Virus record (IMG/VR): IMGVR_UViG_3300027969_000097 | Location: 734-64,733 of that record | Direction: 5' to 3' (one strand) | DNA length: 64,000 nt | From: a virus | Taxonomy: Duplodnaviria; Caudoviricetes | Part shown: in pieces, positions 1-64,000 of the stretch | How positions within the stretch are numbered: position 1 is the first letter of the stretch | How the letters are laid out: each line of letters begins with the position of its first letter | Position numbers and translations under genes: made by a program | The notes under the pieces: model-generated | The model's input: only the letters and a program-made list of their open reading frames with translations | Database searches by the model: none | What the model was told of the DNA's origin: nothing

Positions 1-206
1 TAAATGAGTTAATTAAAAAGTACACTGGCGTTGATATCAACGATACTGTAACGCCCGGTATAAATGATGCAGTAAAGAAAACTGTAGCGGCCGATACTAC
101 TGGTATAACATGGAAAGATCCTGCGCAAGCCGCTAAAGATTATGCTGATTTTGAAAAACGCACTGCATCAACAAACATAACAGGCAAGGCACCGGGCCAA
201 CTTTAA
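1..206 (+). CDS. 3' end of a hypothetical protein (truncated by window edge)
   Basis: Open frame from nt 3 (NELIKKYTGVDIND...GKAPGQL) to TAA 204-206. The stop overlaps the convergent stop at 203-205. Confidence 0.7.
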   Translation, partial: NELIKKYTGVDINDTVTPGINDAVKKTVAADTTGITWKDPAQAAKDYADFEKRTASTNITGKAPGQL

Positions 207-442
207 ACTAAGGGCAAGCCACTTTTCTGTGTAAGTTCAATATTTTCTTCAATAATAGAGCCCATCAGTGTTAAATCTTCTTTACTAAGTGTAAACAATA
301 AATCATCTATACCAACACCGCCCCGCATATACCAGCATATACGGAATAAATTAGTCTTGAGTCTCTTAACATCTTTTTCTAGCCTAACTAGATATTCTTC
401 AATTTCTTCGTTGGAAAGTCTAATTAGGCGCTGGCGAAAAAA
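203..442 (-). CDS. gp51-like baseplate-hub/tail assembly chaperone segment, probably made as a -1 frameshift extension of the upstream gp26-like gene
   Basis: Open -1 frame FFRQRLIRLSNEEIEEYLVRLEKDVKRLKTNLFRICWYMRGGVGIDDLLFTLSKEDLTLMGSIIEENIELTQKSGLPLV*. No ATG until MRGG. It begins at the slippery heptamer TTTTTTC (436-442). Not in the supplied ORF track. Confidence 0.65.
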   Translation of the reverse strand, partial: FFRQRLIRLSNEEIEEYLVRLEKDVKRLKTNLFRICWYMRGGVGIDDLLFTLSKEDLTLMGSIIEENIELTQKSGLPLV

Positions 443-1260
443 CCGGATTGATCCATATTAACAAACAGTGAATTATCAGCTTGGCAAGAATCGCACACTA
501 CTTGTACAGCAGGTAGTTCCCATCGTTTTCTATTTTCTTCAACTTTGGCTTTGATAGCATCGAACACACTCTTGTCGCAGTTGTTAAGCCACTCTTGAAT
601 AAACTGTCGTTGGTTAGTAACACCTTCTGGAGACTCTACACTTTCTACTTGTTGCATTAGTAAGTCATTTTGTATCACTGTGACTTTTTCAAATAATCCT
701 GCTAGTAATTTCTTTTGCTCTTCTTCTTGCTCTGGCTCAGTCATGGCCATTGCCTGTGATAACTGGCGTTGAATTTGAAAATTCTTAGTTTGAAATTCAG
801 TCCATTGTCGATAATTTAACGGATGTAGTGTAATTGTTATATCTTGCAAAGGTACTTTACTGTTGTATTCACAACTGCCAAAATGCTGGATATATGTACC
901 TAGATCAATGTCATAATCATTTATTTCGTTACAAGAATTGCAAGTGTGTGAAACTGACATGGTATTGCCTTCTGTAGCAATTCGTATGGCCACCAACAAC
1001 AAATCCAAATCTAACAAACACAAGTCCCACGCATCTTTAATTGTTGGGCAACAGCTTTCAATAACCTTTGTAGTGCTTTCCCCGTTCAACAACGCATCCG
1101 GTGTTTTGACCAGTATTTCATCCATGCCAGTCATACCGTAGATTGATACATTATCAGGGTCTCCATTCAAGGAGCCTGGTTGATTAAAAATCCCTTTGCT
1201 AGGTAGTTTAACGTAGACTTTAGGTTGTCTAAAATACTTCTTCAATGGATTATTGGCCAT
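424..1260 (-). CDS. T4 gp26-like baseplate hub subunit / assembly protein
   Basis: NPLKKYFRQPK..LPSKG N-terminus, two CxxC pairs (CNSC, CDSC), C-terminal GFF, GGAGA RBS and TATAAATA upstream. Confidence 0.75.
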   Translation of the reverse strand: MANNPLKKYFRQPKVYVKLPSKGIFNQPGSLNGDPDNVSIYGMTGMDEILVKTPDALLNGESTTKVIESCCPTIKDAWDLCLLDLDLLLVAIRIATEGNTMSVSHTCNSCNEINDYDIDLGTYIQHFGSCEYNSKVPLQDITITLHPLNYRQWTEFQTKNFQIQRQLSQAMAMTEPEQEEEQKKLLAGLFEKVTVIQNDLLMQQVESVESPEGVTNQRQFIQEWLNNCDKSVFDAIKAKVEENRKRWELPAVQVVCDSCQADNSLFVNMDQSGFFASA

Positions 1261-1271
1261 TATTATCTCCA

Positions 1272-1279
1272 GATAAATA
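1272..1279 (+). promoter_or_regulatory. T4-late-like promoter GATAAATA for tape-measure-like/portal unit
   Basis: Intergenic match to the TATAAATA core, upstream of RBS AAGGA (1311-1315). Confidence 0.55.
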
Positions 1280-1290
1280 TTACTATGATG

Positions 1291-1298
1291 TATTTATA
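1291..1298 (-). promoter_or_regulatory. T4 late promoter TATAAATA for gp26-like gene
   Basis: Exact T4 late consensus on the minus strand, 30 nt upstream of the ATG. Confidence 0.65.
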
Positions 1299-1322
1299 TA
1301 CGTATATTTCAAGGATAAAATA

Positions 1323-3404
1323 ATGGCAGGTGTAAAAGTTGTCGATATGACCGCAGAAGAGTTTGCTACCCTGATTGCTAAGGCAGTAAGCGGAGGATCA
1401 AACTCAAACTTTCAAAACAGAGTTGGTGGCGGAGCCACAGGCGATGTTAAAGGACTAATTGACAAATTTGGTGATGGATTAACTGGTATACTAGGACACA
1501 TGAGTGCCTTTGCTGGTAAAGCCATAGAACAAACAGCAGATACCAGTGATGCAGTAGCCATGGTGTCAAAAACCATGAGCGAAGTTTTGCCAGAAGCTTT
1601 TGGCGTATTGTTTAGTAAACTTGGTGGGTTTGTTGCTGACTCGGTTAGAGACTGGCAACAAGTTAGTAGTTTAGGATTTCAAATGGGCGGAGATGCTATG
1701 GCATTCCGCCAAGCATTCTCGTCAACTGGAATGAGTGTTCGAGATTGGGCAGGAATGTTAGATACTACTAAACCTGCATTTGCAATGTTAACTGGTAATC
1801 TTAGTACAGGCGCTCAAGCATTTGGTCAGCTGTCATTTGAAATACAAAACAGCACTAACAGTCAACAATTTTTAAAATTAGGCATGAATGCCAAAGACAT
1901 GAACGAAGCATTAGCAGTTACTATTGCTTCGCAAGGTGTACAACGCATTCAGGGTCAAAGTCAGCAAGAGCGTATGAATTCTTTTTTAGATTCAACTGCT
2001 AAACTTTCAAGAGAAATGGATGAACAAGCAAAACTTACTGGAATAAGTAGACAAGAACAATTAAAAAATGTAAGAGCAATACAAGAAGAAGCACAAACTC
2101 GTGCGGCCATACTGCAATTCCGTCAAAGAAATCCAGAAGGAGAAAAGACCCTAGGAAGTATTAACGCGGCTTCTGCTAACTACGGACAAGAAATGCAACG
2201 AGCATTGGTAATGTCAGTGGCAAGAAACGGCTCAATAACTCAAGACATGGCTAATCAGATTCAACAAACATATGGCCCTGCGGTGCTTGCTCAAGTTGTG
2301 GAAATTGGTAGGATGGCAAATAGTTCCAATGCAGAAATTCGAGAACAAGCAGTGACAGCTTCAAAAGCCCTACAAGGCCAGATGGGCGAAGGACTAAAAA
2401 CACAGTCACAAAATCATGCTCACGGTATTGCATTGCAATCAAAGATGACTCAAGAAGCATACAACCAGATTTTTAATCTAGAAACAAGTATGGCGGCTTA
2501 TAGAAATGCTGATCCAAGTCGTAAAAACATGACCGATGCAGAAATTATGGCTGGAATAAAAGAGGATATAGCACTACAACAAAAAGGTCTACTGACAGAA
2601 GCATTAAAAGGAGTAATAAATCCTGAAACTGGAAAAGAATACGCACGAGGTGATAAAGACCCTCGAGCACTTGCTACAGATTTGACCATGGAAGCGCAAC
2701 GTCAGATTACGTTGTTTGGCTCTAACCTTAATAGATTAGTTGATACTATGAATCAAAGGTTGACTAACAATTCCGATGTGGTAACGGCAGGCGGTGACGC
2801 ACTTAAAGCAATGAGACAAACTGGTACAACACCGGGCTCTAACATGCAACAAAGCCCAGTAACAGCATTGACAAGTAAGCTACTTCTTAAATTTGACACC
2901 TTTAATACAGAAGCTGAAAAGTCTCAACTAAGAATTGCGGCAAAATGGGACGAAGTACTTAAAAGAATTGAAACACTGTTTGGTAATGTTACTATAAGAG
3001 CAGACGGAACTAATCCTAGTAAATCTAGTTCATCAAGTTGGTTCCAATCTGGCCCGCAATTATCTATGTGGGGTGAGGCAGGTCCTGAAGCCATAGTAAA
3101 TGAAGCAGATGCCAGTAAGTTTATCATGGATAACATTGGTCTAGTTAGTAATTCTGGAGTCAATAGTCCCACAATGAATTCATTATTGAGAAATATTCCA
3201 GCTCAAATTAGTAGCGTTAAAGAAACAGTCAGTGCTCAAGTGGAGCAAGCAATCAACAGCACCACAGATCAATCTGAACTGGTGTCAGCTTTGCGCGAGA
3301 TAAGTACTGTGATGCAAGTAACTGCCACAACTATGAAAGAAGTTGCTAGAAATACCAAAGATACAGCCACAAACATTAAAGCCGCTGGCATTAATATTGT
3401 CTAA
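1323..3404 (+). CDS. tape-measure-like tail protein (about 693 aa)
   Basis: Ala/Gln/Met-rich helical sequence with C-terminal WGEAGPEAIV motif typical of tape measure proteins. Start moved to ATG 1323 behind the AAGGA RBS. Confidence 0.6.
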   Translation: MAGVKVVDMTAEEFATLIAKAVSGGSNSNFQNRVGGGATGDVKGLIDKFGDGLTGILGHMSAFAGKAIEQTADTSDAVAMVSKTMSEVLPEAFGVLFSKLGGFVADSVRDWQQVSSLGFQMGGDAMAFRQAFSSTGMSVRDWAGMLDTTKPAFAMLTGNLSTGAQAFGQLSFEIQNSTNSQQFLKLGMNAKDMNEALAVTIASQGVQRIQGQSQQERMNSFLDSTAKLSREMDEQAKLTGISRQEQLKNVRAIQEEAQTRAAILQFRQRNPEGEKTLGSINAASANYGQEMQRALVMSVARNGSITQDMANQIQQTYGPAVLAQVVEIGRMANSSNAEIREQAVTASKALQGQMGEGLKTQSQNHAHGIALQSKMTQEAYNQIFNLETSMAAYRNADPSRKNMTDAEIMAGIKEDIALQQKGLLTEALKGVINPETGKEYARGDKDPRALATDLTMEAQRQITLFGSNLNRLVDTMNQRLTNNSDVVTAGGDALKAMRQTGTTPGSNMQQSPVTALTSKLLLKFDTFNTEAEKSQLRIAAKWDEVLKRIETLFGNVTIRADGTNPSKSSSSSWFQSGPQLSMWGEAGPEAIVNEADASKFIMDNIGLVSNSGVNSPTMNSLLRNIPAQISSVKETVSAQVEQAINSTTDQSELVSALREISTVMQVTATTMKEVARNTKDTATNIKAAGINIV

Positions 3405-3418
3405 GGAATACATATAAT

Positions 3419-5143
3419 ATGAGTTGGAAAAAGTTTTTCACACCAGTACCTGTTGGATCACAAAGCCGTAGCCCGTTGGGTCCAAATAACACTAGTGCTG
3501 GTATGGGTCCGGCTAAAACAAACTATTCAAGCTATTTGCCAGATGTATACAGCGGTAGTCCAAATCGTATTGATCGTTATAATCAATATGAAACAATGGA
3601 TGCAGATCCAGAAGTTAATGCGGCCTTAGATATTTTAGCAGAATTTTGTACACAAAAAAACAAAGACGGACACAGCGCGGCATTTAAAATTGAATGGCGT
3701 AGCAAAGCCACTAATGCTGAAACAAAAATTCTAACCGAATATTTAAATCAATGGGTTAAGTTACAACAGTTTGATACACGTATTTTCCGTATATTGCGTA
3801 ATACATTTAAGTTTGGTGATAGTTTCTTTATTCGTGATCCAGAAACACAAAAGTGGTTTTATGTTGATCCAAGCAAAGTAGTTAAAATTATTGCCAACGA
3901 AAGCGAAGGTAAAAAGCCAGAGCAGTATGTTATCCGTGATATCAATCCTAACTTTCAAAATTTAGTTGCTACACAAATTGCACCTAACGTAAAAGATGTT
4001 AATCGAGGCGGATCAAGTGCAAGTGTAGGCACAGGCGGCATGGCCGCACGTGGTATGACAGGCGCATATCCATCAACCGGCAGTCGTTGGGATAAACAAG
4101 AAAATGAAGTAGCAGTTAACGCTGAACACGTTATTCATTTGTCATTAAGCGAAGGTTTAGACAACAATTATCCGTTTGGTAACAGCTTATTAGAAAACAT
4201 CTTTAAAGTTTACAAGCAAAAAGAACTATTAGAAGATGCTATTCTTATCTATCGTATACAACGTGCTCCAGAAAGACGCATCTTTCACATAGATGTAGGT
4301 AACATGCCCAGCCACTTGGCCATGGCGTTTGTGGAAAGAGTCAAAGACCAGATCCATCAACGTAGAATTCCTAGCCAAAATGGCGGCGGTCAGAACGTTA
4401 TTGACAGTGCTTACAACCCATTAAGCATTAATGAAGACTATTTCTTTCCTAAATCAGCAGACGGACGTGGTAGTGATGTTACAACATTGCCCGGCGGAAC
4501 TAACTTAGGTGAGATTGACGACTTAAAATACTTTACTAACAAGTTATTCCGCGGTTTGCGCATACCAAGTAGCTATTTGCCTACTGGTGCAGACGACAGT
4601 AACAGCAGTTACAATGATGGTCGTGTGGGCACAGCATACATTCAAGAGCTACGCTTTAACAAATACTGCGAACGTTTGCAAGCATTGATATCAACTTCGT
4701 TTGATATTGAATTCAAACGCTACATGCACACACGTGGTGTGAACATTGATGCCACTTTGTTTGATTTGCGCTTTAATGAACCACTAAACTTTGCAAGTAG
4801 CCGTCAAGCGGCCTTGGACACTGAGCGTATCAATACCTTTAACACGATACAAGCAGTACCTTATATGAGTCATCGATTTGCATTAAAGCGTTTCTTAGGT
4901 CTAACAGAAGACGAGATTGCAGAAAACGAACGTCTATGGGCAGAAGAACAAGGCGACGGCAGTGCTACTGACACAGATAGTGCTGGAGAATTACGCGGTG
5001 CAGGATTAAGTGCAGGTGGCATTGCAGGAGATATGACTACTAGCGGTGATTTGTCTGCTCCTGAAGGTATGGAAAATCCTTTAGAGCCTGCTCCAACACC
5101 AGGAGCAGAAGCACCGGCACCAGGAATGCCTCCCGCAAGATAA
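3419..5143 (+). CDS. gp20: portal vertex protein (T4 gp20 family)
   Basis: Motifs LLEDAILIYRIQRAPERRIFHIDVGNMP, EDYFFP, TLPGG.NLGEIDD..YF..KL...L.IP.S. Confidence 0.95.
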   Translation: MSWKKFFTPVPVGSQSRSPLGPNNTSAGMGPAKTNYSSYLPDVYSGSPNRIDRYNQYETMDADPEVNAALDILAEFCTQKNKDGHSAAFKIEWRSKATNAETKILTEYLNQWVKLQQFDTRIFRILRNTFKFGDSFFIRDPETQKWFYVDPSKVVKIIANESEGKKPEQYVIRDINPNFQNLVATQIAPNVKDVNRGGSSASVGTGGMAARGMTGAYPSTGSRWDKQENEVAVNAEHVIHLSLSEGLDNNYPFGNSLLENIFKVYKQKELLEDAILIYRIQRAPERRIFHIDVGNMPSHLAMAFVERVKDQIHQRRIPSQNGGGQNVIDSAYNPLSINEDYFFPKSADGRGSDVTTLPGGTNLGEIDDLKYFTNKLFRGLRIPSSYLPTGADDSNSSYNDGRVGTAYIQELRFNKYCERLQALISTSFDIEFKRYMHTRGVNIDATLFDLRFNEPLNFASSRQAALDTERINTFNTIQAVPYMSHRFALKRFLGLTEDEIAENERLWAEEQGDGSATDTDSAGELRGAGLSAGGIAGDMTTSGDLSAPEGMENPLEPAPTPGAEAPAPGMPPAR

Positions 5144-5146
5144 ATA
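5139..5146 (+). promoter_or_regulatory. late promoter GATAAATA, leaderless to ATG 5152
   Basis: Overlaps the portal stop codon. 5 nt to the ATG, no SD. Confidence 0.55.
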
Positions 5147-5151
5147 TTAAC

Positions 5152-5391
5152 ATGATACTACGTGAACTTTTTAATATGTCGGATGCTGGGCGCAATGTTA
5201 ATGACATGCGTTATGATCCATTGCGCGACCAATCAGCTATGAAGAAATCCGACACACGTAAGACAAGATTGACACTATCTCAGATCAACGAACTTCGCAA
5301 AGGTAGCGAAGCACACATACTAGAACAAGAGCATGAACTAGCTTTTATTAACAAGATGTATGCTAAACCACCGGTGCCGGCACCGGCATAA
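5152..5391 (+). CDS. small head-module hypothetical protein
   Basis: 79 aa (MILRELF...DTRKTRLTLSQINELRK), between portal and core genes. Confidence 0.75.
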   Translation: MILRELFNMSDAGRNVNDMRYDPLRDQSAMKKSDTRKTRLTLSQINELRKGSEAHILEQEHELAFINKMYAKPPVPAPA

Positions 5392-5452
5392 ACGGGTTAG
5401 TACATAAAACGGGCTGTTTTTACACTATATCAGCATGTATTTTGCTGATACG

Positions 5453-5460
5453 TGTAAATA
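5453..5460 (+). promoter_or_regulatory. late promoter TGTAAATA for core/protease/scaffold/capsid unit
   Basis: Intergenic TAAATA upstream of CAGGAG RBS and ATG 5498. Confidence 0.55.
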
Positions 5461-5497
5461 TCATACAGCCTTGTATTCATATTCACAGGAGACAAAC

Positions 5498-6448
5498 ATG
5501 ACTGATCGTACACAATTCGAGCAAATGCTCGAGGCTTTGATTAATGAAGATAAATCAACAGCACAAGAAATATTCCACAACATCGTAGTCGCAAAATCAC
5601 GCGAAATCTACGAAGAACTATTAGAAAATGACTTTGGACAATCAAGTTCAGATTCTTCAACTCCACCTACCGATACCGGAATGGAAGAAGAAGACGAAAA
5701 AGATGACGCTGAAGATGACTTCAGTGCCGACGATGAAACTGATGACATGGTCGGAGACGTTGATGCAGACAGCGATGACGAAGGCGACGAACCAGAAGGT
5801 GACGTTGAAGATCGCGTACAAGATTTAGAAGATGCTTTAGAAGACTTAAAAGCAGAGTTTGAACAGCTAATGGCTGGTGAAGAAAACGGCGACATGGGTG
5901 CTGATGACATGGCAGGCGATGACATGGCAGGCGACGAATTTGGTGCTGATGACATGGGTATGGATGCCATGGCAGGCGATGACAGCATGGAAGATGAAAG
6001 CGCAGGTTCAGGCGAAGGCACTGAAGTACATCACTATATCCACACAGACGAACAAAGTTTTATGGAAGATGACGAACAACTAATCCGCGAATACGTTGAA
6101 AAAGTTGGCGGCGCCACATACAACACATTCGGCTCTATGGGCGACAACGGTACAAACACTAAGTCTGTTGTAGCTGGTAAGAACGATATGGGCGGTACAG
6201 TAAAGAATATTGCGCAGAACCACACAGAAGTTAGTGCTGATATTGGTGCTAAATCGACAGTTCAAGGCAATGGTGTAATGAGTCCTAAAGTAGCTCCTAA
6301 CCCAGATGCTAAAGGTAACATTAATGTTCCAGGCGGCAAAGCAGGCAATGCATTTAGTACAAAACAGCCAGGACACGGTGCTGAAAAAGCAGGTTCTAAA
6401 GAAACTGCTACTAACAAGCAAAGCATTTTACGTCAAGCTAAGAAATAA
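5498..6448 (+). CDS. acidic prohead core protein (gp67/gp68-like position)
   Basis: Extremely Asp/Glu-rich, with coiled coil EDRVQDLEDALEDLKAEFEQLM, directly before the protease. Start at ATG 5498 after AGGAG. Confidence 0.65.
   Translation: MTDRTQFEQMLEALINEDKSTAQEIFHNIVVAKSREIYEELLENDFGQSSSDSSTPPTDTGMEEEDEKDDAEDDFSADDETDDMVGDVDADSDDEGDEPEGDVEDRVQDLEDALEDLKAEFEQLMAGEENGDMGADDMAGDDMAGDEFGADDMGMDAMAGDDSMEDESAGSGEGTEVHHYIHTDEQSFMEDDEQLIREYVEKVGGATYNTFGSMGDNGTNTKSVVAGKNDMGGTVKNIAQNHTEVSADIGAKSTVQGNGVMSPKVAPNPDAKGNINVPGGKAGNAFSTKQPGHGAEKAGSKETATNKQSILRQAKK
5903..5932 (+). repeat. 15-bp tandem repeat GATGACATGGCAGGC x2 (DDMAG), with degenerate copies to about 5985
   Basis: Read directly from the sequence. 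Confidence 0.8.
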
Positions 6449-6466
6449 AAAGAGACTATTTAAAAT

Positions 6467-7096
6467 ATGTCACTATACCTCCGAGAGAATCTCAGTTTCA
6501 ACGAAGCAAAAATGGTCGTTGAGTCTGATGACAAAGACGGGAAAAGTTTATACATGTCCGGGATTTGCATCCAGGGCGGTATAAAAAACGCTAACCAGCG
6601 TGTTTATCCGGTGCAAGAGATTGGCAAGGCTGTCAAAACCCTTAACGATCAGATTCAAAACGGCTATTCAGTTCTCGGAGAAGTAGATCATCCAGATGAT
6701 CTAAAAATAAATTTGGACAGGGTCAGTCACATGATAACAAACATGTGGATGGACGGTCCAAATGGTTACGGCAAACTTAAAATTTTGCCAACTCCTATGG
6801 GGCAACTAATTCGTACAATGCTGGAAAGCGGAGTAAAATTAGGTGTCTCCAGCAGGGGGTCCGGTAACGTCAAAGGCGACGGCTCCGGTGAAGTATCAGA
6901 TTTTGAGATTATCACAGTAGATATGGTAGCTCAACCTAGTGCTCCGGGAGCATATCCAACACCAATTTATGAACACCTTATGAATAATAAGGGAGGATTA
7001 AGTGCCTTACGCATAGCGCAAGAGGTGAAAGGTGATCCTAAAGCACAGAAATATCTCAAAGAGAGCCTATTAGCAATAATTGGCAAACTCCAATAA
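6467..7096 (+). CDS. gp21: prohead core protease (T4 gp21 family)
   Basis: NANQRVYP, LGEVDHP, LGVSSRGSG, DMVAQPSAPGAY motifs. Confidence 0.93.
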   Translation: MSLYLRENLSFNEAKMVVESDDKDGKSLYMSGICIQGGIKNANQRVYPVQEIGKAVKTLNDQIQNGYSVLGEVDHPDDLKINLDRVSHMITNMWMDGPNGYGKLKILPTPMGQLIRTMLESGVKLGVSSRGSGNVKGDGSGEVSDFEIITVDMVAQPSAPGAYPTPIYEHLMNNKGGLSALRIAQEVKGDPKAQKYLKESLLAIIGKLQ

Positions 7097-7108
7097 AAGG
7101 AGAATCAC

Positions 7109-8209
7109 ATGTTGGAAGCACTTAAAAGTTTATTTGAAAACAACGTGATTTCTGAAGAGATCCAAGCTTCTCTTGAGTCTGCTTTCGAAGCTCGTTTAAC
7201 CGAGACTCGCGAAGTATTAACTCAACAGTTACGCGAAGAATTTTCCCAAAAGTACGAACATGACAAACAAGTTATGATTGAAGCTGTCGACACAATGATC
7301 AGCGAACAATTAGCACAGGAAATTGTCGAGTTTACAGAAGATCGTAATCAACTTGCAGAAATGAAAGTTAAGTATGCTCAAAAAATGAAAGCAGACACAG
7401 CGACAATGAAGGAATTCGTTACTCGCCAGTTGGCTTCTGAAGTTTTAGAGCTACATGAAGATCAGAAAGTAATGGCTAGTAAATTTGGACTATTAGAAAC
7501 TTTCGTAGTAGAAGCATTGGCCCAAGAAATCGCAGAATTTTACAAAGACAAGCAAGACCTTGCTGAGACCAAGGTACGATTAGTCCGTGAAGGACGTCAA
7601 CAACTTGCAAAAGTTAAAGAACAGTTTGTACAACGAGCCGCTCAGATGGTTGACACATTAGTAACAGAAGGTTTAACTACCGAACTTACTAGTTTGAAAG
7701 AAGACATCGAATCAGCACGCCGCACAGACTTTGGTCGTAAGATGTTCGAGGCGTTTGCCGCAGAATATCAGACTAGTTACTTGAACGAGAAATCAGAAAC
7801 TGCAAAATTGCTCAAAGTCATAGACTTGAAAACGGCTGAACTAACAGAAGCGCAAGCTCATGTTATCATGGCACAAAAAGTAATAGAAAGCAAAAAAGCA
7901 GAATCAAGACGTCTAGGCGAAAGCATTGAACGTCAAAAAATCATGGCAGAATTGCTAAGTCCACTTAACGGTGAACAAAAAGTAATTATGAGTGAATTAA
8001 TGGAAAGCGTGAAAACAGCAAAACTAGTTGATAGTTTTGACAAGTATCTACCAGCTGTTATAGCAGGTAAAGCTCCACAAAAACAAAAACAGGCACTAAC
8101 TGAGGCAAAAGAAATCACAGGAAACAAAGTTTCCAACACCAATCGTAGCAGTGAGCTAGAAAACAATAACATTATTGATATTCGTAGACTTGCTGGACTA
8201 AAAATTTAA
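7109..8209 (+). CDS. gp22: prohead scaffolding/core protein (T4 gp22-like)
   Basis: Coiled-coil Glu/Lys-rich protein between protease and capsid, with GRKMFEAFAAEY. Confidence 0.8.
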   Translation: MLEALKSLFENNVISEEIQASLESAFEARLTETREVLTQQLREEFSQKYEHDKQVMIEAVDTMISEQLAQEIVEFTEDRNQLAEMKVKYAQKMKADTATMKEFVTRQLASEVLELHEDQKVMASKFGLLETFVVEALAQEIAEFYKDKQDLAETKVRLVREGRQQLAKVKEQFVQRAAQMVDTLVTEGLTTELTSLKEDIESARRTDFGRKMFEAFAAEYQTSYLNEKSETAKLLKVIDLKTAELTEAQAHVIMAQKVIESKKAESRRLGESIERQKIMAELLSPLNGEQKVIMSELMESVKTAKLVDSFDKYLPAVIAGKAPQKQKQALTEAKEITGNKVSNTNRSSELENNNIIDIRRLAGLKI

Positions 8210-8220
8210 GGAGAATTTAA

Positions 8221-9393
8221 ATGTCAGAACTACTAAACGGACGTTGGGCAGAAACTAAGGAAGCACTTTTAGAAGGCCTAAACGGCACTAAAAAATCAGT
8301 AATGTCGGTTACACTAGAAAATACTCGTAAGTATTTGATGGAATCCCCAACAGCTGGTGCTACCTCTGCCGGTAACGTTGCCACACTAAATCGCGTAATC
8401 CTTCCAGTGATTCGCCGCGTTATGCCTACAGTCATTGCTAATGAACTAGTCGGCGTACAACCAATGACTGGTCCAGTTGGACAAATCCACACATTGCGTG
8501 TTCGTTATGCAGATAACTCAACAAACAGTGGAGTAACAGCAGGTGAAGAGGCATTGAGCCCATTCAAGATTGCAGAAGCATATTCTGGAAACGAAAGTGC
8601 AACAGCTAAAGCGGCTTCAACAGCTACTTTAGAAGGTCGTGCTGGTAACAGAATGAGCATTCAAATCTTGAAACAAACAGTTGAAGCTAAGACACGTAAG
8701 TTATCAGCTCGCTGGACGTTTGAAGCCGCACAAGACGCACAAGCCCAACAAGGTATTGACGTTGAAGCAGAAATCATGGCCGCTTTAGCACAAGAAATTA
8801 CTGCTGAAATCGACCAGGAAGTATTGGCTAGCTTGTTAACACTTGCTGGTTCAGATACTGAGACATACAACCAAGCTAGCGTATCTGGTACAGCTACATT
8901 CGTTGGTGACGAGCATGCCGCATTGGCAGTTCAGATCAACCGTGTTGCTAACTTGATCGCTCAGCGTACACGTCGTGGTGCTGGTAACTACGCTGTGGTA
9001 AGTCCATTTGCATTGACAATCCTACAATCTGCTACTACAAGCGCATTTGCTCGTACAACAGAAGGTACATTCGAAGCACCTACAAACACCAAGTTTGTTG
9101 GTACATTGAACAATGCTATGAAGATTTATGTTAACTCATACGCAAACGATTCAACAAGTATTCTTGTTGGTTACAAAGGTTCTTCAGAGTCTGATGCTCC
9201 TGCATTCTACTGCCCATACATTCCTTTAATGTCAAGCGGTGTTGTGTTAGATCCATCAACATTTGAACCAGTCGTATCATTCATGACACGTTATGGCTAC
9301 GTAGAATTAAGCAACACTGCTTCTTCTCTAGGTAACGCCGCTGACTACTTAGGTCGTGTTGGTATTACTTCAGCTAACGTTAAATTCAGTTAA
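8221..9393 (+). CDS. gp23: major capsid protein (T4 gp23 family)
   Basis: VGVQPMTGPVGQI, VEAKTRKLSARWTFEAAQD, EITAEIDQE, FYCPYIPL, FMTRYG motifs. Confidence 0.97.
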   Translation: MSELLNGRWAETKEALLEGLNGTKKSVMSVTLENTRKYLMESPTAGATSAGNVATLNRVILPVIRRVMPTVIANELVGVQPMTGPVGQIHTLRVRYADNSTNSGVTAGEEALSPFKIAEAYSGNESATAKAASTATLEGRAGNRMSIQILKQTVEAKTRKLSARWTFEAAQDAQAQQGIDVEAEIMAALAQEITAEIDQEVLASLLTLAGSDTETYNQASVSGTATFVGDEHAALAVQINRVANLIAQRTRRGAGNYAVVSPFALTILQSATTSAFARTTEGTFEAPTNTKFVGTLNNAMKIYVNSYANDSTSILVGYKGSSESDAPAFYCPYIPLMSSGVVLDPSTFEPVVSFMTRYGYVELSNTASSLGNAADYLGRVGITSANVKFS

Positions 9394-9420
9394 TCTGAAA
9401 ATAACATTATTGTTATAGAC

Positions 9421-9446
9421 AAAGGACTTCTTCGGAAGTCCTTTTT
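9421..9446 (+). terminator. Rho-independent terminator after major capsid gene
   Basis: AAAGGACTTC-TTCG-GAAGTCCTTTTT, with a C(UUCG)G loop and U tract. Confidence 0.9.
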
Positions 9447-9454
9447 CATTTGTA

Positions 9455-9548
9455 GCTAAATACATAGTACGACTTACACGGTGTAAGTTTTATGCGGAAA
9501 TCCAACCGCGTATGGCCTAGAACGCCATTATTCTTAAGGAGAAATAAA
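9455..9548 (+). promoter_or_regulatory. late promoter GCTAAATA plus structured 5' leader (three hairpins)
   Basis: GCTAAATA 9455-9462. Hairpins at 9472-9488, 9491-9512 and 9513-9527. AAGGAG RBS before ATG 9549. Confidence 0.55.
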
Positions 9549-10523
9549 ATGGGACGTCCTTTACACAAGAAATTTTTTGGTGGTACCGACTTAGGTAACG
9601 TAGCTGGTGAATTTTTAAACACAATTACTACAGCTTCTGGTGCTAACAACTCATCAGGTTTTACTAACGGTTCAACCACACAAGTAACATTATCAGCACC
9701 ACAAATTGCTGGTGGTGTAACAGCAACAGTTACAGTACAAAGCGTAGCTGGAGCAATTTTACAATTAACAGCTGGTAACGGTAGCGGCACAACATTATCA
9801 GGTGCTGGTACAGCAGTAGCAGTAACACAAACATTTACTGGTTTGACACAAAAATCAACAAGCGGTTCTGGTACTGGTGCTGTGTTTACAGTAGCACGTA
9901 CTGGTGGTACTAGCTATGGCGCTAACACAACTATCACTTGTACCTCGGCAGGTTCTGGCTACGCTAACAGTGCCACAATCGTTATTGACGGCGCATTTTT
10001 AGGCGGTGTTACTTCAACAAACGATTTAACAATTACTTTAGGTACAGTAGCAACAGCTGGTCAAATTACTGGTTTAACAATTACCAATCCTGGTTCAGGT
10101 TACACAAGTGCTCCAACACCAACATACTCAACAGGTACAATTGGTACATTGGCATTTACATATACATTGTCTACAACACAACAAAACGCAATTCTGCCAC
10201 AAGCAGTTACAGTTGGTTCAACAAATCGTACAACTGGTAACGACATTATCAAACAAGTTTCAACACGTCGTTACAGAGTTCAAAGTCAAGACGGTACAGC
10301 AATTTGTACATTACAAACTGCTACTCCAAGTGCGGCCGGACAAATGATTATTGTTGCTACTGACTCTACAGCTTGTACATATTACGTTACCAAGTTAACA
10401 AAGAACAAAGCAACATTGACACGCTTTGGCGGTGGTTCATATGAATTTGCTGACGGCGCATCGGTTCCTTGGACTCTTGCTAGTCCAACAGCTAACGTTA
10501 ACGTTCAATTAGCTAATAACTAA
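9549..10523 (+). CDS. virion structural protein (possible head decoration), Thr/Gly-rich
   Basis: MGRPLHKKFFG start after AAGGAG, immediately after the capsid gene. Contains GSGYT repeat modules. Confidence 0.7.
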   Translation: MGRPLHKKFFGGTDLGNVAGEFLNTITTASGANNSSGFTNGSTTQVTLSAPQIAGGVTATVTVQSVAGAILQLTAGNGSGTTLSGAGTAVAVTQTFTGLTQKSTSGSGTGAVFTVARTGGTSYGANTTITCTSAGSGYANSATIVIDGAFLGGVTSTNDLTITLGTVATAGQITGLTITNPGSGYTSAPTPTYSTGTIGTLAFTYTLSTTQQNAILPQAVTVGSTNRTTGNDIIKQVSTRRYRVQSQDGTAICTLQTATPSAAGQMIIVATDSTACTYYVTKLTKNKATLTRFGGGSYEFADGASVPWTLASPTANVNVQLANN

Positions 10524-10528
10524 AAACT

Positions 10529-10554
10529 AACAGGGGAGCGCAAGCTCCCTGTTT
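10529..10554 (+). terminator. stem-loop with GCAA tetraloop (terminator or processing site)
   Basis: AACAGGG-GAGC-GCAA-GCTC-CCTGTTT. Short U tract abutting the next SD (AGGA). Confidence 0.6.
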
Positions 10555-10564
10555 AGGATAACTA

Positions 10565-11830
10565 ATGTCAAGAATAGTCAAAATAAGTAACGGAGACTAC
10601 AAAGTTGTTGTAGGATCTGCGGCCACACCTGCTAATATCACTTTGGATACTACAGGACAATCTGCAAATCCTTCCAGTTACGGTAGCGTAACTATCAAAG
10701 GAAATTTGGATGTGCAAGGCACAACAACGTATGTTGAGTCAACAAATAGTTATGTTAAAGATGTAATTTTTGAATTAAATTATGATCCTGCAGATGTTAA
10801 TTCAGGCATTAGTGCCCTAAACAATTATCGTGCAGGTATTCAAATCAACCGCGGCATATTATCAGCCGCCCAATTTATTTTTGATGAATCAGTCACACAC
10901 TATGATCCTAACTTAGGAACAAGTGCGCCAGGTTCATTTGTAGCACGTACCGCAGACGGAGCATTGACCAGTGTGCAATTGGCCGCAGTTGGTACTCAAG
11001 CAGGGTTTGATATTAACTTTGACTTGAACAACACCACTAACGTTTTAAGTATTGCTCGAGGCACTGCTACTGTGGGAAGTGTGCCTTATTATGCTCGTGT
11101 GACCCAAGACGATCATATTCCTAATAAGAAATATGTCACAAATTATGTAGCGGCTGGAGCATTTTTGCCAGGCGTTGCTGACGTTAATCAAATTTATTCA
11201 GGCGACACCACAGTTCGTGTGTTTGATTCAAGCGTAAGCGCAACACGAATTGCCACATTAACTAGTGCAAACATTTCTGGTGCAACTCCTGGAATATTAA
11301 CATTTACGCAATCAACAGGTGATTCAGTTCAGCCGGGTATGTTATTAAGCGGCGGCGGAGTTACTGCGGATACTTATATTGTTTCTGGAAGCGGACTTAC
11401 TTGGACTTTAAATAAAGCGGCCACAGGAAATCCAACCCAAGGTGTTTATACAGAACCATTTAGCCCATCAGACCCGAGCCCAGTAGCTGAAACAAGTCAA
11501 GTAGTCTTTACTGTAGATGGTATTATAAGATCTCAGTTAAATGCTAACGGATTTTATATTGATAATATAAAAATTAAAACTAATACAATTAAGAACTATG
11601 ACGGATCTAACGATTTAATTTTAGGTGCAAATAACGGTAATGTCCAAGTAGCGGCAACATTAACACTCAACAACCAAACTTTACCAACTTATACAACAGG
11701 TGGTACAAAAGTATACTCAAGCATTAGTCCAGGACCAGGAAAGTCGGGAATATTTTTTGTAAATAGTACAAACTATGCCGATGAGTTAGTGGCAAAGAAT
11801 CGAGCATTACTTTTAAGTATGATATTTTAA
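10565..11830 (+). CDS. virion structural/fibre protein
   Basis: ITLDT, VTIKGNLDVQGTTT fibre-like repeats, IPNKKYV, C-terminal ALLLSMIF. Confidence 0.7.
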   Translation: MSRIVKISNGDYKVVVGSAATPANITLDTTGQSANPSSYGSVTIKGNLDVQGTTTYVESTNSYVKDVIFELNYDPADVNSGISALNNYRAGIQINRGILSAAQFIFDESVTHYDPNLGTSAPGSFVARTADGALTSVQLAAVGTQAGFDINFDLNNTTNVLSIARGTATVGSVPYYARVTQDDHIPNKKYVTNYVAAGAFLPGVADVNQIYSGDTTVRVFDSSVSATRIATLTSANISGATPGILTFTQSTGDSVQPGMLLSGGGVTADTYIVSGSGLTWTLNKAATGNPTQGVYTEPFSPSDPSPVAETSQVVFTVDGIIRSQLNANGFYIDNIKIKTNTIKNYDGSNDLILGANNGNVQVAATLTLNNQTLPTYTTGGTKVYSSISPGPGKSGIFFVNSTNYADELVAKNRALLLSMIF

Positions 11831-11839
11831 GGACAAAAC

Positions 11840-12442
11840 ATGGCATTAACTTGTACAGCAATTAACGCGGCAAACACAGTATTATATACTAGTAGTGGCA
11901 ATACTGCCATTACCACTTTGATTGTTTCAAATGTAAACACATATAATCCCGCTACCCCAACAGTTGGCCAAAGCAATTTAAATTTATTCATAGTTCCTGG
12001 TGGCGGCACTCCAAACTTTGCCAACATGATTGTTAGCGCATTGCCATTACCGGCAGGTGAAACATTTACTTTTGACAATGAAAAAATTATTATGAGTAAT
12101 AATGATACGCTAGTAGCTACTAGTAGCGCACCTTCCGGAATTGCACCCAGCGCCGTTAGCTTAACAATCAGCAGTTATAATGCAAAAAGCGGAACTGGCC
12201 CATACCTTGTTACATTTAATATTCCAACAACGGCAAGTTTAGGAACTAGCGGCGGAGTTGGATTTTATTTTAGTATTATTGGTAACGGCAATGCTTTATA
12301 TAATGGCGTGTATGTATGTACAGCCAGTACAACCACTACAATACAATTAAGTTATACAGCTGATCCAGGAACATACGGTTCTGGAACTACTGTTATGAAT
12401 ATCAGTAGTCTTGTTTCTACTGTAAGTACATTGAGCGTATAA
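11840..12442 (+). CDS. small virion protein (family shared with 16576 and 36827) with inserted beta module
   Basis: LYTS..TAITTLIVSN...LPAGETFTFDNEKII core. Confidence 0.65.
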   Translation: MALTCTAINAANTVLYTSSGNTAITTLIVSNVNTYNPATPTVGQSNLNLFIVPGGGTPNFANMIVSALPLPAGETFTFDNEKIIMSNNDTLVATSSAPSGIAPSAVSLTISSYNAKSGTGPYLVTFNIPTTASLGTSGGVGFYFSIIGNGNALYNGVYVCTASTTTTIQLSYTADPGTYGSGTTVMNISSLVSTVSTLSV

Positions 12443-13596
12443 TGCGATTTTTAAGAAACATAAATCTTAATCCCAAAGCACCACACGATCAGCGACTGGT
12501 AATTACCAAAGCTGATGAAGTGCAGTTCAATACCCCGGGCAGTTTGAAATTACCCAGCGGCACCACAGCCCAACGTGCGGCCAGTCCCACTGCTGGCATG
12601 ATGCGTCTTAACACAGATACTAATCAAGTTGAAGTTTATCAAAGTTCGAGCTGGCGCAGTTTGCGTTACAAAGAAAGTGGAGCAATTGCTTTACAAAGTT
12701 TAGGCAACGGTGACGGCATTAGCACATTGTACGGCCCACTTAGCCCAGCGCCACCATCGGTTGTACAAAGCAGTTACACATGGACAGGTGCTAACTTAAT
12801 GATTTATGTTGAAAACGTATTTCAAATTTATAATACAAACTATTTGATTGCACAAAATCCAACAGTTAATGCCACAGCCAACACATTGGCCAATAGCGGA
12901 GCAACAAGTATAACATTAAACAGCGTTGCAGATATTATTGTAGGCTCGACAATTACAACAACCGCTCCAACTACAACTGTATCAACAACAGTCAATGCGT
13001 CTAATGCTACAGCTACCTATGTCAGCGGCGGCGTTGCAACTACAACTATGGTAGTCAGCAGTAAAGTTGGTACATTTGTTGACGGACAAGCCATTGTTAA
13101 TACTACTGGATTCCGTTCCGGACAATATATTGCTAGCGGATCTGCCACAACAAGTTTTGTACTTAATGCTGTGGCAAACAGCACCCCAAGTGGCACACTT
13201 ACATTTGCGGCATGGGGCGGCGGCACCAATTTAATTGTTGCTAGTACCACTAGTATTGTTGCAGGAATGTATGTAAACGGTATTGGATTTAACAGCGGCC
13301 AAACTGTTGTTAGTGCTAGTGGAGTTGTTGTTGTTCTTAGCGCACCGCCAGATTCAACGCCAACTGGAACTGTAATTTTTACAAGTAGCGCAAGTGGAAC
13401 AGTGTTTGCGGCCAGTACAACAGTAACCGCAGTTAATAGTTTTACCAACGTAATTACATTAAACCAAGCAACAACTGGCAATATTGCGGCTGGCAGAGAT
13501 ATAACAATGACCTTGCCCACAGGTTACTATGTTCGATTCACCGGCCCTGCGGCCGCAACCAAACCAATTACAGTCATCTCAGGTTTTGACAGTTAA
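12442..13596 (+). CDS. virion structural protein with LPSGTTAQR module
   Basis: LKLPSGTTAQRAASPTAGMMRLNTD..EVY...W, then VYVENVFQ...Y motif, with Thr-rich insertions. Confidence 0.7.
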   Translation: MRFLRNINLNPKAPHDQRLVITKADEVQFNTPGSLKLPSGTTAQRAASPTAGMMRLNTDTNQVEVYQSSSWRSLRYKESGAIALQSLGNGDGISTLYGPLSPAPPSVVQSSYTWTGANLMIYVENVFQIYNTNYLIAQNPTVNATANTLANSGATSITLNSVADIIVGSTITTTAPTTTVSTTVNASNATATYVSGGVATTTMVVSSKVGTFVDGQAIVNTTGFRSGQYIASGSATTSFVLNAVANSTPSGTLTFAAWGGGTNLIVASTTSIVAGMYVNGIGFNSGQTVVSASGVVVVLSAPPDSTPTGTVIFTSSASGTVFAASTTVTAVNSFTNVITLNQATTGNIAAGRDITMTLPTGYYVRFTGPAAATKPITVISGFDS

Positions 13597-13607
13597 AGGG
13601 GTAGCTA

Positions 13608-14732
13608 ATGGCCCTTGATCTAACGCCAGAATATGCACAAAGCCTAGGCCGTATTGGCGGACAACTACTGTCTGCTAACTTAGAGTTCCAAGGCGATGAT
13701 GTTCAGTTTGATACTGATTTATTATACCTAGACGTTGTTAATAAACGTATTGGTATCAATAATTATGGTACGAGTCCTAACGAACTTTACTTAGGAAATG
13801 TTACCGGCGACCAAGCATTATACACAACAGCATTAATAGTTGATGGTACAACTACTACTGATTCTAACTGGACTATTAGTACCAATAACATTCAATTATC
13901 TAGTGGCACACTATATCTAAGACCTAACCAAGCTGGCAGTCCAACAATTACAGCCAACGGCGTTGGCAGTGCAAATGTCAATATCACTGACAGATTAATT
14001 GCTACAAAAAATATAAATGAGAGCTTGTACTTAACTCCAGATAACGTTGGTATTGTTCAAGTTACTGGCAATATGCAAGTTACTGGAGTCAGTAGTTTAA
14101 CCTATGTAACTGGTAATGTGCTAGTAGATGGTAACTATATTGCAGGTAGTGTAATTAATTTAGGCGATGCTAGTAGTGATACTATCTCATTCACAGCCGA
14201 CGAAAATTCAGATTTGATTCCCAAAACCACCAACACATACAGCTTAGGTTCTGCAAGTAAACAATGGAATAATGTTTATGCACAACAGCTAGTCGGCACT
14301 GGAGTTACTACCACAAGTGCCACTGCTGGCGGTATAACCTTATCCGGTAACAGCATTTATAGTACCAATATCGCCAGTGATATTACTATTACTCCTTTGG
14401 GCACAGGCAATGTAACCTTCAACGGATTAACAGCATTTACTCAAAACAATATTAATAACAATACTGTTAGAATTTATAATGCTCCGTATTATTTGCTATC
14501 TACTGCTGACGGCTATGTAAACTTTGCTGGTACAAATGGTGTAGTTTTTCCAGTAGGAACCACAGCACAGCGAAATACTGTAACCACAGGTACTACCCGT
14601 TATAATACAGATCTGGGATTTTTAGAAATCTACAACGGCACCAGTTGGCAAAATTCCAACGGCAATATTCCACTTGCAACTACCGCAGACATCAACGATA
14701 GTTCTATCATTTACGACCTTATACTAGGTTAA
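13608..14732 (+). CDS. tail-fibre-like virion protein
   Basis: LGRIGGQLL..NL...LYLDV.NKRIGIN N-terminus, YSLGS..KQW repeat, C-terminal PVGTTAQR module. Paralogous to 14854. Confidence 0.7.
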   Translation: MALDLTPEYAQSLGRIGGQLLSANLEFQGDDVQFDTDLLYLDVVNKRIGINNYGTSPNELYLGNVTGDQALYTTALIVDGTTTTDSNWTISTNNIQLSSGTLYLRPNQAGSPTITANGVGSANVNITDRLIATKNINESLYLTPDNVGIVQVTGNMQVTGVSSLTYVTGNVLVDGNYIAGSVINLGDASSDTISFTADENSDLIPKTTNTYSLGSASKQWNNVYAQQLVGTGVTTTSATAGGITLSGNSIYSTNIASDITITPLGTGNVTFNGLTAFTQNNINNNTVRIYNAPYYLLSTADGYVNFAGTNGVVFPVGTTAQRNTVTTGTTRYNTDLGFLEIYNGTSWQNSNGNIPLATTADINDSSIIYDLILG

Positions 14733-14744
14733 AAACTCCAAACC

Positions 14745-14853
14745 GCTAAATACTATTACTGTAAGAACTGACCAAGTTTTTACGATACTCAACAGCGAGG
14801 CCCGCTATGCAAGGTGGCTATATCCGTGAAATTCGGTGGTAAAGGAGAGGCAG
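14745..14853 (+). promoter_or_regulatory. late promoter GCTAAATA plus about 100-nt structured leader
   Basis: GCTAAATA 14745-14752. Stem GTAAGAACT/AGTTTTTAC 14761-14783, small stems 14794-14806 and 14824-14836. AAGGAG RBS. Confidence 0.5.
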
Positions 14854-16572
14854 ATGGCCCTTGGTCGAATTAGTGGTCCGCTCTTAAAATCGAATCTACT
14901 TCGTAACGGTGTAGACTTGGCTTTTGAGACGAATCTATTATACTTGGATGTATCAAATCGCCGCATTGGTATTAATACCAGTTCTCCTTCACACGATTTA
15001 CAAGTTAACGGCACCACAAGAACCACTACATTGAATGTCAGCGGTTCAAGCACGTTGGGCTTGATCAACTTTACCAGCAGTGCCATTACCAGTTCAAGCA
15101 ATCAAATTACTTTGACTGCTGGCGGGTCTAATCCAGTTGTGTATCAGGGAATTTTACAAGTTGGCAGTTTGCAACTTACTGCAAATACACTTAGTACAAC
15201 TAGTGGCAATCAAAATATTTCACTTACTACCACAGGCACCGGTGCTGTTATAGTAAACAACAATTTAACTGTAACTGGAAATTTATATACCCAAGGCAAC
15301 TTGACCGTTGACGGCACTGTCACTATCAAAGGCAATATTACAATTGGTGATCAAACTACTGATACTGTGGCAATTACCGCGGGTATCAGTAGTGATTTGA
15401 TACCAGCAACAACCGCAACTTACAATTTAGGTAGCAGTGCATCCAGCCTATACTGGAACAATATCTACGCAACCAACAGTTACTTCACCAGTTTCAATGT
15501 TACAAACTTTCAAACCAGCAACTTGGTTTTTAGTGCAAATACTATCACGGACACTGTTAATAATGCAGATATTAACTTTGCCACAACTGGTGTTGGCGGA
15601 ATCATTATCGGTAACGTTAAAGTTAATGCTAACAACATTACCAATACTGTTTCTAATGCGGTAACTACATTTAATCAAACAACTGGTACTGCCAGCTTTA
15701 CTGGATCAATAGCAAATGCTACAGCAGTAACATTTACTGGCAGTATTAGCGGATCGACGTTAACAGTTACTAGCGCACCTACTGGCGCAGGACTAGTAGT
15801 AGGACAAAGTTTAAGCGGCGGCACAATACTAGCAGGCACTTATATTGTTGCTAATTTAACTGGTACTGGAACAAGTGCAAGCAGTACTTGGACTATTAAT
15901 AATTATTTTACACAAGCTAGTATAACAATTACAGCACAATTGGCAACATTAATAGTTACAGCAGTTACTACTAGTCCAATTAATTCTGGGATGATATTAA
16001 GTGGTAGCGGAGTTACTACCAATACTGTAATTATTAGCCAAAATACAGCAACAACAAGTGCCGTAGCAAGCCCAACATTTGCAAGTGGAGGAGCTCCAAG
16101 TTCATATAGTTTTGTAGTTAGTTCTGGCACTAGCATTGTAAAAAATCAATTTGTAAGCGGCACAGGCATTCCGAGTAACACATTTGTAAGCAGTGTTGCT
16201 GGTACAACTGTTATATTGACCAAAGCATTTACAACTCAAGCGTCTGGCACATATAATTTTTACACACCGGGCACACAAGGTACATACTATGTGAGTCCAG
16301 CACAAACAGCAAGTTCAACTGTTATAACAGGAACTGTAACTGGATATGTTTATATTGGCGGAACCAACGGCGTTGTTATTCCAGCAGGCACGACTGGACA
16401 ACGTCCAGGTAGTCCAGCAACAGGAATGATTAGATTCAATACTGATATTTCCAGTCAAGCTGTTGAAGTTTATACAGGTAGCCAGTGGGCAGGTGTTGCT
16501 GGTGTTGCCGCAGGTATCACAGTCAATCAAGCAACAGACACTGCCGCTCAATGGGCATTGGCATTAGGATAA
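14854..16572 (+). CDS. tail-fibre-like virion protein
   Basis: MALGRISGPLLKSNLLR...RIGINTSSP, fibre repeats, C-terminal PAGTTGQRP module and WALALG. Start at ATG 14854. Confidence 0.75.
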   Translation: MALGRISGPLLKSNLLRNGVDLAFETNLLYLDVSNRRIGINTSSPSHDLQVNGTTRTTTLNVSGSSTLGLINFTSSAITSSSNQITLTAGGSNPVVYQGILQVGSLQLTANTLSTTSGNQNISLTTTGTGAVIVNNNLTVTGNLYTQGNLTVDGTVTIKGNITIGDQTTDTVAITAGISSDLIPATTATYNLGSSASSLYWNNIYATNSYFTSFNVTNFQTSNLVFSANTITDTVNNADINFATTGVGGIIIGNVKVNANNITNTVSNAVTTFNQTTGTASFTGSIANATAVTFTGSISGSTLTVTSAPTGAGLVVGQSLSGGTILAGTYIVANLTGTGTSASSTWTINNYFTQASITITAQLATLIVTAVTTSPINSGMILSGSGVTTNTVIISQNTATTSAVASPTFASGGAPSSYSFVVSSGTSIVKNQFVSGTGIPSNTFVSSVAGTTVILTKAFTTQASGTYNFYTPGTQGTYYVSPAQTASSTVITGTVTGYVYIGGTNGVVIPAGTTGQRPGSPATGMIRFNTDISSQAVEVYTGSQWAGVAGVAAGITVNQATDTAAQWALALG

Positions 16573-16575
16573 ATT

Positions 16576-17130
16576 ATGGCAACCACATTTAAAAACGTAT
16601 TAAGTGCAAGTTTAGGAACAAGTGAAACAATTTTGTATACAGCGGCCGGTAACGTGCGTGTTACAGTGTTGGGTATCAGTTTGGCAAATTTAACACCTGG
16701 GTTTGTTACAGCTAGTATTAAGATAACAGATCCAACACCAAGCGGAACTTTTACAGCCAATCAAAGCACTGTGACTAATCCAACTGTACTTACTAACGTA
16801 AGCACATTTAACAATATCAGTGTTGGCGCCGCTCTTACCGGTGCAAATATTGCCAGCAATACCACTGTGTCATCGTTTGATCCTGTGGCAAAAACAATTA
16901 CTATGAACAATGCGGCTTTATTAACCGCAACTGCAAATACGATAACATTTGTTGCCACAGTTGCAGTATCAACTTATTATATTAACACAGTGGTTATACC
17001 ACCAAATCAAAGTTTACGTGTTATCAACGGCGGGGAGCGTTTAGTTTTAGGATCATCAAACAGTTTATCAATTGTAACAAACACAGCGGCCAGTTGCGAT
17101 GCTATTGTTAGTTTAGTTGAAATCGTTTAA
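16576..17130 (+). CDS. small virion protein (MATTFKN family) with inserted module
   Basis: MATTFKN...LYT...IPPNQSLRVINGGERLVL...DAIVSLVEI core. Confidence 0.7.
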   Translation: MATTFKNVLSASLGTSETILYTAAGNVRVTVLGISLANLTPGFVTASIKITDPTPSGTFTANQSTVTNPTVLTNVSTFNNISVGAALTGANIASNTTVSSFDPVAKTITMNNAALLTATANTITFVATVAVSTYYINTVVIPPNQSLRVINGGERLVLGSSNSLSIVTNTAASCDAIVSLVEIV

Positions 17131-17141
17131 GGAATATTATT

Positions 17142-17513
17142 ATGTCAGAACATTATGTTGGCAGTGTAGGACTAGGAGACTTATTAGGAGAAGGACAAAG
17201 CCGATTCTTCTACGGTCTGAGAAGAACAGAAGACGGTACTTTATTTTTTGCTAAAGTAGATCAATTAACTAGCACGGATACTGTCACAGTCAACGTTGCT
17301 GGATCTAATGCAAATAACTTTGAAGATTTTGAATACGGCGTGGATTATTTTGACGGACGTAGTGCAAGTGACCATAGCCGTCCTTATCCAAATTTATATT
17401 ATGATCAATATCGTTGGGATAATAAAAACGTTTATTATTACATTAACACAAACGGGGAACTTGTAGTGAGAGTTAACCAAGCATATACATACTCAGCGGC
17501 GCAGATCGTTTAA
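17142..17513 (+). CDS. hypothetical protein in the virion structural operon
   Basis: 123 aa with FFYGLRRTEDG and YDQYRWD. AAGGA RBS. Confidence 0.7.
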   Translation: MSEHYVGSVGLGDLLGEGQSRFFYGLRRTEDGTLFFAKVDQLTSTDTVTVNVAGSNANNFEDFEYGVDYFDGRSASDHSRPYPNLYYDQYRWDNKNVYYYINTNGELVVRVNQAYTYSAAQIV

Positions 17514-17527
17514 TAGGAATATAGAAA

Positions 17528-20500
17528 ATGGCGGCAGAATTTAAAATTAATAGATTACGTTTTACATGGGCAGGCCCTTGGACAGCCAGCACATTTTATA
17601 ATCGCGATGCGGTTGTAAGCTACAATGGTAAAACGTATGTTTGTCTAGTTCCTAATACATCAAGCAACAGTTTTAATGCTGATTTAAACTACACTACGCC
17701 TGGCGGCGCAAGTACTCCATACTGGGGACTAGTAGTTGACGGCCGCGTTTGGAAACAAGCATGGACAGCAAGTACCTATTACTTTACCGGTAACATTGTT
17801 ACTTACGGTGGTACTGTTTATAATTGTATTACACAACATACTAGTACAATTTCATTTGATGCAACCAAGTGGACAACAATCAGCCAAAGTTCTGCATGGA
17901 GAACTAATTGGACAACTAATACAAATTATGGTATTGGCGATGTTGTCAAATACGGCGGCATTGTATATCAATGTAATACACTCCATACATCTGCATCTAC
18001 AACTATACTTGGATTAGAAAATCTTGGAATCGATCTTCCTAAGTGGACCATTATTAATAAAGGTCTTGATTATAAAGGTGCATGGGTATCAAATGCAAGA
18101 TACAAAGCACAAGATATTGTAAAAGTAGGCCCGGATCTTTATCTAGCCAATGTTGGTCATTCTGCGATGACATTCAATTCAAGTGCAGAATGGACTTTGT
18201 GGGTACCTGGAATTGAATTTGCAGGTACTTGGGATAGTGCAACTGTATATCAAACAGGTGATACCGCATCCTACGGCGGATACGCTTATGTAAGTGCAAC
18301 ACAAAACAATACTAATAATATTCCATCTGTTGATGCAGTTGATTGGGTGTTATTAACATTGGGTTATACTATAGGCGGTGAATGGTCAAACGGACTGCCT
18401 GCTAAAATTGGAACAATCGTAACACGCGGTGGCCGGTTATATGTAGCAATTGCCGATAATCTTTCAGAAGATCCTACTGCAATATCATTATCTACAACAT
18501 ATACAGCTAGCGGTAGTAGCGGTACTACTATTAAAGTTGCAAGTTCAACAGGTGTACAACCTGGCATGAATGTAATTGGTGTTGGATTTACGCTAGGCCA
18601 ATCTGTTTCTCGAGTAGTTAACAGCACAACAATAGTACTTGATAGAAGTCCTGACGGCACAGTTATTGACGCACAGTCTTTAACATTTGTTGGAGTAAAC
18701 TATACATATTGGCAAATGGTAGTTCCAGGATCAACTTGGAATAATCGTTGGACCGTTGGAACTGAATACACTCTTGGAAATATAGTAGTATGGAAAAACG
18801 GCACTTATAGATGTATACAAAGACATACAGCTTCGGCAGTATCTAATCGTCCCGATGTTGATGTAATGAACAGTTACTGGTCCCTTGTTGTTGCACATCA
18901 CAGAAAAAATGCATCTACAACTACAGGCGATATTGAAATATATAACGGAACAACCGGCGCTTACGATGTATTACCCATTGGAACCAACAGTTATACTTTA
19001 AGAAGCACAAGTGGAAATCCTACATGGAGTCACTTAAATGCTATCAATGCGGTATATTATGTTGCACCATCAGGAACAGATAGTTCATCATCAGGCTGGG
19101 GGCAAACTTGGGACAAACCTTGGAAGAGTATTAAATTTGCCTGCGATTATATCGAATCTGGAACTTATAACCCACTTGCCAAAATTGCATTAACTAACGC
19201 TAAAGAATGGCTTGCTCAAGAAATTTACAATTTCTGTTTGTATAATAAAAATAACAATATTGCACCATTTACATCTAGCTCGGTATTTGATGCAGACAAG
19301 ACAAAACGCGATGTTCGTTTGATAGTTGATGCAGTAGTGTATGATATTAGTCGTGGCGGAAATAGTCAAACCGTGGCCGCAACATTATCATATTTTAAAA
19401 CTGGCTCAGCAGATCAATTGCTCAATGCAGGTATCACAAGTCAAATTACATATTTTGTATCAGCATACACATATTTGCGAAGTTTGATTATTTCAAATGC
19501 ATTTACTGGTACTGCGCCTGCATTAAACTATCAAGTCTTAAATAGCCAAAGTACAATAGTTAGCCAACCAGCACTAGGTGGAAGTAGTGTCGAAGCTCAA
19601 GCAGTAGTTGATACTACTACGCTATTGACTATTTTAATTGATGCACTAACAAATGTAAACACTACTAAAGTGCCAGCCGCAAACTCAGGTGCCACAGCTA
19701 CAGTTATGGTCAAGACTGGTACATATTCAGAAACATTGCCCATTGTTGTACCTGCTAACGTTGCTATCAACGGTGACGAATTGCGTGGCGCAGTGGTACA
19801 ACCTGCAACAATTTATAATGGAATTATAAAAGGTACAACTATTTCAGAAACTGTTGGGGAAGGAATTTCTTCTGCAACATTAAGTACAATCACAGCATTA
19901 TCAACAGCTAATTTAGTAATAGGAGAACCAATTCAATTTGGAACAACTACCGGTAACATTGCCGCATTTACCACTTATTACATCCACGGTGTTTGGAGCA
20001 ATACTAAATTTAGTATTAAGACAACTGCCACAGGAAATACAGCACTAACATTAACTACTACTGCATTAGGTTTATCAATCGTAGCGTATGGTGGTCAGGC
20101 ATTACGTGATATGTTCCGCTTACGAAACGGTAGCGGATTACGTAATTTGACCGTAACTGGATTGCTAGGTTTCTTGGGTAACACAAATGTAAACGGTACA
20201 GCTAGACCAACAGGCGGCTCATTTGCGTGTTTAGATCCTGGAACAGGAGTAGACGATACCAAGACTTGGATTGTTCGTCGTAGCCCATACATACAAAACG
20301 TTACCACGTTTGGTTATGGTTGTACCGGTATGAAAATCGACGGCGCACTACATAATGGCGGTAACAAGTCGATGGTAGCCAACGATTTTACACAAATTAT
20401 TAGCAAAGGCATTGGTGTTTGGTGTACCGGCGCAGGCGCATTGACTGAAATTGTTTCGGTGTTTGCGTATTACGGATATTGCGGTTACTTTGCTGAAGAT

Positions 20501-23500
20501 GGTGGACGTATGCGAGCCACTAACGGCAACACATCATATGGTAGTTACGGTGTTATTGCTGAAGGTTATGACATAACCGAAACTCCTATTGCTGGTAAAG
20601 TATTCAACCAGTCAAGTCAAGTGCAAGCAAATGTTCAAAGTAGCTTTGGTAGTAACGCTCAACTTCTAAAAGTATTATACGGAAATGCCGGTTCAAACTA
20701 TAACCAAACAACTACCAATATGTTTAGTTACAGTAATGCATTTACCAACGCGGCATGGTCTGGCGACAGTAATATTTCATTAACTAAAAATTCTGCAAGC
20801 CCTATTGGAACTGGAACAGATGCTTGGTCTTTAACTGGCAATACTGCTAATACTGGCGAAAATTATATTGCACAAACTGTAACTATTGCACCGGCAGGAG
20901 CATTATATTCCAACGTTGGCGCTGTAAATATTTCAGGTTCAGGTTCTGCCGCAACATTTAACGTTACTGTAACTAGTACAGCTTATCTTGTAACAGTTAA
21001 CACAGGTGGTAGCGGATATGTTGGCGGCGGCGCAGGTGCTGGTAATCAACTATACATTGCAGGTAGTCAATTAGGCGGAGTTGACAGCGTAAACGACTGT
21101 ATTATTACTGTAGATACACTAGCAGGTAGTAGTATTTTAACAGTAATTGTTTCTGGCACAGTGCCAGCAGGTAGTGCATTAAGTTATACAGCAAGTGTGT
21201 ATGTGAAAAAAGGTACTGCTGTTTCTATTGACATGCAAGCAATATTTACTGGCTCAAGTTCCAAAACTAGCCAAATATCTTACACATTTGATACAAATAC
21301 AATTCTTTCTTCTAATGCTACAGGAGGATTCCTCCCAACGCAATATGGTGCAACTGCAACTGCGGTAACAGGGTGGTATAGATTATGGTTTGCATTTAAT
21401 GATACCCTTGGTTTGAATAATAGTTTACAAATTAGAATTTATCCTAAAGGTTATAGTGGAATTGCAGGCGCATATTCTTATATATACGGAGCTCAATTAG
21501 AATTATCATCTGCAACATACACTCCAAGTTTTTATCTAGATAACTTGTCAACAAATAAATTTACAACTTATGCAAATTACACAGTAGTCGGCGCAGGCTC
21601 GGGTGCAGTTTTAGTAGGCGATGAATTGAGATCTAAAGCAGTATTTGAAACTCGTGTAGTTGCAGATTCATCTGGCGGCGTTGGCGGTAATGGATATTTA
21701 ACTGCAAGTAACAATGCACAGTCTGGCACAACAACTTATGTACAGTTAGCACAGTCAGATGTAAATCTTGCTTCTAACTATGTAGGTATGCGTGTGTTTA
21801 TCAATAGCGGAACAGGTGCTGGGCAATACGGATATATTTCTTCATATGACTCGAGCACTAAAATTGCATACGTATTAAAAGAAACATTTGACGCTGTAGG
21901 AATTACAAATACATCTTCTAGTGGGAATTTATTAACACTTGGCGGCAGTTACAATACTGCTCGATTATACGTTGGCCAGCCTATACAATTTATTCCAACA
22001 TATTATACAGCAACTATTACAGGAACATCACTAGCTCAAACTTCTATCCTTACAATTACTGGCGGAGTTACTAATACAATATTAGTAAGCTCAACAGTTG
22101 GTATGTATGTTAACATGCCGTTTAGTGTTAGTGCAAGTACAAGTACATTGCTAGCAGGATATACATATTATGTGTTCAGTATTAATCCAGCCGATCCAGT
22201 TACTGGATTATACCCAACTAATACTATCCAAGTTACAAATCAATTGTTTGGAAATCTATGGCAATTAAATAGTGTACCAACTGTAGCTTCAATATACATG
22301 AACTTTACATCGAACACAGGTTACTTGACATCTAATACTACAAACATGTCAGTTAATTTGCCAATACAGTTTACTGGTCAAGCACAAGGCGGCCTAACAG
22401 CCGGCACAACATATTATATTCAAGATGTAATCGATGCTACTAACTTTACTATATCTGCTAACTTAGTAAATGTAACAGTTACAAGCACAACAAGTCCTAG
22501 TACACTCACAGTTACAGTTGGAACAGCGGCCAATTTAACTCCATTGAATCCAATTGTGTTTACAGCAGGTGCTGGCGCAATATTTGGAGGAGTTACCGAA
22601 GGTCAGAAATATTATATTAGTAAAATCTTAACAGGTTCTACTTTTGCAATAGCAACTAGTGTTATTACTGCAACTATTACAGCAACATCGTCAGGAACAA
22701 ACTTGATTGTTACCAGCGACACAAGCCAATTTGTAGTTAATAATCCTATTATATTTACTGGTACAACTTTTGGAAACATTGTAGCAGAAACAATTTATTA
22801 TATACAAGTTATTAATAGCGGCACTACATTTACTATTAGTCAAACTCCAGGTGGCGGCGCACTAGGATTACAAGACAAGACTGGAGTTGTAACAGCAAGA
22901 ACTTGCCCAGCATCGTTCACAGGTATTACTACGGCGGCTAGTGGCACAATGACAGGCTCAAGTACTGCTACTAAACGAGTAGTTACTGTATCGGCAAATA
23001 GTAGCATGAACGCTACTTGGTCTACTACAGTATTTGGTAACGTTGTTATTGGTACAACATACTATGTTAATACAATTGATAGTGGCGCAAATCAAATAAC
23101 AATTACTACTGTACAAAACAGCGGTAGCGCATTTACTTTACAAACTAAAGCTGGATCAATGAACCTAGCCGCAGTAGGATGGGATCATGTAAGCCCAGGA
23201 ACTGCACCAGTAGCAAGTTTGGATTCTTCAAGTAGTTATTTTATAGAACCAAGAACAACTTATAGCGAGCCTACATTTACACAAATTGCGGCCAGCACAG
23301 TTATTGCTTTGGCTAGCCCAACAGTGTATTCACAGATAGCATATGGTAATGGATATTGGTTAGCAGTTCCAAACGGAAATGCTATAGGTGCTAGATCTGT
23401 TGACGGCAATACTTGGACACAAGTAGTAATGCCGGTGGCATTAAACTATTCAGGAGTTGCATACGGTAACGGATATTTTGTTACCATTAATGCAAACGGC

Positions 23501-25897
23501 ACCACCGCGGCATATACTAAGTCAAATGGAATAGGTTGGAGAACTACTACGTTACCAACTAACACTGCCTGGAACGCTATTACGTATGGCAACGGTGTAT
23601 TTGTTGCTGTAGGATCTACAGATACCACTGCGGCATATTCTATAAACTCAGGCGCGACTTGGACCTCAACATTATTAAAAGCATCTAATACATTTACTGC
23701 ATCGGGAAATGCTCAGTTAAGTACTGCACAAAAACAATTTGGAACAGCAAGTTTATATCTTGACGGCACTACTAATACTTTTATATCCAGCCTAGCAAGT
23801 GATGATTTTGGAACAACTAGCAGTCAAGACTTTGCTATTGAATGTTTTGTTAAGTTTTCTGCAATCAGCGGATCGCAACCAATTTTTGATACACGCACCA
23901 ACGGCACTGAAGTAGCATTAACATTAGATATTAGCGGCGGCGGTCTACTGCGATTGTTTGTCAATGGTGCGTATGTAATTACAGGCAACACAGTAATTAC
24001 AACTGCATGGACACACGTTGCGGTAACTCGTAGTAACGGTACAACTAGTTTGTTTGTTGGCGGAGTATTACAATCAACAACATATTCAGATACAAACGTG
24101 TATCTTGCCCGCCCACTAAGAATTGGAGCGTACTATAATGGTAGTCCTATGACTGGTTATATTGATGAATTTAGAATTTCTAAAGATGTTAGTCGATATC
24201 AAGCAACATTCACTGTGCCAGTAACAGAATTTACTAACGATTCTAACACTGTAACGTTGTTACATTTCAACGGTGCCAATGCAAGTACTAGTATGTTAAG
24301 TACTATCATCAAAGGTACAATGAGTTGTTTAACTTATGGCAACGGACGATTTGTTGCACTTGCTACTGGATCTAGTATTGCTCATTATAGCTCAGATGGA
24401 ATTACATGGAATTCTACAAACTTGCCGGTGTCTAGCACTTGGGCTAGCGTTACTTACGGTAACGGATTATTTGTAGCAGTGTCTAGCGCAATAGCACCAG
24501 CTGTTGGATCTGTTTATAGTACAGATGGAATAACTTGGTATAGCTCTAATATTCCAGTATCTGCAGATAAGATTGCTTACGGCCAAGGAGTGTTTGTAGC
24601 AGTTCGCTCGGCCAGTACAGTTAGCTATATTGGTGATGGAGGTGGCGACTGGAAAATTAAAACTATTTCAAATAGTGCTTATAGTGCTATGACATTTGGT
24701 TATCAATCTACTAGCAAGATAGGAGTGTTTGTAACACTTGCTGGACAAAATAGTGGTAGCAGAATTTATGCAGGTATTACTGCTAAAGGCAGAGCAATCA
24801 TCACCAGTAACGTTATTACATCTTTAAGTGAATGGGAACCAGGTTCTAATTATGTTGTTGCATCAACAGGAACTAACGCTCCTCCTACAGTAACATTTAC
24901 CGATCCAAACGTAACTACACTTGCTACTGTAACTCCGCGTCTTGGCACCGGAGCATTAGGTAACCCTGCTTTCTTTAATAAAGGAACTGGCTACAGTAGT
25001 AATTCAACAATTATTACTATTACTGGTAACGGCTATTCTGATGCTTATCAAACAGGTCTAAGTATTATTTTGTATGATTTAACAAGATTGCCACAGCCTG
25101 GAGATAACTTAACAATTACAGGCGTAAGTCAGATTTATAAAGTTACAAGTTCAACCGCTATGTTTGGAACTACTGCTCCAAACATTGAAGCTAACGTACA
25201 AGTAAGTCCTGAAATTACAACAGCAAATAGTCCAGCACAAGATGTACTTGTAAGTATTAGAACAAAATATAGTCAAGTACGTTTAACAGGGCATGACTAT
25301 TTAAATATTGGTTATGGAACACAAGCAGAAGCTAATTATCCAAACTTGCCAACTGAAACTGGACTAGAACCCCAGAATCAGCAAGTTGAGGTTAACTATG
25401 GCCGTGTGTTTTATACGTCAACCGACCAAGACGGTAACTTCTTAGTTGGCGGATTATTTGGTGTTCAACAGGCAACTGGTATTGTTACACTAAGCGCAAG
25501 TCAATTTGGATTAAGCGGCTTGAATACGTTGAGTTTGGGTGGTATCGCTGTTGGTGGTTCTAGTGTTATTATTACACAGTTTAGTACAGACGGCACATTT
25601 ACAGCAAACAGTGACAGCATTCTTTCAACACAACGAGCAATTAAAACATACTTGACTGCTCGTTTAAGTCAAGGCGGATCAAACACATTTACTGGACAAT
25701 TGATAGCAGGTACAGTGCTAGTTGGAGGTCCAAACTTAATTGCTAGTTCAATTCCAAACGGAACTACTGGATCAAATGTTAAGGTATTAAACGTAATGAA
25801 TTTCTGTGGAACAGCAACAAACCCGCGTACAGACTCGTTAGTAGACGGTAATATGGTAGCTCAGAACTTCTTCTATAAGCACTTCTTCCACAGATAA
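17528..25897 (+). CDS. giant multidomain virion/fibre protein (2789 aa): CBM5/12-like Trp repeats, beta-helix (pectin-lyase-like), YGNG propeller repeats, LamG-like domain
   Basis: W...Y..GD.V.YGG..Y.C...H repeats; DMFRLRNGSGLRN...SPYIQNVT; YGNGxFVAV repeats; FGTASLYLDG...WTHVAVTR...GYIDEFRIS (about 23690-24290). Confidence 0.8.
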   Translation: MAAEFKINRLRFTWAGPWTASTFYNRDAVVSYNGKTYVCLVPNTSSNSFNADLNYTTPGGASTPYWGLVVDGRVWKQAWTASTYYFTGNIVTYGGTVYNCITQHTSTISFDATKWTTISQSSAWRTNWTTNTNYGIGDVVKYGGIVYQCNTLHTSASTTILGLENLGIDLPKWTIINKGLDYKGAWVSNARYKAQDIVKVGPDLYLANVGHSAMTFNSSAEWTLWVPGIEFAGTWDSATVYQTGDTASYGGYAYVSATQNNTNNIPSVDAVDWVLLTLGYTIGGEWSNGLPAKIGTIVTRGGRLYVAIADNLSEDPTAISLSTTYTASGSSGTTIKVASSTGVQPGMNVIGVGFTLGQSVSRVVNSTTIVLDRSPDGTVIDAQSLTFVGVNYTYWQMVVPGSTWNNRWTVGTEYTLGNIVVWKNGTYRCIQRHTASAVSNRPDVDVMNSYWSLVVAHHRKNASTTTGDIEIYNGTTGAYDVLPIGTNSYTLRSTSGNPTWSHLNAINAVYYVAPSGTDSSSSGWGQTWDKPWKSIKFACDYIESGTYNPLAKIALTNAKEWLAQEIYNFCLYNKNNNIAPFTSSSVFDADKTKRDVRLIVDAVVYDISRGGNSQTVAATLSYFKTGSADQLLNAGITSQITYFVSAYTYLRSLIISNAFTGTAPALNYQVLNSQSTIVSQPALGGSSVEAQAVVDTTTLLTILIDALTNVNTTKVPAANSGATATVMVKTGTYSETLPIVVPANVAINGDELRGAVVQPATIYNGIIKGTTISETVGEGISSATLSTITALSTANLVIGEPIQFGTTTGNIAAFTTYYIHGVWSNTKFSIKTTATGNTALTLTTTALGLSIVAYGGQALRDMFRLRNGSGLRNLTVTGLLGFLGNTNVNGTARPTGGSFACLDPGTGVDDTKTWIVRRSPYIQNVTTFGYGCTGMKIDGALHNGGNKSMVANDFTQIISKGIGVWCTGAGALTEIVSVFAYYGYCGYFAEDGGRMRATNGNTSYGSYGVIAEGYDITETPIAGKVFNQSSQVQANVQSSFGSNAQLLKVLYGNAGSNYNQTTTNMFSYSNAFTNAAWSGDSNISLTKNSASPIGTGTDAWSLTGNTANTGENYIAQTVTIAPAGALYSNVGAVNISGSGSAATFNVTVTSTAYLVTVNTGGSGYVGGGAGAGNQLYIAGSQLGGVDSVNDCIITVDTLAGSSILTVIVSGTVPAGSALSYTASVYVKKGTAVSIDMQAIFTGSSSKTSQISYTFDTNTILSSNATGGFLPTQYGATATAVTGWYRLWFAFNDTLGLNNSLQIRIYPKGYSGIAGAYSYIYGAQLELSSATYTPSFYLDNLSTNKFTTYANYTVVGAGSGAVLVGDELRSKAVFETRVVADSSGGVGGNGYLTASNNAQSGTTTYVQLAQSDVNLASNYVGMRVFINSGTGAGQYGYISSYDSSTKIAYVLKETFDAVGITNTSSSGNLLTLGGSYNTARLYVGQPIQFIPTYYTATITGTSLAQTSILTITGGVTNTILVSSTVGMYVNMPFSVSASTSTLLAGYTYYVFSINPADPVTGLYPTNTIQVTNQLFGNLWQLNSVPTVASIYMNFTSNTGYLTSNTTNMSVNLPIQFTGQAQGGLTAGTTYYIQDVIDATNFTISANLVNVTVTSTTSPSTLTVTVGTAANLTPLNPIVFTAGAGAIFGGVTEGQKYYISKILTGSTFAIATSVITATITATSSGTNLIVTSDTSQFVVNNPIIFTGTTFGNIVAETIYYIQVINSGTTFTISQTPGGGALGLQDKTGVVTARTCPASFTGITTAASGTMTGSSTATKRVVTVSANSSMNATWSTTVFGNVVIGTTYYVNTIDSGANQITITTVQNSGSAFTLQTKAGSMNLAAVGWDHVSPGTAPVASLDSSSSYFIEPRTTYSEPTFTQIAASTVIALASPTVYSQIAYGNGYWLAVPNGNAIGARSVDGNTWTQVVMPVALNYSGVAYGNGYFVTINANGTTAAYTKSNGIGWRTTTLPTNTAWNAITYGNGVFVAVGSTDTTAAYSINSGATWTSTLLKASNTFTASGNAQLSTAQKQFGTASLYLDGTTNTFISSLASDDFGTTSSQDFAIECFVKFSAISGSQPIFDTRTNGTEVALTLDISGGGLLRLFVNGAYVITGNTVITTAWTHVAVTRSNGTTSLFVGGVLQSTTYSDTNVYLARPLRIGAYYNGSPMTGYIDEFRISKDVSRYQATFTVPVTEFTNDSNTVTLLHFNGANASTSMLSTIIKGTMSCLTYGNGRFVALATGSSIAHYSSDGITWNSTNLPVSSTWASVTYGNGLFVAVSSAIAPAVGSVYSTDGITWYSSNIPVSADKIAYGQGVFVAVRSASTVSYIGDGGGDWKIKTISNSAYSAMTFGYQSTSKIGVFVTLAGQNSGSRIYAGITAKGRAIITSNVITSLSEWEPGSNYVVASTGTNAPPTVTFTDPNVTTLATVTPRLGTGALGNPAFFNKGTGYSSNSTIITITGNGYSDAYQTGLSIILYDLTRLPQPGDNLTITGVSQIYKVTSSTAMFGTTAPNIEANVQVSPEITTANSPAQDVLVSIRTKYSQVRLTGHDYLNIGYGTQAEANYPNLPTETGLEPQNQQVEVNYGRVFYTSTDQDGNFLVGGLFGVQQATGIVTLSASQFGLSGLNTLSLGGIAVGGSSVIITQFSTDGTFTANSDSILSTQRAIKTYLTARLSQGGSNTFTGQLIAGTVLVGGPNLIASSIPNGTTGSNVKVLNVMNFCGTATNPRTDSLVDGNMVAQNFFYKHFFHR

Positions 25898-25920
25898 GCG
25901 GAAGACAAAAAAATGGTAAA

Positions 25921-25928
25921 GATAAATA
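25921..25928 (+). promoter_or_regulatory. late promoter GATAAATA
   Basis: Intergenic, followed by GAGGGA RBS and ATG 25949. Confidence 0.6.
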
Positions 25929-25948
25929 TTATCAGAGGGATATAAAAA

Positions 25949-28900
25949 ATGGCAGAATTTAAACTAGGTAGAATTAAGTTTGTTTATCAAGGTGCATGGA
26001 GTCAAAACTTTGCATACGTAGTGGATGACGTGGTTACTGTAAGCGGTAAAACCTACATTTGCGTGGTAAGTCATACTTCTACAAATACAACAACTGGATT
26101 TGCTACAGATTTAGCTTTCAATCCAACCAAGTGGAATATTGTTGCTGAAGGCCAACTATGGCGCGGAAGCTGGACTAACAACACGTATTATAATTCAGGC
26201 GACTTAATTCAATACGGCGGATTAGTTTATACTGCTAACACAGCACATACTAGTGTTGCTACTAACGCACCATTAACTGTAACAGGCGCATCTGGATCAG
26301 GGTCTGTAGTTACCATTACGTTTGCGTCACAAATTGTTCAGCCGTTTTTAGTTGGATCCAGTATTACAGTTGCAGGCATTACTACTACTGCCAGTGGATA
26401 TAATGCAACCGCAACTGTTACAGCATGTACAACAACTAGTGTAAGTTATGCAAATGCTACTAGTGCAACATATACAAGCGGTGGTACTATTGTTGGTACA
26501 CTACAAACAGGTTTAGAAACAGATCAAAGCAAGTGGGATGTATTTGCACAAGCATTTAGTTGGAATAATGCATGGGCAATCAATACACGTTATAAAGTTC
26601 GTGATTTAATTTATTATGGCGGACAAACTTATGTTTGTAATGCCGCACACGTTTCAGCAAATACTCTAGCACTTGGCCTTGAAAATGATCAAAGCAAGTG
26701 GGACTCATTTAATGCTGGATTTTTATACACAGGTAATTTTGCAGGTAGCACACGTTATAGATTAAACGATATCGTTCGTTACGGTGCTGACTTATGGATT
26801 TGCACAACTCAACACTCAAGTACTTCAACTTTTGATGATACTAAATGGAGTATCTTTGTTAACGGATTCCAATTTGAAAATAGTTGGACTGGCGGTACAA
26901 CATACCAAATAGGTGATATGGTTACATATGGTGGCAACACATATACTGCTATACAAAACCATAGTACTGTTCAAATTCCAAGTACAGCAACAGCTTACTG
27001 GCAACCATACACCTCTGGTTTTACTTACCAGGGCGATTATGCAGTAGCAACAGCATACAAAATAGGAAGCGTTGTTCGCACAGGCGGTTATACATACCTA
27101 GCATTGGTTGATAATGTACAAGCGGTTGTACAAGTTGTATCAACTACTAGCGGAACTAACGTAATTAATTTAGCCGGTTCATTAAATATTACAGCGGCTA
27201 GTGTAACATCAACTACTGCCACATTAACGTATGCAAGTCAGCCAAGTATTCCATTTGTAGTTGGCCAAACTATCGTTGTTGCAGGTGTAACTAACACAGC
27301 ATACAACGGAACATTCACAGTAACTGGTTCTCCCACTACAACTCAAGTACAATATACATTGTCTGGTTCTCCAGCAAGTTCAAGTGGTGGTACAGTAACA
27401 TCAACAACTAGCGGATTAATTGTTAATGTTCCTATCAACGTTGCATCTAACGTTGGAAATTTATTAACAACAAGTACATACTATGTACGTACAATCAATG
27501 CCACATCATTTACAGTTGGTACAACACCAAGTGCAGGCTCAGATTTTACTTTGGCCACAACTACTGCACAAACAGTAGCGGCAACAACAGATCCAAGTCC
27601 TCCATTTGCAACATACTGGACTCGTTTAAATTCTGGTATTCGTTGGAACGCACAAGCACAATCGTTTACTGGATTGTCTGGAACTAACATTATTGGTACT
27701 GGCTCAGGCGCAACCTTTAACGTCACAGTATCAGGAACAGTTTATACTGCGACAGTTGCAGGCGGCGGAACAGGTTACGCATCTACAAACACATTAAAAA
27801 TTCTTGGTACAAGTTTAGGTGGTATTACACCAGCAAACGATTTAACAATTACAGTTAATACAGTATCTAGCGGTGTTATTCAAGCATTAGGTATTAGCGT
27901 TAGTGGCCAATCGGTAACATGGAAAACTGGCACAGCGTATGTATTAGGTGATGCAGTATTTTTTGGCGCAAATAGTTATATTTGCGTATTGGCGCATATT
28001 GGCGCATCGGGCAATCGTCCTGATGCAGATACAACAGCTACTTATTGGAACTTGTTAGCCAGCGGAAGTGAGCCAGCAGTTTTAACAACACAAGGCGATA
28101 CATTCTTTTACGGTGTAAATGGTCCAACACGTTTACCAGTTGGCTCTGACGGACAAGTACTACGTGTAAGCGGAACTCAACCAGCTTGGCAATATTACGG
28201 TATCATTAATAATCTAGTATATGTTGCTCCTAGCGGAACTGACACATTAGGTAACGGGCAAGGATTAACCATTGACAAGCCATGGCAGACTGTACGTTAT
28301 GCGGCTAAACAAGTAGAAGATGGTTATCAAAATACTAGTGCGGCAATGTTACTTGCAAAAAATAAACAATTTATTTTAAAAGAAGTTTCAAATTATGTAA
28401 CTTATACTTACAAAGCTAGTGTAACAGGCACAAACACTGGAGCATTTACAACAGGAAATACAAGTGGGTTGTCTGTAGGAATGCCAATTAGATTCAGTGC
28501 GCAAACAGGCAGTATGACTATTGCTACGGTTGCTATCAGCAACACTACAACATATTATGTTCAATCAATTACAGCAAATGCAAGTTTCACAGTAGCATCT
28601 ACATATAACGGATCGGCATTAACTGCGGCTGGAACAGGTACTGCTACTGTTAGTTATTATACAAGTTTAGCAAGTGAAATTGAACGTGATGCAGGTTATG
28701 TGCTTGACGGTGTAATTTTTGACGTAAGCCACGGCGGCACAGCAAAAACTGTAACCAATGCTCGCGCATATTTAAATTCTGCTGGAACAGGATACATCAA
28801 CACTGCTACACAAAGTCAAATTCCACAATTTGTTGGCGCACAAACATACATGTCAACTTTAATTGGCAATGTATTAGCAAATACAGTACCTAGTAGCAAT

Positions 28901-31900
28901 TATCAAACATTAAACAGTGTGGGTACAGTTGCAAGTCAAATAATTGACACAACTTTAACAGCTGAAACTGGATCAACAGCGTTAGCACAATCATTAATTA
29001 CAATCGTTACTAATGCGCTAACAGCAGGAGTGTCAACAAATATTCCTCCAGCAAGCCAACCAAATACTACTATTAGTGTTAAGACAGGTACATTTAACGA
29101 AGTATTACCAATTGTTATTCCAAGCAATACTGCAATCGTCGGTGATGAATTGCGTAGTACTGTTATTCAACCACAAAGTGCTATTCCAGCATTGGTTAAC
29201 GATAAATCAAAATCTATTAATGCGTTAAACAGAGTTAAAGCAATTGTATCAAGTGTTATGGCTAATACAGCAGTAACTCCTAGTGCAAGTCACGCATACT
29301 CTTTTGCAACATTGACTGCAACTAGCACTGGCGGTACAAGCACAATTACATTTGCGTCGCAGGCAACTGCTCCATTCGTAGTAGGTCAAAAGATTACAGT
29401 TAGTGGCGTTACACCAGTAGGATTTAACGGATCTAAAACAGTAACAGCTTGTACAACTACTAGTGTTTCGTTTACTGGCGGCACCGCCGGCCCACAAACT
29501 ATTGCAGGTATTGTTACTAATCAAGACACAAGTTTGCCAGCAGGCGATACTGGAAGTTTAGCCGCAACAACAAGCGTTGTTACCAATGTAAACTTAATGC
29601 AAGACATGTTGTTGAATGGACAAGCACAACAAATTGCTTACACATTTACTAATCCATCTAACTATAACACAACGTACTTAGGTGGGTTTGGCGATGGTAA
29701 AGCACAGATTGTACAAAACTATCAATTTATTAAAGATGAAATATCAGCTTTCTTAAACACAAACTATAATGCAGTGTGGACAGCATTAGGCGGCACAGGA
29801 CAGGCACTATGTCAACGTGACGTTGGATATTTGCTAGATGCATTGCAATACGATATGACTTATGGTTGTAATAATCAAAGTTTAATTGCAGGCTCGAGCT
29901 ACTATTCTTATTATGTATTAACTATTGCGCAAACAGAAAAAGTAGCTACAGTAGCGGCTTATAAACGTCTACAACAAGTTGTAAGTCAAATTGTTACTAA
30001 AGCATCAGTAGTTGTAAGTGCTGGTAACAGCACATCGCAAGTTACATCAGGATCTGCAGGTAGTGTAACTGCCGCGGCTTTTGCGGCAGAACGTATTGGA
30101 GATACTGTATATTATCTTAACAACTCTAACGCTAATTCAAGTACTTGGGTTGGTACAGGAACTATTGCTACAACCGTACTAACATTGACAGCGGTGGCAA
30201 GTGGAACAGTGGTTCCTGCAACAGCAATAACAGGCACAGGTGTATCAATTGGTACATACATTATAGCACAAGCAACATCAACGGCAAGTGCAATAGCAAG
30301 CCCTACGTATGCAAGCGGCGGCACTTCAGGCGCACAAACATTTGTAGTAAGTAGTGCGACTGGTATTGTAGCCGGCCAATTAGTTGTTGGTACTGGTGTA
30401 CCAGCCGGTTCGTATGTTATTTCTTCATACACATCTGGTACAACAATTACATTAGTTGACTACTGGGGAAATCCAGCGTTGTTAACCACGCAAGCAACTG
30501 GTACATATAATTTTTACACACCAGGCGGCGTTGGAACTTACAATATTAACGTAAGTCAAACAGTAACTCCTGCAATAACCATCACTGGCTCAAGCACAAT
30601 TACTCCAGTAACAAGCGGTGCTATTAGTCTAGCAACAAGCGCATTACAAGCATCATTTAATTTAGTACAAGCAAGAAAAACTGAAATTCAATCAGATGCA
30701 ACAGTATGGGTACAAAAGTTCTATCAAACTTTAGCGTTCAATACTACTACTTGTTATAGAGATGCTGGCTACATTGTTGATGCGTTAAGTTATGACTTTG
30801 CATTAGGCACAAACTTTAACAGTATTATTTCAGCTAAATCATATTTTAGAGCTATTAGTTCTGCCCAAGTTGTTATTAATACTCAGTTAGCGGCCGAAGT
30901 AGGATCTATTAGATTTATAGGTTATAAGATTAGATCTATTGCAGGCGCAGGATCTGTTGTTCAAGTACAAAATCTTGTTGATGACATTAACGAATATGTT
31001 GTTGGCGGAGCAGTTCCTCGCTTCTTTACATGGCCTGATTATACAGGTATTAGTGCTAACCCAGCGGCCGCGGCCAAAGTTATTTGGCGCAACAAGGCAT
31101 TTATCCAAGCTGAAATTTCATCATTCTTAAGTACAAACTACAGTAGTGTTTGGACAAGTATTGTTCAAGCAACCTGTACACGTGACATTGGATATATTGT
31201 AGATGCTATCCGCTACGATTTAACATATGGCGGCAATTCTGCAAGCAAACAAGCTGGTATTGCATATTATTCACGTTTGACTTCTGGATTCCAAATTGCT
31301 GGAACAGAAAAAGTTGCTACACTAGCGGCATATACATTGTTAGGAACATTGGTTAGTGCTATTGCACAGAACGGTGCTTATAGCGCATTACAAGGTACTG
31401 TAAGTCGTGTATCAGCAACTGCATATGGTACAGGAACTGAAGGTACTGCGGCGGCCGCATTAGTAACTATTGTTTATAATTATGTGGATCTTGGACTAAC
31501 ATCTGGCGCTCCACAAATTACAATTACAACTATTGCAGGTACTACTACATTTACTAGCGGCACACACGGATTGGCTATAGGCGATGAAGTTATTCCGCAA
31601 ACAACTGCTAACGGTTTAGTTGCTGGAACAATTTACTATGTTGCATCTATTCCATTAGGAACAACGTTTACATTAGCCGCAACATGGGGCGGCGCGGCTA
31701 TAACAACATTTACTAACGGTACTGGATTAAGTATTGTTGCAGAAAAGACAAATAATCCAAGCATAAGTTGGGTAGCTACTACATTAAAAGATAGCACAAC
31801 AACAATGTTAGGTTCTAAGTCTGCACTGCAAACAAGTATAACTTCTTATATTTCGACTAACTATCCAAACTTAGTATATAACAGTGCTACCTGCCAACGT

Positions 31901-34900
31901 GACATTGGATATGTGCTTGATGCAGTCGCATATGACTTTATGTTAGGTACTAACTTTAAAACTATTAAAGCCGCCATGGCATACTATCAAGCACAATCTG
32001 CTGTGGTAATTGCTTCGCAAAAAATGGCTACGTATTCAGCGTTTGGACAATTACAAACCTTGTTACAAACTACACTAGCAACAAATCCAACAGCACTAGC
32101 TAGAATGAACGCTGTTATGGCTACATTCCTTGCTATTGTAGATAAAGGTGTTGGAGAAACTCCGGAAATTAATGGTACATTAACTTACAATAATTCATTG
32201 TCTACTATTCAAGGCGCCGAAGTATTACGTGCTAACAAATCATTTATAGCATCTGAGTTAGCGGCTTTTACAACAGCTAGCTACGGCGGCACAGTAACTA
32301 CAACAACTGCTTCTACAGATTTGTTTACAGTGGGTGTAAATCATAACTTTACAGTTGGTGATCCTGTTGTATTTTCTGGAACGTTGATTACAAGTAGTGG
32401 TGTTACACTTGGAACAACTTATTATATTAAAACAATTCCAAGTCCTACAACATTCACAGTTAGTGCTACCAGCGGAGGAACTACAGTTGACGTTACTGCT
32501 AACGGTAGCGGATCAACAATGTTTGTACGATATTCATATTCATTAGCAAAATGTCTTCGTGATTCAAACTTGTTTATAGAAGCAATGGTTTATGATTTAC
32601 AATATCCGGGCAACTATAAATCACTACGTGCGGCAGAATTATATGTTAATGCTGTTAAAGGTTCACAAGCATCAGACATGTTCCGTGTACGTAACGGTTC
32701 TGGATTAAGAAACTGTACACTAAGCGGATTAAGTGCAGGAATGACCAATGCTAATAGTTACGGTACTAAACGTCCAATGGCAGGAGCGTTCGTTGCTCTC
32801 GATCCAGGCTTTGGACCAAACGATAGCAATGTATGGGTCAACACTCGTTCACATTATTCACAAAACGTAACAATGTTTGGTACAGGATGTAGTGGTGCTA
32901 AGATTGATGCGGCATTACATGCTGGTGGCAACAAATCAATGGTTAAAAACGACTTTACAACAATTATCAGTGATGGTATTGGAGTATGGTGTACAGGTGC
33001 TGGATCATTAACAGAATTAGTATCGGTGTTTAACTACTATGGTTACGCAGGTTATATGGCAGAACTAGGCGGACGTATCCGTGCTACTAACGGTAACAGC
33101 TCATATGGTACATATGGTGTTATTGCCGAAGGTGTTGATACTTACGAAACACCACTTTATGCAACAATTAACAATCGTTATTTTGGCGCACAAGTTACTG
33201 CTGTTGTAACAGATCTTACAAACAAGATTTTACGTTTTGAATATGGTAATGCTGGTAGTAACTATTCCAACGTTGTTCCAACAATTAGCGGATCTGGATA
33301 TAATGCTATCGCAGTCGGCGACGAATTCCGCGATGCGGCCTTGTTTGAAACAAGAACCATTGATAACAATGACGGCACAAGTACAAGCGTAGGTGGTACA
33401 AGTTATGTAACAGCAACTAACAGTGCTCAAAGTGGCGACAAATACAGTATTACAATTGCGGCCACTGATGCAGTATTAACTGGAGCATACAATGGTATGC
33501 GTGTTCAGATAACTGCTGGTTCAGGTGTTGGACAATATGCAAACATTTTAACTTACTTAAACGGCACCAAAGTTGCTCAAGTAGTTAAAGATAGTTTTGC
33601 AACATTAACTGTAACAGGAACTACTACCACAGTATTACAAGTAGCAAGTACAGCTACATTGTATTTGAACATGCCAATTTATCTTGGCGCAACAACCGGC
33701 GTGGCATTGTCGGCTAATACTTTATATTTTGTTAAGACTATACCAGACGGCACAACATTTACAGTATCGTCAACAAGCGGCGGCACGGCAATCACTGGTT
33801 TAACTGCAACAAGCGGTCAAACTATTAGTTTGTATGCGGCAGGATGGGATCATGTTGTTCCAGGAACTACTATTGTTAACGCAATTGACTTGACTTCTGG
33901 TTATATCATTGAACCACGCATTAGTTATACTAGCCCAGGATTTACTAGTGTTGCAAAAACAATGCCAGCAACAGCAACTTGGTCAGCGGCCGCATATGGC
34001 AATGGACGATTTGTTGCAGTGGCGGCAGGCAGTACATCAACAGGATATAGTACAGATGGTTTAACATGGGCAACTGCTGGAGCAAATACTGGAACTCAAA
34101 ACTGGGTTGACGTAATATATGCTGGTGGTGAAGGTGCTGTTGCTACAGCAGTGGTTGGCGGCTTTGGCGGTACAGCGGCCGTATTAACTGCGGTATTAGG
34201 CACAGGACTTACTGCTAATCAAGTTGTTAGTGTAACTATTGTTAACGGTGGCGCAGGATTTACAACTCCTCCAACTATTGTGTTTACAAGTGCTAGTGGT
34301 GTTGGTGCAACAGCAACGGCTACTGTATTGAACGGCGCAATTGCAAGTATAACAATGACAATTAACGGTTCAGGTTACTTGACAGCACCAACAGTTACAG
34401 CCGCAGTTGATCGTGTATCTAGTGTTACAATGAATAGTTGGGGTAAAAACTATTATGGAACTCCAACAGTGACATTTAGTAATCCAGGCGGCGTAACTAC
34501 TCAAGCATGGGCGGCTACTACATCGGTAGCTCAAGGCACATATTTACTTACTGTGGATCAAAACATCTACTTGGTAACAAGTTCAGCGACATCAACAGGT
34601 GCTACTAAACCAGTTCATACAACTGGAAGTGCGGCCAACGGTACAGCAACATTGCAATATTATGCAACAGCCGCGGCTGGTACAGCAGTGATGAGCAACT
34701 ATGGTGTTCAATCTATCACAATGACCAACTATGGAAACAGTTACTCGACTGTTCCAACGGTTACTATTAGAGATACAACAGCAAAATTTGTAACAATTGC
34801 TAACGGCGCGGCAGTAAGTGCATGGCAAGATGCTACAACACCAACAACAGCATGGACTGGTGGCGCTAGCACATCTTCTAAAACAGATTTGAATTCGCTA

Positions 34901-36808
34901 GCATACGGCGCAGGCCTATATATTGCAGTTGGCGGCACAAGCGGAACAGCAAGTGTTATAAGTTCTACAGATCCAACTACAGGCGGATCATGGGTAGATC
35001 GTTCAAGTAATATTAATACTGCAAATGCATTAAGTACAGGTTCTTGGACTGCAATCACTTACGGTGCAGGCACATTCCTAGCAATTAACGGCGGCGGCGG
35101 TAATAAGACAGCATGGTGTACTGGTAATCCTCAATCTTGGACAGCAGGCGGAAACTTGCCAGCAAGCGGAAACTGGACCAGTGTTGCTTACGGTAACGGA
35201 CGATTTGTAGCAATACAAAGTGGTTCTGCTGTAACTGCAATCAGTACAGACTTTGGCGTTACTTGGGTAAGTAGTCAAGCAAATGCATTCTCAGCACAGT
35301 TACCAAGCAGTCAAACATGGACTCGTATTAAGTACGGCCAAGGATTGTTTATGGCAATTGCGTCAAGCACTGCGGTGTGCGCTACAAGTCCAGATGGTAT
35401 TAATTGGACTGTTAGAGCAATGCAAAGTTCAAGCAACTGGTTAGCACTGGCATTTGGTAACCCAAATAATAATCCAACATGGATTGCGGCTTCTAATACT
35501 TCAGGTACACTTGGCCAATTTATTAAAACTGGTGCTCAGGCATTAGGTAGAGTAAAAGTTATTAGTGGAGTAGTTAATGAAGTTCGTACTATTGAACCAG
35601 GAAGCGGTTATTCAAAAGGTACTGCTACTGCTACAACAGTTACAACTAATTTAATTACAGCAGATCAAACATACAATTTAGTTGACAGTCAACCAATTGT
35701 GTTTACAGGTACAAGTGCAGGCGGCATTACTGCCAACACAACCTACTATGTTATTGGATCTACAATTACAAGTACACAATTTAAAGTTAGTTTAACAGCA
35801 GGCAGTGCAACAGCAATACCATTGACTACAGCAACAATTAGTATGTCATGGCAAGCTAGTCCAATTGCTACACAAACTGATCCTAACAAAGTTAAAACAG
35901 CCGCAATTACGCAACGTATGGGTAATGGAGTATTAGGCAATCCAAGTTTCCCTAACAGAGGTACTAATAATGCCACTGCTACTGCAAGCGTAGTAGGCGA
36001 TGGGTATAGCGATTTGTATCAAACAAGTAGCTTTATTAACGTGAGCGGATTATATAGCTTACCACAAGCTGGTGCAAACATACAGTTCTCAACACTATCA
36101 ACAAGCTATTATAAACTTGTTGCAGTAACTAATGTACTTGGTATTCCAGGAAACTATACAGCGCAGTTCCAAATTAATCCAGCATTGACAACTGCTACTG
36201 CTCCGATCCACGCAACATTAATTACTACTAAGTTGAAATACAGTCAAGTACGTTTAACTGGACATGACTTCTTGTACATTGGTACTGGCGGCAAGGATAA
36301 AACAAATTATCCATATGTTGACCCAACAACTGCTATACAAGCTAATCAACAATTGTCTAGTGGCGGTGGACGAGTGTTCTTTACTTCAACTGACCAGGAC
36401 GGTAACTTCAACGTTGGTAACTTGTTTGGAGTTCAACAGGCAACTGGTACTGCTACGTTGAACGCTAGTGCGTTTAACTTAGCTGGTCTACAGAGTTTGA
36501 CATTGGGCGCGGTAACATTGGGCATTGGCTCAGCTACAATTACTCAATTCAGTACAGATCCGTACTTTACAGCTAATAGCGATAACATTGTTCCAACACA
36601 AAAAGCTATTAAATCGTATATTACGGCTCAAATTGGTGGCGGATCAAGCTCACTAAACGTAAATACATTGACAGCGGGTCAAGTTTTCCTTGCAAATAAC
36701 ACTATTAGCAATACAACTGGCGCACAGATCAAAGTAACAAGTAAAATGAATTTCGTGGGCGGTATCGACGGATCACCCGTTGCCCTTGGATTCTTTATGC
36801 AACGATAA
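25949..36808 (+). CDS. giant multidomain virion/fibre protein (3619 aa), paralogue of 17528, with six helical (C)xRD repeats
   Basis: MAEFKLGRI N-terminus. Same Trp repeats, beta-helix, propeller and SQVRLTGHDFL...FTSTDQDGNF C-terminal block as 17528. Confidence 0.8.
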   Translation: MAEFKLGRIKFVYQGAWSQNFAYVVDDVVTVSGKTYICVVSHTSTNTTTGFATDLAFNPTKWNIVAEGQLWRGSWTNNTYYNSGDLIQYGGLVYTANTAHTSVATNAPLTVTGASGSGSVVTITFASQIVQPFLVGSSITVAGITTTASGYNATATVTACTTTSVSYANATSATYTSGGTIVGTLQTGLETDQSKWDVFAQAFSWNNAWAINTRYKVRDLIYYGGQTYVCNAAHVSANTLALGLENDQSKWDSFNAGFLYTGNFAGSTRYRLNDIVRYGADLWICTTQHSSTSTFDDTKWSIFVNGFQFENSWTGGTTYQIGDMVTYGGNTYTAIQNHSTVQIPSTATAYWQPYTSGFTYQGDYAVATAYKIGSVVRTGGYTYLALVDNVQAVVQVVSTTSGTNVINLAGSLNITAASVTSTTATLTYASQPSIPFVVGQTIVVAGVTNTAYNGTFTVTGSPTTTQVQYTLSGSPASSSGGTVTSTTSGLIVNVPINVASNVGNLLTTSTYYVRTINATSFTVGTTPSAGSDFTLATTTAQTVAATTDPSPPFATYWTRLNSGIRWNAQAQSFTGLSGTNIIGTGSGATFNVTVSGTVYTATVAGGGTGYASTNTLKILGTSLGGITPANDLTITVNTVSSGVIQALGISVSGQSVTWKTGTAYVLGDAVFFGANSYICVLAHIGASGNRPDADTTATYWNLLASGSEPAVLTTQGDTFFYGVNGPTRLPVGSDGQVLRVSGTQPAWQYYGIINNLVYVAPSGTDTLGNGQGLTIDKPWQTVRYAAKQVEDGYQNTSAAMLLAKNKQFILKEVSNYVTYTYKASVTGTNTGAFTTGNTSGLSVGMPIRFSAQTGSMTIATVAISNTTTYYVQSITANASFTVASTYNGSALTAAGTGTATVSYYTSLASEIERDAGYVLDGVIFDVSHGGTAKTVTNARAYLNSAGTGYINTATQSQIPQFVGAQTYMSTLIGNVLANTVPSSNYQTLNSVGTVASQIIDTTLTAETGSTALAQSLITIVTNALTAGVSTNIPPASQPNTTISVKTGTFNEVLPIVIPSNTAIVGDELRSTVIQPQSAIPALVNDKSKSINALNRVKAIVSSVMANTAVTPSASHAYSFATLTATSTGGTSTITFASQATAPFVVGQKITVSGVTPVGFNGSKTVTACTTTSVSFTGGTAGPQTIAGIVTNQDTSLPAGDTGSLAATTSVVTNVNLMQDMLLNGQAQQIAYTFTNPSNYNTTYLGGFGDGKAQIVQNYQFIKDEISAFLNTNYNAVWTALGGTGQALCQRDVGYLLDALQYDMTYGCNNQSLIAGSSYYSYYVLTIAQTEKVATVAAYKRLQQVVSQIVTKASVVVSAGNSTSQVTSGSAGSVTAAAFAAERIGDTVYYLNNSNANSSTWVGTGTIATTVLTLTAVASGTVVPATAITGTGVSIGTYIIAQATSTASAIASPTYASGGTSGAQTFVVSSATGIVAGQLVVGTGVPAGSYVISSYTSGTTITLVDYWGNPALLTTQATGTYNFYTPGGVGTYNINVSQTVTPAITITGSSTITPVTSGAISLATSALQASFNLVQARKTEIQSDATVWVQKFYQTLAFNTTTCYRDAGYIVDALSYDFALGTNFNSIISAKSYFRAISSAQVVINTQLAAEVGSIRFIGYKIRSIAGAGSVVQVQNLVDDINEYVVGGAVPRFFTWPDYTGISANPAAAAKVIWRNKAFIQAEISSFLSTNYSSVWTSIVQATCTRDIGYIVDAIRYDLTYGGNSASKQAGIAYYSRLTSGFQIAGTEKVATLAAYTLLGTLVSAIAQNGAYSALQGTVSRVSATAYGTGTEGTAAAALVTIVYNYVDLGLTSGAPQITITTIAGTTTFTSGTHGLAIGDEVIPQTTANGLVAGTIYYVASIPLGTTFTLAATWGGAAITTFTNGTGLSIVAEKTNNPSISWVATTLKDSTTTMLGSKSALQTSITSYISTNYPNLVYNSATCQRDIGYVLDAVAYDFMLGTNFKTIKAAMAYYQAQSAVVIASQKMATYSAFGQLQTLLQTTLATNPTALARMNAVMATFLAIVDKGVGETPEINGTLTYNNSLSTIQGAEVLRANKSFIASELAAFTTASYGGTVTTTTASTDLFTVGVNHNFTVGDPVVFSGTLITSSGVTLGTTYYIKTIPSPTTFTVSATSGGTTVDVTANGSGSTMFVRYSYSLAKCLRDSNLFIEAMVYDLQYPGNYKSLRAAELYVNAVKGSQASDMFRVRNGSGLRNCTLSGLSAGMTNANSYGTKRPMAGAFVALDPGFGPNDSNVWVNTRSHYSQNVTMFGTGCSGAKIDAALHAGGNKSMVKNDFTTIISDGIGVWCTGAGSLTELVSVFNYYGYAGYMAELGGRIRATNGNSSYGTYGVIAEGVDTYETPLYATINNRYFGAQVTAVVTDLTNKILRFEYGNAGSNYSNVVPTISGSGYNAIAVGDEFRDAALFETRTIDNNDGTSTSVGGTSYVTATNSAQSGDKYSITIAATDAVLTGAYNGMRVQITAGSGVGQYANILTYLNGTKVAQVVKDSFATLTVTGTTTTVLQVASTATLYLNMPIYLGATTGVALSANTLYFVKTIPDGTTFTVSSTSGGTAITGLTATSGQTISLYAAGWDHVVPGTTIVNAIDLTSGYIIEPRISYTSPGFTSVAKTMPATATWSAAAYGNGRFVAVAAGSTSTGYSTDGLTWATAGANTGTQNWVDVIYAGGEGAVATAVVGGFGGTAAVLTAVLGTGLTANQVVSVTIVNGGAGFTTPPTIVFTSASGVGATATATVLNGAIASITMTINGSGYLTAPTVTAAVDRVSSVTMNSWGKNYYGTPTVTFSNPGGVTTQAWAATTSVAQGTYLLTVDQNIYLVTSSATSTGATKPVHTTGSAANGTATLQYYATAAAGTAVMSNYGVQSITMTNYGNSYSTVPTVTIRDTTAKFVTIANGAAVSAWQDATTPTTAWTGGASTSSKTDLNSLAYGAGLYIAVGGTSGTASVISSTDPTTGGSWVDRSSNINTANALSTGSWTAITYGAGTFLAINGGGGNKTAWCTGNPQSWTAGGNLPASGNWTSVAYGNGRFVAIQSGSAVTAISTDFGVTWVSSQANAFSAQLPSSQTWTRIKYGQGLFMAIASSTAVCATSPDGINWTVRAMQSSSNWLALAFGNPNNNPTWIAASNTSGTLGQFIKTGAQALGRVKVISGVVNEVRTIEPGSGYSKGTATATTVTTNLITADQTYNLVDSQPIVFTGTSAGGITANTTYYVIGSTITSTQFKVSLTAGSATAIPLTTATISMSWQASPIATQTDPNKVKTAAITQRMGNGVLGNPSFPNRGTNNATATASVVGDGYSDLYQTSSFINVSGLYSLPQAGANIQFSTLSTSYYKLVAVTNVLGIPGNYTAQFQINPALTTATAPIHATLITTKLKYSQVRLTGHDFLYIGTGGKDKTNYPYVDPTTAIQANQQLSSGGGRVFFTSTDQDGNFNVGNLFGVQQATGTATLNASAFNLAGLQSLTLGAVTLGIGSATITQFSTDPYFTANSDNIVPTQKAIKSYITAQIGGGSSSLNVNTLTAGQVFLANNTISNTTGAQIKVTSKMNFVGGIDGSPVALGFFMQR

Positions 36809-36826
36809 AAATGGAGAATATATAAC

Positions 36827-37153
36827 ATGGCAACAGGAAGAGTAGCAACGTCAGTGATTTCAAACGGTAGTGCTTTACAATCACTTTATCAAGTTCCGGC
36901 AGGATATTATGGAGTGTACAACATTTCATTTTGTAACTACGGAGCAACATCAACTACAATTAGAATGGCAATCAGCACTTCTAACAGCGCACCAGGTGCA
37001 GGCGAATACTATGAATATGGTACAGTTATTGCGGCCGGCGGCGTGTTTGAACGTACTGGATTAGTAGCCCAGGCAGGTTTGTACGTTGTTGTATGGTCTA
37101 CTTCAACATCCGTAGCAGTTAATGTCTACGGTATTGAAACATCAACATCATAA
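36827..37153 (+). CDS. small virion protein (MATGR family)
   Basis: LYQVPAG...SFCN...IRMAI...EYGT...GVFERTGLV...VYGIET. GGAG RBS. Confidence 0.7.
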   Translation: MATGRVATSVISNGSALQSLYQVPAGYYGVYNISFCNYGATSTTIRMAISTSNSAPGAGEYYEYGTVIAAGGVFERTGLVAQAGLYVVVWSTSTSVAVNVYGIETSTS

Positions 37154-37168
37154 TAGTGAGAGAATATA

Positions 37169-38230
37169 ATGGCACGATTTAATACAACAATTCCAGTAGC
37201 AACGGGTAGCGGTGCTCAATCACTTGGTACAACCAATCAAGGTTCGATATATACTATTACAGGCACTGCACCGTTTACAGTTACTATTGGTGATCCACTG
37301 TACTTACTTGGACAAAGTCAAGTATTGTATAATACAACAAGTGGCGATGTCACAGTTCAATCTAGCGGATCTGGAGTATTTGTAGGGCCGGGCGCAAGCG
37401 GATCTAGCAGTCAAATTATGCCAGCGGGTAGTTTGTTATGTGTTACCAGCAATGGTACTAATTGGATTGTACAATTTGACGGTGGCGGTAACTTAGTAGC
37501 AGGAACATTGAGCGCAAGCAAAGCAGTTACATTGAGCCCAGCAAGTGCTAACGTAACAATTAGTCCAAGCGGTAGCGGTAATATTATTATTAATCCAGCA
37601 GGAACATTAGCTAACAATACTATTGACAACGTAACAATTGGTGCAACAACACGTGGATCTGCGCTATTTACAACATTGGGTGCTAACGGTGCTGTGACAT
37701 TAAGTCCAGCCGCATTAGTTACAATTAGCCCAACAGGCGGATTAACTATTGCTCCAAGTAGTGTAACTGGTACAATGGACAACGTAACAATTGGTGCAAC
37801 AACACGTGGATCTGCGCTATTTACAACATTGGGTGCTAACGGTCAAGTAAGTTTTACAGCAGGTACTACTTCAAGCACTACCGGCACAGGTACTATTGTT
37901 GTTACTGGTGGTGTTGGTGTTTCAGGTCAAGTTACTTGTGCAACACTAGTTGAAACTTCAAGTATTGCATTTAAAGAAAACGTACAACCACTAACAAACG
38001 CTTTAGATGTAGTTATGCAATTAATGGGTGTAACATACGATCGTAAAGATAATCATAAACATGAAGCTGGTTTAATTGCTGAAGAAGTATTTAAATTTGC
38101 TCCAGAACTAGTTAGTTTAGATGCCGATGGCAAGCCATACGGAATTCAATACACCAAGTTAGGTGCTTATCTAGTTGAGTCTATCAAAACACTTAAAGAA
38201 GAAATTAACTTGTTAAAAGGTATAAAATAA
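37169..38230 (+). CDS. tail fibre protein with C-terminal intramolecular chaperone (peptidase S74-like)
   Basis: ETSSIAFKENVQPL (Ser/Lys dyad), GLIAEEV..PELV, terminal coiled coil. Confidence 0.8.
   Translation: MARFNTTIPVATGSGAQSLGTTNQGSIYTITGTAPFTVTIGDPLYLLGQSQVLYNTTSGDVTVQSSGSGVFVGPGASGSSSQIMPAGSLLCVTSNGTNWIVQFDGGGNLVAGTLSASKAVTLSPASANVTISPSGSGNIIINPAGTLANNTIDNVTIGATTRGSALFTTLGANGAVTLSPAALVTISPTGGLTIAPSSVTGTMDNVTIGATTRGSALFTTLGANGQVSFTAGTTSSTTGTGTIVVTGGVGVSGQVTCATLVETSSIAFKENVQPLTNALDVVMQLMGVTYDRKDNHKHEAGLIAEEVFKFAPELVSLDADGKPYGIQYTKLGAYLVESIKTLKEEINLLKGIK
37625..37843 (+). repeat. exact 66-bp direct repeat (37625-37690 and 37778-37843)
   Basis: GACAACGTAACAATTGGTGCAACAACACGTGGATCTGCGCTATTTACAACATTGGGTGCTAACGGT twice, 153 bp apart (DNVTIGATTRGSALFTTLGANG). 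Confidence 0.9.
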
Positions 38231-38231
38231 A

Positions 38232-39296
38232 ATGGCATCATTAGTGCAATCATCGTTTACGGACTTGTCATTACCGCAAGGTACAACTGCTCAACGTCCG
38301 GGTAGTCCAGTATCTGGAATGATGCGTTACAATACCGATTATGCATTAGTGGAATTTTATGATGGTGCAAGCTGGAGACCAGTGACTGGATTTAGTTCAG
38401 GCACTATGGGATCAGGCGGCGATCAAAGATTTATCATGGGCAACAGCATTGTTCATATGTTTACTAGCGTTGGCGCTGGTACATTTACACCTAGTTTTAC
38501 AGGCTACGTGCAAGTGTTAATAGTTGCAGGCGGCGCTGGTGCTGGCGCAAACAGTTGGTCGGGCGGTGGAGGAGGTGGAGGCGTTATTTTTAATCGCTCA
38601 TTTCCAGTTACAGCCAACACAGGTATTCCAATCAGTGTAGGCGGCGGAGCAGGCGCAGGCGGCCAAGGCGGCAGTACTAGTTTTGGTGGCACTACTGCCA
38701 CAGGCGGCGGCACAGGCGGAGTATGGGATTCAACAACACCGGGACGCCCAGGCGGATCGGGTGGCGGAGGTGGCCCAAGTTCTGCTGATAGTAGTCGATT
38801 CAGAGTATCAGGCGGCCCTGGTATAACAGGGCAAGGTTTTCCAGGCGGCAGTGGTGTACGTTTTAACGATGACGGAACTGATTCGCACAATGGTGGTGGT
38901 GGTGGCGGAGCAGGCGGCCCAGGATTAGCAAGCCAGGATCAAAATCAAAAACAAGCAACACACGGCGGCCCAGGGCGAGCAAGTGATATCACAGGAAGCG
39001 TATTATATTGGGGCGGCGGCGGCGCAAGCGGGCCGCATATTTGTGACGGCGGTGGCGGTGATGGAGGCGTTGGAGGTGGTGGCGGAGGATCTGCTCACTA
39101 TGTTCCAGGTTTTGGCCCAGGATTAGGCAATGGCAGGGGCGGCGGTCAAGCACTGAACCAAGGCGGCAACTCGTCAAACAGTGACGGACATGCACGTTAT
39201 GGTGGCAACGGCGGCGCTAATACAGGCGGTGGCGGTGGCAACGGTGGATCATATCACGGCAGTGGCGGTTCCGGTATCGTTGTTGTAAGGTATTAA
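38232..39296 (+). CDS. glycine-rich (polyglycine II) adhesin-like virion protein 1
   Basis: LPQGTTAQRP module, HMFTS.G.FTP, VLIVAGG, poly-Gly blocks, terminal GGSGIVVVRY. Confidence 0.75.
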   Translation: MASLVQSSFTDLSLPQGTTAQRPGSPVSGMMRYNTDYALVEFYDGASWRPVTGFSSGTMGSGGDQRFIMGNSIVHMFTSVGAGTFTPSFTGYVQVLIVAGGAGAGANSWSGGGGGGGVIFNRSFPVTANTGIPISVGGGAGAGGQGGSTSFGGTTATGGGTGGVWDSTTPGRPGGSGGGGGPSSADSSRFRVSGGPGITGQGFPGGSGVRFNDDGTDSHNGGGGGGAGGPGLASQDQNQKQATHGGPGRASDITGSVLYWGGGGASGPHICDGGGGDGGVGGGGGGSAHYVPGFGPGLGNGRGGGQALNQGGNSSNSDGHARYGGNGGANTGGGGGNGGSYHGSGGSGIVVVRY

Positions 39297-39309
39297 TAAG
39301 AGAATATAA

Positions 39310-40440
39310 ATGGCAAATCTACAAACAACAGTAATAAATGATCAAGGATTTTTGCAATTACCAAAAGGTAACGCAGGAGCTCGTCCAAGCCCAACAGCTG
39401 GTATGATACGTTATAACACTACCAATAATCTAGTTGAATTTTATGACAATACTGGCTGGCGACCAGTCACTGGTATCAGTAAAGGATCCATAGGTACTGG
39501 CGGCAATCAAATTTTATATGCAGGATCAAATACTAGTCGTAGTAATTCTGTTGTTCACGTGTTTACAGGTGGCAGTCAAACATTTACTCCAGCGTTTACC
39601 GGAACAGTAGAAGTGCTTGTTGTAGGCGGCGGCGGCTCTGGCGGCGGACATTTAGGTTCAGGCGGTGGTGCCGGCGGCATTATATATAACAGATCATTTC
39701 CTGTTACTAACGGTGTAGGTATTCCAGTAACAGTTGGAGCAACTGCTGGATCCCCACCTGCATACTCAACAAGTTCTACAAACGGAAATAATTCAGTATT
39801 TGGATCCATTACTGCTAACGGCGGTGGCGGTGGCGGATCATGGGACGGATATGCCGGTCGTCCAGGCGGCTCAGGCGGTGGCGGTTGCCCAGGATCAAAC
39901 GGTGCAGGATCAAACGGATTTACAGGCCCAAATGATAGTAGAAATAAAAATATGGGTGGTCGGGGAATAACAGGTCAAGGATATCCCGGCGGTAGCGGAA
40001 TTAGATTTAATCGTCAAAGCGAAGATACACACAAAGGTGGTGGCGGTGGCGGCGCTGGCGGCCCAGGACATAGTGCAGAAGATGATTGCCACCAAGGATT
40101 GCTCAACGATGGCGGCCCAGGAATAGCAAACAGTATACTTGGATATACTGAATACTGGGGTGGCGGTGGTGGTGGCGCATGCCATCATGGAAATAGCACA
40201 TTGGCTTCTAGCGGAGGCATTGGTGGCGGTGGTGGCGGTACTCAAACGCACGGCGGCCCAAGATATTCAGGTAGTTCACATGGTGGTGCTGGCGTTGGCG
40301 GGCCTGGTTATAACAACGGCGGCAATGGTTCTAGTCACTATAACGGCGGCAATGCTGGCGACAATACCGGAGGCGGTGGCTCTGGCGCTCACGGACAAGC
40401 TGGCAACGGCGGATCCGGCATTGTAATTGTAAAATATTAA
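39310..40440 (+). CDS. glycine-rich adhesin-like virion protein 2
   Basis: Same architecture, ending GGSGIVIVKY. Confidence 0.75.
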   Translation: MANLQTTVINDQGFLQLPKGNAGARPSPTAGMIRYNTTNNLVEFYDNTGWRPVTGISKGSIGTGGNQILYAGSNTSRSNSVVHVFTGGSQTFTPAFTGTVEVLVVGGGGSGGGHLGSGGGAGGIIYNRSFPVTNGVGIPVTVGATAGSPPAYSTSSTNGNNSVFGSITANGGGGGGSWDGYAGRPGGSGGGGCPGSNGAGSNGFTGPNDSRNKNMGGRGITGQGYPGGSGIRFNRQSEDTHKGGGGGGAGGPGHSAEDDCHQGLLNDGGPGIANSILGYTEYWGGGGGGACHHGNSTLASSGGIGGGGGGTQTHGGPRYSGSSHGGAGVGGPGYNNGGNGSSHYNGGNAGDNTGGGGSGAHGQAGNGGSGIVIVKY

Positions 40441-40452
40441 TTAGAGAAAAAT

Positions 40453-41553
40453 ATGGCAACGTTAAAAAATACAACAATTACTTCAACAGATTCAGTAAAC
40501 TTACCAAATCAAACAGTAAGTACAGCGGCTGGAACATCTAAATTACGATTTAATACTACAAATAATCAAAATACTTTAGAGTTTTATGACGCAGGTAACT
40601 GGCGCCCAGTAACTGGATATAGTCAAGGATTAGTAGGAACTGGCGGAGATTCTATCTCTTATATTCCAGGCGGCGGCATTGTACACATGTTTACCAGTGT
40701 TACTAGCGGAACATTTACTCCTGCGTTTACAGGTAACGTTCAAGTTTTAGTAGTCGCGGGCGGAGGAGGCGGAGGCTCAAGCTGGGGTGGCGGCGGTGGT
40801 GGTGGTGGAGTTGTTTTTAATCGTAGTTTTCCTGTTAGTAATGGTACTGGATATCCTGTTTCGGTTGGCGGCGGTGGCACACACGGCCCAGGAAATAGAG
40901 GAGGTAACAGTGTATTTTCAACACTAACTGCCAACGGTGGAGGTTCAGGCGGCACATGGACACATACTAATCCAGGTGCTTTAGGAACTTATACAGCTGG
41001 TAATCCTGGAGGCTCAGGCGGTGGTGGAACAAATACTGGAGACGGTATTGATAGTCGCACACGCTGTTACGGCGGTTTAGGAGACAGCGGACAAGGATAT
41101 CCTGGAGGTAGCGGAATTAGATTTAACGTCGATTCTGAAAATACTCATCAAGGCGGCTCAGGCGGCGGAGCAGGTGGCGGCGGCGCATCGGCACCAGATG
41201 GTCGTCAAAATTACCGCGGCGATTTTAGAAGCGATAATATGACAGGCGGCGCTGGTCGAGCAAGCGATGTATTAGGAAATATGTTATACTTTGCAGGTGG
41301 AGGTGGCGGTGGTGGTCACTTAGGCTGGGGACTATCTGATGGTGGTATTGGTGGTGGCGGTGGCGGCGGACATCATCACAGTGGCCCATATGGCGGTACA
41401 AGCAGACAAAGTTTAGGCGGTGGTAAGGCTTTAAATGACGGTACTGCTTGCGGAGGAACTGTTAGCGGAGGGCCTGGCGGATCAAATTCAGGCGGCGGCG
41501 CCGGCGCTCACGGTGGCACAGGTGGTAGCGGAGTTGTTATTATTAGATACTAA
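40453..41553 (+). CDS. glycine-rich adhesin-like virion protein 3
   Basis: Same architecture, ending GGSGVVIIRY. Confidence 0.75.
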   Translation: MATLKNTTITSTDSVNLPNQTVSTAAGTSKLRFNTTNNQNTLEFYDAGNWRPVTGYSQGLVGTGGDSISYIPGGGIVHMFTSVTSGTFTPAFTGNVQVLVVAGGGGGGSSWGGGGGGGGVVFNRSFPVSNGTGYPVSVGGGGTHGPGNRGGNSVFSTLTANGGGSGGTWTHTNPGALGTYTAGNPGGSGGGGTNTGDGIDSRTRCYGGLGDSGQGYPGGSGIRFNVDSENTHQGGSGGGAGGGGASAPDGRQNYRGDFRSDNMTGGAGRASDVLGNMLYFAGGGGGGGHLGWGLSDGGIGGGGGGGHHHSGPYGGTSRQSLGGGKALNDGTACGGTVSGGPGGSNSGGGAGAHGGTGGSGVVIIRY

Positions 41554-42299
41554 ACTGACTTGTCAGTATCAAAAGGGCACTTAGTTGCCCTTTTTTCTTC
41601 TAATGCTGTATAACGTTCTTTTAAAGGTCTAAACATGTTAGCATTACGTATGTCATTACATAGTTTCATTTCTTCGTAAGGTGTTTCTGCCTCAACTAGT
41701 TTTACTATATCGTCTGTATGAAATTTTATATAAGCAAGTGCATCGCCTTTTTTAATTACAATGCGCTCTTTATGACTTCTAATTTCAAAAGCAGTTTCTA
41801 CAGGTCTAGTCCATTTGCTAATGTCGTACTGGCCTGGAACTATAGTAGTTTTTTCTGTAAATTCATTACGATGCATAAAAGCTGGAAATACTTGTATCAT
41901 AGTAGATTCTTTACAAGTAAAAATAGTAAGCCAATCAACTCCTAGTAACGGATATACATCGTTACCTTTTTCTGTACCAAATAAAAATCTAGTATCTATG
42001 ATTGAATCAAACACTTCTTGAGATATATTATCGCACCAAATTTTTACAGTATCTGTAGATATATCTATATCAAGATTAATTGTTAAATCAAACGGCGCAC
42101 AAAATACAAACGTATTTCGCAAAAAATCGGTATGTGCAGGACATTTTAAATACGTTATACCTTTTCTTGAACTAGTTATTTCCTTGGATAAATTTTTAAA
42201 AGGTTTGTAGTTAGCATCTAATAACGGCTTAACACAATCTGGATGATCAATGCCCCATGTATTATGAGTTGTAAAAGACCAATTTATTATTCTTGTCAT
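41550..42299 (-). CDS. hypothetical protein, possible dUTPase-like beta fold
   Basis: KCPA...F..PFD N-part and IVPG..D...W.RP....F...IKKGDALAYI C-part. Translationally coupled (ATGA) to the halogenase. Confidence 0.55.
   Translation of the reverse strand: MTRIINWSFTTHNTWGIDHPDCVKPLLDANYKPFKNLSKEITSSRKGITYLKCPAHTDFLRNTFVFCAPFDLTINLDIDISTDTVKIWCDNISQEVFDSIIDTRFLFGTEKGNDVYPLLGVDWLTIFTCKESTMIQVFPAFMHRNEFTEKTTIVPGQYDISKWTRPVETAFEIRSHKERIVIKKGDALAYIKFHTDDIVKLVEAETPYEEMKLCNDIRNANMFRPLKERYTALEEKRATKCPFDTDKSV
41571..41596 (+). terminator. terminator of the structural operon, embedded in the 3' end of the opposite gene
   Basis: AAAAGGGCA-CTTAGT-TGCCCTTTTTT, 18 nt after the last structural stop. Confidence 0.7.
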
Positions 42300-43759
42300 T
42301 TTGTAAGTTCATGTATGCGATCAATTTCACTACTATGGTGTCGACTCCATACATGTTTATGTTTTTCAAATTCTACATATACTTTTCTTAGTAATTCTCT
42401 AGCGTATTCAGGTGTGTAAGGAATATTCCTAGGAGCAATTTCAAACCCTAACTGTTGCAAGCACATGGTCCAACTACTACCGCCAAACATATAATTAAAT
42501 TTACTATCAACAGGCACTTTAATATCAGGATTTTTCAAACGTTCAAGATAATGTAGCATTCTTTCACTAGGTACAAATGTATCTTGAACATGTTTCCAAA
42601 ATTTACTTGTCCTATTATTATTAGCATAATGCATACTAACAAATGATACACAATCCTCAAACAGTGTAACCATAAATGTGTTGAACAAATCTATATCATT
42701 TTGTGTATAGTACTGTTCATGTAGTGTATTGCTTAATTGTGTAATGCCCACAGTAATTAATCCAACGCCTGTGCTTTCTAAAGGTTCTATAAATCCGCCA
42801 CTTAGGCCAATTTGTACAACATTGCCAACCCATGGATCTTCATTATAAAACGGATCCCAATTGATAGCACGTACATTTTCTTTTTTAATTCTACCTTCCC
42901 AATAGTTGGCAAAATATTCTTTAGCTTCTTCAACATCCGTAATATGTCTATTAAACACCATGCCACTTCCAATACGATTTGCAACTCCAATTTTCCATAT
43001 CCAGCCGTGATCAACAGCATCACACTCAGCGTATGGTTTAAATTCGTTAGGCCTGTCTACATATGGAACTTGATGTACTACCGCAGTATTAACAAACAGG
43101 CGATTTTTTAAATCAATTTTTCTTTCAGATGTTCTTAAGATATTATAAAACCCTGTACAATCAACGTATAAATCTGATTTAATAAACTGTCCGTTTTTTA
43201 ATTCTATAAAATCGATGTTGTCATTTTCTTTTATAACATTGACTACTTCAGATTTGATAATTCTAATTTTGTCTTTTAATTTTTCTTGTATATATAACAC
43301 TAGCTTTCCACAATTAATGTGATACGCCGCACTATCACCACTTATTGGATTAATTGTATTATGTAGTACTGCTGAACTATAGCCGCCTGTAACATGTGTT
43401 TTAAAATCTAAATCCTGAACTAAAGACCAAATATCCCACAAATGATAATCTTCATTTACTTTTCTATTGCCTTTAAAAAATGGATGCCAAATATTGTTAC
43501 CAGATTCACGCCAATTTGTAAACAATATTCCAGCTTTGTACCCAGAGTCTAATTCTACAAACCAATCTTCTAACGGAAATCCGCATTCTTCCATAAAAGG
43601 TTGAAAACTTAATAGTGTTGCCTCGCCAACTCCTATTGAGTTGCCTACTTCTTTATCAACAACTGTGATTTTAATGGCCGGATGGTTGTGATGTAAATAG
43701 GCGGCCGCCAGCCATGCACTAGTGCCCCCGCCTACAATGGTTAAAGTTTCTGTTTTCAT
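42296..43759 (-). CDS. flavin-dependent halogenase, tryptophan halogenase (PrnA/RebH) family, copy 1
   Basis: IVGGGTSAW, GVGEAT, YKAGI (catalytic Lys), GWIWKIG, FIEPLESTG. Start likely ATG 43759 (MKTETLTIVGG). Confidence 0.88.
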   Translation of the reverse strand: MKTETLTIVGGGTSAWLAAAYLHHNHPAIKITVVDKEVGNSIGVGEATLLSFQPFMEECGFPLEDWFVELDSGYKAGILFTNWRESGNNIWHPFFKGNRKVNEDYHLWDIWSLVQDLDFKTHVTGGYSSAVLHNTINPISGDSAAYHINCGKLVLYIQEKLKDKIRIIKSEVVNVIKENDNIDFIELKNGQFIKSDLYVDCTGFYNILRTSERKIDLKNRLFVNTAVVHQVPYVDRPNEFKPYAECDAVDHGWIWKIGVANRIGSGMVFNRHITDVEEAKEYFANYWEGRIKKENVRAINWDPFYNEDPWVGNVVQIGLSGGFIEPLESTGVGLITVGITQLSNTLHEQYYTQNDIDLFNTFMVTLFEDCVSFVSMHYANNNRTSKFWKHVQDTFVPSERMLHYLERLKNPDIKVPVDSKFNYMFGGSSWTMCLQQLGFEIAPRNIPYTPEYARELLRKVYVEFEKHKHVWSRHHSSEIDRIHELTK

Positions 43760-43764
43760 AATAT

Positions 43765-43772
43765 TACTTATA
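43765..43772 (-). promoter_or_regulatory. late-like promoter TATAAGTA, leaderless to halogenase 1
   Basis: 5 nt before ATG 43759, no SD. Confidence 0.5.
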
Positions 43773-43798
43773 TTATTTTCTGCCTCTAGTTCAAATTT

Positions 43799-43806
43799 CA
43801 TAAATA
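43799..43806 (+). promoter_or_regulatory. late promoter CATAAATA, leaderless to ATG 43812
   Basis: 5 nt before the ATG, no SD. Divergent from the 43765 promoter. Confidence 0.55.
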
Positions 43807-43811
43807 TTGTC

Positions 43812-44426
43812 ATGAATACCAGTAGCCTAAGAATATTTGACGATTTTCTCTCACCCGATGAATTTAAAACATTATCGGAAACTGTGCTAGGACAGAAATT
43901 TCCCTGGTTTTTTGGAGAACATGTATCTATGGATCCCAGAGATACTGCTAATGTAGACGATCCGTTAGCAGTTGAAACATGGGGATTTAATCATTCTGTA
44001 TTTGAACGTGAATGGGAAGTTAAAAGTTTTACCTACGATCAACTAGAACCCTTGTTTAAAAAATTAGGATCTGAATTTGGATTTACACAGGCCCATTTAA
44101 TTAGAGCAAGATTAAGCATGAAATTTCAAAAAGAAGGATTTACTGCTGATAATTATAACATCCCCCATGTTGATTACTATTATCCTCATGAATCTTTTAT
44201 ATTCTATCTCAATGATACAGATGGCGATACCCGTATATTTGATCAGTGGCACACATATTCGGAATCCACTAGGCCAGCATTTCCTGTAGAATTCACAACC
44301 CAAGCTCGGGTAACCCCCAAAGCTAATCGTCTAGTATGGATTAACGGACTGCAATATCATACTGCCAGTAATCCTATTAGCGGTACTAAACGAGTTATAA
44401 TTAATATTAATTTACAACCATTATGA
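43812..44426 (+). CDS. 2OG-Fe(II) oxygenase
   Basis: PHVD...FYLNDTDGDT...YHTA...KRVIININ (HxD..H..R). Confidence 0.85.
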   Translation: MNTSSLRIFDDFLSPDEFKTLSETVLGQKFPWFFGEHVSMDPRDTANVDDPLAVETWGFNHSVFEREWEVKSFTYDQLEPLFKKLGSEFGFTQAHLIRARLSMKFQKEGFTADNYNIPHVDYYYPHESFIFYLNDTDGDTRIFDQWHTYSESTRPAFPVEFTTQARVTPKANRLVWINGLQYHTASNPISGTKRVIININLQPL

Positions 44427-45034
44427 TAGTTGACAACATTTTTCCTATACCACTTGTTAGATTTATTGTTGATCCTGCTATTGTTAAAAATACACAACAG
44501 TTAGTTAATCAATATGTAATAGATTCAGACATGACTAACCCACCAGCGCCTGGCGAATTATTAACTACTTTTTACAAAGATAAAAATTTCTTAGGCAAAC
44601 TAGGAGATAAGCCTTTATCAAATTATATTAATAAAGTAACACGAGAATATTTAAACTTGTTAGGTTACGATCCAGATTGCTTTATAGAACTAACGTCGTG
44701 GTTGCAATTTAATCAACCTGGTAGTTATTTTGTCCGACATGATCACTACGGAGCATTAGTAAGTGGTGTATTATACTTACAAGTACCTGAAGAATCTGGA
44801 GATATTATTTTTCATAACCCGTTGGAAGCAAGACGTGTATCAAATACTTTTTTTGATAGAGTAAAAAAAGAAGAAAATAATTATAATTTCAGCCATGTAA
44901 AATACAAACCGGTAGTGGGTGAAATGCTAATGTTTGAGTCTTGGTTACAACATACTGTAGCACAGAATCATTCTAATGAAAATAGAATTTCAGTTTCATT
45001 TAACGTATGGGCAGACACAGATGTCAAAAGTTGA
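44423..45034 (+). CDS. putative 2OG-Fe(II) oxygenase (HxH, TIGR02466-like)
   Basis: FPIP start, RHDH..LVSGVLYL, FESWLQHTV, RISVSFN. Confidence 0.85.
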   Translation: MIVDNIFPIPLVRFIVDPAIVKNTQQLVNQYVIDSDMTNPPAPGELLTTFYKDKNFLGKLGDKPLSNYINKVTREYLNLLGYDPDCFIELTSWLQFNQPGSYFVRHDHYGALVSGVLYLQVPEESGDIIFHNPLEARRVSNTFFDRVKKEENNYNFSHVKYKPVVGEMLMFESWLQHTVAQNHSNENRISVSFNVWADTDVKS

Positions 45035-45602
45035 AATGTGGTTTCCAGTTGCAATATATCGACAAGACGGTATAATTACTCGCGAGCAAAATGACCGTTT
45101 ACGAAAACATTGTCTTGCTATACAAAAAAATACTCCAACCGGCGGCGCAGAATGGCTAGGAGGCACGTATAATACACATCAAACTCATGATTTATCTACA
45201 GATATAGAATTTCAACCAGCATTAGATGCTGTTACACATCATGTTCACGAATTTGCCAAATTACATAATTGTAATATGTCATATCAAGGAAGTTATGCAT
45301 GGATGAATATTGCAGAAGGGTCGGCATGGCAAGAATTTCACACACACAACGGTAATATCTTTAGTGCTGTGTATTATGTGGATGCGCCAGAAGGGTCTGG
45401 TAAAATTATATTTGAAGATCCTAAAGAACCCGATATGATGCCATTAAAAACACATATCAATAAGAATCATCTACGTTATACTAGAATTTCATATACACCT
45501 GAGCCGGGTACATTATTAATATTCAGGTCTTATCTTAGACATTGTGTAGAACCTGGGACTAATAGCGAACCCAGAATTTCAATTGCAATGAATTTTAACT
45601 AA
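45021..45602 (+). CDS. putative 2OG-Fe(II) oxygenase (HxH, TIGR02466-like)
   Basis: WFPVAIY, FHTH..IFSAVYY, FRSYLRHCV, RISIAMN. Start ATG 45021. Confidence 0.85.
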   Translation: MSKVEMWFPVAIYRQDGIITREQNDRLRKHCLAIQKNTPTGGAEWLGGTYNTHQTHDLSTDIEFQPALDAVTHHVHEFAKLHNCNMSYQGSYAWMNIAEGSAWQEFHTHNGNIFSAVYYVDAPEGSGKIIFEDPKEPDMMPLKTHINKNHLRYTRISYTPEPGTLLIFRSYLRHCVEPGTNSEPRISIAMNFN

Positions 45603-47073
45603 TTTTTTTAAATTTACGGATACTTTCAATATATTGTTTATGCCCTACAGTTGGTTGAACTGATCCTAACATTCTAATTTCTCGAATAAAATCTTCTGCA
45701 ATGTCTTTAATTTTAGGATGCATCATTTCGTATTCTTGTTTAATTGCACTGGTATCAAATAAATTTAATCCGTACAAGATATGTGTATAGTGTGCTTCGC
45801 TGAACAGTTTATAGTCAGTTGATCCTCTAAAATCATCGGCTACTGGTAAATTCTTCTTCCACATTTTTAAATTTTTTGCAAGACTTTCAGGAATAGGCAT
45901 GTTTTGTACATCTTTCCAAAACTGAGTATTATCTTTCTTAGTGATATAGTGTAATATAACAAAATCACGTATGTTAGTCAGTATGTCGGCAATATCTTTA
46001 TTGTATTTTTCTATATTATCTTCACTATAGTTAGGCAATCGGTGCATTAACAAAAATGACTGTTGTATGCTAGTACCAATACTAGTGGCTTCTAAAGGTT
46101 CGACAAAACTGGCACTTAAACCAATAGCACAACAATTTTTAATCCACACTCGATCTAATGCTCCAGGATCAAAAGTTAATGTTTTTCCAACAGTGATCTC
46201 TTTGCCCAACATTTTTTCAACTTCTAGTTTAGCTTGTTCCGGAGTTATATAGTTACTATCAAATATATAACCGTTGCCGCTACGTCCCCATACTGGAATT
46301 TTAAACATCCAACCGTAATCCATTGCCTGAGCTAGAGTCCACATGTTATATTCATCAGTATCTTCCATTGGAAATACAATAGCAGTATTCATTTTAAGAT
46401 ATTTGCTATGGCTTTGCCATGTAGCACCTAGTTTGGTAATTAACATCTTTCTAAAACCGGTGCTGTCAATGTAAAAATCAGCATGATATTTGTCAGCTTC
46501 GCCTACTAAGTGATTAATTTTTCCGTCATCGTCTAGTACTATATCTAAAATTTCATCGTCTATAACATCAATTTGTCTATCCATTGCAACTCGTGTAAGA
46601 AAATCATTAAGTTTTTGTGTATTAAAATGATACTGGTTCCACGGCGGCCCAGTACTGATGTCTTCTAATCGATAAGCCGCAACCCTATTATTCCAAGAAC
46701 CTGGTATGTTTAGCGTATGTTTAGGAGCACGATCTCCAATCAGTTTGCCGTATACTGAATGATATTGACCATTTTTTACATCTTTCTCTGGGCCAATGCT
46801 ATGCATATAGTCTTCCTTAGCCCATCCTTTGAACATAATCCCGCATTTAAAGGTAGCATCGCATTCTTGTATAACACGTTCAAATGGAACTCCAATATAC
46901 TGCATGAATTCATTCCAATGCTCTGTACTTCCTTCACCTACTCCTATGATACCAATTTTTTTAGAGCGAATAACATTAACTTTAGAAGTAGGAAATCGCA
47001 TTTTTAAAATTAATGCGGCCACAAAACCTGCTGTGCCGCCGCCTACTACTGAAATTGTATCTATTTTATTCAT
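45595..47073 (-). CDS. flavin-dependent halogenase, tryptophan halogenase family, copy 2
   Basis: VVGGGTAG, GVGEGS, ATFKCGI, GWMFKIP, FVEPLEATSI. Confidence 0.9.
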   Translation of the reverse strand: MNKIDTISVVGGGTAGFVAALILKMRFPTSKVNVIRSKKIGIIGVGEGSTEHWNEFMQYIGVPFERVIQECDATFKCGIMFKGWAKEDYMHSIGPEKDVKNGQYHSVYGKLIGDRAPKHTLNIPGSWNNRVAAYRLEDISTGPPWNQYHFNTQKLNDFLTRVAMDRQIDVIDDEILDIVLDDDGKINHLVGEADKYHADFYIDSTGFRKMLITKLGATWQSHSKYLKMNTAIVFPMEDTDEYNMWTLAQAMDYGWMFKIPVWGRSGNGYIFDSNYITPEQAKLEVEKMLGKEITVGKTLTFDPGALDRVWIKNCCAIGLSASFVEPLEATSIGTSIQQSFLLMHRLPNYSEDNIEKYNKDIADILTNIRDFVILHYITKKDNTQFWKDVQNMPIPESLAKNLKMWKKNLPVADDFRGSTDYKLFSEAHYTHILYGLNLFDTSAIKQEYEMMHPKIKDIAEDFIREIRMLGSVQPTVGHKQYIESIRKFKKIS

Positions 47074-47083
47074 TTATATTTTC

Positions 47084-47761
47084 CTATACAGTACTTATTG
47101 TTTGCTGGTTGTAGTTAAACTGCGATATGAAAAACAACAAAGTTAACCGTGGAGTTCCAGTTTTGGTGGACATACTGTTTGGCCTATGCCACATTTTAGA
47201 ATCGTACGCAATTAAACGATTAAATTTATTTCCAATTCTGATAGTTTCTGAATTTTCAAGTAACTTTCGATTTCTTTCAAATCCTTCAACAAATTCCGGA
47301 GTAACATTTTCGTCTAAATAAAATTTTAAACGAGCTTCTGCATCCGAAGGTAATTCATCACATGTTGATAAGTCTGCACCTTTGCCTGAAAATATAGAAG
47401 TTCCAGTATTAAGATTATCCTCGTCAGGAGTTAAGTATACCAATCCTGCTAAATTGCCATAGTCTGCGTGTATCCAACCTGCATTAAATCTTTTATCTTT
47501 GTAAACATCATTAATATGGAAACATACGTATATTTCGTATCGACTAATGCCTGGAAATACATCATAACTAACCCTATCAGCAAACCAATCAGCAAATTTT
47601 TTAATTTCTGGATCTTCCATAGCTAATAAATTTCCAGTTCTACGTCCTGGAAAATATGTGGACTTGTGGAAATCTAAATTATTTGCTATTGCAATAACAT
47701 TGTCAGGTTTATCAAAATAGTCATCTCTACAAATAAGATAATTTTTATAAAGATGTGTCAT
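47084..47761 (-). CDS. 2OG-Fe(II) oxygenase-fold protein
   Basis: FPGRRT, WIHAD..LAGLVYL, GTSIF, FNRLIAYD..WH, RLTLLFF. Confidence 0.8.
   Translation of the reverse strand: MTHLYKNYLICRDDYFDKPDNVIAIANNLDFHKSTYFPGRRTGNLLAMEDPEIKKFADWFADRVSYDVFPGISRYEIYVCFHINDVYKDKRFNAGWIHADYGNLAGLVYLTPDEDNLNTGTSIFSGKGADLSTCDELPSDAEARLKFYLDENVTPEFVEGFERNRKLLENSETIRIGNKFNRLIAYDSKMWHRPNSMSTKTGTPRLTLLFFISQFNYNQQTISTV
47092..47099 (-). promoter_or_regulatory. internal late-like promoter AATAAGTA for halogenase 2
   Basis: Lies in the last codons of the upstream gene, followed by AGGAAA RBS. Confidence 0.4.
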
Positions 47762-48408
47762 AATGTCTCAAAATCAAAATTAATTACAATTCTAGAACTT
47801 TTTGTTACGGGATAATTGCCAGCGTGGTATCTGTGACCGTTAAAGAATAAGCCTGCACCTCGCTTGGGAGTAACACGTACTAACTCTGGTAGCGGTTCTG
47901 CAAATACTGGATCGTATATTTCTTCAGCAGGATTAAAAATTTTATCAAATATAATAGTATCACCGTCACAGTCGTCTATATAGTAAACTAGTGTACTATA
48001 CGGATGCCCAGTGTTAAAGTCAACATGCGGTGCGGCATATTTAAAATCAGTATGCCCTTGCCCTTTGTGTGTATAACGTAATCGTATACGCAGTAAGTTT
48101 TTAACATTAATATTAGTCTTTTCTGTAAAAAAATCTAAGATAGGTCTAAAAAAATCATAGTGAGCAGACGTAACATTACCGTCAAACGCCATATGGAAGA
48201 ATCCTACATCATCTGTTATGTTAGGATCTACGTAATTAGGAGTAGTACCTACCCCATAGTGATCTGGATGGCCGATACGATGCAATAAAAACCAAGGAAA
48301 GTGATTTACACCTTGTACTCTTTCTAAAATTGCATTTTGAAAAGATTCTGGAACAATGTTTTCTATTAAAAGAATCTCGTCTTTAATATTGTTTATTTGA
48401 TAGGCCAT
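47758..48408 (-). CDS. 2OG-Fe(II) oxygenase
   Basis: FPW, APHVD, VYYIDDCDGDT, RYHAG, SRIVINF. Confidence 0.85.
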   Translation of the reverse strand: MAYQINNIKDEILLIENIVPESFQNAILERVQGVNHFPWFLLHRIGHPDHYGVGTTPNYVDPNITDDVGFFHMAFDGNVTSAHYDFFRPILDFFTEKTNINVKNLLRIRLRYTHKGQGHTDFKYAAPHVDFNTGHPYSTLVYYIDDCDGDTIIFDKIFNPAEEIYDPVFAEPLPELVRVTPKRGAGLFFNGHRYHAGNYPVTKSSRIVINFDFETL

Positions 48409-49939
48409 TTTTTTGTCGTATATCTCGTATATATTTTATAAAATTATTATATGTGTAACAACTTGAAAATTCTGTTCTCCATATATCTTGTAAATCATAA
48501 TATGTTTGAGCAGTAACAGTCTTAATATCGCCGTGTACTGGCAATTTAAAACCTAATTCTGCCTTAGCAACCGATGGATCTAGCAAATTTAGCCCATCCA
48601 TTACAAAACTGTATAGCGGCCAACCTGCAGATCCAGAATAACTAGGAAAATCATTTACAGTTGGTACTTTTGTTTTAGACATTTCTAATAAATTTGTTAC
48701 AAATTCAGTTTTAACAATACCAGACTTAATGTATCTCCAAAATTCACTGTCATCTCTTCCGCCCATATAATGCATGACTAGGAAATCCTTAATATCATCA
48801 TACATTTTTCTAACTCTTTGGTTGTGTATATTTCTAGAACCAGTGTTTAATGTTTCTTCTAGTGTAGGTTTTAAATACTCAAACACTATCATTTGTGCTT
48901 GAACAATAGACGAATGAATACTTGTAGCTTCTAATGGTTCTAAAAATGCACTACTAAGTCCAATAGCAACACAGTTTTTAACCCATGCATTTTCTTGTCT
49001 GCCAGAATCAAACTTAATAACTCTTGCCGGATTGATCTTTTTACCAAGTAATGTTTCAATTTCTTCTTGTGCTTTATCCGCAGTTGTAAATGCATCGCAA
49101 AATGCATAGCCGTTACCTTTACGATCGATTAATGGTACAGTCCACATCCATCCGTTCTGTTGTGCCCATGCCGTTGTATACGGAACCGGCAATTCGTCAG
49201 CATCATAATCTAATAAAAACGGTATAGCAGAATTAAGAGGAAGGTTAGCTTGATAGCTAACCCATTTATTAGGCAATTCGTTCATCAACACTTTATGAAA
49301 TCCAGAGCAATCGATGAAAAAATCTCCAGATACTGGATTGTTGTCTTGTAAATTTAATGTTTTTATATTACCAGTTACTGAATCTAATTCTACATTTACT
49401 ATTTCATCGTCAATATATTGTACATTGCCGGCACGTAAACAAAGTTTTTTAAAATACTTACCTACTAAATGAGCATCTACGTGAAATGCATTAGACGGTA
49501 CTTGGAAAGAGTTTGTACGCTCGTCAAAATTTGAAAGCCCGTGCTCTAACCAATAACCGCATCTGCTAGTTGTTAGTAAGGAATCATTTGCTAAACCAAC
49601 ACTTCGGCAAAATAAAGGATCAGGAACACTCATATGTGTCCATGATCCATCGATGGGTGCTAAGTAAGAACTATTAATATCGTTAGTCCAACCTTTGTGT
49701 TTAATACCGTATTTCAATGTGGCGCCGGTTTCTATAATAAATTCGTTTATGTCACACCCTAAATCGTAAATGTGATTTGTCAGCACGTCAGTTATTCTAC
49801 CGGTGGTACTTTCTCCAACCCCAATGATTCCAATCTTTGACGATTCAATTACAATAATATTATGATTAGGATGACGTCTGGCCGCTAGTAATGCTGTAAT
49901 CCAGCCTGCCGTTCCACCTCCAACAATAACTACGTTCAT
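48383..49939 (-). CDS. flavin-dependent halogenase, tryptophan halogenase family, copy 3
   Basis: IVGGGTAGW, GVGEST, ATLKYGI, GWMWTVP, FLEPLEATSI. Confidence 0.9.
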   Translation of the reverse strand: MNVVIVGGGTAGWITALLAARRHPNHNIIVIESSKIGIIGVGESTTGRITDVLTNHIYDLGCDINEFIIETGATLKYGIKHKGWTNDINSSYLAPIDGSWTHMSVPDPLFCRSVGLANDSLLTTSRCGYWLEHGLSNFDERTNSFQVPSNAFHVDAHLVGKYFKKLCLRAGNVQYIDDEIVNVELDSVTGNIKTLNLQDNNPVSGDFFIDCSGFHKVLMNELPNKWVSYQANLPLNSAIPFLLDYDADELPVPYTTAWAQQNGWMWTVPLIDRKGNGYAFCDAFTTADKAQEEIETLLGKKINPARVIKFDSGRQENAWVKNCVAIGLSSAFLEPLEATSIHSSIVQAQMIVFEYLKPTLEETLNTGSRNIHNQRVRKMYDDIKDFLVMHYMGGRDDSEFWRYIKSGIVKTEFVTNLLEMSKTKVPTVNDFPSYSGSAGWPLYSFVMDGLNLLDPSVAKAELGFKLPVHGDIKTVTAQTYYDLQDIWRTEFSSCYTYNNFIKYIRDIRQKNGLSNKQY

Positions 49940-51486
49940 TTAACACCTCGAAATTTTCTTATATCTCTGAAATAATTTATAAATTCTTCGTATGAGTAAC
50001 AATCTTGTAAATTATTGGTCCATTGGTCTTGCATATTATAGTATACTTCAGTACCTACATCTTGCAAATTACCGTGCCTAGACATTATCATTTTTAGATC
50101 CATAGCACTAGCACGTTTATCTATTAAATTCAATCCGTTCATGACAAAACTATACAAGGGCCAGCCGGCACTACCGGGATAATTTGAAAAATCGTGGTCT
50201 GAAGGAACTTTACTTTTGCCCATATGTAACAATGTATCGACAAAGTCTGTTCGAGTAACACCACTACTAATCATGCGCCAAAAATCGCTATCGTTTCTAC
50301 CACCTTGATAGTGCAATACTAGGAAATCTTTAATATCATCGTACATTATACGTGTACGATGGTTGTATACCCTACGGGATCCTTCATTCATTGTTTCGAT
50401 TAGGTCTTCTTTTAAGTATTCAGCCGCAAAGTTATGAGCTTGTACTACTGAAGAATGTATACTAGTAGCTTCTAATGGTTCTAAAAATGCACTACTAAGT
50501 CCAATAGCAACACAGTTTTTAACCCACGCTTCCCGTTGTCTACCAGCATCAAATTTAATAGTACGTATAGGTTCTATTGGCTGTCCTAGTATTGTTTCAA
50601 TTTCTTCTTGTGCTTTATCCGTAGTTGTAAATGCATCGCAAAATACATACCCACAACCTTTACGATCCATTAAAGGAATTTGCCACATCCATCCGTTTTT
50701 TTGTGCCCAAGCAGTTGTGTACGATTCAGGAACTTCATTTTCTTTGTATTTTAGTAAAAAAGGCATGCCTGTATTAAGAGGTAAATTTTTCTGATAACTA
50801 ATCCACTGATTGGGCGCCACAGTATTCATTAATACTCGATTAAATCCAGAACAATCGATAAAGAAGTCGCCCTCTATTAACTGGTCATCATCTAATATAA
50901 CGGATTTTACAAATCCATTTTTAGAATTTAAATTAACATGTTTTACAATACTATCTATATAAGATGCATTTGCATTTTTTAAAGTTATTTTTTTAAAATA
51001 TTGACCTGCGAGGTGTGCATCAATATGCATAGCGTGGTCATGATTTATGAATGTTTTAGTAAATTTATTAAAATTAGATTTATTGTTTGCTATACGATGC
51101 CCGCATTCACTAATTTTAATAAAATCTTTAGGTTCTAAATTATGTTGAGCCCAAGATAGTAAAAAATCAGGCACAGATGTTCGTGTATAACTACCGTCTA
51201 TTGGGCCGATATAACCTTGATCAATATTATTAGTCCATCCTTTGTGATGAATGGCATATTTTAAGGTTGCACCTGTTTCTATAATAAACTCGTTTAGATC
51301 ACAACCGTAATTAAATCTGTGATTTGTTAAAATATCAGTTAACCATCCAGTAGTACTTTCTCCAACTCCAATTACTCCAAGTTTTGAAGACTCAATTATA
51401 GTAACAGTATGATTAGGATGTCGTGCAGATATCATCAACGCTGTGACCCAACCTGCTGTTCCACCTCCAACAATAACTACATTCAT
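49936..51486 (-). CDS. flavin-dependent halogenase, tryptophan halogenase family, copy 4 (tandem paralogue of copy 3)
   Basis: IVGGGTAGW, GVGEST, ATLKYAI, GWMWQIP, FLEPLEATSI. Confidence 0.9.
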   Translation of the reverse strand: MNVVIVGGGTAGWVTALMISARHPNHTVTIIESSKLGVIGVGESTTGWLTDILTNHRFNYGCDLNEFIIETGATLKYAIHHKGWTNNIDQGYIGPIDGSYTRTSVPDFLLSWAQHNLEPKDFIKISECGHRIANNKSNFNKFTKTFINHDHAMHIDAHLAGQYFKKITLKNANASYIDSIVKHVNLNSKNGFVKSVILDDDQLIEGDFFIDCSGFNRVLMNTVAPNQWISYQKNLPLNTGMPFLLKYKENEVPESYTTAWAQKNGWMWQIPLMDRKGCGYVFCDAFTTTDKAQEEIETILGQPIEPIRTIKFDAGRQREAWVKNCVAIGLSSAFLEPLEATSIHSSVVQAHNFAAEYLKEDLIETMNEGSRRVYNHRTRIMYDDIKDFLVLHYQGGRNDSDFWRMISSGVTRTDFVDTLLHMGKSKVPSDHDFSNYPGSAGWPLYSFVMNGLNLIDKRASAMDLKMIMSRHGNLQDVGTEVYYNMQDQWTNNLQDCYSYEEFINYFRDIRKFRGVK

Positions 51487-51499
51487 TTAAAATCCTTTA

Positions 51500-52117
51500 T
51501 TAATTATATGTAACAACAAACACAATTCTGCGGGTTTTAGGCGCAGGGTATCTGTGGGCATGCCATTCTTGCTTAAACGATACTGCTGTATTTTGTACAC
51601 ACGGAATACTATAAGTAGTAGAAAAATCGTCAGGCCATATTAACGTTTCACCTGCTTCGCATGTATTCAAATACATAATGAAATTACAGTGCGGCCAATC
51701 GTGGTCCAAATGCGGCTCTGTATGATTAATATCATTATACCAGTTTAAATTTAAATTGGCTCTGTATATTTTAGTATATTTAATATTGTTTGTAGACATG
51801 AATCTATGAAACAATTCAATAAAAAATTCATAATATATACTAAAATCGTCAGGGCCTCTGTCTAAATGACTTTGATCACCGTGCTCTGCTTTCTTTAGTA
51901 ATGTATGACTAAAGAATTGCGAATTATAATGTACTAACTGTGGCCTTAACCAATCAGGAAGATGTTTATTATAAAAAAACTCAGTATCAAATGCTTGCCC
52001 GCTTTTCCAAAACCAAGGAAATTTTGAACCCATTATAACGGTTTCAATAAATTCTTGTTCTTGAGGATATACAACAACCGTACCGTGTGTTATTGCATTT
52101 GTAATATCTTTGCTCAT
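51500..52117 (-). CDS. 2OG-Fe(II) oxygenase (paralogue of 52114)
   Basis: FPWFW, EPHLDHDWPH, FIMYLN, WHAHRYP, RRIVFV. Start ATG 52117 (ATGA overlap). Confidence 0.82.
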   Translation of the reverse strand: MSKDITNAITHGTVVVYPQEQEFIETVIMGSKFPWFWKSGQAFDTEFFYNKHLPDWLRPQLVHYNSQFFSHTLLKKAEHGDQSHLDRGPDDFSIYYEFFIELFHRFMSTNNIKYTKIYRANLNLNWYNDINHTEPHLDHDWPHCNFIMYLNTCEAGETLIWPDDFSTTYSIPCVQNTAVSFKQEWHAHRYPAPKTRRIVFVVTYN

Positions 52118-52737
52118 ACATAAGTTACCACAAATACCAGTCGCTTTGTTCCAGGTGCCGGATACCTGTGTGCATGCCAATGCTGTTTAAAAGTTACAGC
52201 AGTATATTGTATACAGGGTATCATGTAACTAGTTGCAAAATCTTCAGGCCATACTATAGTTTGTCCATCTTCGCAGTCTGTTAGATACATGATAAAATTA
52301 CTGTGCGGCCAATCATGGTCTAAATGCGGAGCAGTATGCCAATCTCCGTTATACCATGTTAAATTTAAATTAGCTCTAAATATATTTGTATATTTTATAT
52401 TGTTTTCAACAGTAAATCTATGGAATATCTCAAGGAAAAACTCCCAGTACTGACTAATTTCGTTACTTGGACGCTCTGTATGTTTTACATTTTCAATTTC
52501 TGTACGATGCAATAATGTATGACTTAAAAATGCACCATTGTAAAAGTCTATATGTTCACGTAACGCTGTAGGAAAATTACTTTTAACTGTTTCTTTGTCA
52601 TCGGTAGTTTGTCGATCTTGCCAAAACCATGGAAAATAAGGTCCCAAGAATAAACTGTTAACAACATCACGTTCGGCAGGATACACAGTAACCGGCGCAT
52701 GTGTTACAACTGAATTTACCAGCAAATCTCCAATCAT
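52114..52737 (-). CDS. 2OG-Fe(II) oxygenase
   Basis: FPWFW, APHLDHDWPH, FIMYLT, WHAHRYP, KRLVFV. GAGGA RBS. Confidence 0.82.
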   Translation of the reverse strand: MIGDLLVNSVVTHAPVTVYPAERDVVNSLFLGPYFPWFWQDRQTTDDKETVKSNFPTALREHIDFYNGAFLSHTLLHRTEIENVKHTERPSNEISQYWEFFLEIFHRFTVENNIKYTNIFRANLNLTWYNGDWHTAPHLDHDWPHSNFIMYLTDCEDGQTIVWPEDFATSYMIPCIQYTAVTFKQHWHAHRYPAPGTKRLVFVVTYV

Positions 52738-52757
52738 TTAAACATCCTCTTGTAGGA

Positions 52758-52765
52758 TATTTAAC
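52758..52765 (-). promoter_or_regulatory. late-like promoter GTTAAATA for the leftward halogenase/oxygenase operon
   Basis: In the divergent intergenic gap, upstream of the GAGGA RBS. Confidence 0.5.
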
Positions 52766-52830
52766 CTATAAAATTTTAAGATTGTACAGACTTGATATAG
52801 CCAAATTTTAAATATATTGCTGGAAACAAA

Positions 52831-52838
52831 GATAAGTA
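52831..52838 (+). promoter_or_regulatory. late-like promoter GATAAGTA for the rightward oxygenase operon
   Basis: Upstream of GGAG RBS and ATG 52864. Confidence 0.45.
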
Positions 52839-52863
52839 CAAAAACTAATCAACGGAGTATTTC

Positions 52864-53475
52864 ATGACATCTACTACAACCCAGGGCAATTTTACCGATG
52901 CGGCCACTGAAGGCCCAAGCAAACTAGCTTCTTTAGAAATTGTATCAATTAATAAATCTGAACTTTTTACTAAAGAAGAATGCGAAACTATAATGAGTAA
53001 TTGCATAGATGAACTATGGTTGCCGGCAACTGTAGTTGGTAACACAGACGGCAGTTTCCACCGTTCCCGCCGACAAAAATTAAGAGGAGATATTGCAGGA
53101 TTTCCTTTTTTAAACATTCGAGATATAACAAAACTAGCAAATAACGAAGTTTATGATTTTAAATTGCTTGGTATAATTGATCAAGATTTCCCACAAATTT
53201 TTAGTTATGGTGAAAATGATTTTTATAAAATGCATATGGAATTAAATTCAATGTCATCTTCAAGAAAGCTAAGTTTTATTATCAATTTATCAGACCCAGA
53301 TTCTTACGAAGGCGGTGATATTGAGTTTTTAAATATTGCCGCAGACCCTGCACTTCTTAAAGAACAGGGATCTTGTTTAGTTTTCCCATCATATCTAGCA
53401 TATGGTATTGCTCCTGTGACTAAGGGCATTAAAAAAGTTATTGTTGGACATGTCCACGGTGCTGTGTTTAAATGA
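52864..53475 (+). CDS. prolyl-4-hydroxylase-like 2OG-Fe(II) oxygenase with degenerate metal triad
   Basis: RKLSFIINLS..YEGGD..FPS fold motifs, but HME in place of HxD and LAYG in place of the distal His. Confidence 0.75.
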   Translation: MTSTTTQGNFTDAATEGPSKLASLEIVSINKSELFTKEECETIMSNCIDELWLPATVVGNTDGSFHRSRRQKLRGDIAGFPFLNIRDITKLANNEVYDFKLLGIIDQDFPQIFSYGENDFYKMHMELNSMSSSRKLSFIINLSDPDSYEGGDIEFLNIAADPALLKEQGSCLVFPSYLAYGIAPVTKGIKKVIVGHVHGAVFK

Positions 53476-54260
53476 TTTTAAAATATAGTTACTGGTATTT
53501 TTTGTCGGCGTTACCGCCACATGTTTGTGATCAAATTATGGAAATGGGTTTAGAATCCATGCACGAACAAAAACTAAAATATGGTGAAGAAGCACTAGTT
53601 GGAACAGTGGGCGGTTGGCTTCAAAAAGGCCAGAACAACGATGCAATACCAAGTAATCATGAAACTAGGGAACAACTAGCAGAAAAAGGAATAGATCTTA
53701 ATCAAACGTATGTTCGAGATTCTAATGTAACATTTTTAAGTAATCCTTCTTTGTACGAGTTAGTATGGCCTTACATACGTGAAGCTAATAAAAAAGCAAA
53801 TTGGAATTTTGATTGGGATTATACTGAAGATTTTCAATTTACAAAATATGGTATCAATCAGTTTTATGGTTGGCATGCTGATTCTAGTGATTCTCCTTAC
53901 GAAGAATTCAATCCAGAAGTTCATAGCTCTCATAAAAATCCAGACGGTACTACAATGACAAGTCAGCTTGGAGATCCAGTGCCCGAAGATCATAATAAAA
54001 CTCTTAATAAAAATATGATTGGCAAAATAAGAAAACTTAGTGTTACTATTAGCCTAAATGATCCAGCAGAGTATGATGGCGGGAATTTACAATTCGATTT
54101 AGGGCCGCACCGCCCAGATAGATTTCATACTGTCACAGAAATACGTCCTCGAGGGTCAGTTATTGTATTTCCATCACATATTCAGCATCAAGTAACACCG
54201 GTTACAAGAGGGACACGCTATAGTTTAGTATGTTGGAATTTAGGACCCTCATGGAAATGA
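53472..54260 (+). CDS. prolyl-4-hydroxylase-like 2OG-Fe(II) oxygenase
   Basis: YGWHAD, RKLSVTISL, YDGG, FPSHIQHQVTPVTRGTRYSLV.W. Confidence 0.9.
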   Translation: MILKYSYWYFLSALPPHVCDQIMEMGLESMHEQKLKYGEEALVGTVGGWLQKGQNNDAIPSNHETREQLAEKGIDLNQTYVRDSNVTFLSNPSLYELVWPYIREANKKANWNFDWDYTEDFQFTKYGINQFYGWHADSSDSPYEEFNPEVHSSHKNPDGTTMTSQLGDPVPEDHNKTLNKNMIGKIRKLSVTISLNDPAEYDGGNLQFDLGPHRPDRFHTVTEIRPRGSVIVFPSHIQHQVTPVTRGTRYSLVCWNLGPSWK

Positions 54261-54865
54261 CCAATAACACATTTAATCAAAACAAATACATTGCAGTGAC
54301 AGGGTTAATACCTGTTGATTTATGTAGAATTGTTACCAAATATGCTTTATTAAAAGAAGCTACTGAATTTAATCCTGAAGGGCCAGGAACACAAGTAGAA
54401 AAAGCACACTCTGTATATGGTGATACTTTAATGGAAACGTTAATGTTTTTTTTACATCCGCATATGGAACAGCAAACTGGTAAAAAACTATGTCCTACGT
54501 ATACATACTATCGTGTATATCGTCCAGGAGACAAGTTAGATGTGCATAGAGATCGAGAAAGTTGTGAAATAAGCACTACTGTTTGTTTTGGCTTTCATTA
54601 TACTCTAAAAGATGCAGATTGGCGCTGGGGTATGTATGTTGAACCTGGTAATTTAATTACGCAAAATCCGGGTGATGCTATTATATATAAAGGATGTGAT
54701 TTAGATCATTGGCGCGACATCTTTGACGCAGGCCCAGATAGCTATCAAATCCAAGCATTTTTTCATTATATTGATGTCGAAGGCCCCCATTATCCTGAAT
54801 ATGCGTACGATAAAAGAGGTGGGATAGGCATACGCAACGATGTCACAAAACGCATAAATAACTGA
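54257..54865 (+). CDS. 2OG-Fe(II) oxygenase-fold protein
   Basis: PTYTYYRVY, HRDRESCEISTT, GDAIIYKGC..DHWR, QAFFHY. Confidence 0.85.
   Translation: MTNNTFNQNKYIAVTGLIPVDLCRIVTKYALLKEATEFNPEGPGTQVEKAHSVYGDTLMETLMFFLHPHMEQQTGKKLCPTYTYYRVYRPGDKLDVHRDRESCEISTTVCFGFHYTLKDADWRWGMYVEPGNLITQNPGDAIIYKGCDLDHWRDIFDAGPDSYQIQAFFHYIDVEGPHYPEYAYDKRGGIGIRNDVTKRINN
54853..54860 (+). promoter_or_regulatory. late promoter CATAAATA for the tail-fibre assembly gene
   Basis: Upstream of AGGAG RBS and ATG 54891. Confidence 0.5.
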
Positions 54866-54890
54866 TAAACAGTGTGACCAGGAGATACAG

Positions 54891-55346
54891 ATGTCAAAAA
54901 TATTTACAGTAGATGATATACACGAAATTACATTAATCAGAGAGATGATGGGCGTTGAAGCCGTTTGGTGTACTATTCTATTTAAAGGATGCACTAATCC
55001 AGTGAAATTCTATGCAACTCCGCATAAGGGCGATGAAATTCACCTTGGAGATGACTTTCAAGCAGAAATGTATACTAGATTAAAAGCAGGCGAGTTTGGC
55101 GAAATTAGTGAAGGAATTGGAGATATATATGTTACTATACCCCCAAGTTTAAAAACTCTCGAAGAAACAGCCCTTGCTCAACGTAACCAGCTATTATTAG
55201 ATTCTGATTGGACTGACACTAATTCAGGCCAGGCAAGACTTAGTGATTCTGCTAAAACAGCATGGGCAACATATAGACAAGCACTACGCGATATTACTAG
55301 TTCACAAACATGGCCTACAGACCCAACATGGCCTACTAAACCTTAA
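54891..55346 (+). CDS. tail fibre assembly chaperone (Tfa / phage tail assembly chaperone-like)
   Basis: RNQLLLDSDWT...WATYRQALRDI...WPTKP C-terminal motif. Confidence 0.85.
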   Translation: MSKIFTVDDIHEITLIREMMGVEAVWCTILFKGCTNPVKFYATPHKGDEIHLGDDFQAEMYTRLKAGEFGEISEGIGDIYVTIPPSLKTLEETALAQRNQLLLDSDWTDTNSGQARLSDSAKTAWATYRQALRDITSSQTWPTDPTWPTKP

Positions 55347-55358
55347 TAGTTTTTAGCC

Positions 55359-55391
55359 AACAAAAAAGGCGCATCATGCGCCTTTTTGTTT
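55359..55391. terminator. bidirectional Rho-independent terminator
   Basis: AACAAAAAAGGCGCA-TCA-TGCGCCTTTTTGTT between convergent tfa and groEL. Confidence 0.9.
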
Positions 55392-55403
55392 GAGTACGTT
55401 AAA

Positions 55404-57074
<1,671 letters not shown>

Positions 57075-57377
57075 TTACATTTCCCCTTCTGTCAATATTG
57101 CTAGCACTTCATTTTCATCAATAATCAAGTATTCCTGATTATCTACTTTTGCAGGGTGTCCGGCATATTTTGGATACAAAACAGTGTCGCCCACCTTAAT
57201 AATCATAGGCAGAATAACTCCGTCGTCATTCATCGTGCCTCCACCAATTGCTAATACAGTTCCTTTAGTTGGCCTTTCTTTCGAGTCGTCGGAGAGTTTA
57301 AGGCCAGACTTGGTCCTGTTGTCGTCTTCAATTTTTTTAATTACTAGACGACCTCTAATAGGTACAATTTTAGTCAT
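57075..57377 (-). CDS. groES: co-chaperonin GroES (Cpn10)
   Basis: PIRGRLVIK, KERPTKGTVLAIG.G, KVGDTVLY.KYAG, YLII.E.EVLAI. Confidence 0.93.
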   Translation of the reverse strand: MTKIVPIRGRLVIKKIEDDNRTKSGLKLSDDSKERPTKGTVLAIGGGTMNDDGVILPMIIKVGDTVLYPKYAGHPAKVDNQEYLIIDENEVLAILTEGEM

Positions 57378-57449
57378 AATTTTTCTCCTGAATAATAGAC
57401 TGTGCTTTAATTTATCATTTAACTTACAGTAAAACCTTAAATTTTGGCG

Positions 57450-57899
57450 TTAAATTAAATCTATAATATCAAATACAGTTTGGAGTTTGGTGCGGATTGC
57501 ACGGTTTGTAAAGCTAGTACGTAGACCTTGATGTAAAGGTTTAGGAGCATTATCCATTGCAGACCATGCCCAACCATTATGCTCTGGACTTAAAATTGGA
57601 ACAAATTCGTTCTCAACTACGCACAAGTATGTGTGAAAATGAAATACAAAGTCATTACTAACAAATGTTTCTAAGGGAAGTGTTTTTTTAATATCAGGAA
57701 TTGCGCCAATTTCTTCAGCAATTTCTCTCTGTAAACCTTGCCATGGGTTTTCACCTTCTACAGTAGTACCGCCGACAAGCCCCCAAGTACCAGCATGTTT
57801 GCCTGTGGCTTTTTGTAATAGTAAAAATCTGTGAGTATTTCTGGCGTAAATTAATGCGCCACTACAAACAATTCTATCTCTTACAGTACCAGTCTCCAT
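57450..57899 (-). CDS. NUDIX hydrolase
   Basis: Nudix box GGTTVEGENPWQGLQREIAEEIG. Confidence 0.9.
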   Translation of the reverse strand: METGTVRDRIVCSGALIYARNTHRFLLLQKATGKHAGTWGLVGGTTVEGENPWQGLQREIAEEIGAIPDIKKTLPLETFVSNDFVFHFHTYLCVVENEFVPILSPEHNGWAWSAMDNAPKPLHQGLRTSFTNRAIRTKLQTVFDIIDLI

Positions 57900-59302
57900 G
57901 CACCTGCCCTATATTCACCTTCAAAGCTCTTAACCCATGAAACTCCGTTCCATTTGTATTGAACTCCTGTGTATATATTCGTTTGATAGATTAGGTTATC
58001 TTCGTTCTGAGCCGCAGAAAATATAACGGCCCATGCTGTTCCATCGTATTCTATAATATCATTTGCCTTGGCAATTAATGTGCCCCAAGCTACGGAATTG
58101 TTTGTATCTGTATTTGTTTGTGCATCGCCTATATCATCTATTAACAAGTAACGTCTGCCGGCTACAGGTGTATTATCGACCGGATTAAATGTTAATGGAT
58201 TGATAATTGCATCAAATGTTCCAGGGCTTACACGATTTACACTAGCAATCGTAGTATTACTAGGGTAAGTATCAGCGTTCCATGTTACAGTTAACAATGT
58301 TGTATCAAGGGCATTAACTGTAAATGTGCCAGACACTTCATAACCAGTTGGTTGTATTAGGTAAATGTGGCCTGCACCTGCGATATATTTTCCAGGATAC
58401 TGGTCTAACAACCCAAACCAGTCAACTGGCGTGCCTTGCTTAGTTGGAATATCCAGTTGATCATTATCAGCAGTTGAATTTTCTCCAGGATTTAGTAATT
58501 GTATTTGGCCATTGATAGCTAAAATACCAAATCCGCCAGCAATAGTGGTAGATTGTGTGCTTAATATCGATCCTAGGCTTGGTCCATTACTAGTATTGTC
58601 TACTCCTAGTCCGTCAATATATCCATAATTTTCTGTACCAATACCATCGTATATACTAGTGATAATATTTGTAATAACTCCAAGTTTTTTAACTTTAACA
58701 GGCGGACTAATCCATATAGGACTTTCTAATGTTAAAGTTGCTATGTCAATAGGACTATCATTACCAACAGGAACACTTCGGCTAGACCATGTTAAGTCGG
58801 TTAAATCTAAAAGACTTAAACTAGTCCAATCGATATAGTTGTCCGTTGATTGTATTTCTAAACTTGGGTTGAACAAAACCAATATTTGTTCCATTATTTG
58901 CAATTTTTGTTCAGTACTGCTGGCCCAAATATCAACTTTAACTGTTAACTTAAATGGAGTTGGCATTAAACGTTCCACTGTATAGTTTCTACCTTGTGCA
59001 GAAGTATAATCGCCGCCAACAACGTCTCTTTCTCTAAAATGCATTTTACCTACATAGCTAGGATCACCTAATCGACTACGATCTAATTGTAAACCGGTAA
59101 TATGTACAGCAATACGTGGCACTGATTGCACCACATTCTCACTATTTTGTCTCATAACAACTGCGGCTTGTCTATCAGGATCTCCATACATTACTGGAAT
59201 TTGATGTAACGTATTGTCGCCATATTTGACAGTAAAATTACTGAATACGCGAATGATTTGTACTAGATATCTGCGTATCTGTTTGTCATAAAAAAATTGC
59301 AT
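57881..59302 (-). CDS. gp15: tail sheath stabiliser/completion protein (T4 gp15-like) with C-terminal extension
   Basis: FFYDKQIRRY, IPVMYG, VPRIAV, PTPFKL, QIMEQILVLFNP. Confidence 0.8.
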   Translation of the reverse strand: MQFFYDKQIRRYLVQIIRVFSNFTVKYGDNTLHQIPVMYGDPDRQAAVVMRQNSENVVQSVPRIAVHITGLQLDRSRLGDPSYVGKMHFRERDVVGGDYTSAQGRNYTVERLMPTPFKLTVKVDIWASSTEQKLQIMEQILVLFNPSLEIQSTDNYIDWTSLSLLDLTDLTWSSRSVPVGNDSPIDIATLTLESPIWISPPVKVKKLGVITNIITSIYDGIGTENYGYIDGLGVDNTSNGPSLGSILSTQSTTIAGGFGILAINGQIQLLNPGENSTADNDQLDIPTKQGTPVDWFGLLDQYPGKYIAGAGHIYLIQPTGYEVSGTFTVNALDTTLLTVTWNADTYPSNTTIASVNRVSPGTFDAIINPLTFNPVDNTPVAGRRYLLIDDIGDAQTNTDTNNSVAWGTLIAKANDIIEYDGTAWAVIFSAAQNEDNLIYQTNIYTGVQYKWNGVSWVKSFEGEYRAGAWRLVL

Positions 59303-60447
59303 TATAAGTCTGCCCTAGGTTTAAGTGCCTCACTAAGGCTCGAACGTTCTGGGAATGTTTCGCCAGCAACCGTAGTAGTATTTGTATTATTAATGAAACT
59401 AGTTTTAAGTGTATTACGAGAATCTGTATTTGTTATAGTTTGTCGAACAGCATCTTCAACTTTAACCCAACGTGCTCCATCAAAGCGGAATAGTCTGTTA
59501 GGCATAAAATCTGTCCTTAAATAAAAATCATCTTGTGCGGCACTATCTGGAAATTGTATACCCGAACCAAAACTCGACCCGTTAGTTGGTACTCCGTCAC
59601 CTAGTAAGTAACCAGTATATCCAGGACGTACAGGGACTGCCGCAATAGCATCAGCAGTTACCGTATCAATACTGCCATCTTCATTGGTAATATCAGCAGT
59701 TTGATTAATAACACTTCTTCCAGTTAACGGATCAACAGCTAATGTAAAAAATTGTCTAGTTTCATATCCGCTCAGTGGAGTGTAAGCTTCTGCTTCGTCT
59801 AATATGCCTTGATTAATTTGCAAATCTTTAGCACGGGTACTAAGAAGATCTTGTAGTGTAGTTGAACTACCTTCGCTAATAGGTTGTGCAAAGATATCTT
59901 TATATTGCTGACTGTCAATAATCTTTTTAATTTTTAATCTGTATAGATGCGGATACCAAGTGGCACTAAATCCTTCGCTAGCACGACCTACATCCTCAAT
60001 AACATAATATCTAGGCAAGCTAACATCGTAATCATTAAATGCAAATTCGTCACGTAAGTGCGGCAGTTCAACAACATCACCGCTCATAGGTTTACGACCA
60101 ATATATTTGATAAAATCGTTAATATGCACTGTCATGTATAGTGTGTCATTATCAATAAACAAGCCAAATTGACTTAGATTAAAGTCTACGTTTTGGACAT
60201 TATAAATTCCGCGAAGTTTATATACACTAGAATCGTATTTTCTATCACGATTTTCTAATAATAATAAATCTTGAATTTGTGTATGATCTTTAGTTATTGT
60301 ATTTCCATTAGAATCGATGGCTTCAGTACCAATATACTTGTGTAAGTATACATCTGTACCGCCAACTTGAAACATCTCAGAAATCTGACGATCAATGAAC
60401 TTGTAATCTTGCCCACGTTCGGGTTTATATAGGGATAGTCTTGGCAT
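59302..60447 (-). CDS. gp14: neck protein (T4 gp14-like)
   Basis: GGTDVYLHKY, DLLLLENRDRKY, LSQFGLF, GDVVELPH. Adjacent to gp15 and gp13. Confidence 0.7.
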   Translation of the reverse strand: MPRLSLYKPERGQDYKFIDRQISEMFQVGGTDVYLHKYIGTEAIDSNGNTITKDHTQIQDLLLLENRDRKYDSSVYKLRGIYNVQNVDFNLSQFGLFIDNDTLYMTVHINDFIKYIGRKPMSGDVVELPHLRDEFAFNDYDVSLPRYYVIEDVGRASEGFSATWYPHLYRLKIKKIIDSQQYKDIFAQPISEGSSTTLQDLLSTRAKDLQINQGILDEAEAYTPLSGYETRQFFTLAVDPLTGRSVINQTADITNEDGSIDTVTADAIAAVPVRPGYTGYLLGDGVPTNGSSFGSGIQFPDSAAQDDFYLRTDFMPNRLFRFDGARWVKVEDAVRQTITNTDSRNTLKTSFINNTNTTTVAGETFPERSSLSEALKPRADL

Positions 60448-60451
60448 ATGA

Positions 60452-60471
60452 TATTTATCGCCAGCTAAATA
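60452..60471. promoter_or_regulatory. back-to-back late promoters: GATAAATA (minus, 60452-60459) and GCTAAATA (plus, 60464-60471)
   Basis: The minus copy is 4 nt from the gp14 ATG (leaderless). The plus copy precedes GGAG RBS and ATG 60490. Confidence 0.6.
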
Positions 60472-60489
60472 TGTGTGGAGAATCCAATT

Positions 60490-61266
60490 ATGTCAGATAC
60501 ATCTGCTAGTACCAGCTTATTAGAGCGAAATAAAGTGTTCGATTATGTGCGAGATATGCTAGGCGACGGCATGATCGAAGTTGAACTAGATCCTAAACAC
60601 TACGAAACAGCACTAAATCGTGCTATAACTAAATTACGTCAGCGCAGTAGCAATGCTGTAGAAGAAAGTTATTTGTTTGTAGAATTAACTGTGGATCAAA
60701 ATGAATACAGATTGCCTGACGAAGTTATCTTAGTACAAAGTGCATTTCGTAGAAGTATTGGAAGTAGGACTGGTATGGGCGCAGGCGGCACATTGTTTGA
60801 GCCGTTCAACTTAGCCTACACAAATACATACTTGATGAACGGTAGTCAGCTAGGCGGCCTTGCTACTTACGAATTGTATGCAGGCTATCAAAAATTGATA
60901 GGACGCATGTTTGGTAGTTTCATAGAGTTTAATTGGAATCCAACTAAGCACATGCTGACTATATTACAACGTCCGTTTGCCACAGGCGAACAAGTTATGT
61001 TAAAAACTCAGAACTATCGTCCAGATTTTGTCCTATTACAAGATATCTATGCCAAGCAATGGCTATACGATTACACACTGGCTGTTTGTAAGCTAATGCT
61101 AGGTGAAGCACGTAGCAAATTCGCTTCTATTGCAGGCCCAAGTAGTGGCATCCAAATGAACGGCGCCACATTGAAAACAGAAGGCACCGCAGAAATTACT
61201 CAATTAGAAAAAGATATCGGCGACATGATTCCAGGTGGTACACCAATGACATTTATTATTGGATAA
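60490..61266 (+). CDS. gp13: neck protein (T4 gp13-like)
   Basis: LGDGMIEVEL, WLYDYTLA..K..LG..RSKF..I.GP..GIQMNG, terminal FIIG. Confidence 0.8.
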   Translation: MSDTSASTSLLERNKVFDYVRDMLGDGMIEVELDPKHYETALNRAITKLRQRSSNAVEESYLFVELTVDQNEYRLPDEVILVQSAFRRSIGSRTGMGAGGTLFEPFNLAYTNTYLMNGSQLGGLATYELYAGYQKLIGRMFGSFIEFNWNPTKHMLTILQRPFATGEQVMLKTQNYRPDFVLLQDIYAKQWLYDYTLAVCKLMLGEARSKFASIAGPSSGIQMNGATLKTEGTAEITQLEKDIGDMIPGGTPMTFIIG

Positions 61267-61289
61267 GGATTTTCTAGCATATATACTGG

Positions 61290-61862
61290 ATGAAGATTGA
61301 ACATATTTTTACAACTCCAGTAGTTGTTGATAGCTTAGATTTAAATAACAACGCATTAGAACAATTTTGTCGAGACATAATTGATAAAGCTGTTGGACAC
61401 CCGGGACAAAGCGGCCCATTAAGTCTATCTACACCCGAATTACAACCTTTAATAAAAGAAATACAAATTCGCCTAGACGAATTACATACTGAATTAGGTT
61501 TTAAACCAGGTACAGCATTTAAAATAATCAAAGCATGGGCAAATATCAACAATTCAAAACCCGTTGATCTTCCACATTGTCATCCTAATAGCGTATTCAG
61601 TATTGTTTACTATGTAAAAGGAGCAGGCGTTCCTGAAAATGGTAATATCGTTTTATTATCCCCATTAGATACAGTTATCCAATATGCTATACCTGAAGAA
61701 CACAAGGATTTTAATAATTTTTTTAATTCCTGGCATTGCACAATTCCTCCGGAAACTGGTAGATTGGTGATGTTTCCTTCTTGGATAATGCATAGCGTGT
61801 CCCATAATAATTTGACTAGTTCGGACAGAATATCTATTGCATTTGATGCAATTATATCTTGA
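61290..61862 (+). CDS. putative 2OG-Fe(II) oxygenase (HxH, TIGR02466-like)
   Basis: AWANIN, PHCHPNSVFSIVYY, FPSWIMHSV, RISIAFD. Confidence 0.85.
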   Translation: MKIEHIFTTPVVVDSLDLNNNALEQFCRDIIDKAVGHPGQSGPLSLSTPELQPLIKEIQIRLDELHTELGFKPGTAFKIIKAWANINNSKPVDLPHCHPNSVFSIVYYVKGAGVPENGNIVLLSPLDTVIQYAIPEEHKDFNNFFNSWHCTIPPETGRLVMFPSWIMHSVSHNNLTSSDRISIAFDAIIS

Positions 61863-61887
61863 CGTTGTAATAAAACTGTTATATACT
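61859..61887 (+). promoter_or_regulatory. sigma70-type promoter for dNMP kinase
   Basis: TTGACG (61859-61864), 17-nt spacer, TATACT (61882-61887), then AGGGGG RBS. Confidence 0.7.
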
Positions 61888-61908
61888 AGAGTTACTTTAG
61901 GGGGCTCT

Positions 61909-62589
61909 ATGATTATAGGCGTGTGTGGTTTTATTGGTTCCGGCAAAGATACTATTGCCGATTATTTGACTAACTGTCACGGTTTTAGACGAGAAAGTTT
62001 TGCCAACAGTTTGAAAGATGCAGTGGCATACGTGTTTGGTTGGGACAGAACCATGCTGGAAGGTCGCACAAAACAAGCTCGCGAATGGCGAGAGCAAATA
62101 GATCCGTGGTGGAGTGAACGATTAAACATGCCCAATCTTACTCCACGGTGGGTACTACAATATTGGGGCACTGAAGTTTGCCGTAAGGCATTCCACGATG
62201 ATATTTGGATTGCCAGCTTAGAAAACAAACTACGCAACTCAACTGACGATATTGTCATAAGCGATTGCAGATTCCCTAATGAAATTAAATCAATTAAAGA
62301 AGCAGGCGGTATTGTGATCCGTGTAAAACGTGGTGCAGAACCCGAATGGTACAAGGATGCGGCTGATATGAATGCCGGCGATCACTGTATGAATTGGGCA
62401 CTTGCTTCGAACCGTATGAAGCAACTGGGAATACATGCTAGCGAAACTGCTTGGGTTGGCACCAAGTTTGATGCAGTGCTGACCAATGATGGAACAATAG
62501 ACGACCTCATGTCTAAAGTTAAAGATCTGGTACAAGATCCCCTTGCTTCCATTGAATCCCTTCCTTATGTAACACTCTCTGACAATTAG
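61909..62589 (+). CDS. deoxynucleoside monophosphate kinase (T4 gp1-like)
   Basis: MIIGVCGFIGSGKDT P-loop, FANSLKD, PRWVLQYWGTE, ISDCRFPNE. Start ATG 61909. Confidence 0.9.
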   Translation: MIIGVCGFIGSGKDTIADYLTNCHGFRRESFANSLKDAVAYVFGWDRTMLEGRTKQAREWREQIDPWWSERLNMPNLTPRWVLQYWGTEVCRKAFHDDIWIASLENKLRNSTDDIVISDCRFPNEIKSIKEAGGIVIRVKRGAEPEWYKDAADMNAGDHCMNWALASNRMKQLGIHASETAWVGTKFDAVLTNDGTIDDLMSKVKDLVQDPLASIESLPYVTLSDN

Positions 62590-62845
62590 CACATACTGTT
62601 TTAAGATTAGCATGTCGGCAATTGTTTAAATCTCCGTCTACATGAAAAACAGCAAATACTTCCCTATGTTGGCTTTTAAATCCGCATTTGTCGCAAATAT
62701 TCTTTAATTTATAGCCAGCATGTTGCCAACGGGATACTTTTACTCCCCGCAAACAAGAACCGCATACTCGTCGATAGTATGGTTGTCCTTCTTTATAGTA
62801 ATTAATGGCTACAGGCGCTCTGCCGCATCTACATAATGGTCGCAT
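62519..62845 (-). CDS. HNH-like zinc-binding protein
   Basis: CxC, CxxC, CDKC, FHVDGDLNN...NLKTVCANC. Confidence 0.7.
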   Translation of the reverse strand: MRPLCRCGRAPVAINYYKEGQPYYRRVCGSCLRGVKVSRWQHAGYKLKNICDKCGFKSQHREVFAVFHVDGDLNNCRHANLKTVCANCQRVLHKEGIQWKQGDLVPDL

Positions 62846-62849
62846 TTTA

Positions 62850-62857
62850 TATTTAAG
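62850..62857 (-). promoter_or_regulatory. late-like promoter CTTAAATA, leaderless to HNH-like gene
   Basis: 4 nt before the ATG, no SD. Confidence 0.45.
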
Positions 62858-62909
62858 CCTTTTCTGTGCCTTTTCTAGGTAGTATACTAGCTTAATTTTG
62901 TAGTTTATC

Positions 62910-62917
62910 TATAAATA
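62910..62917 (+). promoter_or_regulatory. T4 late promoter TATAAATA for tail sheath
   Basis: Exact consensus, then GGAGA RBS and ATG 62951. Confidence 0.75.
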
Positions 62918-62950
62918 CAATTGAACTAGTATTCACCGGAGAGTCAACAA

Positions 62951-64000
62951 ATGGCACAATTGAACAGCCCAGGCGTAGCGGTTACAGTAATAGACGAAAG
63001 CTTCTATACGCCAGCCGCCCCAGGTACAACACCTTTAATTATCGTAGCAACTGAACAAGACAAAGCGAACGGCGCTGGCACTGGCACAGCACCAGGAACA
63101 CTAAAAGCAAATGCAGGCAAAGTTTATTTGATGACAAGTCAAATGGACTTGGGCAGTACTTTTGGTACACCTATGTTTGAAACAGATGCTAGTAATAATC
63201 CAGTTCACGCAGGTGAACGTAATGAATATGGACTTCAAGCGGCTTATAGCTATCTCGGAGTTAGCAGTCGCGCATACGTGGTACGTGCAGATGTTGATTT
63301 AGGTGCATTGGCACCAAGCACAACAGCTCCTGCAGGTGCTCCAGTAAACGGCGCATGGTGGTTTGACACAGCAGATTCAGTATTTGGTATATTTGAATGG
63401 AACGGAAATGCACTGACATCAACAAGCGTTGGCGCACAGTCATTTACAAATAAAACACCGACAATTATCAGCAATACTAATCAACAAGTTGGCGGAACAA
63501 GCAGTGGTGATCCACTTGCAAGCATTGGTGCTATTGGTAGTTACGCATTAGTTGTTACAGCAACTCCATACAAATTATTCTTTAAAAACTATCAAGGTAC
63601 ATGGGTGGTAGTTGGTAGCAACAACTGGACTAAATCTTGGCCAACTGTGCAAGGTTCAGCACCTACAACAATTGCTACTAGCGATACGCTAACAATTACT
63701 ACAAGCCCAACATCAACACAAAGCGTTACAGCTACCGCAACAACAGCACAGACTTCAATTACCGTTACTGGTACTGTAGTTTTAAACAATATTATTACAG
63801 CAAGTAACACACTAGTGGCAGGCGACATTGTTGAATTTGCGGCAGGCGCCAACGGTATTTCAGCCTCAACACGTTATTATGTAATAGCTAGCAATTTGTC
63901 AGGCAGTGGATTTAACGTAAGTACAACCAAAGGTGGTACCGCAGTTACAATTACTGGAACAACTTTAAGCACAACTGCCAAAGTTACAAAACTCGACGGT
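62951..64000 (+). CDS. gp18: tail sheath protein (T4 gp18-like), 5' part, runs off window
   Basis: MAQLNSPGVAVTVIDESFY...FGTP.F...ERNEYGLQAAYSYLG...AYVVRAD. The frame appears open to the window end. Confidence 0.85.
   Translation, partial: MAQLNSPGVAVTVIDESFYTPAAPGTTPLIIVATEQDKANGAGTGTAPGTLKANAGKVYLMTSQMDLGSTFGTPMFETDASNNPVHAGERNEYGLQAAYSYLGVSSRAYVVRADVDLGALAPSTTAPAGAPVNGAWWFDTADSVFGIFEWNGNALTSTSVGAQSFTNKTPTIISNTNQQVGGTSSGDPLASIGAIGSYALVVTATPYKLFFKNYQGTWVVVGSNNWTKSWPTVQGSAPTTIATSDTLTITTSPTSTQSVTATATTAQTSITVTGTVVLNNIITASNTLVAGDIVEFAAGANGISASTRYYVIASNLSGSGFNVSTTKGGTAVTITGTTLSTTAKVTKLDG

Follow-up and report, generated by a model that had tools for sequence, protein, structure and literature searches.

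The window, a 64,000-nucleotide stretch of an uncultured phage genome whose source record is 18% complete, encodes two giant paralogous proteins, P0001 and P0002, and the ORF list and translations agree with the initial annotation on both of them (Table 1). P0001 starts with N-terminal CBM_5_12 repeats (Pfam) and a beta-helix start, continues with six phycobiliprotein-like modules and ends in a C-terminal fibre domain. Both proteins match phrog_9851, annotated as 'tail fiber' in PHROGs (E 2.6e-132 and 7.7e-132), and they have 15 BLASTP segments in common. Their genes sit between head genes and more fibre-like genes, so that both the profile match and the position in a structural gene block identify them as phage tail fibres; the Syn9 homologue is annotated as 'virion structural protein, putative fiber'. 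In this T4-like phage the modules are beads within both giant tail-fibre proteins, and the bead string is placed between the beta-helix start and later beta-helix rungs.

Table 1. Fibre genes and phycobiliprotein-like modules in the window.
Feature	Position	Strand	Residues	Cys codon	Arg codon	Basis
P0002, 2789-aa paralogous fibre protein, one Cys-less module	17528..25897	+				ORF, Pfam, PHROGs, BLASTP
P0002 single module, Thr-Lys-Arg-Asp	19172..19651	+	549-708		19307	motif + A2 profile
P0001, 3619-aa giant tail-fibre-type protein	25949..36808	+				ORF, translation, Pfam, PHROGs
M1, first part (long helix N..FI..E)	28328..28429	+	794-827			profile positions 12-45; relaxed hmmsearch, A2, E 3.5e-5
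Beta mini-domain within M1	28430..28657	+	828-903			alignment A3
M1, second part, Cys-less Ile-Glu-Arg-Asp	28658..29038	+	904-1030		28685	37.4 bits, E 2.1e-11 + motif
M2	29666..30136	+	1240-1396	29810	29816	motif + A2 profile
M3	30614..31021	+	1556-1691	30752	30758	motif + A2 profile
M4 (module folded by AF2)	31028..31507	+	1694-1853	31175	31181	motif + A2 profile
M5	31748..32164	+	1934-2072	31892	31898	motif + A2 profile
M6, first helix	32204..32308	+	2086-2120			relaxed hmmsearch, E 0.0039, weak
M6, C-x-R-D helix + next helix	32531..32668	+	2195-2240	32552	32558	27.4 bits, E 2.6e-8

The pattern RD...[LIVF][LIVF][DE][AG][LIVM].[YF]D, searched for in the window's six reading frames, matched seven times, always inside the two fibre proteins (six in P0001, one in P0002), and it did not occur once when the residues of the 3619-aa protein were shuffled 5000 times. 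In five of the seven copies the second residue before the Arg is a Cys; that position holds Ile in the copy near 28680 (M1) and Thr in the P0002 copy. The scan recovered exactly the six repeats and five Cys codons that the initial annotation had listed for P0001, together with the Cys-less copy in P0002. The annotation's description of six helical repeats holds for the copy number but not for M1 and M6, which are split by a beta mini-domain of about 75 aa between the first long helix and the C-x-R-D helix, nor for M6 as a whole repeat, since M6 is incomplete (profile positions 13-47 and 42-87) and runs into the beta-helix. The mini-domain of M1 is missing from the P0002 copy and from L022 (alignment A3), and the P0002 module is 40% identical to M1 over 171 aa (BLASTP). 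No two repeats matched each other at E<=1e-3 in self-BLASTP of P0001, which means that only profiles recognise them. The A2 profile, built from 63 related modules, recovered all seven; M2 to M5 and the P0002 copy are within it, which makes their 84-173 bits partly a matter of construction, and M1 and M6 are not among the 63.

The AlphaFold2 model of M4 reached a pLDDT of 92.6 and a pTM of 0.89. VIA-align superposed it on phycobiliproteins with Z 15.7-14.2 over 123-143 residues (2vjh_B: Z 15.7, rmsd 3.3 A, 136 residues), values to be read with the tool's own caveat that helical models may reach Z ~14 by chance. The best 50 matches listed were all phycobiliproteins apart from 8u0f, a 'bacterial fluorescent protein'. 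In an unbiased search of 48,161 chains, ranks 1-8 went to the phycobiliprotein family, the ApcE bilin domain included (Z 14.4-12.3), and below these came photocobilin globins (8j2w_B and 8j2y_B; 12.1, 11.0), sensor globins (11.2-8.2) and haemoglobins (<=7.8); Foldseek returned weak E-values with none <=0.001. The fold check that the initial annotation had proposed on a single repeat therefore gave a globin-like model with phycobiliproteins ranked top. As modeled, the module consists of a core of 6-7 helices that corresponds to phycobiliprotein residues ~24-177; the N-terminal X-Y hairpin is absent, and modules abut each other or beta domains directly according to the A2 profile search.

Sequence comparisons point the same way. 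Against PDB sequences, phycobiliprotein alpha chains accounted for 26 of the 27 matches of profile A1 (best E 0.0044) and for all 23 matches of A2 (best E 0.0084), and hhalign of A2 against 12 CpcA and 12 CpcB sequences gave a probability of 84.8% with E 6.5e-6 over 95 columns. In both kinds of comparison the Cys, Arg and Asp of the modules align column for column with the phycobiliprotein attachment motif. PF00502 was found above its gathering cut-off (22.2 bits) in 11 of 29 multi-repeat homologues (4/14 plus 7/15; 23.7-72.9 bits), a single module of the relative G010 alone scored 30.6 bits, and TIGR01338 was matched in 5 of 6 cases (E 1e-10 to 1e-4). The window's own proteins stayed below the cut-off, with a best score of 12 bits (E 0.006) at 31154-31309 within M4; a PF00502 search gave no match for P0001 or P0002 at E<=0.01 and none for single units at E<=10.

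In these alignments the Cys-x-Arg-Asp of the modules is kept at the position of the bilin-attachment residues Cys84, Arg86 and Asp87 of phycobiliproteins. A Cys that is poorly conserved or disulfide-paired had been named in the initial annotation as a counter-argument; across 1583 modules with a mean identity of about 30%, Cys is present in 94%, Arg in 95% and Asp in 99%, and 1276 modules have a single Cys. Modules with Cys (n=1493) hold Arg in 97.5%, Asp in 100% and Tyr79 in 99.7%, versus 64.4%, 80.0% and 68.9% in modules without it (n=90), while Asp63 (99.7% vs 97.8%) and Asn69 (79.6% vs 83.3%) are unchanged by Cys loss. The family also has invariants foreign to phycobiliproteins, namely Asp63 (99%), Asn69 (80%) and Asp58 (78%). 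CxED, CxQD and CxDD variants are present in G010 and in cyanophages.

The domain matched 255 of 50,697 phage records, 251 of them named Synechococcus, Prochlorococcus or cyanophage, and the family, which is uncurated, comprises 1277 cluster representatives at E<=0.001. Module-bearing proteins are 830-6382 aa long with up to 36 copies each, and small stand-alone versions were limited to 8 proteins of 88-280 aa, all on contigs <=4.9 kb. The complete relative G010 (399.8 kb) has 41 modules, 39 with Cys. No paper describing such domains in phage tail fibres came up in our literature searches.

Bilin genes were found in relatives of this phage. Modules are present in 7 of 8 records of at least 128 kb carrying bilin reductase, hemO was found in all five examined records with reductase and modules and also in G002, both genes occur in G002 and G006-G010, away from the fibre genes, and alaS in 4 of 7 relatives; the co-occurrence lies within one phage lineage and is not independent evidence. 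Relatives with alaS-hemO-reductase have a capsid protein 84-85% identical to that of this phage. No bilin reductase was found in the 18% of the genome that the source record covers, and G001 (71% complete, with modules) showed no hemO, reductase or alaS. No GAF domain was found, and PF00502 matches were confined to the giant ORFs; CpeT was not found in 13 relatives, nor CpeS in 10. The complete genome of pelagiphage Mosig has hemO and reductase with 0 modules, P-SSM2 has reductase with 0 modules, and in six complete cyanophages modules are present with no reductase found. Bilin genes and modules are thus not tied together. The presence of alaS, hemO and bilin reductases in phages whose hosts are non-photosynthetic is called 'still enigmatic' in section 14 of PMC11480375.

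Predicted fold, profile searches against PDB, hhalign against CpcA/CpcB and PF00502 in homologues agree with the tandem globin/phycobiliprotein-like domains that had been proposed on a virion appendage, and we consider it very probable that the repeats belong to the phycobiliprotein branch of the globin superfamily. It is hardly credible that an unrelated helical repeat acquired C-x-R-D-x-G-Y by chance or convergence and that this motif drew AlphaFold2 to the phycobiliprotein fold. The borderline single-module E-values against PDB, the 12 bits of the window and the caveat on Z would fit such an origin, but the matches reach well past the motif (P0077 matches PF00502 over positions 30-153 of 155, and hhalign aligns 95 columns), the curated Pfam threshold is passed by homologues, and the order from phycobiliproteins through photocobilins and sensor globins to haemoglobins is that of the globin phylogeny in PMC10151467, which argues against chance resemblance.

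As to function, our best explanation overall is that these are candidate bilin-binding fibre modules, a tentative reading at slightly less than even odds; the same odds apply to a functional ligand site with bilin as its ligand in the Cys-bearing modules. A plausible rival, a little less probable, is structural reuse, in which long fibres took over a phycobiliprotein-like globin ancestor as a rigid, pigment-free bead whose helix bundle is kept folded by a buried network of packing contacts and hydrogen bonds among Cys, Arg, Asp and Tyr. A lone Cys kept so widely among such divergent modules would be unusual for a purely structural virion role, and conservation falls on precisely the bilin triad, whose members disappear jointly while Asp63 and Asn69 persist; yet these two and Asp58, also near-invariant, are foreign to phycobiliproteins, and the polar network could therefore have a structural role. 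The isolates with the domain are, by name, phages of bilin-making hosts, and within the uncultured lineage it is found in phages with alaS-hemO-reductase, whereas lyase genes were not found in the relatives searched, modules and reductase occur apart in both directions among complete cyanophages, Mosig and P-SSM2, and no published description of pigmented cyanophage particles came up in literature searches. The missing X-Y hairpin also favours reuse, and the Cys-less modules (90 of 1583, M1 and the P0002 copy being such) count against a bilin. It is quite improbable that the conserved Cys site serves other chemistry, either by binding another ligand or a metal or by covalently linking fibre chains or modules to each other. 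Such a role would fit the single reactive Cys of each module, the CxED, CxQD and CxDD variants, and the extra Asp, Asn and Tyr that could make a metal or sugar site, but only column 49 exceeds 6.1% Cys, leaving no second conserved Cys for a disulfide, no His is among the three commonest residues at any of profile columns 1-100, which makes globin-type haem ligation unlikely, and every one of the closest structural relatives binds bilin.

If the candidate bilin-binding reading is right, a Cys-bearing module would bind a linear tetrapyrrole by a thioether to its Cys, and Asp and Arg would hold pyrroles and propionates as in phycobiliproteins and in the bilin biosynthesis-associated globins (BBAGs) BBAG-1/-3. 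Within the adsorption apparatus, the pigmented fibre could then respond to light or protect against it; BBAG holoproteins are photoinactive according to PMC10151467, which speaks against a sensor role. In this lineage the pigment might be made by alaS, hemO and bilin reductase genes of the phage itself, like those seen in relatives, and attachment may be autocatalytic, which we propose because no lyase was found.

Light-dependent adsorption of cyanophages has long been known. According to PMC6628666, S-PM2, P-HM1 and P-HM2 need light to adsorb and P-SSM2, P-SSP7 and P-GSP1 adsorb in the dark, P-SSM2 adsorption being nonetheless enhanced by light. With these phenotypes as given there, modules occur in 3 of 3 light-requiring and 0 of 3 dark-adsorbing phages, the six representing only about 4 independent lineages. 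We think it unlikely, though worth stating, that these phages and cultured cyanomyoviruses such as S-PM2 and P-HM2 have covalently bilin-pigmented fibres that form a phage-borne light receptor for light-dependent adsorption, with the alaS-hemO-bilin reductase cassette in phages of non-photosynthetic hosts serving virion pigmentation. If the modules bind bilin, the role of these genes and a light sensor in cyanophage adsorption become directly testable; if they bind nothing, they still show clearly that an antenna-protein fold was put to use as a structural bead. Either way, the domain family is large and uncurated.

Until now, phycobiliprotein-type globins have been described as antenna subunits and, from 2023 on, as small BBAGs; here the same domain, with a strongly conserved attachment triad, occurs in virion fibres, in arrays with as many as 36 copies. 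The phycobiliproteins (C-phycocyanin alpha/beta, phycoerythrin, allophycocyanin; PF00502) have the globin-like helical core in common with the modules, carry Cys-x-Arg-Asp on the corresponding helix and match the module model best in structure. However, they are stand-alone subunits of about 160-180 aa, whereas the modules are fused in one giant virion protein, lack the X-Y hairpin used in alpha-beta assembly, have their own invariant Asp63/Asn69/Tyr79, have no linker or phycobilisome context and, in the window, fall under the PF00502 cut-off. The core-membrane linker ApcE likewise holds a phycobiliprotein-like domain inside a large multidomain protein (4xxi_A versus M4 model: Z 14.1, rmsd 3.4, 122 residues), but as one domain per protein in a photosynthetic antenna rather than in tandem arrays. 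BBAGs, as described in PMC10151467, are distant phycobiliprotein relatives in non-photosynthetic bacteria; BBAG-1/-3 have CXRD and attach bilins without lyases, and the genomes encode hemO and bilin reductase. By that description they resemble the modules in CXRD and in lying outside the antenna, but they are small, stand-alone and clustered with the reductase gene, whereas the fibre modules of G010 belong to giant proteins tens of kb or more away from hemO and reductase. The globin domains of photocobilins and photoglobin, also bilin-binding, were the next-best matches, and CxQD, found in one G010 module, is a photoglobin-type motif according to PMC10151467; photocobilins are fused to B12-binding photoreceptor domains, and the module proteins have no such domain. 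The giant proteins of cyanomyoviruses (S-PM2 p091, Syn9 gp101, P-HM2 PHM2_096, S-RIM32 gp226) are only 22-38% identical to the window's protein, and their phages have genomes of 170-200 kb and bilin-rich hosts, whereas the lineage of this phage has ~350-400 kb and no psbA was found in it. They nevertheless carry the same modules, with C-x-R-D or C-x-D-D, in proteins annotated as 'tail fiber' or 'virion structural'.

The initial annotation had described helical repeats with a C-x-R-D motif in the giant tail-fibre-type ORF P0001 and a further copy in its paralogue P0002. This motif is real: a six-frame scan of the window gives seven matches to an R-D...D-A..Y-D pattern, always within P0001 or P0002, with no match in 5000 shuffles of P0001, and the positions assigned to the five Cys codons proved exact. 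A profile built from 63 related modules recovered all seven copies, including the first, Cys-less module of P0001 (M1; E 2e-11) and the last one (M6; E 3e-8), neither of which was used in building it. The repeat layout itself needs amendment: M1 and M6 each carry an inserted beta mini-domain of about 75 aa after their first long helix and ahead of the C-x-R-D helix, and M6 is incomplete, continuing into a beta-helix. Similar mini-domains separate other modules, and the insert is missing from the module of P0002 and from the homologous locus L022. Between 29666 and 32164 the modules are of two alternating subtypes, M2 and M4 reading 'YD.TYG[GC]N' with helix N..FI..E...F, and M3 and M5 reading 'YDF.LGTNF' with helix K..[IL]Q; the nine modules of a related locus (L002) alternate in the same way, and in sequence this pattern recalls alpha/beta pairing. 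BLASTP of P0001 against itself gave no repeat pairs at E<=1e-3.

The window comes from a viral fragment of 64.7 kb whose completeness is estimated at 18%, and PHROGs matches identify a T4-like myovirus structural block with portal, prohead protease, major head, sheath-associated and several fibre-like genes. Both giant ORFs match the tail-fibre family phrog_9851 (E about 1e-132); the sole Pfam matches are CBM_5_12 repeats at the N-terminus and, in P0002, a Laminin_G_3 domain, and the opposite strand beneath P0001 holds no ORF of at least 150 aa. Four more fibre-like genes follow P0001 (37169 to 41553), three of them being paralogues that match phrog_2295. Just downstream (42296 to 54260), Trp_halogenase-family, 2OG-Fe(II) oxygenase and DUF6445 genes are interleaved. 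Oxygenases of the 2OG type likewise adjoin the fibre gene of cyanophage S-RIM32 and the hemO-reductase genes of pelagiphage Mosig, and they may be modifiers of virion proteins. The window also encodes its own chaperonin, and at L028, a locus of a relative, DnaK-, Hsp20- and ClpS-like ORFs (names read off the translations, not from a family search) adjoin hemO and the reductase, the latter at 2048-2728 of that locus.

Coordinates of the giant fibre ORFs, their inserts and neighbouring genes in the window
Feature	Position	Strand	Size	Match or remark
P0002	17528-25897	+	2789 aa	Giant ORF adjoining P0001
P0001	25949-36808	+	3619 aa	Giant ORF adjoining P0002
Thr/Gly-rich beta mini-domain insert, M1	28430-28657		~75 aa
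Thr/Gly-rich beta mini-domain insert, M6	about 32309-32530		~75 aa
Fibre-like gene	37169-38230			Peptidase_S74 intramolecular chaperone domain
Fibre-like gene	38232-39296			phrog_2295 paralogue, also matching Pfam Gly_rich_2
Four Trp_halogenase-family genes	42296-43813, 45595-47073, 48383-49939, 49936-51486	-		PF04820, 265-321 bits
Four 2OG-Fe(II) oxygenase genes	44423-45034, 44976-45602, 52864-53475, 53472-54260
DUF6445 gene	47084-47761
GroEL-type chaperonin, phage-encoded	55404-57074	-		phrog_5725, E 1.7e-142

When P0001 residues about 1218 to 2284 were compared with PDB sequences by phmmer, the single match was a ribosomal protein (E 2.8), and Pfam returned nothing at E<=10 for five single units. 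The profile of the five window units gave 27 PDB matches at E<=10 (best E 0.0044), 26 of them phycocyanin or phycoerythrin alpha chains, and the 63-module profile gave 23 (best E 0.0084), every one a phycobiliprotein alpha chain; both alignments cover the C-x-R-D helix and the helix before it, and the attachment motif lines up with Cys, Arg and Asp. PF00502 scored the fourth module (M4, window 31028-31507) at 12 bits, under the Pfam cut-off of 22.2, which was passed by 4 of 14 and 7 of 15 many-module homologues with up to 72.9 bits and with matches extending to profile positions 30 to 153 of 155. The NCBIfam C-phycocyanin-alpha model matched five of six homologues (E 1e-10 to 1e-4) far below its equivalog cut-off, so these homologues are relatives of CpcA and not CpcA itself. 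By aligning the module alignment with hhalign to 12 CpcA and 12 CpcB genes taken from cyanobacterial genomes, we obtained a probability of 84.8% (E 6.5e-6, 95 columns).

The predicted structure points in the same direction. AlphaFold2 folded M4, with a 63-row alignment, into seven helices (pLDDT 92.6, pTM 0.89), and all PDB matches listed by Foldseek were phycobiliproteins or 8u0f ('bacterial fluorescent protein') at TM 0.54 to 0.70, none of them reaching E<=0.001. VIA-align on these candidates paired model residues 2-153 with chain residues about 24-177 (Z 15.7-14.2, rmsd 2.2-3.4 A, 123-143 residues). A second search of 48,161 chains, independent of Foldseek, gave ranks 1 to 8 (Z 14.4-12.3) to chains of the phycobiliprotein family, among them the ApcE bilin domain; these were followed by bilin-binding photocobilin globins (Z 12.1 and 11.0), sensor and stressosome globins (Z 11.2-8.2) and haemoglobins (Z 7.8 or less), an order that agrees with the globin phylogeny in PMC10151467. 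Look-alikes in the ESM Atlas gave no useful family (top score 0.86). The AlphaFold2 model suggests a phycobiliprotein-type fold for M4; for M1, M6 and the P0002 copy, profile matches would indicate the same one. We consider the module very probably a phycobiliprotein-type globin homologous to PF00502, and a resemblance by chance extremely improbable.

Searching 1.84 billion proteins with the five-unit profile gave 1277 cluster representatives at E<=0.001, 490 of which reached E<=1e-30, and single proteins contain as many as 36 copies; stand-alone module proteins were not found, all eight short matches lying on short contigs. Since the 63 modules of the profile were chosen by a pattern requiring Arg-Asp, Arg and Asp are invariant among them by construction. 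In a sample of 152 proteins, the best 150 plus the two of the window and hence biased to module-rich proteins, about 1600 modules have Cys in 94%, Arg in 95% and Asp in 99%, together with the family-specific residues Asp63 (99%), Tyr79 (98%) and Asn69 (80%). Modules with the Cys (n=1493) keep Arg in 97.5%, Asp in 100% and Tyr79 in 99.7%, against 64.4%, 80.0% and 68.9% in those without it (n=90), a comparison given without a probability because related modules are not independent; Asp63 and Asn69 are unchanged between the two groups. The Cys/Arg/Asp/Tyr79 site therefore behaves as one unit. Haem binding was rejected, as His ranks among the top three residues in none of profile columns 1-100, and so was an intramodule disulfide, exactly one Cys being present in 1276 of 1583 modules and no other column having Cys above 6.1%. 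Some other chemistry of the Cys seems improbable to us.

It is quite possible that this conserved site binds a bilin, and a structural reuse of the fold without pigment is a somewhat more doubtful yet serious explanation. A general link between phage bilin reductase and modules was rejected, as the 14 complete isolate genomes compared for both features comprise six with both, six cyanophages with modules only and two with the reductase only; P-SSM2 has a reductase and Mosig, a completely sequenced phage of a heterotrophic host, has hemO plus reductase, each with no module. Bilin genes and modules are thus separable. Cyanobacterial hosts make their own bilins, so these cases do not refute pigment binding, yet co-occurrence is no longer proof of it.

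Isolated phages carry the modules as well. A tblastn search of 50,697 phage records with a homologue of seven modules matched 255, named Synechococcus (192), Cyanophage (49), Prochlorococcus (10) or 'Marine' (4). The profile counted 11 modules in ACG-2014j, 9 in S-PM2, 7 each in S-RIM32 and S-H9-2, 6 in Sf-FR1, 4 each in DSL-LC03, P-HM1, P-HM2 and S-SSM4, 3 each in Syn9, P-RSM4 and P-SSM4, 2 each in P-SSM3 and P-SSM7, and none in P-SSM2, P-SSP7, P-GSP1 and Mosig. These cyanophage modules retain C-x-R-D or C-x-D-D, and the genes that hold them carry tail fibre or virion structural protein annotations; a full-text search, with matches judged by title and abstract, found no published account of such domains in phage fibres. 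In S-RIM32 (NC_031235, 1-12453) the 'short tail fiber' gene that bears modules (4021 aa) has a CpeT-like gene some 1.8 kb upstream; five tRNAs and a 2OG oxygenase separate the two, and their proximity may be chance. In S-PM2 (NC_006820, 166300-170300), 14 tRNA features are listed within the 'short tail fiber protein' CDS (165928-177267), where a 3792-aa frame is open despite them; the annotation appears to contain a coordinate slip.

According to PMC6628666, darkness prevents adsorption of P-HM1 and P-HM2, reduces but does not abolish that of P-SSM2, and leaves P-SSP7 and P-GSP1 able to adsorb, and adsorption of S-PM2 (citing Jia et al. 2010) depends on light but not on host photosynthesis. 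Module presence parallels this phenotype in all six phages, of which P-HM1 and P-HM2 are near-identical and two are podoviruses without any such fibres. BBAG holoproteins were photoinactive in PMC10151467. We regard the parallel as a lead, not as evidence.

Three large viral records encode major head proteins with 84-85% identity to that of the window; identity between the window's protein and its S-PM2 counterpart is only 36%. One of the three, G010 (399.8 kb, rated 100% complete), encodes 5-aminolevulinate synthase, heme oxygenase and a bilin reductase together with 41 modules, 39 having the Cys and 33 of these CxRD; its PF00502 matches are confined to giant ORFs. A close relative of its reductase occurs in 18 records, seven of which have modules (7 of 8 records of 128 kb or more, 0 of 10 fragments of 86 kb or less). 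hemO was found in all five large records tested and also in the related record G002, and alaS in 4 of 7, and none of hemO, reductase and alaS was found in the module-bearing record G001 (71% complete). Among relatives, psbA was found in 0 of 13, the bilin lyases CpeT and CpeS in 0 of 13 and 0 of 10, and a GAF domain, the phytochrome-type acceptor, in 0 of 5. As these jumbo-phage records form one lineage, their co-occurrence counts about once. The gene content of this lineage fits the alaS/hemO/reductase phages of PMC11480375, where what the catabolic genes are for is described as 'still enigmatic' and BBAG-like acceptors are named as one possibility.
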